From contig JAXHVD010000016.1 of NCBI GenBank assembly GCA_034189385.1, positions 38,735 to 102,734 of the forward strand: 64,000 nucleotides of DNA, written 5' to 3'. The translations under genes were made by a program, and so were the position numbers. Origin of the DNA: Thermodesulfobacteriota bacterium. Its GTDB lineage: Bacteria; Desulfobacterota; Desulfobacteria; Desulfobacterales; C00003060. The notes beneath the pieces were generated by a model. It saw only the letters and a program-made list of their open reading frames with translations. It ran no database searches and was not told the DNA's origin. Below are positions 1 through 64,000 of the stretch, piece by piece (within the stretch, counting starts at the first letter, position 1; every line of letters begins with the position of its first letter).

Positions 1-755
1 TGTCCCCTTGAATAGGCAAGTAGCAGGACGTTGTCTGCGAGGATATTGATCATCCTAGGATAGCCTTCGGAATACTGATGAATGGCCCTTACCACGCTAT
101 TGGGGAGGATTGCCTGTGGGTTTTTTGCTCCTGCTATCTGCAGGGCGGTGGCAACATATTCCTGAGTGCCTTTTAGGTCCAAGGGATTCATATGATAACG
201 GGTGCCAATTCTTTGTAGAAGGGCCCTGCACCTCGGCTGATTTAATTTTTCGTTCAACTCTGGTTGGCCGACGAGGAAGATATTGACCAGTTTCTTTTCG
301 GCCGTTCCCATATTGGAAAGGAGCCGAACCTCCTCCAAAAGTTCGAGAGAGACTTCCTGGGCCTCGTCAATGATCAGTACAAAACTTTCCTGGTGCTGCA
401 GCGTCTCCTTTAGGAAGTGTTCAAAGGCTATGAGGAACTCTGCCTTGGATTTGACGTTAAACGTTTTGTCAAATGCGGTGAGGGCAAGATAGCGCATGAA
501 CTCCTCGGCGGAGAGGAGCGGGTTCGGGAGGTAGACGTACTTCACACCCTTTTCAAGATTGGCAAGGAGGGCGTGGACCATGGTACTCTTGCCCGTCCCT
601 GTCTCCCCTGTGAGAAGGACAAACCCTTTTCGCTCAACAACCCCGTATGTCAGCACTGCCAAGGCTTCTTTATGGACCTCACCCAAATAGAGAAAGCGGG
701 GTGACGGGGTAAGGTGGAAAGGTTGTTCCTTCAGATTGAAAAAATCAGCATACAA
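1..755 (-). CDS. ExeA/GspA-family AAA ATPase (PEP-CTERM/XrtA-system-associated type), partial; runs off the window edge
   Basis: Not in the ORF track; translated by hand from TTG at 755 (GAGGGG RBS): MYADFFNLKEQPFHLTPSPRFLY..., Walker A GETGTGKST, Walker B VLIIDEAQ, IFLVGQPEL. Confidence 0.9.
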   Translation of the reverse strand, partial: MYADFFNLKEQPFHLTPSPRFLYLGEVHKEALAVLTYGVVERKGFVLLTGETGTGKSTMVHALLANLEKGVKYVYLPNPLLSAEEFMRYLALTAFDKTFNVKSKAEFLIAFEHFLKETLQHQESFVLIIDEAQEVSLELLEEVRLLSNMGTAEKKLVNIFLVGQPELNEKLNQPRCRALLQRIGTRYHMNPLDLKGTQEYVATALQIAGAKNPQAILPNSVVRAIHQYSEGYPRMINILADNVLLLAYSRG

Positions 756-838
756 GGAAAGAGCCCCTCAACAACTCTCAAAAACGCGGTCAATCCCCGT
801 GCCTTGGACGGCTCATGGGGATATCTCGACCACTATTC

Positions 839-855
839 AGCCACAGTTGTGCCAA
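839..855 (-). promoter_or_regulatory. Putative sigma-54 promoter upstream of the ExeA ATPase
   Basis: Minus strand reads TTGGCACAACTGTGGCT (GG-N10-GC). Confidence 0.55.
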
Positions 856-916
856 TACTGCATCGCCTATAATTCATTGATGTCATTATTAATCCTGCCT
901 AGGTCTCCTTACCTTC

Positions 917-2485
917 TCATATTGCCGCAAGAATCCCTTTTGCGTAACTTAGGGTAGCATCCACTCCTTTATAAGCAAGAATGATGCCAATAGCTGAGAG
1001 GACAAATCCCAGAGTTACAGTGACGAGGGCCAGCCCCCTTTTTAGTCTCTTTGTCCTTATTTCCTTTTGAGTGTATCTAATGGGTATGCTCACCAAAACA
1101 GGCAATTGGAGGTCTTTTTCCACCTCCTCTGGGGTCTTATAAGAGGTGTCCATGGTCTCCCTTAAAAAGGCCAATCCACCACCTAGGGCAAGGCCACAAG
1201 CCAAAGTCAATAGAAGGATTCTACGAAAATCAGGTTCTACCGGTCGCGTCGGAGTCTTGGCAGGATCAATTACTCTAAACTGCTCTCCTTTCTGTTTCTT
1301 CTCCATGCTCACAGCGATCTGAGCTTCTAATTTCCTGTTCAAGAGAGAATTGTACAGCTCCCTTAGGTTTCCATAGTCACGGTTTAGGCTCAGCAACTCC
1401 TGTTCCCTCTTGGGTGTGTCTTCCACCTTCTTCTGGTACCACTGTGTCTGAGACTGAACCTCCTTGATCTCGGCCTTCAGAGTGTCAATTTCAAATGAAA
1501 GATCATGCAGTTGACGTTTCAAGCCGTGATCCACTGGGGTCAGAGAAGTCTCCGGTTTCAATGAACCGGTTTCGTTTTCCGACCTTTGTCCTTCCAGTCT
1601 TGCGATCGTTTGCGTCAAGCGGATGACATCAGGATGGTTTTTTGTGTATTTTGCCTCAAGGGAAGCAAGCTCATTTCTGAGTGATGTAATATTCGTTGGT
1701 GTGCCCCCCTCGGAGGTCGCGCCAATCAGAGGTTCTGCTCGAAGCTTTTCTTGTTCGGCAATCTGTGTCTGCACTAGTATTTTTCTGTTCTCTGCATCTC
1801 TCAGACGATCGTGGAGTTGATCCAGTTGAGCCTGAAGCCTTTCCAGAATACTTAAATTGGTCTGAAGCTGTTCGGGCAACCCACCTATATAGCGCTGTCG
1901 ATACTGCTTTAATTCTTCTTCCTTTTCCAAGAGGCGCCTTTCCACGGATTCCAGTTCGTCAGATATAAAGGCCGATGTCCCTATGGCCTGCGATTCCCTG
2001 ATCTTCAGGTTCTCTGAGATGAAATTGGAGGCTAGGGCATTGGTCACCTCCATTACTTTCTTTGGGTCCTTACCCCTAAAAGCAATGGTGAAGGCATCGG
2101 TTCCCCTGCCTCTCCCCCCCCCGTAGTTCACGTCAATCTTGATCATGTTTCTAAGCAACGCTACCTTGTCGTCCGTGAACATCTGTTGGTCAGATGAGCT
2201 GTATAGATTGTGTTCTTTGATGATCTTCTCCAGGTTGGTTCGACTGGTGACCTGCTGCGAAATGGTACTGAGTCTATCTTCAACAGTGGCAGATACAATG
2301 GTCCGGACAAAATCCTCTGGGACCTTCTGGGGTTGGACCAAGATCAGGGTCTCTGCCTCATAGATCTTTGGAGTCTTTAGGCAGTAGGCTAGCCCCCCAA
2401 GAAGGGTCAACAGGAAGGGGATAATGGTCCACCATATCCTACGCTTGGCCATGTTTATATATCTTGTAAGTTCAAAAGGTTCCAT
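917..2485 (-). CDS. Polysaccharide chain-length determinant (Wzz/GumC/Wzc N-terminal type, no kinase domain)
   Basis: N-terminal TM helix, PKIYEAETLILV, long coiled coil, GNVR-like FRVIDPAKTP, C-terminal TM helices. Confidence 0.9.
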   Translation of the reverse strand: MEPFELTRYINMAKRRIWWTIIPFLLTLLGGLAYCLKTPKIYEAETLILVQPQKVPEDFVRTIVSATVEDRLSTISQQVTSRTNLEKIIKEHNLYSSSDQQMFTDDKVALLRNMIKIDVNYGGGRGRGTDAFTIAFRGKDPKKVMEVTNALASNFISENLKIRESQAIGTSAFISDELESVERRLLEKEEELKQYRQRYIGGLPEQLQTNLSILERLQAQLDQLHDRLRDAENRKILVQTQIAEQEKLRAEPLIGATSEGGTPTNITSLRNELASLEAKYTKNHPDVIRLTQTIARLEGQRSENETGSLKPETSLTPVDHGLKRQLHDLSFEIDTLKAEIKEVQSQTQWYQKKVEDTPKREQELLSLNRDYGNLRELYNSLLNRKLEAQIAVSMEKKQKGEQFRVIDPAKTPTRPVEPDFRRILLLTLACGLALGGGLAFLRETMDTSYKTPEEVEKDLQLPVLVSIPIRYTQKEIRTKRLKRGLALVTVTLGFVLSAIGIILAYKGVDATLSYAKGILAAI

Positions 2486-2500
2486 ACGTAAATCCTGGCT

Positions 2501-3790
2501 CTACCATTGCCAGAGTTTGCTCGCTGTCAGGTTCAGCATGAACCGATGGTCCCTGTAGTCTTCAGTCACAAGATCATCTTCTCTATCGGCATAAGTGTAA
2601 TCCAAAGAGAGGGAAAACCACCGGAAAAAGGTCCATGTGAGGCCACAGTTTCTTCGCCACGTTTTCCAATCTCGGTTTTCCCCGTCGTCGTAGTCTCCTT
2701 TATCAAGGCGATAAGACCAGCCACCATAAGCGGCTAAGGGTGACATAATCTGGTATTCCAGCTGCGCCTGTACGCTCCAATAGCGACTAAATCCCCTTCT
2801 TTCTGCTTCCAGATATGCCTCGTCCCAACCGCCTTTCCCCCCGATGAAGAAGCTTCCGCGTTCAAATCTCTTTCCAACTGAGGCGTTGTAAGAGTAACCA
2901 GTCTGGTCATCAGATGCGTCGTTTTCCCGGACAAAATAACCACCGCCTACAGAAACGGATAGATCTTGGGCAAAGGACTGTTCAAGTCCGATTGATCCAT
3001 GGTGAACCGTATAGTCTTCAGTTTCTCCCTCAAAATGGCGGTGCGTGAAACGGTAGCCTGCAAAACCGGTGGCGTGCTGGGTAAACCGGTGGATATAGCG
3101 CATTCCTGCGCCATGGCCTGTATAGTCATCTCCGGCCTCTTCGTCATCGCCCCGCCAAAAGATGGCATCAGTGTATTCGTATTCAAGCTCAACGCCATTC
3201 TTCAGATTGATCCAATACGTCACCGTGGAGAAAGGAATACGTATTTTTCCGTCATCCACAGTAGGGTCTTCGTTTTTGAGCAAGAAATGTCTAAAGCCTA
3301 CGGTGAAGAGATCTTCCGATCCAAAAAGATACCCCAAACTGGCACTAAAGGCATTTCTTTGGTACGTGTCCCTGGTTTCCCTTACGTTTTCTACCTCTTC
3401 AGTCTCTTCCATGGGTTCTTCGGACTTGATGTACGTATCGCTGAGATTGAAGGTCAGGCATTGTGTGAGGCCCTGGCCAAAGCTAGCGGTCCCAGAGTGT
3501 CTTACTGTATTGTTCTGGTCCTCCCTATTATACCAGACAAAGGTGGGAGCATACTGTAGTTCCAGATGCGTTTTCTCCGACATTAAGTGAAGGCTCAAAC
3601 TAGGGGAGACCGTGGTGATGTAATCCGATTGCTCGTCCGTGGCATCGAGATAAATGTTATCATCATATATCTCACTCACGAACAGACTAGGTGTTAACTC
3701 AAAAAGGCATTGGGCAAAAGAGGGTTGGGGGAGAAAAAAGAGCCAGACCAGCCAAATAATCAAAAGTTTGTTTCTGAGCGATCTTTGCAT
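2501..3790 (-). CDS. Outer-membrane beta-barrel protein, EPS/PEP-CTERM-system-associated
   Basis: Signal peptide, EIYDDNIYL...DYITTVSP motif, alternating aromatic strands; start at MQRSLR is uncertain (ORF track gives 3844). Confidence 0.8.
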   Translation of the reverse strand: MQRSLRNKLLIIWLVWLFFLPQPSFAQCLFELTPSLFVSEIYDDNIYLDATDEQSDYITTVSPSLSLHLMSEKTHLELQYAPTFVWYNREDQNNTVRHSGTASFGQGLTQCLTFNLSDTYIKSEEPMEETEEVENVRETRDTYQRNAFSASLGYLFGSEDLFTVGFRHFLLKNEDPTVDDGKIRIPFSTVTYWINLKNGVELEYEYTDAIFWRGDDEEAGDDYTGHGAGMRYIHRFTQHATGFAGYRFTHRHFEGETEDYTVHHGSIGLEQSFAQDLSVSVGGGYFVRENDASDDQTGYSYNASVGKRFERGSFFIGGKGGWDEAYLEAERRGFSRYWSVQAQLEYQIMSPLAAYGGWSYRLDKGDYDDGENRDWKTWRRNCGLTWTFFRWFSLSLDYTYADREDDLVTEDYRDHRFMLNLTASKLWQW

Positions 3791-3935
3791 CACTAAGCCG
3801 GTTGAAACCGAACTGATAAAACGTATTGATAAGGAAGTTGTCATGGATCAGCTTTTTTCAACACAATTACGAAAACGCGAAAGCAGTAATGGTTAAAGGC
3901 TGAAGGACAGAAGTGGCTTCTTCCTCAGCCCCTTA

Positions 3936-4517
3936 TCATGGCACCACAATGGTGTCGTTTGGCTGCAGAATAATGTTCTCTTCCACTTTCTTGCCACCAA
4001 TGAAACCCTCGTAATCAAAACGGAGCTGCATCTCCCTCTTGTCGGTCCTCCGAATGATGAGGATGTTTTTTGTGTCTGCCCATTCTGCAAAGCCGCCTGC
4101 CGTGGAAATGGCCTGGAGGACGGTCATGTCCGCTGCCAACGGGTAGGCGCCAGGTCGATTCAGCTTGCCTACGGTATAGATGCGGCGGCTGTGACTCTCC
4201 CTGAGAATGACGGTTACCTCCGGTGCCGTGACGTAGGCCCTCAGTTTCTCGGTTATCGTTTCTTTGAGGGCTGTTACGGTTTGACCCTGGGCCATGATTT
4301 CTCCAATCAATGGAAACGTGATTCTCCCATCAGACATGACAGTAACATCCTGGGTCAGTTCTGGTTCTTTCCAGACATAGATATTCAGGATATCGCTGGG
4401 GCCCACGACATAAGACGGTGATTCTGCTCTTGCCAGGCAATGGTCTGTCCAACACGAAAGGCTGAGAATACAAATGCCCAGAGACAAGAGAACAATCCAC
4501 CTAGACATCCTTCTCAT
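3936..4517 (-). CDS. Polysaccharide biosynthesis/export protein (Wza-like, Poly_export + SLBB)
   Basis: YVVGPSDILNIYVW...DGRITFPLIG, LQPNDTIVVP; AGGAGG RBS before ATG 4517. Confidence 0.9.
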   Translation of the reverse strand: MRRMSRWIVLLSLGICILSLSCWTDHCLARAESPSYVVGPSDILNIYVWKEPELTQDVTVMSDGRITFPLIGEIMAQGQTVTALKETITEKLRAYVTAPEVTVILRESHSRRIYTVGKLNRPGAYPLAADMTVLQAISTAGGFAEWADTKNILIIRRTDKREMQLRFDYEGFIGGKKVEENIILQPNDTIVVP

Positions 4518-4582
4518 GGAATGACCTCCTAGGAAGAAGATGGTAAGATGAATGCCGAAAGGTCCTCGGCTGCCCCGTGAAA

Positions 4583-5623
4583 TCACGGTCGTTTCACCAG
4601 GGGGCTGCGATATTTGTTGTTCCTGATTCCCACGTTTGCCATCTTGTAGAACAGCGCCTTGTAACTGATCTTGAGGATCTTGGCTGCCTCTTTTTTGTTC
4701 CACCCCGTGAGATTGAGTGCATGCATGATGGCCTCCCTTTCAACATGTCTTGTGGCCTCAACCTTTAGGTCCTTTAGCGATTTCGGCGGGTTTCGTTCTA
4801 TGGTGTCCTTGGCCGGCAGCCCAGGCCCATCAGAGGACTCCGTAACGGCCTCGGCACGCATGTCGTCCGCGGCCATGTTGCTCAGAAGCTCAGAGCTAAC
4901 CTCTTCCTGGTTGTAGCCCACCATAAGCATGGCGATGGTGTTACTCAGTTCTCTCACGTTTCCAGGCCAGGCATAAGAGTCAAAGAGCTTTTTCAAATCT
5001 CCATCCAGGCGGAAGGGCTCTATCATCTCAAGGTCGCGACGGTGCTTTTCAACAAAGTATTTGGTCAACAAAGGAATGTCTCCTGTTCTATCTCGCAAAG
5101 GAGGGATGTCTATTTTGATGATATTCAAACGATAATAGAGGTCCACTCTGAAGAAGCCGTCCTTCATGTCTTTTTCCAGATCATGATTGGTCGCTGCGAT
5201 GACCCAGGAATTGACCTGGACATCTCTCGTACCACCAAGTCTGGAAAACCTTCCGCTCTGCAGTACCTCCAGGAGCTTGGCCTGGAGTACCACGGGCATG
5301 TCTCCGATCTCGTCCAAAAAGATGACGCCGTCTGATGCTAGTTCGAATTTTCCTGGTTTCAATTGGTCCGCCCCGGTGAAGGCACCCTTTTCGTAACCGA
5401 AAAGTTCGCTCTCAAGGAGCGTCATTGGAAGGGCAGGGCAGTTGACTTTAATAAACCTCTTATCGCGGCGGTTGGAGGCACGATGAAGTAACCTTGCTAC
5501 GACCTCCTTGCCGGTACCCGTCTCTCCCATGATGAGAACGTTGAAGGCAGTATCCGAGATCATGGTGATGAGCTCCCGGATTTTTTGGATAGACGGATGA
5601 TTGCCGATTAGGGCGTACTCCAT
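4583..5623 (-). CDS. Sigma-54-dependent transcriptional activator lacking an N-terminal sensory domain
   Basis: GETGTGKE, ESELFG, GAFTGA, FLDEIG, WPGNVREL, C-terminal Fis-type HTH; likely start MEYALIG. Confidence 0.9.
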   Translation of the reverse strand: MEYALIGNHPSIQKIRELITMISDTAFNVLIMGETGTGKEVVARLLHRASNRRDKRFIKVNCPALPMTLLESELFGYEKGAFTGADQLKPGKFELASDGVIFLDEIGDMPVVLQAKLLEVLQSGRFSRLGGTRDVQVNSWVIAATNHDLEKDMKDGFFRVDLYYRLNIIKIDIPPLRDRTGDIPLLTKYFVEKHRRDLEMIEPFRLDGDLKKLFDSYAWPGNVRELSNTIAMLMVGYNQEEVSSELLSNMAADDMRAEAVTESSDGPGLPAKDTIERNPPKSLKDLKVEATRHVEREAIMHALNLTGWNKKEAAKILKISYKALFYKMANVGIRNNKYRSPLVKRP

Positions 5624-6028
5624 AATGTGGCAAATTTTTACATAGGTTGGCGGGTTTGTCAATATTAAAGAAGGATTAGAGGTGGAAAGGGAAGTAACAC
5701 CCTGTTGGAGGGCAAGGGGCCGCCCTATTCGGGCCGTCGCCAAAATGCCTTTTCGCTTTTCTGAAACGTCTTTTGATCCGCCTTCGGAGGACTCCAGGGA
5801 TTAGCGCTGACGGTTGCGCCTGGTCGGTTGAAGAAAAGCACTGCCTGTACAAGATGCGCCCTTTCGGCTCAACCATTTGCAATTGCTGATCTTTCACTTT
5901 GCCGAAATTCGCGAGTCAAAAATGTTTCAATTCATCGCTTCAAAGGAATTTTTGCTTCGGCAATAGCCCACATTCATGGGACCCTGTGTAGGCTCGGCTA
6001 GCGGTGAATGGACACTGGCGGGGATCTA

Positions 6029-6083
6029 CAAAAAGCAAAGGCAGGGGAGACGCATCATCAATGCACCTGCCCTGCCTTTGCTT
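6029..6083 (-). terminator. Intrinsic terminator-like hairpin downstream of the arginine-repeat peptide gene
   Basis: 14-bp stem AAGCAAAGGCAGGG/CCCTGCCTTTGCTT followed by a T run on the minus strand. Confidence 0.6.
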
Positions 6084-6102
6084 AACCAGAGTGGAAAGAA
6101 GG

Positions 6103-6297
6103 TCAAAGTTGAAAGGCGGATCTTCGATCAAAGCTGCTTCTTCGCTCCATGCCGCTTCTTCGGTCTAGCCCGTTTCGGCGGTCGTCGCTGGCCCTTCTTT
6201 CAGGGATGTGGCCTGTGTACGAAAAGCGCCTCCGATCCACGCCCGAACGTCTCCCCCCGTTGTCACTCAATTTAACTGCCACGCTAGCCATTCCCAC
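6103..6297 (-). CDS. Small arginine-rich [DE]RR-repeat protein
   Basis: DNGGRRSGVDRRRFSYTGHIPERRASDDRRNGLDRRSGMERRSSFDRR; purine-rich upstream sequence, own terminator; start GTG 6297 or ATG 6291. Confidence 0.75.
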   Translation of the reverse strand: MGMASVAVKLSDNGGRRSGVDRRRFSYTGHIPERRASDDRRNGLDRRSGMERRSSFDRRSAFQL

Positions 6298-6609
6298 TTT
6301 CGGCCGTCCTTTTCTGAGACTGCGTTATGATTCTCCTTTATTCCTTAATTACCGTATGGCAGGTCACGGCGACCTGTTTTGAATAAATCAACTGACGATA
6401 TCTTCGAATTCCTCCATGTCAGGGTCAATGCCAATGTCTGCCCTTTTCTCACAAACCTGATAAAGCAATAATAGACTTGTGGACATAGACTTGTGGAGAT
6501 TTAGACTGTGATGAGTGTTTGGTGGCTAATCCCCGGTCCACCTATCCAACAGACAACAGTTCGATCTCTTGGCCCCCTTCACTCTTGTTACACTCAGGCG
6601 TGCATCAGT

Positions 6610-7191
6610 CTATTTCATTAAGGTTTTCCGAAGCTTCTTCCTGCCCAAAAGGCCGGCCAGACCGATCAGGCCTGTGCCCATAAGCAGCATGGAGGCTGGT
6701 TCTGGGACGGGGCTCTCTGGGCACTGGGTTGCCTCGACGACGAGCTTTGCCGATTCAAAGTAAAAATTTCCTCCCTTGGCTTCCAACATAGCATTAACAA
6801 TACCATCGTCGCTGAGAGTCAATTCCACGGCGGGTGAGAGCGCGAAGGGTAAGCCAGAGGTTGGGTACTCAAGTCTCCAGCCGCCGAATATGTCTGTCCC
6901 TACTGTTAGCTTCACCCATTCATGTGGAAAATCGGGGTTGTCTGGAGTATGATCACTAAGAGTTACGAAGACTTTAGCGGTACCAGGTACCACATTTTGA
7001 CAGTCTGGGTTGAATCCGTCATCAGTAAGATCAAATGTCCAACTATACTGATCCACGCTTCCGTCCGATAGATCAGCGTCCATAAAGACATCGGCGGGAT
7101 CCCAGATGTCTTCGATCGGAATAGCACTGGCTATGCCGACGGCAGAAAAAACCATGGCTATAGTGCATAAAAACACTAAAAACTTGTTCAT
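6610..7191 (-). CDS. PEP-CTERM sorting domain-containing surface protein
   Basis: Signal peptide; C-terminal VPEPASMLLMGTGLIGLAGLLGRKKLRK; AGGAGG RBS. Confidence 0.95.
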   Translation of the reverse strand: MNKFLVFLCTIAMVFSAVGIASAIPIEDIWDPADVFMDADLSDGSVDQYSWTFDLTDDGFNPDCQNVVPGTAKVFVTLSDHTPDNPDFPHEWVKLTVGTDIFGGWRLEYPTSGLPFALSPAVELTLSDDGIVNAMLEAKGGNFYFESAKLVVEATQCPESPVPEPASMLLMGTGLIGLAGLLGRKKLRKTLMK

Positions 7192-7371
7192 TGCAGTCCT
7201 CCTTCCCTGTCTCGGCCGATTAAGCAGTTAGTGCCTCAGTCCACTTCTCAGGCACCCGTACGTCTCTCGCCCCCCCTTTTGTTCGAGCGACGTGCCCAGT
7301 GGGAACTGTCGCTCTCTCGTGTTTCGGTATTCCCCCTTCGACTATTTGGACTAATGGTTTCAACAACATTT

Positions 7372-7387
7372 TGCAATAAACATGCCG
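7372..7387 (-). promoter_or_regulatory. Sigma-54 promoter of the PEP-CTERM gene
   Basis: Minus strand CGGCATGTTTATTGCA (GG-N10-GC with TTGCA). Confidence 0.8.
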
Positions 7388-7680
7388 ACCGGCAAAGAGC
7401 CTAAAAGAACAGAGCAATTACAATATTAAATCAAGGAAATAAAAGAGTTAAGGCGTAAGTCTCAATGAAGATCCACGAAAGGGCAAGGGCTCTCAAAAAG
7501 GGAGGATAGAGGTATGTATTTTATTGCCAACTATATGAGAAAAGTTATGCCAATATGTGGAAAAAGATTATATATGGATGTGGCGAACAATGGGAGGATC
7601 TGGAGCCCAAGTTGCGCAACGATCAGGAAATGGCGACAAAAGGCCTAAGACGAACGGACGGGGCGGGGAAAAAGGAGATG

Positions 7681-9087
7681 CTATGGTTTCAGATCAAATT
7701 CCTTGATACGGTTTAGGAGGGTCTTATAGCTCACCTGGAGCAATCGGGCAGCCTGTCTTCTGTTCCACTGAGTCTCGCTGAGAGCGTTCAAAATCGCCTC
7801 CCGCTCTGCTTGGGAAACATAGGCCTTGGATATCTTCTTCAAGGAGAAATCATTATCTCTAAAAAGCCTTGAAAGCTTGTCGTCACGCCAATCAGAACCT
7901 TGAGACTCAACCTCAGATAAAGAGCCACTCTCTACGCTGTGGACTCCCATATGTAGGTTTAGATCTTTAAAAGCAAAATCCCAACTTCTAAGGACAATGG
8001 CCCGACGGATCACATTCTCAAGCTCTCTCACATTGCCGGGCCATTCGTAGGCCAAGAAAAGCTCAGCGATCTCATCGGGTATGTCCATGACCCCTTTTCT
8101 GAGCTCAAAGCAATACTTGTTCATAAAGTAGTGGGTCAAGAAAGGGATATCTTCTTTTCTCGTTCTAAGGGAGGGGACATCCATGGCCACCACCTTCAGG
8201 CGGTAGAACAGATCCTTTCTAAAAGACCCTTCCAGCACCTTCTGCTGGAGATCTGAATTCGTAGCAGCCAACACGCGGATATCCATGGCTTCGTCTTCTG
8301 TGCCGCCAAGGGGTGAAAAGGCTTCCCCTTCAAAGATCTGAAGCAGTTTAACCTGCAAAGACAAGGAAAGATCGCCGATTTCGTCAATAAACAGGGTTCC
8401 TCCCGCTGCCAGCTGAAGACGCCCGGGCTTGTCTTTATGGGCCCCCGTAAAAGCCCCTCTCTGAAAACCGAAGACCTCACTCTCTAGCAAGTCGTCAGGG
8501 AGAGCCCCGCAATTCACCTTCACCAGTGCGCCTTTTCGCCGATAGGAATGATAGTGGATAGAACGGGCTATCAGCTCCTTGCCAGTACCGGTCTCCCCCG
8601 TGATCAATACGGTGACGTCCTTGTGGGCCACCTTTCGAATTTTTTCCCTGATGTTCATCAGTTGAGGGCTTTGTCCAACAATGACCACGGGGCTGTCGTC
8701 TAAAGGGCCTCGGGCAGCTCGCTGTTTCCATGCCTTGTGTATGGCCCTTGATATCTCGTCAAGGTCCGGATCTGGGCTCAGGTGATGGATTGTACCGCTA
8801 GGGGAATGATCAGATCCGTTCAAAAGCAACGCCTCTTCACAGGAGGTCAAAATCGGCATTACAGGGTCAATCAATCCCAAATTGTGAATGTTCTTCAGGC
8901 AGGTTTGTGTTTCTACAGAAGGCCCGATAATGGCCAAATCAGGACTCAAAGAGGCCAGTTGCTCGGCAGACCTATCGGGGGGCGCGGTAGAACAAAGCTT
9001 GAATCCCAGGCCTCTGACCTTTTCCTGCAAGATTTGGGAACGGGAAGGATCTGACTCAACCACAAGAATGTTCGGATTGGCTTTCAT
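7681..9087 (-). CDS. Sigma-54-dependent activator with a degenerate receiver domain
   Basis: REC-like N-terminus lacking the phospho-Asp (DLAIIGP), GETGTGKE, GAFTGA, WPGNVREL, HTH. Confidence 0.9.
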   Translation of the reverse strand: MKANPNILVVESDPSRSQILQEKVRGLGFKLCSTAPPDRSAEQLASLSPDLAIIGPSVETQTCLKNIHNLGLIDPVMPILTSCEEALLLNGSDHSPSGTIHHLSPDPDLDEISRAIHKAWKQRAARGPLDDSPVVIVGQSPQLMNIREKIRKVAHKDVTVLITGETGTGKELIARSIHYHSYRRKGALVKVNCGALPDDLLESEVFGFQRGAFTGAHKDKPGRLQLAAGGTLFIDEIGDLSLSLQVKLLQIFEGEAFSPLGGTEDEAMDIRVLAATNSDLQQKVLEGSFRKDLFYRLKVVAMDVPSLRTRKEDIPFLTHYFMNKYCFELRKGVMDIPDEIAELFLAYEWPGNVRELENVIRRAIVLRSWDFAFKDLNLHMGVHSVESGSLSEVESQGSDWRDDKLSRLFRDNDFSLKKISKAYVSQAEREAILNALSETQWNRRQAARLLQVSYKTLLNRIKEFDLKP

Positions 9088-9191
9088 AAGTCTCTCCTGT
9101 GGGCCTTGATATTGGCAAAGTCTGTCCTTATCTTTCCGTTCAACGATTCAAGAGTGGACCTCACTGCCCTGAAGAAACATGGCAAGCGCCA

Positions 9192-9578
9192 CTACTTTTT
9201 CTCTTGCTGCATGAGGAGCCTAGCTATATGATCCTTCAGAACCGACATCTTGAAAGGCTTGGCCAGCACCAGGTCTGCCTTCTTTTCCGTGGCCGCCATT
9301 TCGGGCTCCTTGCCATAACCCGTGATGGCGATCACGGGGATATGTGGGGTTTTTTTCTTAATCGCCGTGATCATTCCCACTCCACTCACGTAGGGCATGA
9401 CAATGTCTGTGACCACTAGGTCATAACCTCCTGATTCTAGCATCTTTAACCCTTCCATACCATCGGAAGCTGCCAAGACCTCGTAGCCCAGGCGTCTCAG
9501 ATGCTTGGCGATTACTGAGAGGATATCAGAGTCGTCTTCTATTACTAAAATCGTCCTTTTTTGAGACGTCTTATTCAT
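9192..9578 (-). CDS. Single-domain response regulator
   Basis: ILVIEDD, VVTDIVMP, AITG, AKPF. Confidence 0.9.
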   Translation of the reverse strand: MNKTSQKRTILVIEDDSDILSVIAKHLRRLGYEVLAASDGMEGLKMLESGGYDLVVTDIVMPYVSGVGMITAIKKKTPHIPVIAITGYGKEPEMAATEKKADLVLAKPFKMSVLKDHIARLLMQQEKK

Positions 9579-9593
9579 TGTCAGATTCTTGTC

Positions 9594-11906
9594 TCAGGAT
9601 GTGCCTGAGGCCTGAATTTGTTTCAGGATACTGCGTGCCTCATCTGCGCCGTCGAAGTCCTGGGCTATATCAAGTGCCTTTTGTAGGAACTCTAGGGATC
9701 TTTCGGGCTCGTTGTTCTTATAAAAGGCAAGGCCTAAATGGTAGTTGATCACTGGATTGTCAGGCTCTAGTTCCAAGCTGTCCTGAAATTCCGCAATAGC
9801 GCTCAAGTAGCTTCCCTTTAAATAGTATATCCAACCCAGGGTGTCCATGGTGGAGCTGCTCTCAGGCATATTCTCCTTGGCGATTTGTGCCAATCCCAAG
9901 GCTTCATCAATGTTGCCTCCCCGTTGTGCCAGATTCCAGGCTAGGTTGTTGGCTGCAGGCGCAAAATCGTCTTTTAGCTCCAATGCCTTTCTGTAATAGG
10001 ATTCGGCCTTTTCGGCATTGCCCCGTTGATCATAGATAGTGCCCAGGGCCATGTAACCTGCCACGTAGTTCGGATTCTTATCCAAAACCTCCTCAAATTG
10101 AGAAATGGCCTCTGTCAACCTGTCCTCTTTCACGTAGATCTTGGCCAAGGCCACATAGGGAGCCAGAATGTTTTCTTGCGTCTCAATGGCCTTTTCAAAG
10201 TGTTGTTGGGCTTTAGTCAAATCCTCCTGGGACCAAAAAATCGTCCCTTCCAGGTATTCGATCCATGCCAAGTTAGAAGGAGACTCTGAGGCCTTTCCCT
10301 TGTATTCCTCACATAGTTGAAGAGCTTCGTCATATCTTTTGTCTTGCAGTTGCACACGCACCATGTGGGCGAGGGCATCGGTCCGGTGAGGATCCAACTC
10401 CAGCACCTTTTTCAAGGATTTCAGCGCCTCGTGGCGTCGATTTGTGACACTATAAAGAAACCCAAGACGCAGATGAGCAGATACAGAGTCGGGGTCAAGA
10501 TCAAGGGCCTTCTTGAAAAGGGCCTCCGCTTGCTTTGTGTCTTTTTCCAGGGTGTTCAGATTTCCTTTCAGAATCAGGGCCGGAACATGAGAGGGAGCCT
10601 GGCCGAGTACTGTCTCTATTTGCTGATCAGCCAGGTTCAATCTCCTGTTACGAAGATATATCTCTGCTAACACGAGCCTGGCATCTAACTGACGAGGGCC
10701 CATCTCTATGGCCTTCACCAGGTCGTGTTCAGCGAGCTTTCGTTTCCCTTTTGCCATGAGGCACAAGGCCTTGTAATAGTAGGCTCTGGCATTATCGGGG
10801 TTTTCTCTCACCACCAGGTCAAGTCGCTTAAGGGCATTGTCAACATCTTCTCTCGCCAGATAAAGCCTTCCCTTTAAGAAACTTGCTTCCACGTGCCCCT
10901 TGTCTTTTTCTAAGACTTGATCGACGAGTTCTTCAGCCGCGCCCGTCTTTTGGAAACGGAGATACAACTTTGCCATGGCCAAGAGGATCTCCGGATCCCC
11001 CTTCTTTATCTTCAAAGCCTTCTCCATGGTCTCTAGGGCTTTGTCAAAGGATTGCCTTCGGGCATAATGCCGAGCCAGCTCCATCAGGGGCGCAATGTCC
11101 TCCTGGGATGCGGCATTGACTGCCTCCAAGTACGTCTTCTCCGACTCCTCCCATCTTTTTTGGGTCTCGTAGAAGAATGCGAGTATAATGAGATCTTGTT
11201 CCTTGGAGGCAGAGGCATCCACCATCTTTTTCAGCTCTGACTCGGCGTTATCCCATTCCCCCTTCGTGCCGTAGATGCGAGAGAGCTCCACGCGAGGCTT
11301 GCGTGCAGATGGCTCCACGGACAGGGCCATTAAATAGGCCTTCTCCGCCCCTTCAATATCGCCGGTGAGGAGCAGCAGGCGGGCGAGCGATAGGTTCGCC
11401 TGAAAATGCTTGGGGTCCATGGAAGTGGCCTGCTGCAATGTCTTTATGGCAGCGTCCACATGGTTTTCCATGACCTCTACATCTGATAGCAGTAACAGGG
11501 CCTCTATGTTTTGGGGTGATTCTTGTAAGACAATCTCGGCCTTTTCCCTGGCATCGTCAGGCTGTTTCCCTAGCAGAAAGATTTGTCCCATCTTCAGCTG
11601 GGCCTTGAGGTCTTCTGGGTTGATGGATACAGCACGGGAAAATGATTTAAAGGCCTCTTGGCCTTGTTTCAACTTGAGATAGGTCTCGCCCAGCTCGTAG
11701 CAAGCAGCACTGTTTTCAGGGTGCAGCTGAAGCACGTTCTTGAATTCAATGACCGCCTTTTTGAGTTCATTCCTTTCAACATATTGTTTTGCTCTTTCAA
11801 GGTGTTTCGCTGCCCGCTCTTCCTTGCTGGCGCACCCGATGAGAACAAACAAAAAAAGGACTGGCACCATCCAGAGTTGTCTAGTCTTCCATGTATTCGT
11901 TCTCAT
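9594..11906 (-). CDS. TPR-repeat lipoprotein (PrsT-like, PEP-CTERM system)
   Basis: Lipobox LIGC, many TPRs, AANNLAW...DTLGWIYY tail; AGGAGAGG RBS before ATG 11906. Confidence 0.85.
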   Translation of the reverse strand: MRTNTWKTRQLWMVPVLFLFVLIGCASKEERAAKHLERAKQYVERNELKKAVIEFKNVLQLHPENSAACYELGETYLKLKQGQEAFKSFSRAVSINPEDLKAQLKMGQIFLLGKQPDDAREKAEIVLQESPQNIEALLLLSDVEVMENHVDAAIKTLQQATSMDPKHFQANLSLARLLLLTGDIEGAEKAYLMALSVEPSARKPRVELSRIYGTKGEWDNAESELKKMVDASASKEQDLIILAFFYETQKRWEESEKTYLEAVNAASQEDIAPLMELARHYARRQSFDKALETMEKALKIKKGDPEILLAMAKLYLRFQKTGAAEELVDQVLEKDKGHVEASFLKGRLYLAREDVDNALKRLDLVVRENPDNARAYYYKALCLMAKGKRKLAEHDLVKAIEMGPRQLDARLVLAEIYLRNRRLNLADQQIETVLGQAPSHVPALILKGNLNTLEKDTKQAEALFKKALDLDPDSVSAHLRLGFLYSVTNRRHEALKSLKKVLELDPHRTDALAHMVRVQLQDKRYDEALQLCEEYKGKASESPSNLAWIEYLEGTIFWSQEDLTKAQQHFEKAIETQENILAPYVALAKIYVKEDRLTEAISQFEEVLDKNPNYVAGYMALGTIYDQRGNAEKAESYYRKALELKDDFAPAANNLAWNLAQRGGNIDEALGLAQIAKENMPESSSTMDTLGWIYYLKGSYLSAIAEFQDSLELEPDNPVINYHLGLAFYKNNEPERSLEFLQKALDIAQDFDGADEARSILKQIQASGTS

Positions 11907-12154
11907 GTTGCCCCTCTCCTTTGGAATCATGGCCGAGACAAGTCTTGGGGCACAGTTGGGCAGACTGCGGATAGCTAGCCTGTCTTGACGCCGAACATCC
12001 AAGTGCTTTCCTCCCAAAATGCGCAATGTCCTTTGCGTAAGACCTTTTACCATTTCATCTAGTTGGCACATACAGGATAGAACCCGATGTAATCATTGTC
12101 AAACTGATTCTTTTTCTAATCATAGAAGAGGGTGGAGTGATCGCATCGGCCGTA

Positions 12155-12859
12155 TTAGCCCCTTTTGCCAAAAATGGCGGTGCCGATTCGTACCAGGGTT
12201 GCGCCTTCCTCGATAGCCGCCTCAAAATCTCCACTCATACCCATGGAAAGCTCTGTCATGTGCACATTGGGAAAGTGCTCGTTGCCGATCAGCCCCTGCA
12301 GTTTTCTGAGGGTCCTAAAATAGGGACGGACCTTTTCCGGTGCATTAAAGTAGGGGGGCATAGTCATGAGCCCGCAAATGGCAAGGTTTTCAAGATGGGC
12401 CATCTGGCTTACCAGATCCATGGCCATATGTGTCTCAATACCCGACTTAGTCCTTTCGGCTGAGATGTTCACTTGTACCAAAACCTTTTGGACCTTGCCA
12501 AGATTGGCCGAGCGCTTGTTCAGCTCCGTTGCCAGCCTAAGACTATCAACGGAGTGGATGAGGTCAAAGAGTCTCACTGCATACTTGGCCTTGTTGGTTT
12601 GAAGGTGACCTATAAAATGCCATGACACTTCTTCATCACCAAGGGCGCTGATCTTTGCTTCGGCTTCCTGGACATAGTTCTCTCCCAGGTCTGTTACCCC
12701 AGCCCGAATGGCAGCCAAGACACGATCGGCAGATACTGTCTTGCTTACAGCCACCAATCTCGCGGAATTGGGATCACGACCACACCTAACGGCTGCGCCC
12801 CTCATTTGATCTGTGACCCCTTTGAGCCTGCTTTCAATCTCTTCTGTCATTGTCCACAT
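12155..12859 (-). CDS. yggS: PLP homeostasis protein YggS
   Basis: [41 protein letters not shown]. Confidence 0.97.
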
Positions 12860-12980
12860 CTCAGTAACTTTCTGTTAATGCACCGGCCATGCCAGTGAGG
12901 ATCTAAAAGGTCTTGCCGCTTTCTGCGCATTTCAATCATTGGTCAATCATGAAGAATAGCCGGGGGAGAGCCGCACAGTA

Positions 12981-13574
12981 TCAGCGTTTTACCACACCCT
13001 TTTTCACCAGATAGTCTACCACTTCGCAGACGGGCAGTCCAACGACACTGGTGTAGGAACCTTCGAGACGCCTTATTAAGAAGGCCCCAAGACCCTGGGC
13101 CCCATAGCCGCCGGCTTTGTCAAAGGGTTCTGCCGTGTCAATGTACCAGTCGATCTCTCCCTCGGTCAGGGTCTTAAACAGGACCTTTGTTTCCACCGTG
13201 TCCGAAAAGGCCTGTTTTGCTGCATTGCAGCAGATACAATACCCTGTGAGCACCCTGTGTGTCTTGCCGCTGAGGGAACGAAGCATGTGCCGTGCCTCAT
13301 CGGCGGTCCGGGGCTTTCCCAATACATTGTTTCCAATCACCACCATGGTATCGGCTCCGATAACCCAGCTCCGCGGGTAGCGCAAAGAAACTTCGTGGGC
13401 CTTGGCTTCGGCAAGAAGTCTCACCCGGCTTTCTGGTAATGATGCCGTTACTTGGCTTTCGTCCACAGAGCTAGGCACCACGCCAAAGGCCAAACCAGCT
13501 TGATTAAGAAGCGCGCTGCGTCTGGGGGAGTTTGAAGCCAGAACGAGGGCGCCTGTCCGAAAAGAGGCATTCAT
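12981..13574 (-). CDS. maf: Maf-family nucleoside triphosphate pyrophosphatase
   Basis: LASNSPRR, IGADT, LGKP, DKAGGYG; start uncertain. Confidence 0.95.
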   Translation of the reverse strand: MNASFRTGALVLASNSPRRSALLNQAGLAFGVVPSSVDESQVTASLPESRVRLLAEAKAHEVSLRYPRSWVIGADTMVVIGNNVLGKPRTADEARHMLRSLSGKTHRVLTGYCICCNAAKQAFSDTVETKVLFKTLTEGEIDWYIDTAEPFDKAGGYGAQGLGAFLIRRLEGSYTSVVGLPVCEVVDYLVKKGVVKR

Positions 13575-13682
13575 GAGACATAGAGTTACCAGAAGGCAGG
13601 GCATTTGACAACGTTCCTTTCGTGCCATATAAATGCACGCGACCGTCTAGGCCTATCTTGATGTACCTTCGAGGAGCGGATA

Positions 13683-14708
13683 ATGACGAACATATTGATC
13701 GTGGACGACGAAGAAGCCATTCGGAACTTGCTCAGGAGAATCCTTGAAGGCAAAGGTTATTCCTGCGAATTAGCTGCCAGCGGAGCGGAGGGGCGAGAGT
13801 GCCTGAAGGAGCAAAATTGCGAATTGCTTCTTTGCGACATACGCATGCCAGGCGAATCAGGACTGGATTTCGTAAGGTACGCCCTCTCTGAATATCCAGA
13901 CACAGCAGCCGTTATGGTAACGGGCGTAGATGATCCATTGGTCGCAGGCGAGGCCCTGCTGATCGGCGTCTATGACTATCTGGTCAAACCGCTTCAGCCC
14001 AATGCGGTGATCATCACAGTAGCCAACGCATTGCGTCGCCGGGAGCTTGAACTGGCTGATCGTGCTCATAGAGAAGATCTCGAAAATCTAGTCGTGGAAA
14101 GGACTGCCACGCTCCAGAACACTACGGAAAAGTTACGCAAGGCACTGGACGGCACCGTCCATGCGCTGGCATTGACGGTGGAAATGAGGGATCCGTATAC
14201 AGCAGGACATCAAAGACGCGTGGCCGACCTGGCCTCTGCCATGGCAAGAAGAATTGGCCTGTCATCTGATCAGATAGAAGGCATCCGTATGGCAGGGATT
14301 GTTCACGATTTGGGAAAGATATCGGTACCCACAGCCATCCTGAACAAACCCGGTCGGTTGACCAAGAATGAATTCAACCTGATCAAAGATCACTCACAGA
14401 TCGGATACGACATTCTCAAAGACATCGAGTTTCCCTGGCCTATTGCCCAGATGGTTCTTCAACACCATGAAAGGATGGACGGCTCCGGATATCCACAGGG
14501 TCTGTCTGGTGAAGAGATCCTCCTAGAAGCAAGGATGCTTGCCGTAGCCGACGTTGTAGAGGCCATGGCCTCACACCGGCCATACCGACCTGCCCTGGGC
14601 ATAGATAAGGCGTTAGACGAGATCTCGCGGAACAAGGGGATTTTTTACGATCCTGAAGTCGTAGACACTTGCTTGGCACTCTTTACTGAGGAAGGGTTTA
14701 AGCTTTAG
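13683..14708 (+). CDS. Response regulator with HD-GYP c-di-GMP phosphodiesterase domain
   Basis: Intact REC domain, RDPYTAGH, HDLGK, HHERMDGSGYP, RPYR. Confidence 0.93.
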   Translation: MTNILIVDDEEAIRNLLRRILEGKGYSCELAASGAEGRECLKEQNCELLLCDIRMPGESGLDFVRYALSEYPDTAAVMVTGVDDPLVAGEALLIGVYDYLVKPLQPNAVIITVANALRRRELELADRAHREDLENLVVERTATLQNTTEKLRKALDGTVHALALTVEMRDPYTAGHQRRVADLASAMARRIGLSSDQIEGIRMAGIVHDLGKISVPTAILNKPGRLTKNEFNLIKDHSQIGYDILKDIEFPWPIAQMVLQHHERMDGSGYPQGLSGEEILLEARMLAVADVVEAMASHRPYRPALGIDKALDEISRNKGIFYDPEVVDTCLALFTEEGFKL

Positions 14709-14762
14709 AATTCCAAGAAAAGGCGTCTTCTTTATTCAGGATGGAGCGCCAGCATCTCCATG

Positions 14763-16199
14763 CTAAGTCATGAGTTCAGAGAGCAAGTCTTCAGCCGCTC
14801 GCTCTCCCGCACGAACACAGTCTGGGATCCCGACCCCTTCAAATCCGTTACCTGCCAGCTCCAAGCCTTTATGCCTCATAAGCCTTTGGCGCATCGTGGC
14901 CACCCTTTCGAGGTGTCCTACATCATATTGTGCCATGGAATCTGGCCAGCGACTCACGATGGCAAATTGGGGAGGCGTTGTGATGCCCAACAAGGCATCC
15001 AGGTCCCGTCGGGCGGTTTGGGTGATCTCTTCATCACTGCGTTGGACGATTTCCGGTTGCAACGCACCACCCATGAAGGCACGAAGCAACACATAACCCA
15101 CCGGTGCCCGGCCTGCGTATTTGACACTGCTGAAGGATGCCGCAATGATGTTTTGCCTTTCAGTAATGGGGACGACACAACCAAAGGCATTCAGCGGATG
15201 GGCGATGTGTGATCGTTTGTACGCAAGATGGACCACAGCGGAAGAGGCATAGCCCACGGCCGACAACTGCCGGGACAGGTCGGCGTCCACGGCTGTCAGC
15301 AGCCTTGCGGCGTGTTTGGAGGGGCCGGCAATGATGACACCATCTGCTTCAACGGAAAGACCGTCTTCCATCTTAACTTTCCACAAGGGCACAGCGTTAT
15401 CAGTTGGGCTTTTCTCCAACTGAGCGGCCCTCTCACCCAAGCGGAAACGAACGTGGCCCAGGCGCTCTTCCAAGGCTCGAATCAAGGTATGCAAACCATC
15501 TTTGAACGTTACAAACATGGAGTAACGGGCGCCACTTCCAGAAGTCTTTCTCTTTTTCCCCTCAGCCCGCATCCCCAGTATGACACTGCGGTACTTGGTC
15601 TCAAGATCAAGGAACCGAGGCATGGTCGCTCTGAGGCTTAGTCTGTGAGGTTTGGCAGTGTAGATGCCGCTGATCAGGGGTTGCACGAGACGGTCGAGGG
15701 CTTCCTGTCCAAATCGCCGGATGACAAAGGAGGCCAGCGACTCGTCGCCATTTTGTTTTCTGGGAGGGACGAAGAGCTCCATACCCATTCGGACTTTGCC
15801 AGGCAGCGAAAAGAGGGGGGTTGTGACCATGGGAAGGAACTTGGTTGGGGCCATGAGGAGAAACCCTTCAGGGATAGGCATCATTTTCCCGTTGCGAACG
15901 ACCATGGCGCTGCGGTGGGCCTCATTGGTCGATATGAGCTCAGATGCTATCCCCAATCGTCGTGCTAAGGCTATGGCCCATGGTTTGGCCGTGACAAAGT
16001 TGTCCGGTCCTGAATCGATGAGGAAGCCGTCCTGCTTGATGGTGTGAATAACGCCGCCCAACTGATCTCGTGCCTCGATCAAGGTCACATGCAGCAGGCC
16101 ATTTTCATCTTTGCTCAGTTCGGAGAGGCGATGGGCAGCAGACAACCCTGTGATGCCTCCTCCAATGATAACGATCTTTTTTCCCTCTGTTCTATTCAC
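14763..16199 (-). CDS. hemY: HemY-type FAD-dependent copro/protoporphyrinogen oxidase
   Basis: GGGITGL FAD motif, DSGPDNF, GVGIPDCV; GTG start overlaps the hemH stop. Confidence 0.93.
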   Translation of the reverse strand: MNRTEGKKIVIIGGGITGLSAAHRLSELSKDENGLLHVTLIEARDQLGGVIHTIKQDGFLIDSGPDNFVTAKPWAIALARRLGIASELISTNEAHRSAMVVRNGKMMPIPEGFLLMAPTKFLPMVTTPLFSLPGKVRMGMELFVPPRKQNGDESLASFVIRRFGQEALDRLVQPLISGIYTAKPHRLSLRATMPRFLDLETKYRSVILGMRAEGKKRKTSGSGARYSMFVTFKDGLHTLIRALEERLGHVRFRLGERAAQLEKSPTDNAVPLWKVKMEDGLSVEADGVIIAGPSKHAARLLTAVDADLSRQLSAVGYASSAVVHLAYKRSHIAHPLNAFGCVVPITERQNIIAASFSSVKYAGRAPVGYVLLRAFMGGALQPEIVQRSDEEITQTARRDLDALLGITTPPQFAIVSRWPDSMAQYDVGHLERVATMRQRLMRHKGLELAGNGFEGVGIPDCVRAGERAAEDLLSELMT

Positions 16200-17139
16200 C
16201 TTTTTGACAATCCTTAACTGCCTCCAAAACCAAACGTGCAAGGGCCTTGATGAACAAGTGATGGTCGCCAACGGTCTTGGCCCGATGGAACGTCACGCCA
16301 GCCTTTTTGGCCGTGTCCATGGCTTCAATATCCAAATCGTAGAGAACTTCGATGTTATCACATACAAATCCGATCGGTACGGCAATGACATGCTTCACCT
16401 CGTGAGCTCCCAGGTCTCTCAAAACGGTATTGACATCCGGCTCAAGCCAGGGGTCATGAGGGCGTCCGCTGCGGCTTTGGTAAACTGCCTGCCAATGGGG
16501 GTGCCCTAATATGCTCGCAACAGAGGCCGCTGAATCATGTACCTGTTTTTCATAGACTTCAACCTGGGGATCACTGAACGGAAGGCTGTGGGCGGTGAAA
16601 AGAATATGGGCAGATGGTCGATGGCGCAGGGGAATCTCTTCAAGGCATTGCCTGACTCGAATTGAGACGGCCTCAAGGAATTCAGGTTGGTCAAAAAGAG
16701 GCTCTGTATAAACAACACGGAGGCCGCCTCCCGCGTGGTCTATGGCACGGGCCACATCCTCCTTGTACTGATCCCAACTCGATCTGCTTTGGTAAACAGA
16801 CATGATCACGGCTACCGCTCCCTTTACCCCGGCCCGTTTCATCTGCCCAATAGTGTCCTTCAAAAAAGGGTGCCAGTTACGCATACCCACGCAGACTGGT
16901 AAGGGCGTGCCTTCATTCCTGAGCGTCGTTTCCAAAGCCTCTGCCTGCTTGCAAGTCACCTCTTTGACCGGGGATTTCCCCTCAAAAAGCTCATAATGCC
17001 GGGCCACTGCCTCCAGCCGTTCCGGCGGTACCCGGCCCTTGGTGACTTGGGCCAGAAAGGGACGGATATCCTCTGGCTTGTCTGGTCCTCCAAAGGCGAT
17101 GACTAAGGCAGTGTCGAGTCTGTTTTTGTCTTCATCCAT
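16192..17139 (-). CDS. hemH: Ferrochelatase
   Basis: FGGP, GMRNWHPF, FTAHSLP, YQSRSG, WLEPD, GFVCDNIEVLYDLD. Confidence 0.95.
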   Translation of the reverse strand: MDEDKNRLDTALVIAFGGPDKPEDIRPFLAQVTKGRVPPERLEAVARHYELFEGKSPVKEVTCKQAEALETTLRNEGTPLPVCVGMRNWHPFLKDTIGQMKRAGVKGAVAVIMSVYQSRSSWDQYKEDVARAIDHAGGGLRVVYTEPLFDQPEFLEAVSIRVRQCLEEIPLRHRPSAHILFTAHSLPFSDPQVEVYEKQVHDSAASVASILGHPHWQAVYQSRSGRPHDPWLEPDVNTVLRDLGAHEVKHVIAVPIGFVCDNIEVLYDLDIEAMDTAKKAGVTFHRAKTVGDHHLFIKALARLVLEAVKDCQKGE

Positions 17140-17212
17140 AGTGAATCTCTAGCCTGAAGTACGGAGGAAATGAGCGATTAAAGGCACAGGCTTACACTTG
17201 AGATTTTAGCCA

Positions 17213-19162
17213 TCATCTTACAGAGAGTTCGTGGACTGCATCGACCAATTCAGCCACATTTTCGGGAGGCATGTCTGGCAAGATCCCATGGCCGAGATTG
17301 AAGATGTGCCCTGGCCGGGCTGCCGCCTTGTCCAATATAGCTTGAACGTGGGCCCATATTTCCTTCGGTGACGCATAAAGGACGATGGGGTCCATGTTGC
17401 CCATGACGGCCACATCATCGCCGAGGACAGACCAGGCTTGGGCAAGATCACAACGCCAATCAAGGCCGATTACATGGCCACCTGCCTCTTTCATCAGGGG
17501 TAAGAGAGCTGGATTGCCCGTGCTGAAATGAATAACCGGCACGGACCTGTCAAGCCCTTGTATGAGGCGTTTTACGTGAGGCATGACGAACTGGCAATAG
17601 TCATCAGGCGACAGGGAACCGACCCAACTGTCAAAGAGCTGGAGGGCGTTAGCCCCGGCGGCAATTTGTCCGTTTAGGTACGCAATCAGCACCTCCACCA
17701 GGCGTTCCATAAGTCTGTGCCATGTGGCCTTCTCCCGGTACATCATCGTCTTGGTTTTGACGTAGTGGCTAGATTTGCCTCCTTCAATCATGTAAGAGGC
17801 AATCGTAAAAGGGGCACCGGCAAAGCCGATTAATGCCACATCAGGCGGTAGGGCGCGACGGGTGATCTTTAGGGCATCAAAGACATAGGCCAATTCATCG
17901 ATGCTGGGTTCCCTCAGTCGCTCCACGTCTTGTCCAGTCCGTATTGGATTGTGGATGACAGGGCCTTCGCCTTTAAGGAATTCCAGGGCAAGTCCCATGG
18001 GCTCAGCAACGAGAAGAATGTCGGCAAAGATGATTGCCGCGTCCACGCCAAGGCGCTCCACGGCCATCAATGTGACCTCTGCTGCCAGTTCCGGCGTCTT
18101 GCAGAGCTCCAACATGGTCACCCTTTTCCGAATTCTTAGGTATTCACGCTGGTACCGCCCAGCCTGTCTCATGATCCATATGGGCGTGTATGGTGTTGGC
18201 TCCCGTCTGCATGCCTTCATGAATACGGAATCATCAATGCTAGGCTGTCCGTGGACACGGGGCTCCCACACCATATCAATGCGCCGCCACTTGTTCGTAT
18301 CCACCTTGTTCGCAAAGGCTGTCCGCTTTTTGTGGAGTAAGTCCCCCCCGCGGCGGGCCATCTCTCTCACAAGGTGGGGCATTCTGGGAGCATCGGGTTC
18401 GTAGTCCACGGCCAATCCTTTTTCGGCAATGGCTCTACTCGCAGTGGGTCCGACGGATCCGATGCAGACTTTAGCGAAGGCCGCCCGGAGCTTGTCTTCA
18501 AGCCCGTCTATCTTCGCTACCTTGAAAAGGTGCCGCACTTGGGTGGCGCTGGTAAACAACGCCACATCGGCCTGTCCCTCGCCGTTGCCAAGGATGAGGC
18601 GAATAGCCCTGCGAATGGGCTCTAAGTCTTCAGGGAGCTCCCACCTATAGACGGGAACAGCCAATATTTGGGCGCCGCGCTCCTCCAATGCCTTGATCAA
18701 ATCAGGATCAGACTGCCCATATTCCTGGACGGCCACGCGTTTGTTCTCCAAAGGGTATTTCTCGTCGAATATGGTGAGCAGGTCCGTCACTGTATGCGGT
18801 TTTGCAACAGGCATGGTGGGGGCTAGCCCCATCTCTCGGAGCGCCGCCACGGCCTTAGGTCCAAGGGCAAAAGTGTCTACCCTCTTGAGGGCGTCAATGA
18901 ACTCCTGAACGTCGTACTTGGTCGACACAGTTTGAACGAGCAGTCGGGTGCCAACCCCTGTCAACAGAATCAACGCGTCGATCCAGCCGGCCAGCAGAAG
19001 TTTGGCAAAGGTCAGGGCTTCACTATTGTGCTCAAGAGGCACTTCACGCATGCTTGGAGCTATGAGTGGCTCCCCCCCAGCCTCCCGGATGAGCTCTTCC
19101 ATCTCATCGGAATGCCGACTTTCAAAGGAAACCACTCTGAGGCCTTTAAAATCTACTGGCAT
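17213..19162 (-). CDS. hemE: Fused uroporphyrinogen-III synthase (HemD) and uroporphyrinogen decarboxylase (HemE)
   Basis: N-terminal HemD (FESR, VPVYRW, FTSATQV, VGP); C-terminal HemE (PIWIMRQAGRY, IFADIL, GFAGAPFT, FNLGHGI). Confidence 0.92.
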   Translation of the reverse strand: MPVDFKGLRVVSFESRHSDEMEELIREAGGEPLIAPSMREVPLEHNSEALTFAKLLLAGWIDALILLTGVGTRLLVQTVSTKYDVQEFIDALKRVDTFALGPKAVAALREMGLAPTMPVAKPHTVTDLLTIFDEKYPLENKRVAVQEYGQSDPDLIKALEERGAQILAVPVYRWELPEDLEPIRRAIRLILGNGEGQADVALFTSATQVRHLFKVAKIDGLEDKLRAAFAKVCIGSVGPTASRAIAEKGLAVDYEPDAPRMPHLVREMARRGGDLLHKKRTAFANKVDTNKWRRIDMVWEPRVHGQPSIDDSVFMKACRREPTPYTPIWIMRQAGRYQREYLRIRKRVTMLELCKTPELAAEVTLMAVERLGVDAAIIFADILLVAEPMGLALEFLKGEGPVIHNPIRTGQDVERLREPSIDELAYVFDALKITRRALPPDVALIGFAGAPFTIASYMIEGGKSSHYVKTKTMMYREKATWHRLMERLVEVLIAYLNGQIAAGANALQLFDSWVGSLSPDDYCQFVMPHVKRLIQGLDRSVPVIHFSTGNPALLPLMKEAGGHVIGLDWRCDLAQAWSVLGDDVAVMGNMDPIVLYASPKEIWAHVQAILDKAAARPGHIFNLGHGILPDMPPENVAELVDAVHELSVR

Positions 19163-19288
19163 GACACTCCTTTCAGTCAGATCCTGTTGTTAGTGGGGGG
19201 ACCCTAGAAGCATGACCTTCCAGGCATGACAAAGACACACCCTTCATCCATGCCGAGGCGCTGCCAGGCGTCCCATACACGGTGTAAC

Positions 19289-19309
19289 TATTGAAAAGAA
19301 TTCCCATTT
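19289..19309. promoter_or_regulatory. Putative Fur-family box upstream of the hem operon
   Basis: TATTGAAAAGAATTCCCATTT, imperfect 7-1-7 inverted repeat resembling TGAAAATnATTTTCA. Confidence 0.45.
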
Positions 19310-19372
19310 GCATAAATAGACTATAGGAAAAAGGGGGCAATCTGTCAAGAGGCAAGGAAAGGTATCGTGCTG

Positions 19373-20377
19373 TTACCCAAGAACCTCAATGCTCTCCGCT
19401 GGACAGGTTATCCACACAGGGTCTCCAACGCCTAGATCCATACCACTGAAGACATCTTTGGGCACTAGAACGCTTAAGAGCATCCCGACGTCAACATGGG
19501 CCCTCACCCGGTTCTCTTCGTCAGCCAGTTGAACGAGCCTCCCCTGGAAAGTGTTGTCCTCAGAACTCCCACTTCGCGAAAGCCTTACCGCCCTCGGATC
19601 AATACAGATTCGAACCCGGCCTAATTTTTCAGACTGCACACGCAGCCTCAGTCCGTTTTGGAGCACGGAGTACTTCCAGGGATCCTCATCAAGTTCCATG
19701 TGAGCACTGAAGATGTTTTCATAGGTAGACCGTGCCTTTTTTCCCTCGAACAGGAACACAGTCTCTTCTGCAATCCTTGACGCTTGGATCATGTCATGAG
19801 TCGTAAAGATGACTGAAATCCCTTTTGTCCGGTTGATATCCCGGATGGTGCGCTCGATAGCCATCTGGTTTTCCACGTCCACGTTGGCAGTGGGTTCGTC
19901 CAATAGAATAACTTCCGGATAACAGGCAAGGGCCTGTGCTATGGCCACGCGCTGTGTCTCGCCTCCCGATAGCCTGTGGGCTCTTGCATCCCCCAACGCC
20001 TCCATTCCCACGAGGTTTAGGAGATCCTCAACGATTTGTTTCCTCGCCCTTTTAGGCGTCTTCCGTATTCTTAAAGGGAGTTCCACGTTTCTTGAAACGG
20101 TAGTGGTGAACAAGATAGCGTGCTGCTGAACGAGGACCACCTTTTGCCGAAGGCCCATAAGACTGTTGCCTGTGAAATCGACTTTCCGGCCATCAAACCA
20201 CATTTCTCCGGACGTGGGACTGGAAAGAAAGGCCATTATCTCCAAGAGCGTGGTCTTCCCCGCACCATTTGGACCCTGGAGGACCAGAATCTTCCCTTTG
20301 CCAAGAGATAGTGCTTCCAGGTCCAGAACCGTTCGTCCCTCGTACCGCTTCTTTACGTTCTTCATCGCATAGAGCAT
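19373..20377 (-). CDS. tupC: Tungstate ABC transporter ATP-binding protein with C-terminal TOBE-like domain
   Basis: GPNGAGKTT, LSGGE, LLDEPTAN; operon context. Confidence 0.85.
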   Translation of the reverse strand: MLYAMKNVKKRYEGRTVLDLEALSLGKGKILVLQGPNGAGKTTLLEIMAFLSSPTSGEMWFDGRKVDFTGNSLMGLRQKVVLVQQHAILFTTTVSRNVELPLRIRKTPKRARKQIVEDLLNLVGMEALGDARAHRLSGGETQRVAIAQALACYPEVILLDEPTANVDVENQMAIERTIRDINRTKGISVIFTTHDMIQASRIAEETVFLFEGKKARSTYENIFSAHMELDEDPWKYSVLQNGLRLRVQSEKLGRVRICIDPRAVRLSRSGSSEDNTFQGRLVQLADEENRVRAHVDVGMLLSVLVPKDVFSGMDLGVGDPVWITCPAESIEVLG

Positions 20378-20382
20378 GGAAG

Positions 20383-21078
20383 TTATACCCTCGCCTTGCC
20401 CTGAAAATAGTTAAAAAAGAGGTTTACCGCAAAGCTTACAGTGAGGAGCACGATGCCCAGTGCCACACTGAGTACGAACAACCCCTTGTCATACTCCAGA
20501 GCCATAGCTGTGGTCATTGTACGGGTGAATCCCTTGGCGTTGCCGCCCAGCATCATACTGATTCCAACCTCGGCGATGACCCTTCCGAAGGCAGCAATGA
20601 TGGCTGCTGCAATGCCAAACCTGGCTTCCCGAAGGATCAGCCATGCTGTCTGTAAAAGGTTGGCCCCAAGGGTAAGGGCCGTCTTACGATAACGCTCATC
20701 TATGCGGCTAATAGCTGCAATGGTGAAAGTAGTAACGATAGGAACGATGAGGATGACCTGGCCGATGACCATGGCTTTCTGCGTGTAAAGAAGGTCATAC
20801 ACCCCAAAGACCCCTCTTCTAGAGATGAAGGCATAAACGAAGAGGCCCACTACGACAGTAGGCAGAGATAGCAACGTGTTGAGTATGGTAATGAGCAAAC
20901 GCCTTCCACGAAATTCAGTAAAAGCGATGAGAAATCCAGTTGGAACCCCTACAATGCTGGCAATGAGCGTGGACGTGGAACTCACCTTCAAAGACACATA
21001 GACAACAACAAGGAACTCCGGGTCCATGGACCAAATGAGGGACGCCGCAGACAAGAAGCTGTCGATGAAAAAATCCAT
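20383..21078 (-). CDS. tupB: Tungstate ABC transporter permease
   Basis: LPTVVVGL, FGRVIAEVG, GGN...TRTMTTA. Confidence 0.92.
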   Translation of the reverse strand: MDFFIDSFLSAASLIWSMDPEFLVVVYVSLKVSSTSTLIASIVGVPTGFLIAFTEFRGRRLLITILNTLLSLPTVVVGLFVYAFISRRGVFGVYDLLYTQKAMVIGQVILIVPIVTTFTIAAISRIDERYRKTALTLGANLLQTAWLILREARFGIAAAIIAAFGRVIAEVGISMMLGGNAKGFTRTMTTAMALEYDKGLFVLSVALGIVLLTVSFAVNLFFNYFQGKARV

Positions 21079-21121
21079 AAAGTCTATCTACTATCTCTCC
21101 CAGGATTGCGCGGGTCGGAGA

Positions 21122-22027
21122 TTATTTCAGTGTAGAAATGACATCCGGAAAGAACGCCTGTTGACCCTCGATCTTGTACTGGGCAATGAGATGCTGGGCC
21201 TTTGGGGACACCAGCCAGTTAGCAAGCCGATCTGCCCACTGGAATTTGACGTGAGGATGCTTCTTGGGATCAACAGGGATAATGCCATAAGGATTAAACA
21301 GTCTGTTGTCTCCTTGACAGAGAATCTCGAGATCCAGGCCTCCCTTTCTGCCGAACTTGTACTTCAAATAGGTCCCCCGATCAGCCATGGTGTAGGCCTG
21401 TTTCTCCTCGGCATAGGTAAGGGCCTTGCCCATCCCCTGTCCGATGGAATGGTACCACTGGCCCAGTCCCTCGGGATGTTGGGAAGAGAAGCTGTGCTTT
21501 TTCAGGTTTTTCACAATTTGTACAGTCTCTGTCTTAAGAGGCAAGCCGGTGGCCTTCCACAGGGACTGTTCTTTAGTGTGGGTGCCACTGTCGTCTCCTC
21601 GAGACACAAAGGCAGCTCCTTTTTCAGCAATTTTCTTCAGTGCCATGGGCGCATCATGCATCCCCTTGATCTCTGCGGGGTCTGTGAAAGGCCCGAGAAT
21701 AACGAAATCGTTATGCATGACCCCTAATCGGTATGCGCCGTAACCGTCGGCCACGAATCTCTCTTCTCTATCCTTGGCGTGGACAAAGACAATGTCCACA
21801 TTGCCGTCCATGCCGTCACGGATGGCTGCGCCCGTTCCTTTTGCAAAGACCTTGACGCGAATTCCGGTCTCCTCGGTGAAGTGGGGAAGTAACATGTCTA
21901 GGAGCCCAGAGTTCTCAGTGCTCGTGGTCGTGGCCATTTTAAGGACGTTCTCTGTTGCGTTGGCAATACCAGGAATCATGAAGAGTCCCATGGTGACTGT
22001 GATAATCCATAGGATCTGTCTTTGCAT
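21122..22027 (-). CDS. tupA: Tungstate ABC transporter substrate-binding protein
   Basis: ATTTS signature, SGLL, FVSRGDDSGTH, GQGMG, DRGTY, NPY. Confidence 0.95.
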   Translation of the reverse strand: MQRQILWIITVTMGLFMIPGIANATENVLKMATTTSTENSGLLDMLLPHFTEETGIRVKVFAKGTGAAIRDGMDGNVDIVFVHAKDREERFVADGYGAYRLGVMHNDFVILGPFTDPAEIKGMHDAPMALKKIAEKGAAFVSRGDDSGTHTKEQSLWKATGLPLKTETVQIVKNLKKHSFSSQHPEGLGQWYHSIGQGMGKALTYAEEKQAYTMADRGTYLKYKFGRKGGLDLEILCQGDNRLFNPYGIIPVDPKKHPHVKFQWADRLANWLVSPKAQHLIAQYKIEGQQAFFPDVISTLK

Positions 22028-22030
22028 GTC

Positions 22031-22969
22031 TCATCTCCCCTTGTTTGGTGGTGACTGTTGTGGAAATACCATCTTTCCGGCCAGGCTCAGATCGTAGCCC
22101 TCGATTTGCTGGGAAAGCTCCCCGAAGGCTTGCTCGTGGAGAAGACCCACAAAAAGCTGGACCCCTTCTTCGAAGAAGTGATCCTTAGAAATGAGGAGAT
22201 CGTAGCGCTCCCAGCGAAGAGGGACAAAGTCTAGCCCCAAAAGATGGGCAACCGGTCGGATGGCGGGCGCAGCGTCAGCCCGTCCAGACAGCACCTCAAG
22301 ACCCACGTCCATGTGGCTCCGGAACTCACGTTCGTAACCCGTTACCTGCCGGCCTTTCATGCCTGCCTTCTGAAGCCCTCGGTCAAGGAGAAGCCGAGTG
22401 CCGGTCCCGACCGGGCGATTGGCGATCTTTGTTCCTGGCTGATCCAGATCAGGAATGCCTTTGATCCCCTTGGGGTTTCCTTTGGACACCAGAAGCCCTT
22501 GTTCTCGTCTGCAGAAGTTTACCAAAGCCGGCAAGTCTCCCTTGAACTCCTGAAAGGCAAACTCGAAGTTGTAGTCTTCCTCATTTTCCTGGAGAAGATG
22601 ACTTGAGGCTATGTGACAGAGGCCCCGGCTAAGGGCCTTTAGCCCCCCCTGACTTCCAAGATTCCCGAACACTGCGATATGGTCTCCGTAGAGTTGGTTG
22701 AAGAGGGATATGCTTCGGTCCAGTAAGATGTCGTTACTCCCGCTAATGATGAGCAAGCCTTCATAAGGAGGCAGGCGATGTGCACCGTGAGGGTAGTTAA
22801 TGGTCTGGTTCTCCAGCCAACGTTCCACCAGGTGCTTGGGGAAGAGCCATTTTCCCGTCACCTTGGTGGCTGGAAGTCCCTTGTCAGCGATGAGGGAATA
22901 GACCATCTTCTCATTGATGTCCAAAAAATGGGAGATCTCCTTGGTGTTAAGCAGTGCCCTTTCCTTCAT
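22031..22969 (-). CDS. Excisionase-type HTH plus PBP-like domain transcriptional regulator (molybdate/tungstate-associated)
   Basis: LNTKEISHFLDINEKMVY...KVTGKWLFP; GSND, GSQGGL, REQGL, NRPVGTGTR, ERYDL. Confidence 0.85.
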   Translation of the reverse strand: MKERALLNTKEISHFLDINEKMVYSLIADKGLPATKVTGKWLFPKHLVERWLENQTINYPHGAHRLPPYEGLLIISGSNDILLDRSISLFNQLYGDHIAVFGNLGSQGGLKALSRGLCHIASSHLLQENEEDYNFEFAFQEFKGDLPALVNFCRREQGLLVSKGNPKGIKGIPDLDQPGTKIANRPVGTGTRLLLDRGLQKAGMKGRQVTGYEREFRSHMDVGLEVLSGRADAAPAIRPVAHLLGLDFVPLRWERYDLLISKDHFFEEGVQLFVGLLHEQAFGELSQQIEGYDLSLAGKMVFPQQSPPNKGR

Positions 22970-23191
22970 GCCCTTCTCCTTTCTTGGAAAGGATTGGACC
23001 ATATCTGTAAGAATAAGTCAATTTAAACCATTCTGGGGCAGAACGATTACTGTCTCATACGGTGCCTGTGCACGAACGCTAAGAGGAGGTGGTCGCTGAG
23101 AACGGCAGGGTAGGGGGCGGCCATGGGCGAGGGATGGCACCCTACGTTTGATGACTCCTGGAAGGCAGAAAACATGGTTTGGGGTGAGAAC

Positions 23192-23233
23192 AGGCGTCCC
23201 TTTCCTGAAACACACTTCAGAAAAGGGGCGCCT
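23192..23233 (-). terminator. Hairpin directly after the diheme protein gene (terminator or stabilising stem)
   Basis: AGGCGTCCCTTTCCTGAA/TTCAGAAAAGGGGCGCCT near-perfect inverted repeat. Confidence 0.6.
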
Positions 23234-23241
23234 AGTATTCG

Positions 23242-24966
23242 TCAGAGACTATTTAGGACCGTGTCAATAAAGCACGAACTGCCGCCGCCGCCTGATTTTT
23301 TCTTCACCTCAGGAACAGCCAAGGCGGTGGGGTCCGTAATGGTACCATCCTCAAGGCCGTCTCCGTCGGTGAGTGGATCTCCGTCCGTAAGGGTTACGGT
23401 AACACTGTCTGGGCCGTTCTTTGTGTGGGGTATCTCTCGCCATCCATCCACGGCATCGATCTTATAGACCTCGGCCCTTGCTGGCACGTCGTCTGGGAAG
23501 ACCATGGTAAGGGTCACCGATTCTCCTGGATTTAGGCCCGTAATCTTCAACTTGATGGTTCCGTAAGGAAAGCTGGATGCGGGCTTTCCCTCTTGGGGAA
23601 CGGCCAGGTCCTCGTCGCCTAGGGCTTCTATATTTGTGAAGGCACCACCGGACGTGTGGAGACAGACCTTGTCAATGCCGTTGGCGTGTCTTACAAGGGC
23701 CGTATCCGTGTCTTGGTAGTCAGGAGTGCCATCGCCGTCGAAGTCGCTATTTCCGTCAGTCCCTTCCTCGCTGTCCAAAACACCGTTTCCGTTGGAATCG
23801 GATCCGTCTATGGCGCCGTAGACGATGATCTTGGCCTGATCCACATAGCCCCATCCCGCCTCCAGTTTGTTGATATCTGTGGTTCCTTCCGGCAAGGGCT
23901 CCACGCGAACGATTGTGGCAGAACGGGAGGCTGCCCCCTTGTTGTGGTCCCAGGAAGATTCATAAGGCCAGATCACATCCTGATTTACCGCCCTACTACC
24001 CTGATCCGGGGGGCCGGGATTCTTCTGAGGAGGGACCACCCTATAGGGCCCTTCGCCATCCAGCTTGTTGTCTTCGTTTAAGATCCCGGGCTGTAGGTAC
24101 ACGCCGTCGCGCTTGTAGGCAACGATCATTTTAAGCCCGCCTGATACCTGAATGGGATCTCCGTCATCTCGGCCTTTGGCTGATGGGGCGCTATAGTCAC
24201 ACCACCCGTCTTCAGGGTTTAAGGCAATGTCCGCCTCCTCATGGTAGTAATAGACTGCTTCTGGATACACACCGTTCACATGATAGAATTCGGCCTCCTC
24301 TGGGTCCTCTTCCAAAGGATGGTAGTTGGACCAGCCGTCCGGGGCAAAGACCGTGATGCTTGTTGCGGTCTCCAACATGCCCGCATCCTGTAACAAATCC
24401 TCCATGGGAACCCCTTTGTACTCCACGTAATCGTCGGTCTGGCGCGAGGCGTTCATGAGCATGAACTGGCTGTGGCCAGGCATGGCGGCCAACTGGGCCT
24501 TTGTGTAGACGCGATAAGGGGCAGCCACTTTGCTCGGGTCGTCATCGGCATCGCCAGGAAAGCGGTCTGCCGCGATCTCTGCCCCATTGGCATAACCGTC
24601 TTCATCAGAGTCCTCACTATTGATGGCCTCTATGGCAGCAGCGTTTCTGCCCTTGTCTTTATAGTCTATGCCGTAAGGATTCATGGTCTCGGCGATATCG
24701 CCAGCACCGTCATATCCATAGCTGTAGTGGCACCACTGGCAACTTCCCAGACTCACCCATTTAGGATCTTCATCCGTACCCTTATTGTATTGGCCCCCGC
24801 TGTGGCACAGGGCACAGTGATCCAGCTTTGTTCCTGCCTTCTCAGAATAGACATCTAAGAATTTGGCTGCGTCTCGCTCTCCTTCGTGATGATAGGCGGC
24901 GAAAAGAGGAGACACCAATAAGACAATGAGAAGCACCGTTCCCGTGAACACGATTGTACACTTCAT
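23242..24966 (-). CDS. Secreted diheme cytochrome c with GEGP motif, molybdopterin-oxidoreductase-like domain and Gly-rich CFI C-terminus
   Basis: Sec-like signal peptide, CALCH and CQWCH, DGEGPYRVVPP, DxDxDG repeats, C-terminal KKKSGGGGSSCFIDT. Confidence 0.85.
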   Translation of the reverse strand: MKCTIVFTGTVLLIVLLVSPLFAAYHHEGERDAAKFLDVYSEKAGTKLDHCALCHSGGQYNKGTDEDPKWVSLGSCQWCHYSYGYDGAGDIAETMNPYGIDYKDKGRNAAAIEAINSEDSDEDGYANGAEIAADRFPGDADDDPSKVAAPYRVYTKAQLAAMPGHSQFMLMNASRQTDDYVEYKGVPMEDLLQDAGMLETATSITVFAPDGWSNYHPLEEDPEEAEFYHVNGVYPEAVYYYHEEADIALNPEDGWCDYSAPSAKGRDDGDPIQVSGGLKMIVAYKRDGVYLQPGILNEDNKLDGEGPYRVVPPQKNPGPPDQGSRAVNQDVIWPYESSWDHNKGAASRSATIVRVEPLPEGTTDINKLEAGWGYVDQAKIIVYGAIDGSDSNGNGVLDSEEGTDGNSDFDGDGTPDYQDTDTALVRHANGIDKVCLHTSGGAFTNIEALGDEDLAVPQEGKPASSFPYGTIKLKITGLNPGESVTLTMVFPDDVPARAEVYKIDAVDGWREIPHTKNGPDSVTVTLTDGDPLTDGDGLEDGTITDPTALAVPEVKKKSGGGGSSCFIDTVLNSL

Positions 24967-25120
24967 TTTCTTTCTCCTCTATGCATGGCGAGAAGTCAAT
25001 TCCTCTTCTCGGAAAGAGAAAAACACCTGTCTGGCACCCAAAGAGAACAGGCAATCCTTACCCCACAGTGCCTGCCCCTTGCGAAAAATGATCGATCCTT
25101 TGCTGCTGGGGACGCACCCG

Positions 25121-26743
25121 TCAAAAACGGAACTGAAACCGCCCCGTGAACACATCCTCACGGTCACTGTATACGGCCTCCCCGGTAATGGGGTCCCGGT
25201 CAATGAGCAAGGGCTGGTCAAAATCTGTCCTAGTGGCATCAAGGACCAAACGAACCGTTTCATCCAGATACCAATTGAGGGCAATGGTGTAGGCGTCTGC
25301 CTCCCGCACTGAATTGCCCGCTTCCACCAAGACGTCGTAGGCAATATCATCGGCCTCAAAGGCATCGTAGCGAAAGGCCAGCCCCACAGCCCCACAGCCC
25401 CCTTCCCAGAGACTCCTCTTCGGCGAGATGGATTGGAAGACCCCCTTCCGAAGGATCGGCTTCTCCCCTGTGAGCATCCAAAGAAGTGAGACATAGTAGT
25501 CGTCCATCTCAAAGTCGAACTGTTCCGCGCTGGTGGTAATGTCTTTATAGAAGACATGGAAGTATTCCCCTGCCAAGGCTACAGGGCCCATGGTCCAGGC
25601 CAGTTCAGCCCCGTAGCGAAAACAGTCGTCGGCATCCCGGATAATATTGAACTTGCCCCTGGAGGCCACGTCAAAAAAGGTGGTCATACCGGTGGTCTTC
25701 ACTTGGATCTCCACGTTGTTGCGGTCGATCTTGGCGTATGACATGGACCCGCCTATCTGAAAACTGTCCCACCAGGGCATCTCCTGGCCCCAAAAGGGGG
25801 CCAGAACCCACCGTCCTGTGTATTCCGGGGAATCCACATCACCCCCTGGGGTGTCGTCAAGGCCGTCGCCGTTGAAGATACCAAGACCGTAATGGACCTG
25901 ATCGTCCAACAAGGACCCGTGGGCCATGAACCCCACGTCCCGACGGGGCGTAAGGTAGAATCCCATGGATCTCTCGGCAAAAAAACCGAGGCTGTCCAAG
26001 TTGCAGTGCTCGAGACTAAAGGGTTCCTTGAACTGCCCTATTCTGAAGGAGGCATAGGGAGACAGATGGGCATCCACGTAGGCGTCCAATAGATTGCGGG
26101 CCTCGGCCCCTTCGAATTCATACTCGAATTCGTACTCATAGCGACCAAGGGCCTCGCCGGTGACCAGCAAGCGCGTCCTGCGGAGATCGAATCTATCCTC
26201 TTCCGGGTCTCCTTCTTCATAGTCATAATACCGATAATCGGCCTGAAGAAGGCCTCCAAGGCACAAGGTGAAGCGTTCTGGTTCAAAGGTGTTGAGACAG
26301 AATCCATTTTTGTAGGAGGCTTCAACAGGTGTCTTCTCTTCAGTCTTTTTACCAAGGGATGGGGTCTTTGGGGGTGGGGCCTCACCTTGTCCCTCTACAG
26401 TTGTTGAGGCAGCAGGAAGCTTTCCTGGTGGGGAGACTTGCCTGTGGGAGAGGGCCGATTCTTTGGCCTTTAGGGCTGCCTCTTTCTCTTCAAGCTCCTT
26501 TTGCCACCTTTTGAGGGTCTTTTCCCTTTCATCCATCTCTTTTTCTTGTCGCAACAGACGCTTCTGGTCCTCGGCCATGGCTTCGTTGATTGCCTGGAGT
26601 TCTGAGGCCGTAATGACGCCCTTATCTTCAAAGATTTCAAGGAGCTTCTCGATTGCCAGGTTGGTTGCCAAGGATGGTTGGGCCGTCCCCAAGGCCAGGG
26701 AGGCAAAAAGAATCAAGATCAAAAGGGTCTGCCATACCTTCAT
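25121..26743 (-). CDS. OprO/OprP-family oxyanion-selective porin
   Basis: Signal peptide, coiled coil, FDLRRTRL, LDAYV, RIGQFKEPFSLE, ERS, C-terminal Phe. Confidence 0.85.
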   Translation of the reverse strand: MKVWQTLLILILFASLALGTAQPSLATNLAIEKLLEIFEDKGVITASELQAINEAMAEDQKRLLRQEKEMDEREKTLKRWQKELEEKEAALKAKESALSHRQVSPPGKLPAASTTVEGQGEAPPPKTPSLGKKTEEKTPVEASYKNGFCLNTFEPERFTLCLGGLLQADYRYYDYEEGDPEEDRFDLRRTRLLVTGEALGRYEYEFEYEFEGAEARNLLDAYVDAHLSPYASFRIGQFKEPFSLEHCNLDSLGFFAERSMGFYLTPRRDVGFMAHGSLLDDQVHYGLGIFNGDGLDDTPGGDVDSPEYTGRWVLAPFWGQEMPWWDSFQIGGSMSYAKIDRNNVEIQVKTTGMTTFFDVASRGKFNIIRDADDCFRYGAELAWTMGPVALAGEYFHVFYKDITTSAEQFDFEMDDYYVSLLWMLTGEKPILRKGVFQSISPKRSLWEGGCGAVGLAFRYDAFEADDIAYDVLVEAGNSVREADAYTIALNWYLDETVRLVLDATRTDFDQPLLIDRDPITGEAVYSDREDVFTGRFQFRF

Positions 26744-27063
26744 GCGTTTGCCCTTTCCCCGTCACGGCTTTTTGTTCGCAAGAGGAAGATGCCACATTAG
26801 AACCTGTGGCGCTCACACCTGTTCATGTTATCCCGGTGGCCCAAGGGGCCCTTGGATGGTGTCCAGGTATCCAGATTTGAAAGATGAGTCATACCTATAA
26901 CGGCTTCGTCAGCTATTGTCAATATTATCTAACTTGTCCTTGCTAGAGTAACTAAAACGCCCCTAGAATTACTTGAACTTACATAGCGATGTGTGCCGAG
27001 ATAAAGACCGGGTGGAAGAAAAGGGCCCTGCCTTTCTGGTGTGTTTCAACATGATTCAGGGGG

Positions 27064-28815
27064 CTAAAGGGCTGGACAGTTGTCCTTAGGCGGTGGAGCG
27101 GCAGTGACCCCACTGCGGAGTCTGGGCCCGGGGAGGGGGGGGGGCAGTGTTTTTCTAATGGTCTCTGCAATTTCATCCATGACCAGCGGTTTCATGACAA
27201 GGTCACGGATTCCAAGGGATCTTGCCTTTTCTGCTGAGATCCGTTCGCTGTATCCGGTGCACAGCATAATGGGAATGTCAGGCCGAATCTGCAGGAGTTG
27301 TCTTGCCAATCGATCACCTGTCATGTTTGGCATGATCATATCGGTAATAACGAGATCGAATTGATGAGGCCTATTGCGAAAGACCTCTAAGGCATCCATG
27401 CTGCTGGTTCTGGCAGTGACTGTGTAACCAAGGTGTTCGAGCATGGATTTTGCCATTTTTGCCATTGGTTCCTCATCATCTACAAAGAGTATCCTTTCGG
27501 TGCCTTTGGGGATCGGACGAGGAGTTGCGGGCTCACCGCTCACTGCAGTCTCAACAAGGGGAAGGAAAACATGAAACGTGGCTCCCTTTCCAAGCTCGCT
27601 CTCCACACTGATGGCACCGCAATGGCTTTTCACTATGCCATAGGCCTCAGTCAGACCCAAACCGATGCCTTCATCAACGTCTTTTGTCGTAAAATAGGGA
27701 TCAAAAACCCGGTCTAGCAATTGAGGCTCTATGCCGGGCCCTGTGTCTCGCACAGTCAACTGCAGATACTTTCCAGGCATGAGGTTTTGATATTGGCCGA
27801 CAGTCGACGCATCAAGTTGCACATCTCGAAGGATCACTTCCAGGATGCCGCCCCTTTCTTCCATGGCCTTGGCGGCATTTGTGCAAAGGTTGATCAGCAT
27901 CTGATTTATCCGTGTAGGGTCGACTAAGGCAGTGTCTGATTTGCAAGAAATGTTCTGGCTCATGTCAACAACTGTGGGGATGGAGGATCGGATCAATTTC
28001 AAGGTTTCTTTGACAATGGGGCTGATCTTGAGCGGCATTCGGTCTTGGCTTGTTCGACGACTGAAACTCAGGATTTGTCTTACCAGATCTCTTCCTCGAA
28101 GGCAGGCCTGACGTATCTCTTCGAGACTTTCCAAACTTGGGTTGTCTTCGGGAATGTCATACATGGCCAGTTCCGAATTGCCCACAATCACGCTAAGAAT
28201 ATTGTTAAAATCATGGGCAATGCCTCCTGCCAGGGTTCCAATAGCCTCCATTTTCTGTGCTTGTACGAGTTGGCGTTCAAATCTCCTTTTTTTCTCTTTC
28301 GCACGCCTATCCTCGGTAATGTCTTTGGCAAACTGAAGTCTCACATCCCGCCCGTCGGGCCATGTTATGATCCTATCCGTGGCCATGTAGTCTCTCTTGA
28401 GGACAAGATTGCGATATTCCCATCGGTAAGGCATGCCCTTTTCTCTCAAGATGACGTCGTTCGGACAAAACTCACAGGGCGATTCCAGGCCATGAAATGC
28501 TCTGTGGCACTTCTCCCCCACGGGCTTTTTCCCAAGGACATGAGTGGCAGCTCTATTGGCATACAGGACGTCGTAGGTCTTGGGATCAGCGATGTAGATT
28601 ATCTCGTCGATGCTGTCAAATATGGACAAGAGTTGTTCCCTTCCCAACTCCGCCGTCTTCTGGGTCTCCCTTCGATTTTCCATTTCATGATTCAGTTGCT
28701 TATCGGTTCTCATCAGCCCAGCGGTCCCATCTTCTGTGGGGGCCTCCAATTGGTGTTGACTCTTTTGTGGTCGCACTGCAAGGCTTCTCAAAGGACCCGA
28801 CGGCATTTTTCTCAT
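27064..28815 (-). CDS. PAS-domain hybrid sensor histidine kinase/response regulator
   Basis: QKMEAIGTLAGGIAHDFNN, NLCTNA, DTGPG, FDPYFTTK, C-terminal REC; start uncertain. Confidence 0.93.
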   Translation of the reverse strand: MRKMPSGPLRSLAVRPQKSQHQLEAPTEDGTAGLMRTDKQLNHEMENRRETQKTAELGREQLLSIFDSIDEIIYIADPKTYDVLYANRAATHVLGKKPVGEKCHRAFHGLESPCEFCPNDVILREKGMPYRWEYRNLVLKRDYMATDRIITWPDGRDVRLQFAKDITEDRRAKEKKRRFERQLVQAQKMEAIGTLAGGIAHDFNNILSVIVGNSELAMYDIPEDNPSLESLEEIRQACLRGRDLVRQILSFSRRTSQDRMPLKISPIVKETLKLIRSSIPTVVDMSQNISCKSDTALVDPTRINQMLINLCTNAAKAMEERGGILEVILRDVQLDASTVGQYQNLMPGKYLQLTVRDTGPGIEPQLLDRVFDPYFTTKDVDEGIGLGLTEAYGIVKSHCGAISVESELGKGATFHVFLPLVETAVSGEPATPRPIPKGTERILFVDDEEPMAKMAKSMLEHLGYTVTARTSSMDALEVFRNRPHQFDLVITDMIMPNMTGDRLARQLLQIRPDIPIMLCTGYSERISAEKARSLGIRDLVMKPLVMDEIAETIRKTLPPPLPGPRLRSGVTAAPPPKDNCPAL

Positions 28816-29199
28816 GGACCAACCCCCTGGGACGGACTGATACAGGTCATCACTCCTCGTCTATGACCCACGTCGTCTTTTGGCCTTCGCAGGAATCATG
28901 CCATCATCGCAGACATATTGAAATGACTATGAGACCAGCAGGTTATACATTTTTTTAGGCTATTAGTGCCGTAAAGCTGGGGCAAATGCGACGAAGGATC
29001 TGGCGATGTGTCAGATTATTGACCATATGGGTAGAAGGCGAGGAGGGCCATCTTGTCTCTAGAATAGGTTGCAGATGCGTTCACTCACGGCTGGCAATTG
29101 CCAACCCATCGGCCCATGGACGAAATCCGAAACCTCCTAAGAAAGATGACCAACATCAATCAAACCTGAGCCTGTTGTTCTGTAAGCCCAGAGGTCCGA

Positions 29200-29499
29200 T
29201 CAAAGCTTCTTGCCTGGCTTCCAGTACTGAAGTCCAGCGTCATCGAACCATCTAAGCCACGTATCTTCGTAGCATGCACGCTTTTCCAAGAGTCTTTCAT
29301 ATCTGAACCTAAGGTTTCCGTTCCAGCCATCTCGGTGTGCCGTTTCATAGGCCAGGACCAAACTATTGTATCTCTCATAATCAGGTTTCGGATATTCCTT
29401 TGGATTGAGCGTGTAGTTTCTCATCTGGTCATCAAGAAGCTCGAGAGATGAAAGCATGTTTTCAAGGTCTCTTTCTATTCTGACGGATGATTGTTCCAT
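29200..29499 (-). CDS. Small hypothetical helical protein
   Basis: Protein-like ORF in the gap after topA; LRFRYERLL...YEDTW; start uncertain. Confidence 0.6.
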   Translation of the reverse strand: MEQSSVRIERDLENMLSSLELLDDQMRNYTLNPKEYPKPDYERYNSLVLAYETAHRDGWNGNLRFRYERLLEKRACYEDTWLRWFDDAGLQYWKPGKKL

Positions 29500-29652
29500 T
29501 CTTGAAGGCACATGCATAAAATGTACCAGGTAACCAACTGTACTTACTGTGGGATTTTTGGACAAGTGATGGATAGGCAGAAGAAGCGACACCGAAGGCC
29601 ACCATCATAGCCTTGGCAGGGAGGGCGAGCGCATCGCCCGAATGTCTTGCCA

Positions 29653-31947
29653 TCAGATATCGGACTCATCTTGGAGCAGTTCTTTGTAAGGGCATTCCTT
29701 GTTCATACACCTCAGGTGGGGCCCTTCTTTCTTAGTGGTCTTCTTTACCACAAAGGGCGCCCCACACTTGGGGCAGGGCTGTGGCAGGGGTTTGTCCCAG
29801 ATAGCGAATTTACAGGCAGGGTACCGGGAGCATCCGTAAAAGACTTTTCCCCGTCTAGAGACTCGAGAAACCAATTCGCCAGAACAACCATCCTCCGGAC
29901 ATTTGACCCCAGTGGGCTGACTCTTGGCTCCGGCCCCCGCACTCAAAGAGCGGGTGTTCTTGCACTCAGGGTAGGCTGAGCACGCAAGGAATGGCCCAAA
30001 ACGTCCCTGTTTGCGGACCATAGGGCTGCCGCATTTGTCGCACTTTTCTTCTGTGGGCAAGTCTGTGGAGGGGGCACCCATTTCAATTTCGCCTTTTTCA
30101 TTGCGGACGTAGTTCTGTGTGAAGGTGCAGGCGGGATAGCCAGAGCAGGCCAAAAAAGGACCGTTCTTTCCCACCTTGATTCTCAAAGGTTTGTTACAGA
30201 CTGGACAAGAAAGATCTACAGAAAGCCCCTGCCCCTTAACAGTCCGCATCTCTTCTCGGGCGCGTTCCAAATCCTGTCTGAAAGAAGCGTAGAAGTCTTC
30301 CAAGACCTTAAGGGTACCGATCTTTCCTTCTTCGATCTTGTCCAGGTTATCCTCCATGCGGGCAGTGAAGTCGACATTGAGAATGTCTGGAAAGCTTTCC
30401 ACCAACAGGTCATTCACAATAAAGCCCAGTTCCGTGGGCTTGAAATACCTCTTGACCAGCTCTACATATCCTTTATCCCTGATGGTAGTGAGGATAGACG
30501 CATAGGTACTCGGCCTTCCAATGCCATTTTCTTCCAGTTCCTTGACCAGGGAGGCTTCGGAAAAACGCGGAGGTGGTTGCGTGAAGTGCTGTTTCGGCTC
30601 GAGCCTGTTGCACTTGAGCGTCATCCCTTCAGGCAAGGGCGGGAGGCTCCTTGTGTCGTCTGCTCGCCCCTTTGTTTCATTTGATGAAATATATAGGGCC
30701 ATGAACCCCGGGAAACGAATGACCGATCCGGAGGCTTGAAAAGTGTAGGGCCCAGCGGAGATGGCAACAGAGGTTTGGTCCAGGATAGCGGATTTCATCT
30801 GAGATGCCACAAAACGTCTCCAGATAAGTTCATAAAGGGCCAACTGGTCCTTGGACAGGAATGATGCGAGTTCCTTTGGCTTCCGAGAGACAGAGGTGGG
30901 TCTGACAGCCTCGTGGGCATCCTGCGCCTTCTTCTTGTTTTTGAATGCATGGGGCTTGGCCGGCACGTAGGCCTGGCCAAATTCCTCCAGTATCATCTGC
31001 CGTGCTTCGTTGACGGCCTCTTGCGCAATACGGGTAGAATCGGTTCGCATATAAGTAATCAGGCCTACTGGTCCTCCTGGGCCCAATTCAATTCCTTCAT
31101 AGAGTTGCTGGGCAACGACCATGGTCTTCTTCGCTGAGAAGCCAAGTTTCCTGATAGCGTCCTGCTGGAGCTTGCTGGTCGTAAAGGGTGCCAAAGGGTT
31201 TCTGCGTTGGCTTTTCTTGACAACCTTTTCCACCTTGAAGAGGGCTCCCTCAAGGGTCTTCAAGATAGTCTGTGAAGTCTGCTCATCGGGGATGTTAAGC
31301 TTCTTGTTGTCTTTTTTGGTGAGCTTAGCCAAAAAAGCTGGCTCAGTATCGCCCTCAAGTTCTGCAGTAATGCTCCAATATTCCTTGGGTTCAAAGGCGT
31401 GTATTTTTCTTTCCCGTTCACAAATCATCCTCACCGCAACGGACTGAACCCGGCCTGCGCTCAGACCGCGCTTTACCTTTTGCCACAAGATAGGCGAGAT
31501 CTGATACCCTACCAGTCGATCAAGAATTCTTCTGCCCTGTTGAGACTCAAACTTCTTCTTATCCAATTCCTGGGGCTGGGCCACGGCAGAGCGTATGGCA
31601 TTTTCAGTCAATTCATGGAACAGGACTCGGTGAAATCGGCGTCCCTTTTTCTTAAGCACCTCTGCTGTGTGCCACGCTATGGCCTCACCTTCGCGGTCGG
31701 GGTCAGGTGCCAGATAGATGTCAGGTATACTGGAGGCGGCCTTTTTCAAGGCACGTATGACCTTTTCCTTGCCTTTGATGGTTGTATATTTGGGTTTGAA
31801 TCCCTCTTCTATGGAGATACCCAATTCTTTGACCGGCAGGTCTCTTATATGGCCAACTGTAGCTGCTACGTCAAAGTCGGCGCCCAGGTATTTTTTCAAG
31901 GTCCTTACTTTTGTAGGTGATTCAACAATAACAAGAGATTTACTCAC
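29653..31947 (-). CDS. topA: DNA topoisomerase I with C-terminal zinc ribbons
   Basis: LVIVESPTK, DPDREGE, SAGRVQS, ITYMRTDS, GIGRPSTY. Confidence 0.98.
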   Translation of the reverse strand: MSKSLVIVESPTKVRTLKKYLGADFDVAATVGHIRDLPVKELGISIEEGFKPKYTTIKGKEKVIRALKKAASSIPDIYLAPDPDREGEAIAWHTAEVLKKKGRRFHRVLFHELTENAIRSAVAQPQELDKKKFESQQGRRILDRLVGYQISPILWQKVKRGLSAGRVQSVAVRMICERERKIHAFEPKEYWSITAELEGDTEPAFLAKLTKKDNKKLNIPDEQTSQTILKTLEGALFKVEKVVKKSQRRNPLAPFTTSKLQQDAIRKLGFSAKKTMVVAQQLYEGIELGPGGPVGLITYMRTDSTRIAQEAVNEARQMILEEFGQAYVPAKPHAFKNKKKAQDAHEAVRPTSVSRKPKELASFLSKDQLALYELIWRRFVASQMKSAILDQTSVAISAGPYTFQASGSVIRFPGFMALYISSNETKGRADDTRSLPPLPEGMTLKCNRLEPKQHFTQPPPRFSEASLVKELEENGIGRPSTYASILTTIRDKGYVELVKRYFKPTELGFIVNDLLVESFPDILNVDFTARMEDNLDKIEEGKIGTLKVLEDFYASFRQDLERAREEMRTVKGQGLSVDLSCPVCNKPLRIKVGKNGPFLACSGYPACTFTQNYVRNEKGEIEMGAPSTDLPTEEKCDKCGSPMVRKQGRFGPFLACSAYPECKNTRSLSAGAGAKSQPTGVKCPEDGCSGELVSRVSRRGKVFYGCSRYPACKFAIWDKPLPQPCPKCGAPFVVKKTTKKEGPHLRCMNKECPYKELLQDESDI

Positions 31948-31960
31948 CGTGAATCCTTTC

Positions 31961-33070
31961 TCAATTCGATTCAGGTTCAGATTTTGTAAAACGTTTTCCT
32001 GGACTTTGGGCAACAAGTCCTTTCAATTCCAGTTGAAGGAGAAGGCTTGAAACCTCTCCGGCCGACAAGGAGACTTGTCGAACTAGGTCATCAATATGTA
32101 TCGGATAGGGGCTCAGCATATTTAGGATAATTTTCTCTTCTGCTGAAAGCGGTGGGGTCAGGTCTCCCGCCTTTGGTGCAGGGAGTGGTGCAGGGCCGAT
32201 GTTGAGTTCCTCAATGATATCATTGACATTTTCCACAAGCTTAGCCCCTTCTTTTATCAGACGGTGGGTGCCCATACTTTTGAAAGAGGCCACACTGCCT
32301 GGCACTGCAAAAACCTCTCTGCCTTGCTCAGCAGCCAATTCTGCAGTGATCAGGCTGCCACTCTTGCGGGTGGCTTCCACAATAATAACCCCGAGGGCCA
32401 TCCCACTGATAATCCTGTTTCGGATCGGGAAGTTGTATGCCTCGGGGGGGGTGAGGAAGGGAAACTCTGAAATGACCGCCCCTGTTTTTCCTATCCTGTC
32501 GAACAGTGTTTTGTTTTCAGCCGGATAGACGGTGCCCAGTCCGCATCCCAACACTGCAATGGTTTCACCCTGGGCAGTAAGTGCCCCAATGTGGGCAGCT
32601 GAGTCAATGCCTCTGGCCATGCCACTGACCACAGTGAACCCACGTCTCACCAGATCGGCACTCAAACGCCTGGTCGTTGTACTACCATAGGATGTGGCAT
32701 TTCGTGACCCAACCATGGCAATGTTGATGCTGTCCGCGCGAAGCTTGCCGTATACATAAAGAAAAGGCGGTGGATCATGTATCTGGCGCAGCAAAGGGGG
32801 GTAGTCGGAATCTGAAAAGGTGACTATTCTAAAACCGTTTCTCTGCACAAGAGCAAGATCCTCCTTGACCTCTTTGGGGACTTTGAAGTTGGCAATGGTG
32901 TCGGCCACATGACTACTAATGCCACCCACGCCCAAGAGGTCTTTTCTAGAAGTCTCAAAAACCTTTTCAGGTTCTCCGAAGCGTTTGATGAGCTCGAGAC
33001 AGAGACGATTCCCCACGCCGGGAATACTTTTCAGTGCAAGCCAACATATGAGTGATTCCGTCATGGCCAT
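31961..33070 (-). CDS. dprA: DNA processing protein DprA
   Basis: VGSR, VSGMARGID, FPIRNRIISG, SGSLITA, GREVFAVPG. Confidence 0.97.
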   Translation of the reverse strand: MAMTESLICWLALKSIPGVGNRLCLELIKRFGEPEKVFETSRKDLLGVGGISSHVADTIANFKVPKEVKEDLALVQRNGFRIVTFSDSDYPPLLRQIHDPPPFLYVYGKLRADSINIAMVGSRNATSYGSTTTRRLSADLVRRGFTVVSGMARGIDSAAHIGALTAQGETIAVLGCGLGTVYPAENKTLFDRIGKTGAVISEFPFLTPPEAYNFPIRNRIISGMALGVIIVEATRKSGSLITAELAAEQGREVFAVPGSVASFKSMGTHRLIKEGAKLVENVNDIIEELNIGPAPLPAPKAGDLTPPLSAEEKIILNMLSPYPIHIDDLVRQVSLSAGEVSSLLLQLELKGLVAQSPGKRFTKSEPESN

Positions 33071-33319
33071 TTAAATCTTAAGGGCTCGGCGACCCTCAAA
33101 TCGTACCTGAGCTTTTCGGTAGCGGTCCCTATATGAACAAAGAGACGCTTGTGTCAAGGCATTTTAATAACGGAAAGGGGAGACAGCAGATAACTGGCAA
33201 GCCACAACAGAAATACTTCTTTTTCTGAGAGCGGACGCAGGGCTCTTGCTCGACAATGCTAAATGAAAAATATCGGGGAGCCAAAAGCTACAGTGAATGT
33301 CAAATATCACATCTCCAGT

Positions 33320-33340
33320 GGGCTGTTGCCCAAATCCCTT
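33320..33340. repeat. Solo end of the 52.1-kb MITE family
   Basis: GGGCTGTTGCCCAAATCCCTT is the exact reverse complement of 52300-52320. Confidence 0.7.
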
Positions 33341-33423
33341 CCTGATAGGTCCAAAGAGGCCACGGAGAATACCGGACCAAACAGCTTTATGGACACGGCG
33401 TGAGTCCTCGGGGCAACTGAGGA

Positions 33424-34302
33424 CTACTGCGCCTCAAGTTCTTTCAACTTTGCCCGTGCCTTAGACTCAGCGGCGCTAAAAGGGTAGTTGTTAATCACCC
33501 TCTTTAGAAACATCCGGGCATTGCTGACGTCGTCCAGAGCGATATAGGCGTACCCGATTTTAAGTAGGGCGTCCGGTGCCTTGGCGTGGTCTGTGTAACG
33601 GGTCACTACGTCTTTGAAAGTTAGAATGGCGCTGGCATAATCGCCCATATCATAGTGCGTTTCTCCAATCCAGTACTGGGCGTTATCGGCAAGCTGATGG
33701 TCTGGATAGCGCTTCAAAAAGTCCTCAAAAAGGCCCAATGCCTCGGCATAACGACCATTGACGTAGGCCTCGTAAGCCTTGTTGTATTCGCCCTGCGCCG
33801 AATCATGGGCGGGGGTTGGCTGGATACTGCTCGCAAGCTCACGGGCCCCCTTTTGCGGTGCTGATGTCTTTGGCACGGTGGGCTCGACCTTTGCCGCGGT
33901 CACTGGAAGCTCTTGGCCACTTGCCACTTTGTCAACGGCAGTTTGGAGCCCGCGCACTCTGGAATCCAGGGCGTTCAGCCAGTTACTGAGGTCTTCCAAT
34001 GTCTGGGCCGTTGTTTCTTCTGTGGTCTGCCGAAGCAAATCCTCTTCTCTTACGCCCGTTAACCCTTCAAGCCGGCTATCAAGGCCCGCCACTTTTGTCT
34101 CCAAGGTCTCAAGGCGGGAAATGGTGTTTTGGATCGCCGTTTGTGTGCCCTTGTTGGATTTTGCAATCCGATAGAGGTCGCCCTGAAGTGCTGCCATTCG
34201 GTAGTCTTGTTTTGTCTTGGACGAGGCACAGGCAGGCAATATGGCAACAAGCAGAGCTAGAAAGACACCTACCCAACGCCACCGTCCGTGCACGTAACCC
34301 AT
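33424..34302 (-). CDS. cpoB: Tol-Pal system protein YbgF/CpoB
   Basis: Lipobox-like LPAC, coiled coil, TPRs ADNAQYWIGE and KAPDALLKIG. Confidence 0.9.
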   Translation of the reverse strand: MGYVHGRWRWVGVFLALLVAILPACASSKTKQDYRMAALQGDLYRIAKSNKGTQTAIQNTISRLETLETKVAGLDSRLEGLTGVREEDLLRQTTEETTAQTLEDLSNWLNALDSRVRGLQTAVDKVASGQELPVTAAKVEPTVPKTSAPQKGARELASSIQPTPAHDSAQGEYNKAYEAYVNGRYAEALGLFEDFLKRYPDHQLADNAQYWIGETHYDMGDYASAILTFKDVVTRYTDHAKAPDALLKIGYAYIALDDVSNARMFLKRVINNYPFSAAESKARAKLKELEAQ

Positions 34303-34358
34303 GATATCCTTCCTCCAAAACGTTAAGTAGTGGCGCCCTGATGATCAGCCAAAACGCG

Positions 34359-35429
34359 TTACCGGCCTCTGCCTTTGGAGTGGCCTTTTGTTGTTTTGCC
34401 GGTTTGCTTCCACACTAGTAAAACTGGGCTGGCCACGTAGATGGATGAATAGGTCCCCACTAGAACACCAATAATGAGGGCAAAAGCAAAGTCGTGTATG
34501 ATGCCGCCCCCTAGGACAAAAAGGGCGATTACAACGATCAACGTCGTCAGCGAGGTGAGCAACGTGCGACTTAAAGTTTCATTGATGCTGCGGTTTACTA
34601 CGATTTCATAGGATTTGCGGTAATACTTGCGCGTATTTTCCCTTATGCGGTCAAAGACAATAATGGTGTCGTTGAGTGAATAACCGATAATGGTAAGGAG
34701 TGCCGCAATAATGGGGAGTGTGAATTCCTTGTCCATCAACGAGAAGATTCCCACGGTGATGAGAACATCGTGGATCAAGGCTACGATAGCCCCTGTGGCA
34801 AACCTGAGTTTCAGATAGAAACTGAGACACAAAGTGACCAACACTGCAGCTACGATAAGAAGAGGGATACTAACACCAAAGTTCTTCAATACGAAGAGGG
34901 TCACAAAGAGGCACGAGGCCATAATAATACTCAACATCCATTTCAGTTCGAAACGGCCAGAAATGTAAACAACAATGAAAAGGATGGCAGAAAACATGGC
35001 CAACAAAGCCTTCTCACGGAGGTCTTGTCCTACCTTGGGGCCTACCATCTCCACCCGGCGCACTTCCACCTCATGCTCCGGATAGGCTGTTTCCAGGCTG
35101 TTCTCTATCTTGGAGGCAATGCTCTGTAAGGCTGCTGACGCCCCGGCGGCCCTGATGAGGTATTCATTTTCCTGTTTTTCGCCAAAACCCTGGACGGAAG
35201 TGATCTGCAGATCCATGGATGTAAGGGAATCCTTGATGGCCTGTGGGGACATGGGTTTGGCGAACTGGACCTGAATTAAGGTGCCACCGGCAAAATCGAT
35301 GCCATAAGTTGGCCCCCCTTTGATTACAAGAGAGACGATGCTGGCGGCAATGAGTACTAAAGAGCCTAAGAAAGCAATTTTTCTTTTTCCTATAAAATCG
35401 AGGTCAATATCAGGTTTTATGAATTGCAT
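34359..35429 (-). CDS. secF: Protein translocase subunit SecF
   Basis: GIDFAGG, VGPKVG, IGYSLNDTIIVFDRIRE. Confidence 0.97.
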   Translation of the reverse strand: MQFIKPDIDLDFIGKRKIAFLGSLVLIAASIVSLVIKGGPTYGIDFAGGTLIQVQFAKPMSPQAIKDSLTSMDLQITSVQGFGEKQENEYLIRAAGASAALQSIASKIENSLETAYPEHEVEVRRVEMVGPKVGQDLREKALLAMFSAILFIVVYISGRFELKWMLSIIMASCLFVTLFVLKNFGVSIPLLIVAAVLVTLCLSFYLKLRFATGAIVALIHDVLITVGIFSLMDKEFTLPIIAALLTIIGYSLNDTIIVFDRIRENTRKYYRKSYEIVVNRSINETLSRTLLTSLTTLIVVIALFVLGGGIIHDFAFALIIGVLVGTYSSIYVASPVLLVWKQTGKTTKGHSKGRGR

Positions 35430-35482
35430 GGGAAGTATGTATATTCCTTTCTTTCTCCTACAACGTAATCGGTGCTAGCCTT

Positions 35483-37099
35483 CTAAATGCTCAGGTTTTG
35501 GGTACGGCGTTGCAGGACCAGGTAGTCAAAAATCAGCCTGGCCACGATGATGGCTGTGAAAAGGCTTGCTAGTATGCCGATGCTTAGGGTTACAGCAAAG
35601 CCCTTTACAGGTCCTGTTCCGAATTGAAACAGGACTAAGGCGGCAATTAAAGTCGTAATGTTGGCATCCAGGATCGTCATGGTGGCCCTGGCATAGCCTC
35701 CGTCCACCGCAGCTCTTGGGGTTTTGCCCAAGCGTACCTCCTCTCGAATTCTCTCAAAGATAATCACATTGGCATCCACGGCCATGCCAATGGTGAGGAT
35801 GATTCCCGCAATACCGGGCAATGTGAGGGTGGCTTGAAAGGCGGCCAAACCCGCGGCGATGAGCACAATGTTCAACAGAAGGGCAATATTGGCAATGATG
35901 CCCGCTCCCTTATAGTAGATCCCAATAAAGAGAACCACAATGATGCCGCCAATCCACATAGACATGAGTCCCTTATCAATGGAATCGCGTCCCAAAGAAG
36001 GCCCCACCGTGCGTTCTTCAAGGATCTGGACAGGGGCGGGCAGGGCCCCTGCCCGAAGCACGATGGCCAGATCGTGAGCTTCCTCTGTAGTGAAGTGCCC
36101 TGTGATGCGGGCACGGCCTCCGCCGATCTTTTCCTGAATAACAGGGGCCGAGTAGATGTGGTCATCTAGGACAATGGCGAGTCGCTTCTTCACGTTTGCC
36201 TCTGTGACCCGCTCAAAGAGACGGGCCCCCTTCTTGTCAAAGTCCATAGAGACATACGGCTCATTGTACATAGAGTCTATCTGAACTCTGGCATCGGTAA
36301 GGTATTCGCCAGTCAAATAGGTCCGTTTACGGATCAAAAAAGCGGTCCTCTTCGTGCGGCCCGTGGTGGGGTCCTCGGTGACCTGATACAGGATCTCATC
36401 GCCTGGTGGGACATGTCCCTTTAGGGCCTCTTGGAGGTCATTCTCTTCGTCTACCAACTTGAATTCCAGCAGGGCCGTCTTGCCGATGAGATTGATCGCC
36501 CTTTGGGCATCTTTGATGCCGGGCAGCTGTATGAGAATCCGGTTTTCTCCTTGACGGCGTATGTCTGGTTCGCTGACGCCGAATTGGTCAATACGATTTC
36601 GGATCGTTTCCATGGCCTGCCTGGCAGCCATCTCTTCAACATATTTCACTTCCTCTTCAGGCAGTTCGAGACGTAGCGAGAGGCCCTCCTCCTCGGTCGT
36701 ACCAGGTACAATGCGAAGAGTCGAGAACTCCTCTTCAAGGAGATTGTCGAAGGATCCTCTGCTTTCTTGGCCCTTCAGCTTGACCGATATCTGGGTCTCA
36801 TTGACGCGGTCAATTTCCGTATATCGTATCTTTTGCTTTTTCATGACCGCCCGCAGATCTTCGGCCGTACGCTCTATCCTGCTTTCAACGGCTTTTCGAG
36901 TCTGCACTTCCAGTACAAGGTGCATGCCTCCTTGAAGGTCCAATCCCAGAAGGATTTTTTCTGTGGGAAGGATACCCAAAGACTTCCACCAATCCGGCAC
37001 GGTTGAATAGAGTGAAGGGACGACATAGACACATGCCACCACAACAAGTCCAATAATCGTAATGAGTTTCCACTTGAATTGTCTGAACCAATTGTTCAT
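35483..37099 (-). CDS. secD: Protein translocase subunit SecD
   Basis: LGLDLQGG, GMAVDANVIIFERIREE. Confidence 0.98.
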   Translation of the reverse strand: MNNWFRQFKWKLITIIGLVVVACVYVVPSLYSTVPDWWKSLGILPTEKILLGLDLQGGMHLVLEVQTRKAVESRIERTAEDLRAVMKKQKIRYTEIDRVNETQISVKLKGQESRGSFDNLLEEEFSTLRIVPGTTEEEGLSLRLELPEEEVKYVEEMAARQAMETIRNRIDQFGVSEPDIRRQGENRILIQLPGIKDAQRAINLIGKTALLEFKLVDEENDLQEALKGHVPPGDEILYQVTEDPTTGRTKRTAFLIRKRTYLTGEYLTDARVQIDSMYNEPYVSMDFDKKGARLFERVTEANVKKRLAIVLDDHIYSAPVIQEKIGGGRARITGHFTTEEAHDLAIVLRAGALPAPVQILEERTVGPSLGRDSIDKGLMSMWIGGIIVVLFIGIYYKGAGIIANIALLLNIVLIAAGLAAFQATLTLPGIAGIILTIGMAVDANVIIFERIREEVRLGKTPRAAVDGGYARATMTILDANITTLIAALVLFQFGTGPVKGFAVTLSIGILASLFTAIIVARLIFDYLVLQRRTQNLSI

Positions 37100-37110
37100 C
37101 TTTCAGTATA

Positions 37111-37446
37111 CTATCCCTTCTTAGCGCTCGGGCTTTCGGCTTGCACCGAACCCGAGATGTTTGCACGAGCAACTTTCACCCGCACCTTTTCAGAGATCTC
37201 AAGAGTGACAACGGTATCGGTGAGCCCTGTGATTCGTCCATAGAGCCCGCCACTTGTCACGACGCGATCGCCCTTTTTCAGCTCGCTGATCATCTGCCGA
37301 TGCTGTTTCTGCTTTTTCTGCTGGGGCCGGATTAATAGAAAATAGAAAATGACAAACATCAAGATTAGAGGAACAAAGGCCCCAAATCCTCCACCCTGTC
37401 CTGATGCTTCTCCACCAGTACCCATGGCATAAGCAATGTCGATCAA
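37111..37446 (-). CDS. yajC: Preprotein translocase subunit YajC
   Basis: FYFLLIRPQQK, GDRVVTSGG; TTG start with AGGAGG RBS. Confidence 0.95.
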   Translation of the reverse strand: MIDIAYAMGTGGEASGQGGGFGAFVPLILMFVIFYFLLIRPQQKKQKQHRQMISELKKGDRVVTSGGLYGRITGLTDTVVTLEISEKVRVKVARANISGSVQAESPSAKKG

Positions 37447-37463
37447 GATAAATCCCTCCTTTA

Positions 37464-37515
37464 TTGATGGTTTCGTAAAAAGTCGAAAAAACACCATTCT
37501 CTTTACGAGTTCATC
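37464..37515. repeat. Collapsed copy of the palindromic element at 42.6 kb
   Basis: TTGATGGTTTCGTAAAAAGTCGAAAAAACACC resembles both ends of 42599-42734. Confidence 0.7.
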
Positions 37516-37599
37516 TTAATTTGCACTCCCCAAAAGCTCGATATATGAATTTTAGGTGAAAACCGTGCTCCTCCCAGTTTGATATTCCTTACTTAAATC

Positions 37600-38247
37600 T
37601 CAATTGAGGTCAAACTCCCAACGCATTTCAGCCGTGCCAAGGACGCTGGTGACGATGAGTGTGACCGCTTCGGTGCCGTCTCTTAAGAACGGCCGGCCCC
37701 CGTCAGGAGTATCGTAAGGAAACCTCACAGCGTAGACAGACTTGTGAGGTGTGATGTAGGGGAAAAAGTGCGAAACCACAGGATCCCGTCCCTTCAGTTT
37801 TCTCACTTCAACGGGAGTCACATGTTTGTCCATATCGTTTGCGAGATAAAGCCGCCATGTTGACTTAGTATTGTCGAAATCGTCCCACCTTTTGTCAGGG
37901 ACAAATGTCGCCAGGATAAAGTCGTGGCCAAGTCGCGCTGCCCCGAGCTGATCTTCGAGAAAGGTTTGTTTTTCCTCTGGTGCCAATCTGTGAGCCTTTG
38001 CATATTCCTCCGTGTAGGCACGTCGAAATTCTTCTGACTTGAAAGTAGCCGAAGCGATGAGTACCACTTCAAGACCACGATGAATACGCCCTTCCTTGGT
38101 CCACTTATCGCGAACACCCTCATAGGTTGCCGAGTGATAGGGGTTAGCAGACGCAACGAATCGGCTTACCTTGGCACAGCCTGTTGACAGCAGCACCATG
38201 GCCCCAGCAAAAAGGCATACTCTAAGCCAGACTAGGGAACAAGTCAT
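37600..38247 (-). CDS. Hypothetical lipoprotein
   Basis: Hydrophobic leader with STGC lipobox; co-oriented with purB. Confidence 0.75.
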   Translation of the reverse strand: MTCSLVWLRVCLFAGAMVLLSTGCAKVSRFVASANPYHSATYEGVRDKWTKEGRIHRGLEVVLIASATFKSEEFRRAYTEEYAKAHRLAPEEKQTFLEDQLGAARLGHDFILATFVPDKRWDDFDNTKSTWRLYLANDMDKHVTPVEVRKLKGRDPVVSHFFPYITPHKSVYAVRFPYDTPDGGRPFLRDGTEAVTLIVTSVLGTAEMRWEFDLN

Positions 38248-38295
38248 GGAGTTCTTTTGTCTACGGGCCCTAAAACAAAGCACCTATCCCAGCTT

Positions 38296-39588
38296 CTAAG
38301 CGAAAACACGGGCAAAGATCGCGTCCACATGTCTGAGCTGAGATTTGACGTCGAAAACCTCTTCAAGTTCGTCGCTTCTCAAGTACTTGCCGATGTTTGG
38401 GTCATTCACCACAAGGTCCTTGAAGTCTTTCTTCGTCTTCCACGCCTCCATGGCCCGCATTTGGACCATCTTATAGGCCGCTTCTCGCGAAACGCCTTCT
38501 TTGGCCAATTGAAGGAGTATCTGCTGAGAGAAGATCAGCCCTCGGGTGATTTCCAGGTTCTGCTTCATGCGCTTGGGATAGACCACCAGGCGGCCGATGA
38601 TCCATGTCATACGGTGAAGCATGTAGTCAATCAAAATCGTGCTGTCTGGGATAATGACCCTTTCCACAGAGGAATGACTGATGTCTCGCTCATGCCAAAG
38701 GGCCACATTGTTCAATGCGGCAGATGCGTTGGAGCGGACTAGCCTTGCCAAGCCGGAGAGGTTCTCCGATGACACGGGATTGCGCTTATGTGGCATGGCA
38801 GAAGAACCCTTTTGTCCCTTGGAAAAATACTCCTCTGCTTCCAGCACCTCTGTTCTCTGTAGATGCCGAATCTCCACAGCCATCTTTTCAATGGTGGAGG
38901 CCATGATGGCCAAGGTGGTGAAGTACTCGGCATAGCGATCTCTTTGAATGACCTGAGTGGACACAGGCGCCGGCCTGAGCCCCAACTTTCGACACACATG
39001 GGCTTCCACCCTGGGTGAGATGTTGGCAAAGGTGCCGACGGCTCCGGAGACCTTGCCCACACTCACCGTTTCCATAGCCTGTTGCATACGGCGCTTGTTT
39101 CGACCCATCTCATCGTACCACAGGGCCAGCTTTAACCCAAAGGTAATGGGCTCGGCGTGGATGCCATGAGATCGTCCCACCATGACAGTGTCTTTGTGGG
39201 TCATGGCCTTTTTCTTTAGGGCCGCAAGCAAACGGTCACAACCTTTAAGGATGATCTTGGAGGCCTGGCGCAACCTGACTGCCATGGCCGTATCAAGGAT
39301 GTCCGACGACGTAAGCCCCAGGTGGATGTAACGTGCGTCCGGGCCTACGGCCTCGGCCACGTTTGTCAGAAAGGCAATGACGTCATGTTTCGTCTCTGCC
39401 TCAATGGCCTCAATCCGTTCCACAGAAAAACTTGCCTTCTTGCGGATATGTTGCGCGGCCCTCTTGGGAATCTCGCCCAACTTGGCCAGGGCTTCACATG
39501 CCAGGATCTCAACGTCAAGCCAGGTGCGGAACTTGTTTTCCTCTGTCCATATGAGGCCCATGGCCTCACGGGTGTATCGTTTGATCAT
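38296..39588 (-). CDS. purB: Adenylosuccinate lyase
   Basis: HLGLTSSD, GRSHGIHAEP, GSSAMPHKRNP. Confidence 0.98.
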   Translation of the reverse strand: MIKRYTREAMGLIWTEENKFRTWLDVEILACEALAKLGEIPKRAAQHIRKKASFSVERIEAIEAETKHDVIAFLTNVAEAVGPDARYIHLGLTSSDILDTAMAVRLRQASKIILKGCDRLLAALKKKAMTHKDTVMVGRSHGIHAEPITFGLKLALWYDEMGRNKRRMQQAMETVSVGKVSGAVGTFANISPRVEAHVCRKLGLRPAPVSTQVIQRDRYAEYFTTLAIMASTIEKMAVEIRHLQRTEVLEAEEYFSKGQKGSSAMPHKRNPVSSENLSGLARLVRSNASAALNNVALWHERDISHSSVERVIIPDSTILIDYMLHRMTWIIGRLVVYPKRMKQNLEITRGLIFSQQILLQLAKEGVSREAAYKMVQMRAMEAWKTKKDFKDLVVNDPNIGKYLRSDELEEVFDVKSQLRHVDAIFARVFA

Positions 39589-39655
39589 GGGAATCTTTTC
39601 CGGTCTTTCACATGGGTCGCTTCAAGCCGTCAGGCCCGGGTGACGGGGGGGCTGG

Positions 39656-40405
39656 CTACTGTTCCGCGGGCAACCAGAGTGTTTCTCCATCAAATTCGAT
39701 CCGCTGAACGTTTTCGTAATCGATCCTCTCCAGGAGGGCGAAGACGTTTCCCATGTTGTAGATGACAACCTTGCTCAAAGCGTATATGAGGTCCAAGTTC
39801 GTGTCCAGTTTGCGCTCCTTCATGTTGTATATGTGAACCATCTGTTCTGAGAACTTCAGTATTTTGCCAACGCCAGAGCTGTATCCCAGCCTGTCCGGTT
39901 CATCGGCCAGCGGAGAAAGCTCTATCTCCTTATGGTCATAATACTCCTTCAAGAGCCTAAAATGGATATCCCACATATTGTCATTGGGCTGGACCACGTA
40001 GATCCCGTATTCATCGGGCCCATACTCCCTGATTCCGGTCTTGAGATCTGCCTCCAGGATCTCGCCCTGCTTCAATCGGACTTCGTCTACGATTTCCTTC
40101 ATCTGAACCGTCTCGTCTCCGACCTTGATGGACTCGTCCGGCTTAACGACCATGTCGATGCCCTTGTCAACGCCATAGGCTTCTTTGCGCTCCTTCATGA
40201 GCGCATTCAGTTCGTCGTCTCCTTCGTCTTTCAGTTTACCATAGTCAATCACTCTCTCAGGTTCAGGCGGCTTTGTCTTTTCCTGGACCGTGGCAGGTGC
40301 GCGACCAGTGTCTCTTTCAGATCCTCTGTCTTGTCTTGAAACAAACCATAGTCCACCTGCCGCCAGTACGACACAACAGACAGCTACAATGAGAAATTGG
40401 CGCAT
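39656..40405 (-). CDS. Hypothetical N-terminally membrane-anchored protein
   Basis: Single N-terminal TM segment; GGAGG RBS; YVVQPNDNMWDI motif. Confidence 0.75.
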   Translation of the reverse strand: MRQFLIVAVCCVVLAAGGLWFVSRQDRGSERDTGRAPATVQEKTKPPEPERVIDYGKLKDEGDDELNALMKERKEAYGVDKGIDMVVKPDESIKVGDETVQMKEIVDEVRLKQGEILEADLKTGIREYGPDEYGIYVVQPNDNMWDIHFRLLKEYYDHKEIELSPLADEPDRLGYSSGVGKILKFSEQMVHIYNMKERKLDTNLDLIYALSKVVIYNMGNVFALLERIDYENVQRIEFDGETLWLPAEQ

Positions 40406-40699
40406 TTCAGATGACCTCCATTTCCTAAAGGTTCATCGATCATTTGGCTCTTTTCCCCATCCTACTGCAAGAGACACAATCTGGTTGGTGTTCATCTCTC
40501 CAGAAGGCGAGACCAACGGCAACTATCAGTTCGGGCCGTAGGCGGATTCCCATGGTCAAGGACTATTTCGCAGGACAGGAAGAAGCGGATCCGCCCAGAG
40601 GGACATCAGGCCCATATTGGGATGGGGACTAGTTACAGGATTACACGGGGGCTGTCAACAGCATCCTCACCTCTGCCAATGCCTGGAGAAAGCCTCTCC

Positions 40700-41578
40700 T
40701 TATCGCAGTCGCTGTAATGCGGCTCGAATGTGAGCGATGGCTTCGGCCACTATTGTAGCCACGAGGGATGCAAAGGGCCCCGAAAAGCGCTCCCCGTCGG
40801 TCAGGGCATTTAGATCTAGCCGCTTCATGATGGGAAACCCCCTGGTTCCTATCTCCTCTGGATAAAAGAGACGGAACCACGGTTCCATGCGGCCTGCGGC
40901 CAGCCTGTTTGAGAGAGCTACCATTTGACATGGCCTTTTTGCTGCAAAAAGCTTCAAGAACAGGATTTGTTGGCCATGGGCCCTCCTCAAGGCCCCCATA
41001 AGGGCACGGTTCTGAATCCCGGATTTTCCCGTGAGCCCTAGGAGATAGTGGGCAAAAAGGATATTTTGAGTTGAACGAGGCACGTGAACAAACCGCTCCA
41101 ATTGAAAGCTCCGCGGGTGGAGACCCAGTGGCTCAAGGAGGACCATATCCATCAGCGTCTCGATCTGCCGGTGCGTGGCCATGGCCGGGCCGTCCTTTTC
41201 GCCCCAACTGTCTGTCACGTAGTCAATGACCCCATGGACCATGCGATCGCTCACCGTGTGGGTGACAACGCCTGCGGCAAAGGCCACCTTTGCCTTCCAA
41301 GGAGGGGAGGTGACTGAGATACCCTCAAAGAGTCCCATGGCTTTCTTGTCGTTTTCAGCCGCCTCTTTCATGTGAAGGGCGCGAGAGATCGAAAGATGGT
41401 TCCCGCACACCCTTAGAAGAGGGGTCATGTCGTAAAAAAAGGCGTCCGGGATGATGGCCCCGAGATAGAACGACGCCAGATTCTTTTCGATCACAGAGGC
41501 AAGTTGTAGAGTCCCGGACCTTTTCAGGCCATTGAGGACCTCCTTGGCAATCAGGATATGGGTGATTTCCTTGGGCAT
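40700..41578 (-). CDS. Zinc-dependent phospholipase C family protein
   Basis: N-terminal MPKEITH, LGAIIPD, THTVSD...H, HRQIE. Confidence 0.75.
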   Translation of the reverse strand: MPKEITHILIAKEVLNGLKRSGTLQLASVIEKNLASFYLGAIIPDAFFYDMTPLLRVCGNHLSISRALHMKEAAENDKKAMGLFEGISVTSPPWKAKVAFAAGVVTHTVSDRMVHGVIDYVTDSWGEKDGPAMATHRQIETLMDMVLLEPLGLHPRSFQLERFVHVPRSTQNILFAHYLLGLTGKSGIQNRALMGALRRAHGQQILFLKLFAAKRPCQMVALSNRLAAGRMEPWFRLFYPEEIGTRGFPIMKRLDLNALTDGERFSGPFASLVATIVAEAIAHIRAALQRLR

Positions 41579-41715
41579 GGCTCACTTGTCACGGCTCACT
41601 TGGGATCGGTCACGGGTCACTTGGCATAGCGAATCGGATATCAGCCAAGGTCACTGGTCGTCAAAGGAATTCCAGTCAACACCTGTCAGCATCCTATTGT
41701 GCATCAAGGGTCAAC

Positions 41716-41731
41716 TGGCATATAGATTGCA
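41716..41731 (+). promoter_or_regulatory. Sigma-54 promoter
   Basis: TGGCATATAGATTGCA, near-consensus -24/-12. Confidence 0.85.
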
Positions 41732-41779
41732 TATTTGTGGGATCAGGCGATCACCTTAACCACAAGGGAGGTGAGCTCC

Positions 41780-41983
41780 ATGGCCCTGTGGGAGGTCAAC
41801 ACAACTGAGAATGTCATTTCTTTTGGGCAAAAAACAAGGAAGAAGCTCTACCGGTCCGCTTGCAATGAGCCGTTCAAAGGCTACTTCTGGTGCCCTGAAA
41901 GAAAGTGGTTTTTCAAGGAACCATGTCCCTTTATCAACAGGCGAGAGTGCAACAATTATCGCCAAATGTGTGGTCGCTGGTGA
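41780..41983 (+). CDS. Small Cys-rich protein (67 aa)
   Basis: GGAGGTG RBS, sigma-54 promoter directly upstream, five Cys. Confidence 0.75.
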   Translation: MALWEVNTTENVISFGQKTRKKLYRSACNEPFKGYFWCPERKWFFKEPCPFINRRECNNYRQMCGRW

Positions 41984-42234
41984 CACTCTGCTACCAGCCT
42001 GCCAGGTTTCAGCCAACGCAGAGCAATACTCTAACGTGTTGAGGATGAACCCGCGACTTTGGGTGAAACCCCGGTCCCCAGGTTTTGTGCCTTTCTATTT
42101 CTATTCGGCAAAAAATTTGTATTAAAGTCGATTTGGACAGTTCTTTAAAGTAAATACATAGGGATAGATCTCGGAACACAGGTCGAGAAAGGCATGGGCC
42201 GACAGAGGAGCATTTGGAGAAGGCAAGGGCAGTA

Positions 42235-42477
42235 TCAGGACTCTTTGTCGTAGAGGTACAAGGCCATGGCCACGGCAGCGGCCTCTTCTCGGGTGAGACC
42301 TTCTGCCGCCACGGCGGAAGGCGATGATGCATCTTTTTCACGGGCATCCAGGCGGGCGAAAACCCTTCCTGTAATCTGCATGACCAGCTGGAGGATGCCA
42401 AGGACAACGAATATCCCTACAAAGCGGATGACCAAGGTGGAGATGGCATAGCCCCAGTCTACGGTTTCCGGTCCCAT
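42235..42477 (-). CDS. oadG: OadG-family Na+-translocating decarboxylase gamma/delta subunit
   Basis: TM segment FVGIFVVLGIL, Ala/Pro linker, EEAAAVAMAL; lies downstream of the beta subunit. Confidence 0.75.
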   Translation of the reverse strand: MGPETVDWGYAISTLVIRFVGIFVVLGILQLVMQITGRVFARLDAREKDASSPSAVAAEGLTREEAAAVAMALYLYDKES

Positions 42478-42598
42478 TAAGAATATCCTTTCGTTTCCGA
42501 CTACAGGATCTCTCGCCCGCTTCCTCCGGTCGCTTGAGTTTGCAGAGAACGCTGAGATAAAGGGCAACTGTAATTCAAGTAATGCTTTCTTTCCAGGT

Positions 42599-42734
42599 TT
42601 GATGGATTCGTAAAAAGTCCCAGATTCGTCATGCCGGACTTGATCCGGCATCTAGAACATATTGAATTGACTGGATTCCGGCTTTCGCCGGAATGACCGA
42701 AAGTGGTGTTTTTCGACTTCTTACGAATCTGTCA
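42599..42734. repeat. REP/MITE-like palindromic element
   Basis: Terminal inverted repeats TGATGGATTCGTAAAAAGTC/GACTTCTTACGAATCTGTCA; internal GTCATGCCGGACTTGATCCGGCATC and GATTCCGGCTTTCGCCGGAATGAC. Confidence 0.85.
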
Positions 42735-42856
42735 GATTTTGCTCTGTCAACATATTCTGCGATTTCCAGACAGGGTGTTGGGCTGAATTCCTACCAAAGG
42801 AATTCAGTTCAACAACTCTGCGAGCTCTGTGGGCTCTGTGAGAGACCATAGGGTCT

Positions 42857-44005
42857 TCATCCAAACATGGCAATGAACATGCCGGCGGCCGAGGCGCTGC
42901 CGATGACGCCAGCCAGATTCGGGCCGATAGCATGCATCAGTAAGAAATTGTTGGGATTTTCTTGTTGTCCCACAGTCTGGGTCACCCGCGCTGCCATGGG
43001 CACGGCAGAAACACCTGCCGACCCGATAAGCGGGTTCATCTTATCCTTTAAGAAAAGGTTCATGATTTTTACGGTCCATATCCCCCCCATGGTGCAGATG
43101 ACAAAATCGATGAGTCCAAAGGTGAAGATGAGAAGGGGCTTGGCCGTAAGAAACTTCTCTGCCTGCATGGTCGCGCCCACAGAGATGCCCAAGAATATAG
43201 TCACAATATTCATGAGAGACCCTTGGGCTGACCCGGCCAGCCTGTCCACCACACCGCTTTCGCGCATGAAATTGCCCAGCATGAACATCCCCATGAGGGG
43301 GGCCACTGCCGGAATCAGGATGCATGTGACAGCGGTGACCATGAGTGGAAAGAATATCTTCTCACGCTTCGATACCGGCCTCAACTGCTTCATCACGATC
43401 TGTCGTTCATCCTTTTTGGTCAAGAGTCTCATGATAGGAGGTTGAATCAAGGGGACCATGGCCATGTAGGAGTAGGCGGCAAGGGCGTTTGCCCCGAGCA
43501 GATTCGGGGCCAGCTTGGCAGTCAGGTATATGGTTGTAGGGCCGTCCGCCCCTCCAATGATCCCGACTGACGCAGCCTCTTTTAGGGTGAATCCGCAAAG
43601 GAGCACACCCAGAAATGTGACGAACACGCCAAGCTGCGCACCGGCTCCAATGATAAGCGTCTTGGGATTGGCGATAAGGGGGCCAAAATCGGTCATGGCT
43701 CCTAGCCCCAGAAATATGAGACAGGGGATGACCTCCCATTCCACACCGTAATGGTAGAAGATGTTAAAGAGCTCCCGCTTACCGTGGGCATCAAATCCCA
43801 TGAGCGGGGTGAGGGGGAAATTCACAATAAAGATCCCAAACCCAATGGGCAACAGGAGGAGGGGCTCATACTTCTTGGCCACGGCCAGATAGATAAAAAA
43901 AAGACCGATGGCCCACATAATCAAGAGCTTGTAGTGAAGACTGAAAAGCCCCGTTTGGGTCTGTAAGATGTTCAGTAAAATATCAATAAAGGCATCCCAC
44001 GTCAT
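42857..44005 (-). CDS. oadB: Na+-translocating decarboxylase beta subunit
   Basis: YEPLLLLPIGFG, GIIGGADGPT, GSAGVSAVPMAARV. Confidence 0.95.
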   Translation of the reverse strand: MTWDAFIDILLNILQTQTGLFSLHYKLLIMWAIGLFFIYLAVAKKYEPLLLLPIGFGIFIVNFPLTPLMGFDAHGKRELFNIFYHYGVEWEVIPCLIFLGLGAMTDFGPLIANPKTLIIGAGAQLGVFVTFLGVLLCGFTLKEAASVGIIGGADGPTTIYLTAKLAPNLLGANALAAYSYMAMVPLIQPPIMRLLTKKDERQIVMKQLRPVSKREKIFFPLMVTAVTCILIPAVAPLMGMFMLGNFMRESGVVDRLAGSAQGSLMNIVTIFLGISVGATMQAEKFLTAKPLLIFTFGLIDFVICTMGGIWTVKIMNLFLKDKMNPLIGSAGVSAVPMAARVTQTVGQQENPNNFLLMHAIGPNLAGVIGSASAAGMFIAMFG

Positions 44006-44093
44006 CAACTGTTCCTTCACCCCTATATTCAAAACACTCTGGGCAAGGCCACAGAGTGTTTACATGGGGCTCTACAGGAAAAGAGGGAGCAGG

Positions 44094-45584
44094 TCAAGCA
44101 GTTTTGATGTGGCTTTCACCAGGCTGCAAGTCACGGGCCCCTTCTATAGTAATGGTAAGATTTCGCCTTGTTTCCACTTCCAGGAGTTCTTTACGCTTTT
44201 TGTTTAGGAGATAGTCGGCCACGTTCATGGGAACAACACCCCTTACCGTGGTGACGTCCTTCTTTAGGATCTCAGATCGAAGCTTTCGGAGAAACTCTAG
44301 GGCCAGCCTTTCGGCCGAAGGAAGGAGGCCCTTGCCATGACAATGGGGGCACGGCACAAAACTGCCGTACTCGATGGAAGCACTTATCCGTTGGCGGACA
44401 AGCTCCATGAGTCCAAACTTGGATATCCCACCTACGGTGATGCGGGCCTTGTCCAGTTTCGTGTGCTCTTTCATGGCCTTGATGACATCCTGTTTGTGCT
44501 TGCGGTCGCGCATGTCGATGAAATCGATGACAATCAATCCGCCCAGATCGCGAAGGCGGAGTTGTCTGGCAATCTCAGCGGCCGCTTCCATATTGGTTCC
44601 GTAGGCGGTCTTTTCCAAAGAACCTCCGCGGGTAGATTTGCCAGAGTTGACATCAATGGCCACCAAGGCCTCTGTGGGGTTGATCACGATGTGACCGCCT
44701 GATTTCAAGGGAACACGGCTTGCAAAAATGGAGGCGATCTGCTTTTCAAGCTCATACTTGGTGAATATGGGTTGGGGATCTTTGTAGGGTTTAACGATCT
44801 TTGCGTGTCTAGGGGATATAACCCGCATGAAATCCTTTACATCCCGATAGACGTCCTTGTCGTCCACAAGGATTTCATTGACATCAGGCGTGAAGCGATC
44901 TCGAATGGCCCGAACGGCAAGGTGACGTTCTTTGTAAAGGAGGCAGGGGGCAGGACTGGCCAGACCTTTCTTTTTGACATTGTCCCAAAGGCGAAGCAGA
45001 TACCGCATGTCCTTGGAGAGCTCCCGCTTCTTTCGCTCTTTGCCCGCTGTGCGGACAATGGCGCCGAAGGTTTCGGGAATATTCAATGATTCGACGATGC
45101 CCTTAAGGCGCTGTCTTTCTTTATCATCTTCGATCTTCCGCGAAATCCCCAAACCCTTGCTTCCAGGCATGAGCACAGCATACCGTCCGGCCAGCGATAT
45201 ATAAGTGGTGAGGAGGGCCCCCTTGCTGAGGATCGGTTCTTTGGTCACTTGGACCAAGAGCTCCTGGCCAGGCTTGATCAGGTGTTGGATGCTGCGGGCC
45301 TTCTTTTTGCCGGCAGCCGGCTTATCCACGTAGTAGTCGCTGTGGATCTCGTGTTGTTGGAGAAAGCCGTTTTTTTCCGCCCCGTAGTCAACAAAAGCGG
45401 CCTGAAGGCTACGTTCTACCCGCGTGACAACCGCCTTATATATATTTCCCCGATTCAGTTCGCCACCGGCAGTTTCGATGCTGAAGTCCTCTAGGGTGGT
45501 TCCCTTTATGACGGCAACGCGGCATTCCTCTGGATCTATGGCATTGATGAGTATTTGATGTCGTTCCTTTTTTTGCGTCATCAC
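44094..45584 (-). CDS. Rne/Rng family ribonuclease (short RNase E/G)
   Basis: S1 domain AAFVDYG, IDVNSG, GGLIVIDFIDM, CPHCHG. Confidence 0.95.
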   Translation of the reverse strand: MMTQKKERHQILINAIDPEECRVAVIKGTTLEDFSIETAGGELNRGNIYKAVVTRVERSLQAAFVDYGAEKNGFLQQHEIHSDYYVDKPAAGKKKARSIQHLIKPGQELLVQVTKEPILSKGALLTTYISLAGRYAVLMPGSKGLGISRKIEDDKERQRLKGIVESLNIPETFGAIVRTAGKERKKRELSKDMRYLLRLWDNVKKKGLASPAPCLLYKERHLAVRAIRDRFTPDVNEILVDDKDVYRDVKDFMRVISPRHAKIVKPYKDPQPIFTKYELEKQIASIFASRVPLKSGGHIVINPTEALVAIDVNSGKSTRGGSLEKTAYGTNMEAAAEIARQLRLRDLGGLIVIDFIDMRDRKHKQDVIKAMKEHTKLDKARITVGGISKFGLMELVRQRISASIEYGSFVPCPHCHGKGLLPSAERLALEFLRKLRSEILKKDVTTVRGVVPMNVADYLLNKKRKELLEVETRRNLTITIEGARDLQPGESHIKTA

Positions 45585-45782
45585 TAGGCTCCCACTTCGG
45601 CCATTTTCAGCAGCCCCAAGTCATACGTTGCCCTCTGCGAACGTATTGTCTGAGTGTTCTACCCTAAAGACGAGTCGTGGCATAAGAATTTTAGCCTAGC
45701 AGGTAGCACGGAATAAGACAAGGGGAACAGATACTGGCCACTTGACAGACGGAGGTTGGAGGGATAAAGGATTTTTTGAATC

Positions 45783-48700
45783 GTGAGTGAGAAAAGAAAA
45801 GGGGCAACGTTGAACAGGTATATCGTGGGAATTGATGTAGGCTCTGTGAGCCTCAACTCTATGGTCATTGATCAGGCCAAGGAGATCGTCTACGAGTCTT
45901 CCTACAGGCGTCACCTTGGCAAGGTAGATGAAGAGGTGGCAAGGCTTGTCAACGACCTATACCGGAGGTGGGGGCGCGATAGGATAAAGGCGATCGCCTT
46001 TACAGGAAACCATGGCCAGAAGATGAGCCGGCGATTGGGTGGTTTTTATGAATTCGAGACCATTAGCCAAGTCCTTGGGGCCCTGCACATAGAACCGAAG
46101 GTGAGAACGATCATTAGTATGGGGGGACAGGACACGGCCCTGCTGCAGATCAACCATGACCATGACGGCTGGGAACTCGATTACTTCAATACCAACGGCC
46201 CCTGTGCCTCTGGCACTGGGTCCTTTATTGATCAACAAGCCCAAAGGCTCGCTACATCAATCTACGAAAAGAAGGTGGATGTCTCCCAAAATCAAATCGA
46301 TAATATACTGGCCGACTTTGTGGATTTGGGCCTGAAAAGCGAGTCCCCCGCCAACGTGGCCTGCCGGTGTACGGTGTTTACCAAGTCAGACATGATCCAC
46401 CTCCAAAACAAGGGAGAGAGGCTGGAAGATATCATATATGGTTTACATGTAGGAAATGCCAGAAACTACATGAGCACCATCGTGTCCAATCGGATCCTTG
46501 AAGAACCGATGCTTTTTGTGGGCGGCCTCTCTATGAATGCACTCCAGGTCCGTGCATTTAGAAATTATTTTCCCGGGCTGATCGTTCCTCCGTACAATAC
46601 CTCCGTTGGTGCCTTGGGCGTAGCATTACAGGCCTTGGACCTGGGTCTGGAAAACCATGTGGACCTGGATGAGGCCACCCTCGGCAAGGACGAGGATATC
46701 CTTGAACTGCCCCTGGCATCAAAACTTGAATTGAGGGAAACGAGATTTCCAGAAGACAACCAAGTCCGGAAGAGGTTTTTTTACAAAAGGGTGCCGGTCT
46801 ATGTCGGGATCGATGTGGGCTCTACCACTACCAAATATGCCATGATGGATGAAGGCCGTGAGATCATCCACAAAAGCTATGTCCATACCCAAGGAAAACC
46901 AGTGGAGGTCACACAGCGGCTTCTACGAACTATTCGCAATGAAATGGGAGATAAAATTGACATCGTGGGCACTGCTACCACTGGATCGGGGCGAAACGTG
47001 GTTGGCGATTTCTTGAACGTGGATCTGATTATCGATGAGATAACGGCCCATGCACGAGGCGCCGTGGAGATAGACGCCACCATTGACACCATCTTCGAGA
47101 TCGGTGGACAGGATTCTAAGTATGTCTATATTGCCAATACCTATCCTTTGGACTTTGATATGAACAAGGTCTGTGCTGCGGGAACGGGCAGTTTTCTCCA
47201 TGAGCTTGCCAACAAGTACGGCATCAATATTGTAGACGAGTTCCAGGAGATTGCCCTCTCTTCTGATCTTCCTATCAAGCTGGCGGAAAGATGCACTGTT
47301 TTCATGGAATCAGATCTGGTGTCATACCATCAGAAAGGGGTCGCAACAAATGATCTCATCGCAGGCCTCTGTTATGCCATCGTCCACAATTATCTCAATC
47401 GCGTGGTGGAAAAGAGAAAGGTGGGAAAGCGGGTCATGTTTTTGGGGGGGCCTTCCCTGAACAAGGGGGTCGTGGCTGCCTTTGAAAACGTTCTTGGCTG
47501 CGGCCTTGTGGTCCCCAGGCACAGGGAGGTCCTGGGCGCCTTTGGGGCCGCCATCAGCGTACAGGAGAGGATGGCACTGCAGGAGAGACCGACCACTATG
47601 TTTCGGGGGCTCGATAGCGCCATCAATGATCGCATGCGCTACAAGGAGAAGATCTGTCGCGCAGATCCCAACTGCCACAACCAATGCAAGCTCAAGATAT
47701 ACGATTTTGACGGACGAAAGAGTATCTGGGGTGGGGAATGCGGCAGATATGAATCAACGGCCAGACAAGGGCCGAAAAAGGAGAACTACTTCCGTTTGAG
47801 AGATGCCATTTGGCAGGAACATATGGCAGGGGTCTATGAAGAACTAAAGGGGGAGCCTCTCATGGAGGTAGATGGCAGGCCCACCGTGGGGATGCAGAGG
47901 GCCCTCTATACCCATCACACAGGGGTCCTGTGGGCCCACTTCTTTGATCAATTGGGCTTCAGGCTGGTCCTGAGCCAGCCTACAAATAGCCAGATTTCCA
48001 GCCTGGGGATTGAGGCGATGACAGGGGAGACCTGTTATCCCATTAAGGTTTCCCATGGCCACGTGAGGACGCTGGCAGGAAAGACACGGTATCTCTTCTT
48101 GCCTTCCATCATCGATGTGCCTACTCCTGAAGACTCGGAAACAGGGTTCTACTGCCCCCTCGTGCAGTCCAACTACTACATGGTTCAGATGGCCCTGGAC
48201 CTTCAAAAAGACGCCGTCATCAGCCCAGTGATCCATCTTAAATACGATCTTCCCACACTGGCCCTGGTGCTGTCAGAGCAGATTTCCTCAAAACTTGGAG
48301 TCAGCAGATCGAAAATAGAATATGCTTTAGCTTTTTCCCTGGAAAGGCAAAGTGGATTCATCCGGGCCTTGCACGAAAGGGGGGAAAAGATCATGGCGGC
48401 CCATGATCCAAACACACCCCTTGTGGTGGTAACGGGGCGTCCCTACAATCTCTATGATGAAAGGCTGAACCTGAGGCTTGGGCATCATCTGGCCAAGATC
48501 GGTGTGGCCGGCCTTCCCATGGATTTTCTCGATGCCTCATCTGTGGATCTTTCTGATTTTCCATCTATGTACTGGGCATTGGGTGCCCAGATTTTAAGGA
48601 CTGCGAAGATTATCAGAGACCATCACCACTACTTTGGGCTCCATGTGACCAATTTTAGCTGCGGAGCCGATTCTTTTCTAGAGCATTTCTACAAACATAT

Positions 48701-48854
48701 CATGGGAGACAAGCCCTACCTTATTCTCGAGTTAGACGAACATAGCGCAGTGGCCGGTGTCATGACCAGACTGGAGGCCTATAAGAATGTCCTTGAGAAC
48801 ACCATGGGGAAATGGAATAGGGACATGTACGTCCATCAAGAAGTAGCCAATTGA
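45783..48854 (+). CDS. Acyl-CoA dehydratase activase-like protein (two BcrAD/BadFG ATPase domains plus DUF2229-like domain)
   Basis: GIDVGS twice, GGQD twice, CASGTG and CAAGTG, RCTVF twice, TCYP, FSCGAD. Confidence 0.9.
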   Translation: MSEKRKGATLNRYIVGIDVGSVSLNSMVIDQAKEIVYESSYRRHLGKVDEEVARLVNDLYRRWGRDRIKAIAFTGNHGQKMSRRLGGFYEFETISQVLGALHIEPKVRTIISMGGQDTALLQINHDHDGWELDYFNTNGPCASGTGSFIDQQAQRLATSIYEKKVDVSQNQIDNILADFVDLGLKSESPANVACRCTVFTKSDMIHLQNKGERLEDIIYGLHVGNARNYMSTIVSNRILEEPMLFVGGLSMNALQVRAFRNYFPGLIVPPYNTSVGALGVALQALDLGLENHVDLDEATLGKDEDILELPLASKLELRETRFPEDNQVRKRFFYKRVPVYVGIDVGSTTTKYAMMDEGREIIHKSYVHTQGKPVEVTQRLLRTIRNEMGDKIDIVGTATTGSGRNVVGDFLNVDLIIDEITAHARGAVEIDATIDTIFEIGGQDSKYVYIANTYPLDFDMNKVCAAGTGSFLHELANKYGINIVDEFQEIALSSDLPIKLAERCTVFMESDLVSYHQKGVATNDLIAGLCYAIVHNYLNRVVEKRKVGKRVMFLGGPSLNKGVVAAFENVLGCGLVVPRHREVLGAFGAAISVQERMALQERPTTMFRGLDSAINDRMRYKEKICRADPNCHNQCKLKIYDFDGRKSIWGGECGRYESTARQGPKKENYFRLRDAIWQEHMAGVYEELKGEPLMEVDGRPTVGMQRALYTHHTGVLWAHFFDQLGFRLVLSQPTNSQISSLGIEAMTGETCYPIKVSHGHVRTLAGKTRYLFLPSIIDVPTPEDSETGFYCPLVQSNYYMVQMALDLQKDAVISPVIHLKYDLPTLALVLSEQISSKLGVSRSKIEYALAFSLERQSGFIRALHERGEKIMAAHDPNTPLVVVTGRPYNLYDERLNLRLGHHLAKIGVAGLPMDFLDASSVDLSDFPSMYWALGAQILRTAKIIRDHHHYFGLHVTNFSCGADSFLEHFYKHIMGDKPYLILELDEHSAVAGVMTRLEAYKNVLENTMGKWNRDMYVHQEVAN

Positions 48855-48861
48855 GGTAAAC

Positions 48862-50220
48862 GTGGAAGCCGATAAGTCTCCGATCTTTCAATCCCTTTCA
48901 GAAAACGTGGGCCAGTTCAGCCTTCGGGGCAAGACCTTTTTGATACCAGAGATGAACAGGGTCGGCGCCCACCTCTTGGCCGGTGCCTTCAAGGGTTTCG
49001 GGATTCGTGCCCTAGTGATGGAGACTTACAAAGGGCTTGATCTTGGCAAGCAGTTCACTTCAGGCAAAGAGTGTTTTCCCTGCCAGGTGACGACAGGCGA
49101 CATCCTCTTGTTCATCAAGAAGGAAAAAGAGGCCCTGGGTGACGCGTTTCATCCTGAAAACTACATCTACTTCATGCCTGAGGCCACGGGGCCCTGCCGT
49201 TTTGGGATGTATAACAAGTATCAGAGAATCGTCCTGGATTCTTTCCCTGACCTAAGGAAGCTGAAAATCGGCTCGCTCACCACAGGCGATTCTTACTCAC
49301 TCCAAGGCATGATTGAAAAAGAAGAGGCCAGGGAGTTCAGGAAAGTGGCCTATTTTTCTGTGGTGGTCGGCGACATCTTAGACAGGCTCCTTTGGAGAAT
49401 CAGGCCCTATGAAAAGGAGGCGGGTCTAGCAGATGATTTCATAGAAAGAGCCATGGGGAAAATGGCCTCTTCCTTTGAATATTACGGCGCGAAGAAGGAG
49501 TTCGAGCGTATTCTTCAAGAACTGGAAGAGGTGGTAAAGGAAGGAAAATCAATCATCGACCCTGCCATTTCCCAGAAGCCCCTGGTAGGGATCGTTGGAG
49601 AAATCTACCTGCGAACCCATGTGCACGCCAATCAGCATGTGATCCGCATGCTGGAAAAATACGGGGCAGAAGCAGTCAACGCCTCTCTCTCCGAATGGGT
49701 GGACTACACCACCTATGATAAGGTCAGAGATGCCAGGAACGAGCTGCGGCTGAACCTGAAACAGTTCCGATTTGACAAGATAAGATCATCCCTGAAAGAA
49801 ATCCTGAAATACGGAGGAGACCTGTGTTACCAGTACTTCAGACGTGATCAGGTTTACAAGCGGGTGAAACCCTTCATTGACATTGCCGCGGATCATCGGG
49901 TGAGCCGATTGGAAAAGATCCTTCAAAAAAGCGGCCTCTATTCTTTTGACCTCGGCACAGAGGCCTGTCTGAGTATTGCAGGGATCATGGAGTATATGCA
50001 CGAAGGGTACAATGGCGTTGTCAACGTCTACCCTTTTACCTGTATGCCTAGCACCATCACGTCGTCTGTTGTAAGACCCGTCATGAACAAGATGAAAATC
50101 CCCTTCCTAGACGCCCCATACGATGGGACCTATCAGCCAGGGCGAGAAGCGGCCATAAGGACCTTCATGTACCAGGCAGAACAGCATTTCAAGAGAAACG
50201 GTCGAAAAAGGCACGTCTAG
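48862..50220 (+). CDS. Activase-associated Fe-S protein (hydroxyacyl-CoA dehydratase-like)
   Basis: SGKECFPC, GPCRFG, VGEIYLR, PFTCMP. Confidence 0.8.
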   Translation: MEADKSPIFQSLSENVGQFSLRGKTFLIPEMNRVGAHLLAGAFKGFGIRALVMETYKGLDLGKQFTSGKECFPCQVTTGDILLFIKKEKEALGDAFHPENYIYFMPEATGPCRFGMYNKYQRIVLDSFPDLRKLKIGSLTTGDSYSLQGMIEKEEAREFRKVAYFSVVVGDILDRLLWRIRPYEKEAGLADDFIERAMGKMASSFEYYGAKKEFERILQELEEVVKEGKSIIDPAISQKPLVGIVGEIYLRTHVHANQHVIRMLEKYGAEAVNASLSEWVDYTTYDKVRDARNELRLNLKQFRFDKIRSSLKEILKYGGDLCYQYFRRDQVYKRVKPFIDIAADHRVSRLEKILQKSGLYSFDLGTEACLSIAGIMEYMHEGYNGVVNVYPFTCMPSTITSSVVRPVMNKMKIPFLDAPYDGTYQPGREAAIRTFMYQAEQHFKRNGRKRHV

Positions 50221-51149
50221 CCTTGGCCTGAGAAGTCCACTACCCATCGAAGAAGATTAATGGCAATCAAGATGAAGCCCTCTGCCCTGGAGACCTGAAA
50301 GCCCGTGCGCATAAAGATGACGACAAGGGCGACCATGGCCACCAAAAGGTAGAGGCTTTGGAGACCAATGGCATCAATGTGAAGGGGGCCCAGCATCCCG
50401 GCCAATCCAAGGACGCCTAGGAGGTTGTATAGATCGCTACCGATCAGATTGCCAATAGACATGGCGTATCGTCTCTTTACCGCTGCCATGAGGGACGTGG
50501 CAAACTCAGGTGCCGAGGTCCCAGCTGCCACAATGGTAACGCCAATGACCCATTCGGACAAACCTAGACCCCGGGCCAATGAGGTGGCAGACCATACAAG
50601 GAGGTGGCCGCCTCCGACCACGGCCGCAATCCCCGCTACAAGGACAGGGATGTCTTTCCAGGTAGCCTGCTGTCGATCATCTGTCTCTGTAACCCGTGTC
50701 TTTATCCAAAAAAGGCACGTAATGTAGAGGACAAGGGCAAGAAACAATGCAAGGCCTTCTTTAGGGGCGAGGGTCAGGTCTCTTAGAAAGAAGACCAAGA
50801 CGGAAGACATGGTCAGCAAGAAGAGACCGTCTCGCCACACAATGGCAGGCGAGGTCCTGATGGTTCGGATGGCCGCGCATCCCCCCAGTATGAACCCTAA
50901 GTTAAAAATGTTGGAACCCACCACATTGCTCACCGATATGTCTGCCAGCCCGCGGATAGCAGCATTGACGGTAACGGCGAACTCGGGAGCAGAGGTCCCA
51001 ATGGCCACAACGGTCAGGCCGATGGCAAGATCAGACATCTGGAGTTTTCGGGCAATGCGCACAGCCGAATCGACGACCCATTCAGATCCCTTCCACAATA
51101 ACCCCGTTGATACGGCCACCATGGCCAGGGCCAGGAGCATGCTGGTCAT
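50217..51149 (-). CDS. Calcium/sodium antiporter (YrbG family)
   Basis: Two GTSAPE alpha repeats, NVVGSNIFN. Confidence 0.93.
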   Translation of the reverse strand: MTSMLLALAMVAVSTGLLWKGSEWVVDSAVRIARKLQMSDLAIGLTVVAIGTSAPEFAVTVNAAIRGLADISVSNVVGSNIFNLGFILGGCAAIRTIRTSPAIVWRDGLFLLTMSSVLVFFLRDLTLAPKEGLALFLALVLYITCLFWIKTRVTETDDRQQATWKDIPVLVAGIAAVVGGGHLLVWSATSLARGLGLSEWVIGVTIVAAGTSAPEFATSLMAAVKRRYAMSIGNLIGSDLYNLLGVLGLAGMLGPLHIDAIGLQSLYLLVAMVALVVIFMRTGFQVSRAEGFILIAINLLRWVVDFSGQG

Positions 51150-52072
51150 GGCCTTCGTCCTGGTTCGGCAAGGGGTTTGGTTTGTCCGAAGGCGTCAATG
51201 TCGTGCAAGGCAGCCCTTTGCTTGAGGTTTTTGAACCTGGCCGGCAGGCTCGAGTACTCATGGGCTTCGGCAACACGTCCGCGCTTTAGACAGCCTTGCG
51301 CATAAATGGCACACTTTTTTGACAGGGTTTCCATAGCCGCTTTGCGCTGCATCGGGGTCAAGCCCCCTTCTGGGGGGTTCTCAAGGATCTTCACCAGGGC
51401 ATAGATCCTAAAACGGTCCAAGCCCCGTTGTCTTGAAAGCTGGTCTTGGTGGCCACCCCGCTTGATGACAAGAGGTGTGCCAATGAGATAGATTGGAAAG
51501 CGGCAGGCAATCCTGAGCCAAAGATCGTAGTCTTCGCAAGCGGGCAGCGTCTCGTCAAAGCACCCCACCTCATCCAGAAGGCTTCGTCGCATCATAACCG
51601 CCGAGGGACTGACCAGGCACAATTCCAGGCTGCGCTCAAAGATCATGCCTGACGGCTTGTGGTGTCGCACCTTGGGGTTGACCCGCACACCATTTCTTAT
51701 CCAGGTTTCCTCGGTCTGGCAAATGAGCGCATGAGGGTGACGGTTCAAAAAGGCGATTTGAGCCATCAGCTTTTCTGGGAGCCAAAGGTCGTCAGAGTCA
51801 AGAAAGGCAAGGAACCGACCCGAGGCCCGGGCGATGCCGGCGTTGCGGGCCGCACTGACGCCGCGGTGGTCCTGTGTCACGACACAGACCTGGGGATAGG
51901 ACTTGAGGAGTTCATGGGTGGTGTCCGTTGAGCCATCGTCTACGACAATGACTTCGAAGTCCTCAAAGTCTTGGGCCAGAGCAGAATCAATGGCTTCTTT
52001 CAGGAACAATGCACGATTGTAGGTAGGAATGACAACACTTACCGTTGGCATAGGTAGTATCATATAAACCAC
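51146..52072 (-). CDS. Family 2 glycosyltransferase
   Basis: SVVIPTYNR, VDDGSTD, FLDSDD, CEDYDLWLR; start may be MPTVSV. Confidence 0.93.
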   Translation of the reverse strand: MVYMILPMPTVSVVIPTYNRALFLKEAIDSALAQDFEDFEVIVVDDGSTDTTHELLKSYPQVCVVTQDHRGVSAARNAGIARASGRFLAFLDSDDLWLPEKLMAQIAFLNRHPHALICQTEETWIRNGVRVNPKVRHHKPSGMIFERSLELCLVSPSAVMMRRSLLDEVGCFDETLPACEDYDLWLRIACRFPIYLIGTPLVIKRGGHQDQLSRQRGLDRFRIYALVKILENPPEGGLTPMQRKAAMETLSKKCAIYAQGCLKRGRVAEAHEYSSLPARFKNLKQRAALHDIDAFGQTKPLAEPGRRP

Positions 52073-52122
52073 AGGAAGGGACGTTTTTCAAATCTTTTTC
52101 ATGATGTCTGGGTTGTGTCTAG

Positions 52123-52322
52123 ACGGGCTGTTGCCCAAACAAGAATTCCTTTGCGCGGGCATTAAGGCGTTCTTTGCCAACAAATGTTGGCGAAGGGGAA
52201 GACGAGCGATGTCAACTGCTTGATCCGCCGCGGCGGAGAGTTTTGACATCGCCTGGAGCGAGCCCCACATTTGTCAAAAAACGCTTTAGCCCAAGCGAAA
52301 AGGGATTTGGGCAACAGCCCGT
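52123..52322. mobile_element. 200-bp MITE
   Basis: Perfect 17-bp terminal inverted repeat ACGGGCTGTTGCCCAAA/TTTGGGCAACAGCCCGT, nested internal palindromes, no transposase. Confidence 0.8.
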
Positions 52323-52581
52323 AGAGAAGAGACCGTCGCACCTGCTGCTAGCCATGTGCTTAATAGGGGCTCTGTTGTTTTTGTTTTCTCTGGGGTACAC
52401 CTTGCGGCCCACTGGCTGGGTCGAGCTTGCCTTAAAATCCCTGTTCCACCAAGGCCAATGCTCATCCAGCCGGGAGCCCTTTCCGTGGCCCATTGTATCA
52501 TGAAGGGTGCGGTCAATTTCGGTTGGGACACCGTGATTCAGGCTCCGGGCAAAGCATGCTCTCAAAAACAGAAAAAAACCT

Positions 52582-52610
52582 TTGACAAGACGTCCGCATT
52601 GGTGTATAGA
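52582..52610 (+). promoter_or_regulatory. Sigma-70 promoter of the atp operon
   Basis: TTGACA-N17-TATAGA preceded by an A-rich UP element. Confidence 0.75.
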
Positions 52611-52700
52611 CGGAGCGTTTTTCGGCCAGAACGGACGCAGTTATATCTCTTGCCGTCCCAAGAAGTAAACCCTCAGGAGTTAGAAAGTGGGAGTTGGTCT

Positions 52701-53132
52701 ATGGCAATTATTCCTGATTGGACACTGTTTCTGCAGATGGCGAATTTCATCATCCTGATCCTCATCTTGAATGTTGTCCTCTACAAACCCATCCGTAACA
52801 TTCTCAATGAAAGAAAGAAGAAGATCCACGATGCGGAAGAGGACATAGAGAATGCGAAGCAGAATGCTGAGGAAGCGCAGCAAGCCTTTAAGACGAAGAT
52901 GGGTGATGCCAAGTTGAAAGGGCACCAGGAAAAGGAGGCCCTGAAACAAGCCGGCCAGGATGAAGAAAAGCGCCTTTTGGACGAGATGAACCAACAGGCG
53001 CAAGCAGAGTTGGAGGCCGTGCGTGCTCAGATCGCCAAAGACGCCGAGGCTGCCAGGGGCAAATTGAAAGGTGAGATAGAGGCCTACTCAGGCGCTATTG
53101 CAGAAAAGATATTGGGGAGGGCTGTATCATGA
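52701..53132 (+). CDS. ATP synthase F0 subunit b'
   Basis: PDWTLFLQMANF...LYKPI, coiled coil, IAEKILGR. Confidence 0.92.
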   Translation: MAIIPDWTLFLQMANFIILILILNVVLYKPIRNILNERKKKIHDAEEDIENAKQNAEEAQQAFKTKMGDAKLKGHQEKEALKQAGQDEEKRLLDEMNQQAQAELEAVRAQIAKDAEAARGKLKGEIEAYSGAIAEKILGRAVS

Positions 53133-53734
53133 GAGTGTTTAGCACCATAGGAAAAGCACGCTATGCGGTCATCCTCCTTGTGGTTGTCTCGGTCCTCTTT
53201 GCCGTGGGTTCGGTTTTCGCTTCCTCAGGCGGAGGGCACGGTGAAGGGGGGATGGACAAGACCAAGGATCTGATCTGGCGCACGATGAATTTCGTGGTCC
53301 TGGCAGGCGGATTGTTTTTTCTCCTCCGTAAACCCGTTGCCCAAGGCTTGGAGGCGCGCCGTCAAGGGATCAGGGACCAGTTGGATGACCTGGAGAATCA
53401 GAAGGCAGAGGCCGCAAAAGAGCTTGGCGAATACAAGGCCAAGCTAGCCCGTCTGGACAAGGAAATAGGTAAGATCGTAGCTGAATACGTCAAGGATGGG
53501 GAGGCCGCCAAGGCAAAAATCATAGAAGAGGCGAAGGGGGCCGCTGAGAAACTCCAGGCACAGGCCAAGAAGAATATTGAACACGAGTTTCAGAAGGCAA
53601 GACAAGAGTTGAAGGCAGAGATGTCCGAGCAGGCGGTGAGCATGGCAGAGGCCTTGATTAAAAAGAGCATAAATGATGATGACCAGAAGCGCATCGTTGA
53701 CGAATACTTGACAAAGGTGGTGGTAGCCCAGTGA
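53129..53734 (+). CDS. atpF: ATP synthase F0 subunit b
   Basis: IWRTMNFVVL...RKPV, coiled coil. Confidence 0.92.
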   Translation: MRVFSTIGKARYAVILLVVVSVLFAVGSVFASSGGGHGEGGMDKTKDLIWRTMNFVVLAGGLFFLLRKPVAQGLEARRQGIRDQLDDLENQKAEAAKELGEYKAKLARLDKEIGKIVAEYVKDGEAAKAKIIEEAKGAAEKLQAQAKKNIEHEFQKARQELKAEMSEQAVSMAEALIKKSINDDDQKRIVDEYLTKVVVAQ

Positions 53735-54282
53735 TAAATGCAAGGATTGCCAGAAGGTATGCCAAGGCGTTGTTAGCCATTGGTAAGGAAGACGGCCAGG
53801 CGGATACTTACAAAGAAGAGTTGGCTGGTTTTGCCAAGCTCGTGGATGAAAACAAAGAGCTGGAGCAGGCCATCTCCAACCCGCTATATGATGCTGAGAG
53901 TCGAAAGAAGGTTCTCATTGCGGTCATCGAAAAGGCGGCCCCCTCAAAGATAATGAGTGCCTTTTTGTCCCTCTTGTTCGACAAAGGGAGGATCCAGTAC
54001 CTGGGGGATATCTATGTCTATTATGAGAAGTTGACAGATGAGCTTGCCAACATCATCAGGGCGGATGTGGCCTCGGCTGTAGAACTTCCTGACGAGACCG
54101 TGGAGAAGATCAAGGCTTCCCTTTCTGAACAGACAGGGAAGAAAGTGAATGTCGAAGCCACGGTGGATCCTTCCTTGATAGGGGGGGTCGTGACTAAAAT
54201 TGGGGATTTGGTCTTGGATGGAAGCGTGAGAACGCAGTTAATAAGTCTTAAAGAATCTTTGCAAAGGGGTGAGGGAATCTGA
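53731..54282 (+). CDS. atpH: ATP synthase F1 subunit delta
   Basis: [24 protein letters not shown]. Confidence 0.96.
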
Positions 54283-55799
54283 TGGAAATCAAAGCCGAAG
54301 AGATCAGTGACATTATTAAAGGTCAGATCAAGGACTATGACAAGAAGGTAGACGTGAGTGAAACCGGAACCATCTTGTCCGTTGGTGATGGGATTGCCAG
54401 GGTCTACGGTGTGGAAAAGGCCATGTCCATGGAGCTCCTCGAGTTTCCCCATGGGATCATGGGCCTGGTCCTCAATCTGGAAGAGGACAATGTGGGTGTG
54501 GCAATCATGGGTGAGGACATCGAGCTTCAGGAAGGCGACACCTGCAAGCGTACCGGTAAGATCGCTCAGGTGCCTGTAGGCGATGCCATGCTGGGTCGCG
54601 TGGTGGACTCCCTGGGGCAGCCGTTGGATGGTAAGGGGCCTATTGATGCGAAGGAGTTTCGTCGCGTGGAGTTGGTTGCTCCTGGTGTTATTGCCCGGAA
54701 AGGCGTCCATGAGCCCATGTACACGGGTCTCAAATCCATTGACGCCATGACCCCTGTGGGCCGCGGCCAGCGCGAGCTCGTCATTGGTGACCGGCAGATC
54801 GGGAAGACCGCCGTTGGTGTAGATGCCATCATCAATCAGAAGAACACGGATGTAAAATGCATCTATGTGGCCTGTGGTCAGAAAAAATCTACCGTCGCCC
54901 AGGTGGTGGACGTGCTGGAAAAAAACGGCGCCATGGAGTACACCACGGTCATTTCGGCATGTGCCAGTGACCCGGCGACCCTTCAGTACATCGGTCCCTA
55001 TTCCGGAACGGCTATGGGGGAATACTATCGGGACAGCGGCCAGCATGCCCTGATCGTGTATGACGATCTTTCAAAGCAGGCGGCAGCCTATCGTCAGATT
55101 TCCCTTCTTTTGAGACGTCCCCCGGGACGGGAGGCCTATCCCGGTGACATTTTTTTCAACCACTCCCGACTTCTGGAGCGCTCTGCCAAGCTCAACGACG
55201 AACTAGGGGCCGGTTCTTTAACCTCGCTTCCTATTATCGAAACACAGGCGGGCGACGTTTCGGCCTATATTCCTACGAACGTTATTTCTATTACGGATGG
55301 TCAGATATACTTGGAGCCAGCCCTATTTTTCTCGGGCGTTCGACCAGCCATTAACGTTGGCCTTTCCGTTTCACGGGTGGGCGGTGCTGCCCAGGTAAAG
55401 GCCATGAAGCAGGTAGCTGGTTCTTTGCGTTTGGACCTTGCCCAGTTCCGTGAGCTTGAGGCCTTTGCGGCCTTCGGCAGTGACTTGGACAAGGCCACCC
55501 AACAGCAGCTGACCCGCGGGACCCGTCTCGTGGAAATCCTGAAACAACCCCAGTACCAGCCTCTTCCCTTGGAAAAGCAGGTGGCGATTCTGTATGCCGG
55601 AACGAAGGGCTTTCTGGACAAGTATCCGGTTGAAGTCTTGGGCAAGTATGAGGCCGGACTGTACGCGTTCATAGAAAGCAAGTATCCTCAGATCTTTAGC
55701 GAGCTTGCCGAGAAAAACGAGATTAGCGACAGCTTGAACGAGACTATGGCCAAGGCACTTTCCGAGTACGACGAGGAATTCAAGGACACGATCAAGTAG
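54282..55799 (+). CDS. atpA: ATP synthase F1 subunit alpha
   Basis: [20 protein letters not shown]. Confidence 0.99.
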
Positions 55800-55835
55800 T
55801 TGTTTGTGCGCCATACTTGTGTATAGGGGTAATAT

Positions 55836-56738
55836 ATGCCGACACTCAAAGAAGTAGAGTTGAAGATCACAGCGGTCAAGAAGACGCAGAAAATCACCAA
55901 GGCGATGAACATGGTGGCGGCCTCAAAGCTCAGTCGGGCTCAGGAGAAGATGGAGGCCTTCAGGCCCTATGCCAACAAGTTCGCAGAGGTTCTAGGCAGT
56001 CTGGCCGAACGTGCGGGGGGAGATGAGGAAAACGCCCCGCCGCTGCTTGTGCCGCGGGCAGAAGTGAAGACTGTCAATGTGGTCCTCATGACCTCTGATC
56101 GTGGTCTGTGTGGTAGTTTCAACACCAACCTCATTGCCAGGTGTGAGAAACTCCTGAAGGAGAATGCCGATCAGGGTATTGAAACACGACTTATCTGCAT
56201 GGGTAAGAAGGGAAGGGACTACTTTCGCCGGAGGAAGGCCAACATTGCAGGTGACTACGTGGGTGTTGTGGGCGCTCGCTTCGGGTTCAACGTGGCAATT
56301 AACGCCGGAAGAGGGCTCATTGACGCCTTTCTCGAGGGCGAAACCGATGAAGTCCACATGATTTTTTCTGAGTTTGTCTCCATGGCTAGGCAAGCCCCCA
56401 CCCTACAGCAGCTTCTTCCTATCACCAGTGTTGAAAAGGCAAAAGAAGCTGAGGCGAAAGAGGACGTAGGCTACATCGCTGAGCATATCTGTGAGCCCTC
56501 GGTAGAGGAACTCATGGCTGAAATGCTTCCCAAGCAGGTCTATGTGCAGCTTTATAAGGGCTTGCTCGAGACTTCAACGAGTGAGCATGCATCCCGCATG
56601 GCGGCCATGGACAATGCCACGAAGAACTGTAAGGAGATGGTCGAAAGCCTCACCCTGGCCTACAACAAGGCCCGCCAGGCGGCCATTACAGCGGAGCTTA
56701 TGGACATCGTGGGTGGTGCAGAGGCCTTGAAAGGATAA
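55836..56738 (+). CDS. atpG: ATP synthase F1 subunit gamma
   Basis: KITKAMNMVAA, SDRGLCG, RQAAITAEL. Confidence 0.99.
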   Translation: MPTLKEVELKITAVKKTQKITKAMNMVAASKLSRAQEKMEAFRPYANKFAEVLGSLAERAGGDEENAPPLLVPRAEVKTVNVVLMTSDRGLCGSFNTNLIARCEKLLKENADQGIETRLICMGKKGRDYFRRRKANIAGDYVGVVGARFGFNVAINAGRGLIDAFLEGETDEVHMIFSEFVSMARQAPTLQQLLPITSVEKAKEAEAKEDVGYIAEHICEPSVEELMAEMLPKQVYVQLYKGLLETSTSEHASRMAAMDNATKNCKEMVESLTLAYNKARQAAITAELMDIVGGAEALKG

Positions 56739-56760
56739 GATTGGAAGGGGAATCAAGTAG

Positions 56761-58218
<1,458 letters not shown>

Positions 58219-58239
58219 CGATTAAGGGATAGGTGCATT

Positions 58240-58653
58240 ATGGCAGGTAATATCATGTTGGAAGTGGTGACCCCTGACAGATCCGTGGTGAGCGAAGAGG
58301 CTCAGATCGTGGTGGCACCAGGAGAATTCGGTGAATTTGGCGTGCTGATTGGCCACACCTCGTTCCTAACCACCCTGAAAACAGGGATGGTGAGGTACAA
58401 AGACGGCGGTGGTAGTGAACGGGCTGTGTTTGTGAGCGGCGGGTTTTCAGAGGTTTTGCCCAACAAGGTCACCATATTGGCCGAATCAGCAGAAAGGCGT
58501 CGTGACATAGACGTTGAACGGGCCAAGGCAGCCATGAAACGGGCGGAAGAACGATTGGCTGAGGCCAGCAGGAGGGAAGACGTCGATTTTAGAAGGGCCG
58601 AGGTGGCGCTGCAAAGGGCTATTATCAGGATGAAGATCGCGGGCGCGGTATAG
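58240..58653 (+). CDS. atpC: ATP synthase F1 subunit epsilon
   Basis: [24 protein letters not shown]. Confidence 0.97.
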
Positions 58654-58688
58654 TGTAAGCGTCCGGGTCCATTTTAGCAGATAAAAAA

Positions 58689-58723
58689 GAAGGGGGCAGA
58701 TCATTAGATCTGCCCCCTTTTCT
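58689..58723 (+). terminator. Intrinsic terminator of the atp operon
   Basis: AAGGGGGCAGATC-ATTA-GATCTGCCCCCTTTT. Confidence 0.85.
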
Positions 58724-58741
58724 GTGCTAAGGAAGGGGGTT

Positions 58742-59491
58742 ATGGAAAAGGTCTCGGTCATCATACTGGCAGCTGGTAAGGGGACGCGCATGAAGTCTGA
58801 CAGGGCAAAGGTGCTCCATGAGTTAGGCGGAATCCCCATGATTCGGTATGTCGTCCACACAGCTTTGGCTGTGGTGAAGGATGTGGTGGTGGTAATTGGC
58901 CATCAGGCCGAAAGCGTGCGGCGTGTCCTCTCTGACTTTCCTTCCCTCCTGTTTGCCGTCCAGGAGGAACAGCTCGGCACCGGGCATGCGGTGATGACTG
59001 CCATGCCATTGATTGCGGACACGATGCGAGATGCTGTGATCCTTTGCGGGGACACCCCTTTGATCCAGGCCCAAACTATTGAGGTCCTCATCAAGGAGCA
59101 CAGGGCCCGCCAAGTCGATCTAACCGTTGCAACGACTAGGCTTGACGAGCCCTTTGGATACGGTAGGATCATCTGTGATGCCCAAAGACGTGTCATGCGT
59201 ATCGTGGAAGAGGCCGATGCCAGCGACTCAGAGAAGAAGATCGACACTGTGAACAGTGGCACCTACTGTGCGAAGGCGGCCTTTTTGAGGAGGTTTTTGC
59301 CAGATTTGAGGGACGACAACGCCCAAAGTGAATTCTACTTGACCGACGTGGTAGAAAAGGCCTACCAAAGGGGTATCCCCGCTGCCGTTGTTGACGTCTC
59401 TAATAGCCTGGAGGTACTGGGCGTCAACACGATGGACGATTTGGCAAGGGCCGAGGCGTCTTGTAGAGAGATGGTTGACCATGGTGGTTAA
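58742..59491 (+). CDS. glmU: GlmU-like uridyltransferase domain only (no acetyltransferase domain)
   Basis: ILAAGKGTRMKS, QLGTGHAV, GYGRI, EFYLTD; stop soon after GVN. Confidence 0.85.
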   Translation: MEKVSVIILAAGKGTRMKSDRAKVLHELGGIPMIRYVVHTALAVVKDVVVVIGHQAESVRRVLSDFPSLLFAVQEEQLGTGHAVMTAMPLIADTMRDAVILCGDTPLIQAQTIEVLIKEHRARQVDLTVATTRLDEPFGYGRIICDAQRRVMRIVEEADASDSEKKIDTVNSGTYCAKAAFLRRFLPDLRDDNAQSEFYLTDVVEKAYQRGIPAAVVDVSNSLEVLGVNTMDDLARAEASCREMVDHGG

Positions 59492-59498
59492 TTTTCTC

Positions 59499-59528
59499 TT
59501 GACTCTTTGTGCCCTGGCTGTGTATAGT
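59499..59528 (+). promoter_or_regulatory. Sigma-70 promoter of zapB-zapA-ssrS
   Basis: TTGACT-N18-TATAGT with TG extension. Confidence 0.6.
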
Positions 59529-59577
59529 ATGGCAAGTTTATTGGAAAAATTTGAGACGGTTTTTTCCGGAGCCAGAA

Positions 59578-59853
59578 TTGGAACAAGACAGTATCCCAGA
59601 GCAGTTTGGAAGACTTGAAGAGAAGGTAGGACAGCTGGTTGACAGGTGTCACACTCTTGAGCGTGCCAAAGCGGACTTAGAGGCAAAGATCAGACATTTG
59701 GAAGAGGTGGTAAGGTCTAAAGATGCCGCTGAAGAGCAGCACGTGGAAGAAAAAGGGATGATTAAGTCAAGAATTGACCACTTGCTTTCCAGGTTGGATC
59801 AAGCGGTGGATTCAGACGGAACTCCTTTGAAAACAGAGACTTTTAGCACCTAG
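59578..59853 (+). CDS. zapB: ZapB-like coiled-coil cell division protein
   Basis: FGRLEEKVGQL...IKSRIDHLL; position upstream of zapA; TTG start with GGAG RBS. Confidence 0.7.
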   Translation: MEQDSIPEQFGRLEEKVGQLVDRCHTLERAKADLEAKIRHLEEVVRSKDAAEEQHVEEKGMIKSRIDHLLSRLDQAVDSDGTPLKTETFST

Positions 59854-59885
59854 CCTACGACATTTGGAAATGGGTCTCAGTCTTT

Positions 59886-60164
59886 GTGGACCGAGTAATC
59901 AGCATAGAGCTCTTTGGGCAAACCTACAGGTTCCGGACAGATGCGTCACTTGTGCACGCCGAGAAGATCGTGGACTATGTAGCCCAACAGGTACAAAAAG
60001 CTGGAGCCGGGGGTGACATTCCAGGTAAACTCGATACCGTGATCCTGGCGGCGTTAAACATTGCCAATGACTACTTTGAGATGAAACGGTGCCGGGACGA
60101 ACTGGCACTGGACATTGACAAGCGGTGCAGCGTCTTGATCGACACTATTGATACCAACGCGTAA
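59886..60164 (+). CDS. zapA: Cell division protein ZapA
   Basis: IELFGQTY, ILAALNIANDY. Confidence 0.92.
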   Translation: MDRVISIELFGQTYRFRTDASLVHAEKIVDYVAQQVQKAGAGGDIPGKLDTVILAALNIANDYFEMKRCRDELALDIDKRCSVLIDTIDTNA

Positions 60165-60183
60165 TTGAGAGGCAATTCGGGCG

Positions 60184-60367
60184 AGACCCCTGCCGTGCTC
60201 GTGATCAGTGGGTTTTTCTTTGAGCCAACACTTACGAAACGGGAACCTTCCCTTGCTTTGGTGTGCATGTCCCGCCTTCAGTGGGAAAGCCTAAAGAAGC
60301 AACAAGGTGCCCACCTGTGCGAACAGGTTCAACAGAGGCTGCTGACACGACACCTTGGCGGGGGAAC
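60184..60367 (+). ncRNA. ssrS: 6S RNA
   Basis: Follows zapA; closing stem CCCCTGCC/GGCGGGGG, TTGAGCC...GGTTCAA, about 185-nt rod; ends approximate. Confidence 0.88.
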
Positions 60368-60777
60368 CCCTTCAGCATATAGGAACAAGAGGGTTAAAGA
60401 AGTAGAGCCATTCACGTGACTGAAGATATATGGGAAAACACAGTGCGCCCCGCAAATACTCTGGATTCTGTGAATCGAGCCGGGACAGGACATGGTCCTG
60501 ACTGCACACCCCGGGCGATACCTGCCCATTCAGCCAAATGGCGAATGCAGAAGGCACTGTCAAAGGCCACACAGGGTTTTCATTGCCTGAAAAGCCGAGA
60601 TCGTTGCCCTAGCTTCTTGTAGCTCTTCCCGTAGGACGTTGTGTCTCCACGGTTTTCTCGCCCCTCAGACTTCTTTGCCAAGTGTTCACCGTTTTTCCAT
60701 GAACACATGCGAGCCATGACAGGGACCCGCGTTGGGTCACGGCAATGAGTTCATCCTGACATAGGGGGACACTCGTA

Positions 60778-62340
60778 ATGGACACTACTTCATATATATT
60801 CTTGAGCATCATCATCTTTGCGGCAGGGGGTCTCCTTTCCTTCTGGATTCGAAGCAGGCTCACATCAGGCAAAATACGGGCTGCTCAGCACCAAGCAGAT
60901 GAGACCATCGAGCAGGCCCGCAAGGAGGCCAAAACTGTTTTAAAGGAGGCTGAACTTCACGCAAAAGACGAGCTCTATCAAATGAAGGTTGATTTTGAGC
61001 GTGAGACGAAAGAGATACGAAACGAAATAAAGACCCGAGAAAGGCGTCTTAGTCAAAAAGAAGAAGGTTTGGACAAAAAATCAGATCAATTGGAGCGACG
61101 GGATGCCAGTGCTTCCAAGAAAGAGCGATACTTAGCCAACAAAGAAGAAACACTAAGGGATGAGGAGGTCAAGTATCAGGCGTTGATCGAAGAGCAGAAA
61201 ATGCAGCTGGAGAAAATCTCGGGCCTAACAGCAGATGAGGCCAAAAACCTACTGATCAAGGCCATGGAAAATGAGGCCCGTTACGAAGCGGCAAAGCTCA
61301 TAAAGCGGATTCAGAACGAAAGTCAAGAACAAGCCGACCGAAAGGCAAAGAAGATTATTGCCACGGCCATCCAGCGATATGCAGGAGATTATGTTACGGA
61401 GAGGACCGTATCGGTGGTGAATCTGCCCAGCGATGAGATGAAAGGCCGAATCATCGGTCGGGAAGGGCGCAATATCAGGGCCCTTGAAGCCGCCACAGGC
61501 GTGGACCTTATCATAGATGATACGCCGGAGGCTGTGATTCTGTCGGGATTTAACCCTATCAGACGGGAGGTGGCCAAGCTGTCCCTCCAGCGGCTCATCA
61601 ATGATGGCCGGATTCACCCTGCGAGAATAGAAGAGACGGTAAAAAAGGTCTCCAAGGAGATGGACACCGAGATTCGAGAGGCCGGGGAGCAGGCGGCCTT
61701 TGACCTGAGTGTCCACGGTATCCATCCCGAGCTGATTCAACTGATCGGGAAGTTGAAATATCGAACCAGTTATGGCCAAAACGTCCTGCGGCATTCCTTG
61801 GAAGTAGGTTTCTTATGTGGAATCATGGCGGCCGAATTGGGGCTAAACGTCAAGCAGGCAAAAAGGGTAGGACTGTTACATGACATCGGCAAGGCGGTAG
61901 ACCACGAAGTAGAAGGCCCACATGCGTTGATTGGAGCCAAACTGGCCAAGAAATATGGAGAGCCCCCCCGTGTAGTTCATGCCATTTCTGCCCACCATGA
62001 AGATGTGCCTCCCGCATCGGCTCTGGCAGTGCTGGTGCAGGCAGCCGATAGCCTGTCAGGGGCACGACCTGGGGCACGGAGAGAGACCCTTGAGAGCTAT
62101 GTAAAGCGACTGGAGGAGTTGGAAAAAATTGCAGAATCCTTTACAGGGATCAGCAAGTCCTATGCCATCCAAGCAGGACGGGAGTTACGCATTATTGTGG
62201 AAAGCGATAAGGTGTCAGACGGCGAATCTGTTTTGCTAAGTCATGATATCTCAAAGAAGATCGAAGAATCCCTGTCATACCCGGGACAGATCAAGGTGAC
62301 GGTGATTCGAGAAACCAGGGCGGTCGATTTTGCAAAATAG
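60778..62340 (+). CDS. rny: Ribonuclease Y
   Basis: N-terminal TM, coiled coil, KH ([12 protein letters not shown]), HD (LLHDIGK). Confidence 0.98.
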
Positions 62341-62387
62341 GGCGCCTGTTGGTTTAGATGGGTGCCTAGTAAAGAAAGATCTGAGGC

Positions 62388-63671
62388 TTGCAGAGACTTT
62401 TTGACATATTACAACACCGGGGCTTTGTCGAGCAGACCACTGACGATGACGCCATCGGCGAGCTGTTGCAGGAACCTATCACCTGTTATATCGGCTTTGA
62501 TCCCACAGCGCCCAGTTTCCACGTAGGGAGCCTGGTTCCCATCATGGCACTGGCCCACATGCAACAGCATGGACACAGGCCGATTGCACTGGTTGGGGGC
62601 GGGACGGCTTTGGTGGGGGATCCGAGCGGAAAAACTGAGATGCGTCAGATGTTGACGGAGGGCCAGGTTAGTGAGAATGCCGAGGCCCTGAAGGGGCAGT
62701 TGTCCAGGTTTGTGGACTTTGAAAAGGATCAGGCTGTGCTGCTGAATAACGCAGACTGGCTCGCCAGGTTGGAATACATTCCCTTTCTAAGGGACATTGG
62801 GAGGCACTTCAGTGTGAACCGGATGCTGGCCAGTGAATCCTGTCGACTGCGCCTTGAGACAGGACTCAGTTTCATCGAATTCAACTATTCCCTGCTGCAG
62901 GCCTACGATTTTCTCCACCTCTATCAGACTGAAAACTGCATTCTTCAAATGGGAGGATCGGACCAGTGGGGAAATATCGTCGCTGGCATTGATCTGATCA
63001 GGCGGGTGGAACAGGGGGCTGCCTTTGGCATGACATTTCCCCTCATCACAACGAGTTCTGGAGACAAGATGGGAAAGACGGCCAAGGGGGCCGTGTGGCT
63101 CGACCCGACGCTCACCTCTCCCTATGATTATTACCAGTTCTGGATCAATACGGCAGATGCTGACACGATACGTTTTCTGTCTCTTTTCACATTTTTGCCA
63201 CAGCCTGAGATTGAGGCAATCAAAGACGTTGAGGGCGCTGATCTCAATGTGGTCAAGTCTATTCTGGCCTTTGAGGCCACTAGCATTGTCCATGGGCACG
63301 AAGAGGCCGCGAAGGCCGTCAACGCCTCCTGCGGCGTTTTCGGGGTACGTTCTATTGCTGCAGAGATCTTGCCTTCCAGTACCATCCCTCGGGACTCCTG
63401 TGAGAAAGAGCTGGAGGCTATCCCTACCACTCTCATAGGGCAAGATCGGCTCCACAAGGGGATTGCAGCATTTAAGTTGTTCTCAGAGGTTGCTCTGTGC
63501 GACAGCGGGGGCCACGCCAGGCGTCTCATCCAGCAGGGCGGGGGGTACCTAAACGGCAGGCGCATAGAATCGATCGACACCACGATCAGTGATAAGGACC
63601 TGAATGGAGGGGAGATCTTACTTCGAGCCGGCAAGAAGCGGTACCACCGGATCAAGGTAGGCACTGAGTGA
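62388..63671 (+). CDS. tyrS: Tyrosine--tRNA ligase
   Basis: GFDPTA..HVGS, GGSDQWGN, KMGKT, S4 domain. Confidence 0.98.
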   Translation: MQRLFDILQHRGFVEQTTDDDAIGELLQEPITCYIGFDPTAPSFHVGSLVPIMALAHMQQHGHRPIALVGGGTALVGDPSGKTEMRQMLTEGQVSENAEALKGQLSRFVDFEKDQAVLLNNADWLARLEYIPFLRDIGRHFSVNRMLASESCRLRLETGLSFIEFNYSLLQAYDFLHLYQTENCILQMGGSDQWGNIVAGIDLIRRVEQGAAFGMTFPLITTSSGDKMGKTAKGAVWLDPTLTSPYDYYQFWINTADADTIRFLSLFTFLPQPEIEAIKDVEGADLNVVKSILAFEATSIVHGHEEAAKAVNASCGVFGVRSIAAEILPSSTIPRDSCEKELEAIPTTLIGQDRLHKGIAAFKLFSEVALCDSGGHARRLIQQGGGYLNGRRIESIDTTISDKDLNGGEILLRAGKKRYHRIKVGTE

Positions 63672-63712
63672 CAAAATTTTATCGTGAAGGGCAAAAAAAG
63701 ACAAAAAAGATG

Positions 63713-63800
63713 TTGACAAACGCACTGGGTGGATATAATAAAAGGGACTTTTGCCGCGAGGCAAAAGGGGCTTGACAGGCCCGATACCGCATGGTAGATT
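63713..63800 (+). promoter_or_regulatory. Tandem rRNA promoters P1/P2
   Basis: A-rich UP element, TTGACA-N15-TATAAT (63713-63739) and TTGACA-N17-TAGATT (63772-63800). Confidence 0.75.
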
Positions 63801-63819
63801 CGGGCATCGTTAAGCACAC

Positions 63820-63832
63820 TGATCTTTGAAAA
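63820..63832 (+). promoter_or_regulatory. rrn antitermination boxA
   Basis: TGATCTTTGAAAA in the rRNA leader. Confidence 0.8.
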
Positions 63833-63886
63833 CTGAATAGCGAGCTTGTGATGAATCGGGCTCTCCGATGGTTTTTATGGCCAGTT

Positions 63887-64000
<114 letters not shown>

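Follow-up and report, generated by a model that had tools for sequence, protein, structure and literature searches.

Little is known of the route by which tungsten passes the outer membrane, or of the means by which anaerobes acquire it when it is bound by sulfide; the characterised step is that of TupABC at the inner membrane. The question is raised anew by a locus in which genes for an outer-membrane porin and a diheme protein stand in front of a regulator gene and tupABC, within a window of 64,000 nucleotides (the whole stretch of DNA that was analysed) from a Thermodesulfobacteriota bacterium. The locus supplies named candidates for the outer steps, in the form of the porin, a probable surface diheme protein and TonB receptors. 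The preliminary description had proposed an envelope-spanning pathway for tungsten and molybdenum (W/Mo), and had listed the heme operon next to its genes. The W/Mo link, by gene neighbourhood and by a shared repeat, and the likely surface location have stood up, and a part for the heme operon is not supported. The locus is very probably part of W/Mo biology. On balance, its sequence favours a W/Mo uptake operon, in which a surface diheme protein would bind W/Mo species and serve the porin and a TupABC-type importer.

Genes and gene products of the locus

The genes for the porin, the diheme protein, the regulator, TupA, TupB and TupC all lie in that order on the minus strand, and the five co-oriented units noted earlier are present as described, by open reading frames and by Pfam and NCBIfam domains. 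The gene for an OprO/OprP-family outer-membrane anion porin (25121-26743; 540 aa with an N-terminal coiled coil) is followed after 154 bp by that for the GEGP diheme protein (23242-24966; 574 aa) and after a further 239 bp by that for a one-component regulator with the Pfam domains HTH_17 and PBP_like (22031-23002). Gaps of 3, 43 and 5 bp then lead to tupA, for a TupA-type binding protein with a TTTS motif (21122-22027), tupB, for a TupB-type permease (20383-21078), and tupC, for a TupC-type ATPase with an ABC domain and a C-terminal TOBE-like part (19373-20377). A sigma-70-like promoter of the porin gene can be read from the sequence at 26894..26922 of the minus strand (TTGACA, 17 nt, TATAGG); it is absent from the output of the promoter scanner, the rule of which demands a final T. 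The remaining genes of the window appear housekeeping-like by eye; two further stretches, 1-12071 and 52356-58653, were likewise read as a cluster of the exopolysaccharide/PEP-CTERM type, which includes a long TPR protein, and an operon for ATP synthase.

The porin can be placed in the OprO/OprP family by its match to PF07396 (125.5 bits) and by its basic channel residues, such that anion selectivity is predicted. The residues R188, R189, R191, K239, R258, R268, K364, R376 and R535 are conserved over 61 linked porins, and the solved OprO (4rjw) is matched with an E value of 3e-12. TupA matches solved tungstate-binding proteins (3lr1, E 1.5e-70; 5my5, E 4e-67) and scores 227 bits against the NCBIfam equivalog NF041772, below its cut-off of 400. 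TupB exceeds the cut-off of NF038017 (226.6 bits) and falls below that of NF041773 (200 bits, cut-off 320). TupC matches PF00005 (109 bits) and, weakly, PF03459 (TOBE, 21.4 bits), and it stays below the cut-offs of both the TupC equivalog model (139 bits, cut-off 400) and the WtpC model. The earlier assignment to TupABC is therefore retained in part: the TTTS motif and the likeness to solved TupA speak for it, but all three proteins lie outside the narrow equivalog models. They are TupABC-like, with a predicted preference for tungstate.

The regulator (PF12728, HTH_17, 43 bits; PF12727, PBP_like, 210 bits) shares the architecture described for TaoR (DVU3193; PMC11980592), and the excerpts considered here associate TaoR with tungstate-dependent control and tupABC of Desulfovibrio (PMC11980592, PMC10102598, PMC12327845). 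By described architecture, the two systems are alike in having an HTH_17 plus PBP_like regulator beside tupABC, and they differ in the porin and diheme genes added in front here. The novelty claimed in the preliminary description was overstated, given that the diheme family is named in NCBIfam and the regulator has TaoR architecture. The locus is, rather, a real and conserved variant in which a system of TaoR-type regulator and TupABC is extended outwards, to the outer membrane, and gains an uncharacterised, probably surface-located cytochrome. Rajeev et al. (2019) reportedly reconstructed TaoR regulons across Deltaproteobacteria, and therefore the motif described below and its genes may already be reported there. 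The literature searched, mostly non-subscription papers, yielded no earlier description of the GEGP diheme protein and, for tupA and tungstate with a porin and cytochrome c, no on-topic paper among the matches listed.

A hemD-hemE fusion starts 210 bp past tupC, followed by hemH and hemY. A promoter-like site at 19320..19348 of the minus strand (TTGACA-17-TATAGT, 11/12) would mark the boundary of the module ahead of this operon. It is the best of five sites, and since 4.4 were expected, a single match is weak. None of the 103 related diheme loci described below carries heme genes by tblastn. Given the promoter match and this absence, the heme operon is treated as a chance neighbour outside the conserved unit. 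The fusion with hemH and hemY (window 17213-19162) points to heme synthesis via protoporphyrin or coproporphyrin, in a genome of sulfate-reducer type; the usual route in sulfate reducers is via siroheme.

Conservation of the porin-diheme pair

Relatives were taken from 25 regions of a phylum sample and from the best 80 of 181 loci of a species-genome scan. Removal of two duplicates left 103 diheme loci (72 clusters at 75% identity), which include kin, such that related genomes are non-independent samples. The carriers are mostly Desulfobacterota, with Desulfatibacillum alkenivorans and Desulfonema magnum as cultured examples, and the family is uncommon in the phylum, with 25 of 401 sampled genomes over the cut-off of its model, NF041762. 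Searches by tblastn found a porin in 78 of the 103 loci, a TupA-type protein in 32, the regulator in 21 and any W/Mo transporter in 37; WtpA occurs in 5 and ModA in 3 (both assigned by NCBIfam/Pfam), and MOT1 and TunR-like proteins in 2 each. The porin gene is directly upstream of and co-oriented with the diheme gene in 72 of the 98 loci with enough flank; porin, regulator and TupA co-occur in 9/103. The core that is conserved is thus the pair of porin and diheme protein; W/Mo partners are often present and can stand in for one another. The porin is absent from 25 loci, which indicates that the diheme protein does not need it.

Where at least 6 kb is available on each side, a W/Mo transporter lies near the diheme gene in 21 of 54 loci. 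In the host genome (4.13 Mb), three transporter loci are found with the same queries, from which, by our own arithmetic, about 1.5% of 20-kb windows would be expected to hold one. Three unrelated W/Mo transport systems are enriched near diheme genes. The preliminary description had named homologs unlinked to tup or mod genes as what would refute it; the neighbourhoods of the relatives instead tie the pair to W/Mo uptake, through TupA, WtpA, ModA, MOT1 and TunR-like neighbours and through the shared candidate operator. Among carrier genomes, 22/24 have TupA (counted in carriers only) and 12/24 a full-length regulator. AOR-family genes occur in 24/24 carriers and in 58/74 non-carriers, and are thus common anyway.

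Several other neighbours recur. In Desulfatibacillum-like loci (L031, L032/L134), a siderophore/cobalamin-type ABC transporter (Peripla_BP_2, FecCD, ATPase) is encoded directly upstream of the porin-diheme pair. A protein with the amino-acid-kinase fold (PF00696), the fold of molybdenum storage proteins, occurs in 7/103 loci (L051, L053, L055, L060, L096, L100, L110). TupA-like proteins without TTTS adjoin the diheme gene or a canonical TupA in L033, L096, L114, L127, L053 and L054. A protein of about 255 aa that looks cytoplasmic and is matched by no Pfam or NCBIfam model is encoded in seven loci (L033, L058, L061, L069, L093, L100, L114), in one of which (L058) the repeat lies upstream of its gene, and seven loci of one lineage (L040, L041, L047, L048, L049, L051, L052) encode a secreted 130-aa protein with no family match after the diheme gene.

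A candidate operator shared with other uptake genes

When the regions upstream of porin genes (66 after deduplication) were searched for motifs by EM, a direct repeat emerged that recurs every 10 bp, with the consensus GTTATTwwwr and 3-4 units; its log-likelihood is 459 compared with 141-173 for three local shuffles. The repeat usually ends 20-40 bp before a TTGAC box, and this position relative to the -35 box would be consistent with uptake genes being switched on at metal scarcity. The candidate operator of the porin gene in the window, at 26943..26982 of the minus strand, consists of four in-phase 10-bp units, one of them degenerate. On a matrix recomputed without the window site, from 43 sites in genomes other than the host, it scores 9.1 bits, a value reached by 0.4% of random 571-bp windows, and ranks 24 in the host genome; hence, it is weak. 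The first-ranked host site (26.4 bits, contig C23) lies ahead of genes for an AlgE-like porin and then modA, modB and modC. Only three places in the host have a site of at least 8 bits with a downstream TTGAC, namely the window and C23, plus a third that is unrelated. The operon on C23 (L138:2466-6830) is a second porin-transporter operon, with an AlgE-like porin of PF13372, and an AlgE-like porin is likewise paired with modA and a repeat site at L190.

The motif was also scored on genes held out of the search. A site of at least 12 bits lies upstream of 9/23 porin-less diheme genes, two of the nine being near-duplicates and one close to training loci, compared with 4/140 control regions. In 1.64 Mb of loci, 78 repeat sites were found, of which 51 precede porins (mostly training sequences), 11 diheme genes, 5 tupA, wtpA, modA or regulator genes, and 11 other or no gene; two of these last precede regulator genes. 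When 30 of 43 pattern matches in five further genomes were rescored, at least 12 bits was reached at nine distinct places. Two of these are unrelated, and the others lie ahead of genes for the porin, the diheme protein, the regulator, TupA, an AlgE-like porin with modA, and two TonB receptors, of which one has a Peripla_BP_2 gene facing its own. The TonB-dependent receptors with the repeat and TTGACA at the same spacing (L188/L193 and L200) are candidate W/Mo-complex receptors.

Proteins of the HTH_17 type are known to bind head-to-tail repeats. From this habit, and because the repeat precedes regulator genes, we infer that the adjacent regulator binds it. The locus L033 (genome G140) has a strong site, and no full regulator was found there, such that another factor is possible. 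No paper on an excisionase-type regulator with tungstate and direct repeats was found in the literature searched. The candidate operator would define a regulon in organisms rich in tungsten enzymes and, along with the porin-modABC operon on C23 and the repeats at TonB-receptor genes, makes the outer-membrane W/Mo step directly testable.

The diheme protein and its possible roles

The diheme protein belongs to NF041762 (GEGP motif-containing diheme protein; 447 bits, cut-off 300), a family that is named but to which the sources examined give no function. Its fold, missing cysteine, porin pairing and candidate operator are added here and provide functional context for the family. The protein has a signal peptide at about residues 1-23 (by eye), CxxCH motifs at C51-H55 and C76-H80, a cysteine-less sulfite-oxidase (SUOX)-fold domain at 148-358 with the GEGP motif at G304-P307, a choice-of-anchor U domain at 462-551, DxDxDG repeats and a short Gly-rich CFI tail. 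The tail does not match NF041770 (CFI-box-CTERM), the cut-off of which is exceeded by 2/3 close relatives tested. CFI-box has no occurrence among the matches listed in the literature searched, and bioRxiv 10.1101/2023.06.07.544157 makes no mention of CFI, heme, tungsten or porin. Surface anchors are swappable among homologs, some of which are cell-wall-anchored forms. The surface location claimed earlier is therefore likely, with placement on the outer surface, as opposed to the periplasm, predicted from signal peptide and anchors.

A fold search confirms the SUOX fold and backs the earlier label of a pterin domain, given that the best matches are PruR proteins, which bind pterin and are cysteine-less. 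The position of the Mo-coordinating Cys aligns to N172 (a weak profile match, probability 17%), and 0/73 sequences have Cys there, with Asn or Asp instead; C256, the sole Cys of the domain, is kept in 38/73. No twin-arginine pattern occurs in 199 N-termini. Exported Moco enzymes as a rule use Tat export with the cofactor bound. Because Mo-binding cysteine and Tat signal are both missing, the reading as a cofactor-loaded redox enzyme is weakened. The protein thus differs from the sulfite oxidase family (SorA/SorB, SoxCD, MsrP/YedY), from which it is also set apart by having no detected dimerisation domain. The putative emptied pocket has invariant D178, D210, R309 and D321 and conserved N172, H341 and R/K348.

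PruR, a pterin-binding protein of Agrobacterium, Vibrio and Klebsiella, is likewise exported, with a SUOX fold that lacks the Mo cysteine (PMC11194511, PMC13259868). As described in the excerpts considered, PruR is small and heme-less, has Trp at the cysteine site and signals to DcpA, whereas the diheme protein has Asn at that site, two hemes, large insertions and a surface tail. The PruR Pro-Trp motif and a dcpA-type partner were not encountered, the site being Asn/Asp and the downstream genes those of the regulator and tup. The diheme protein may represent a second use of the cysteine-less fold, after PruR.

Since the pair recurs in many relatives under a common repeat, the diheme protein likely helps in surface W/Mo capture. 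In the uptake model, the regulator would sense tungstate or molybdate and bind the repeat. The diheme protein would exit by Sec, receive its hemes in the periplasm and be retained at the surface via its C-terminal tail; its emptied pocket may bind W/Mo as the oxyanion or in complex with sulfur or pterin, with the hemes holding or changing the redox state of the ligand. Free oxyanion would then pass through the porin to TupA and on to TupBC. Counted against this model are the 33 of 54 loci with no W/Mo transporter nearby, the weak window operator, the rarity of the full set, the regulator in half of the 24 carriers and none at L033, and the 25 porin-less loci. A bolder version, which we consider rather doubtful, would make it the first dedicated surface tungsten-mobilising cytochrome, in which a cofactor-emptied molybdoenzyme fold fused to two hemes captures thio- or pterin-bound W/Mo where habitats are sulfidic and frees the oxyanion to its own porin, within a regulon that would also cover import of W/Mo complexes through TonB receptors.

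In a stronger version, raised in the preliminary description, the hemes would oxidise thiotungstate, thiomolybdate or W/Mo of sulfide minerals to the oxyanion for the porin and TupA. Thio-salts of W/Mo arise where sulfide is present, and the hosts are anaerobes of sulfidic habitats. Both CxxCH motifs are invariant in the family alignment, as is His27, a possible sixth heme ligand, and the heme and SUOX-fold parts are modelled as a single compact unit (pTM 0.89). Such redox mobilisation is nonetheless unlikely, given that no conserved electron partner appears in the neighbourhood clusters and no catalytic Cys or metal site was found in the protein.

A role in the envelope as a redox enzyme or as a buffer for W/Mo, co-regulated with uptake genes but with no share in uptake, is improbable, taking its variants together; examples would be an enzyme that is assembled with W outside the cell, or a sink that guards against toxic molybdate. 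The porin-less loci, the cell-wall-anchored forms and the many invariant polar residues, resembling an active site, would suit this reading, as would the description of TaoR as a tungstoenzyme regulator (PMC11980592). Against it, and as a difference from TaoR, the host repeat marks uptake operons and precedes 0/3 aor genes, and three quarters of loci show the tight pairing with an anion porin.

The PruR matches (PMC11194511) could also indicate a surface version of PruR that scavenges pterin or ready-made molybdo- or tungstopterin, and in two relatives the repeat also lies ahead of genes for TonB receptors and for binding proteins of the siderophore/cobalamin type, which fits uptake of complexes. 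This is decidedly improbable: PruR outscores true enzymes by about 1 Z unit (11.7 compared with 10.4) at 15-19% identity, the Trp of PruR is not retained, and no pterin genes recur beside the diheme gene, save MoaA/B in two related loci. Furthermore, OprO/P channels are narrow and pass anions.

Least of all to be expected is an incidental W/Mo link, with the pair serving another anion (phosphate, selenite) or electron transfer in the manner of Geobacter ExtI, an OprO/P-like porin clustered with c-type cytochromes for oxyanion handling (PMC5877670): the porin belongs to a phosphate-porin family and matches the ExtI model NF040900 weakly (27 bits), but this is far below the cut-off of 150, TupA, WtpA, ModA and MOT1 are enriched nearby, the repeat is shared, the protein has two hemes only, and no pst or ext genes are among the annotated recurring neighbours. 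As far as the excerpts of that report go, ExtI differs in belonging to a multi-gene cluster for selenite/tellurite reduction with no W/Mo link (PMC5877670). Elsewhere in the host genome, a stand-alone small secreted monoheme protein akin to the heme-bearing portion of the diheme protein is encoded on contig C14 (L139:2240-2653).
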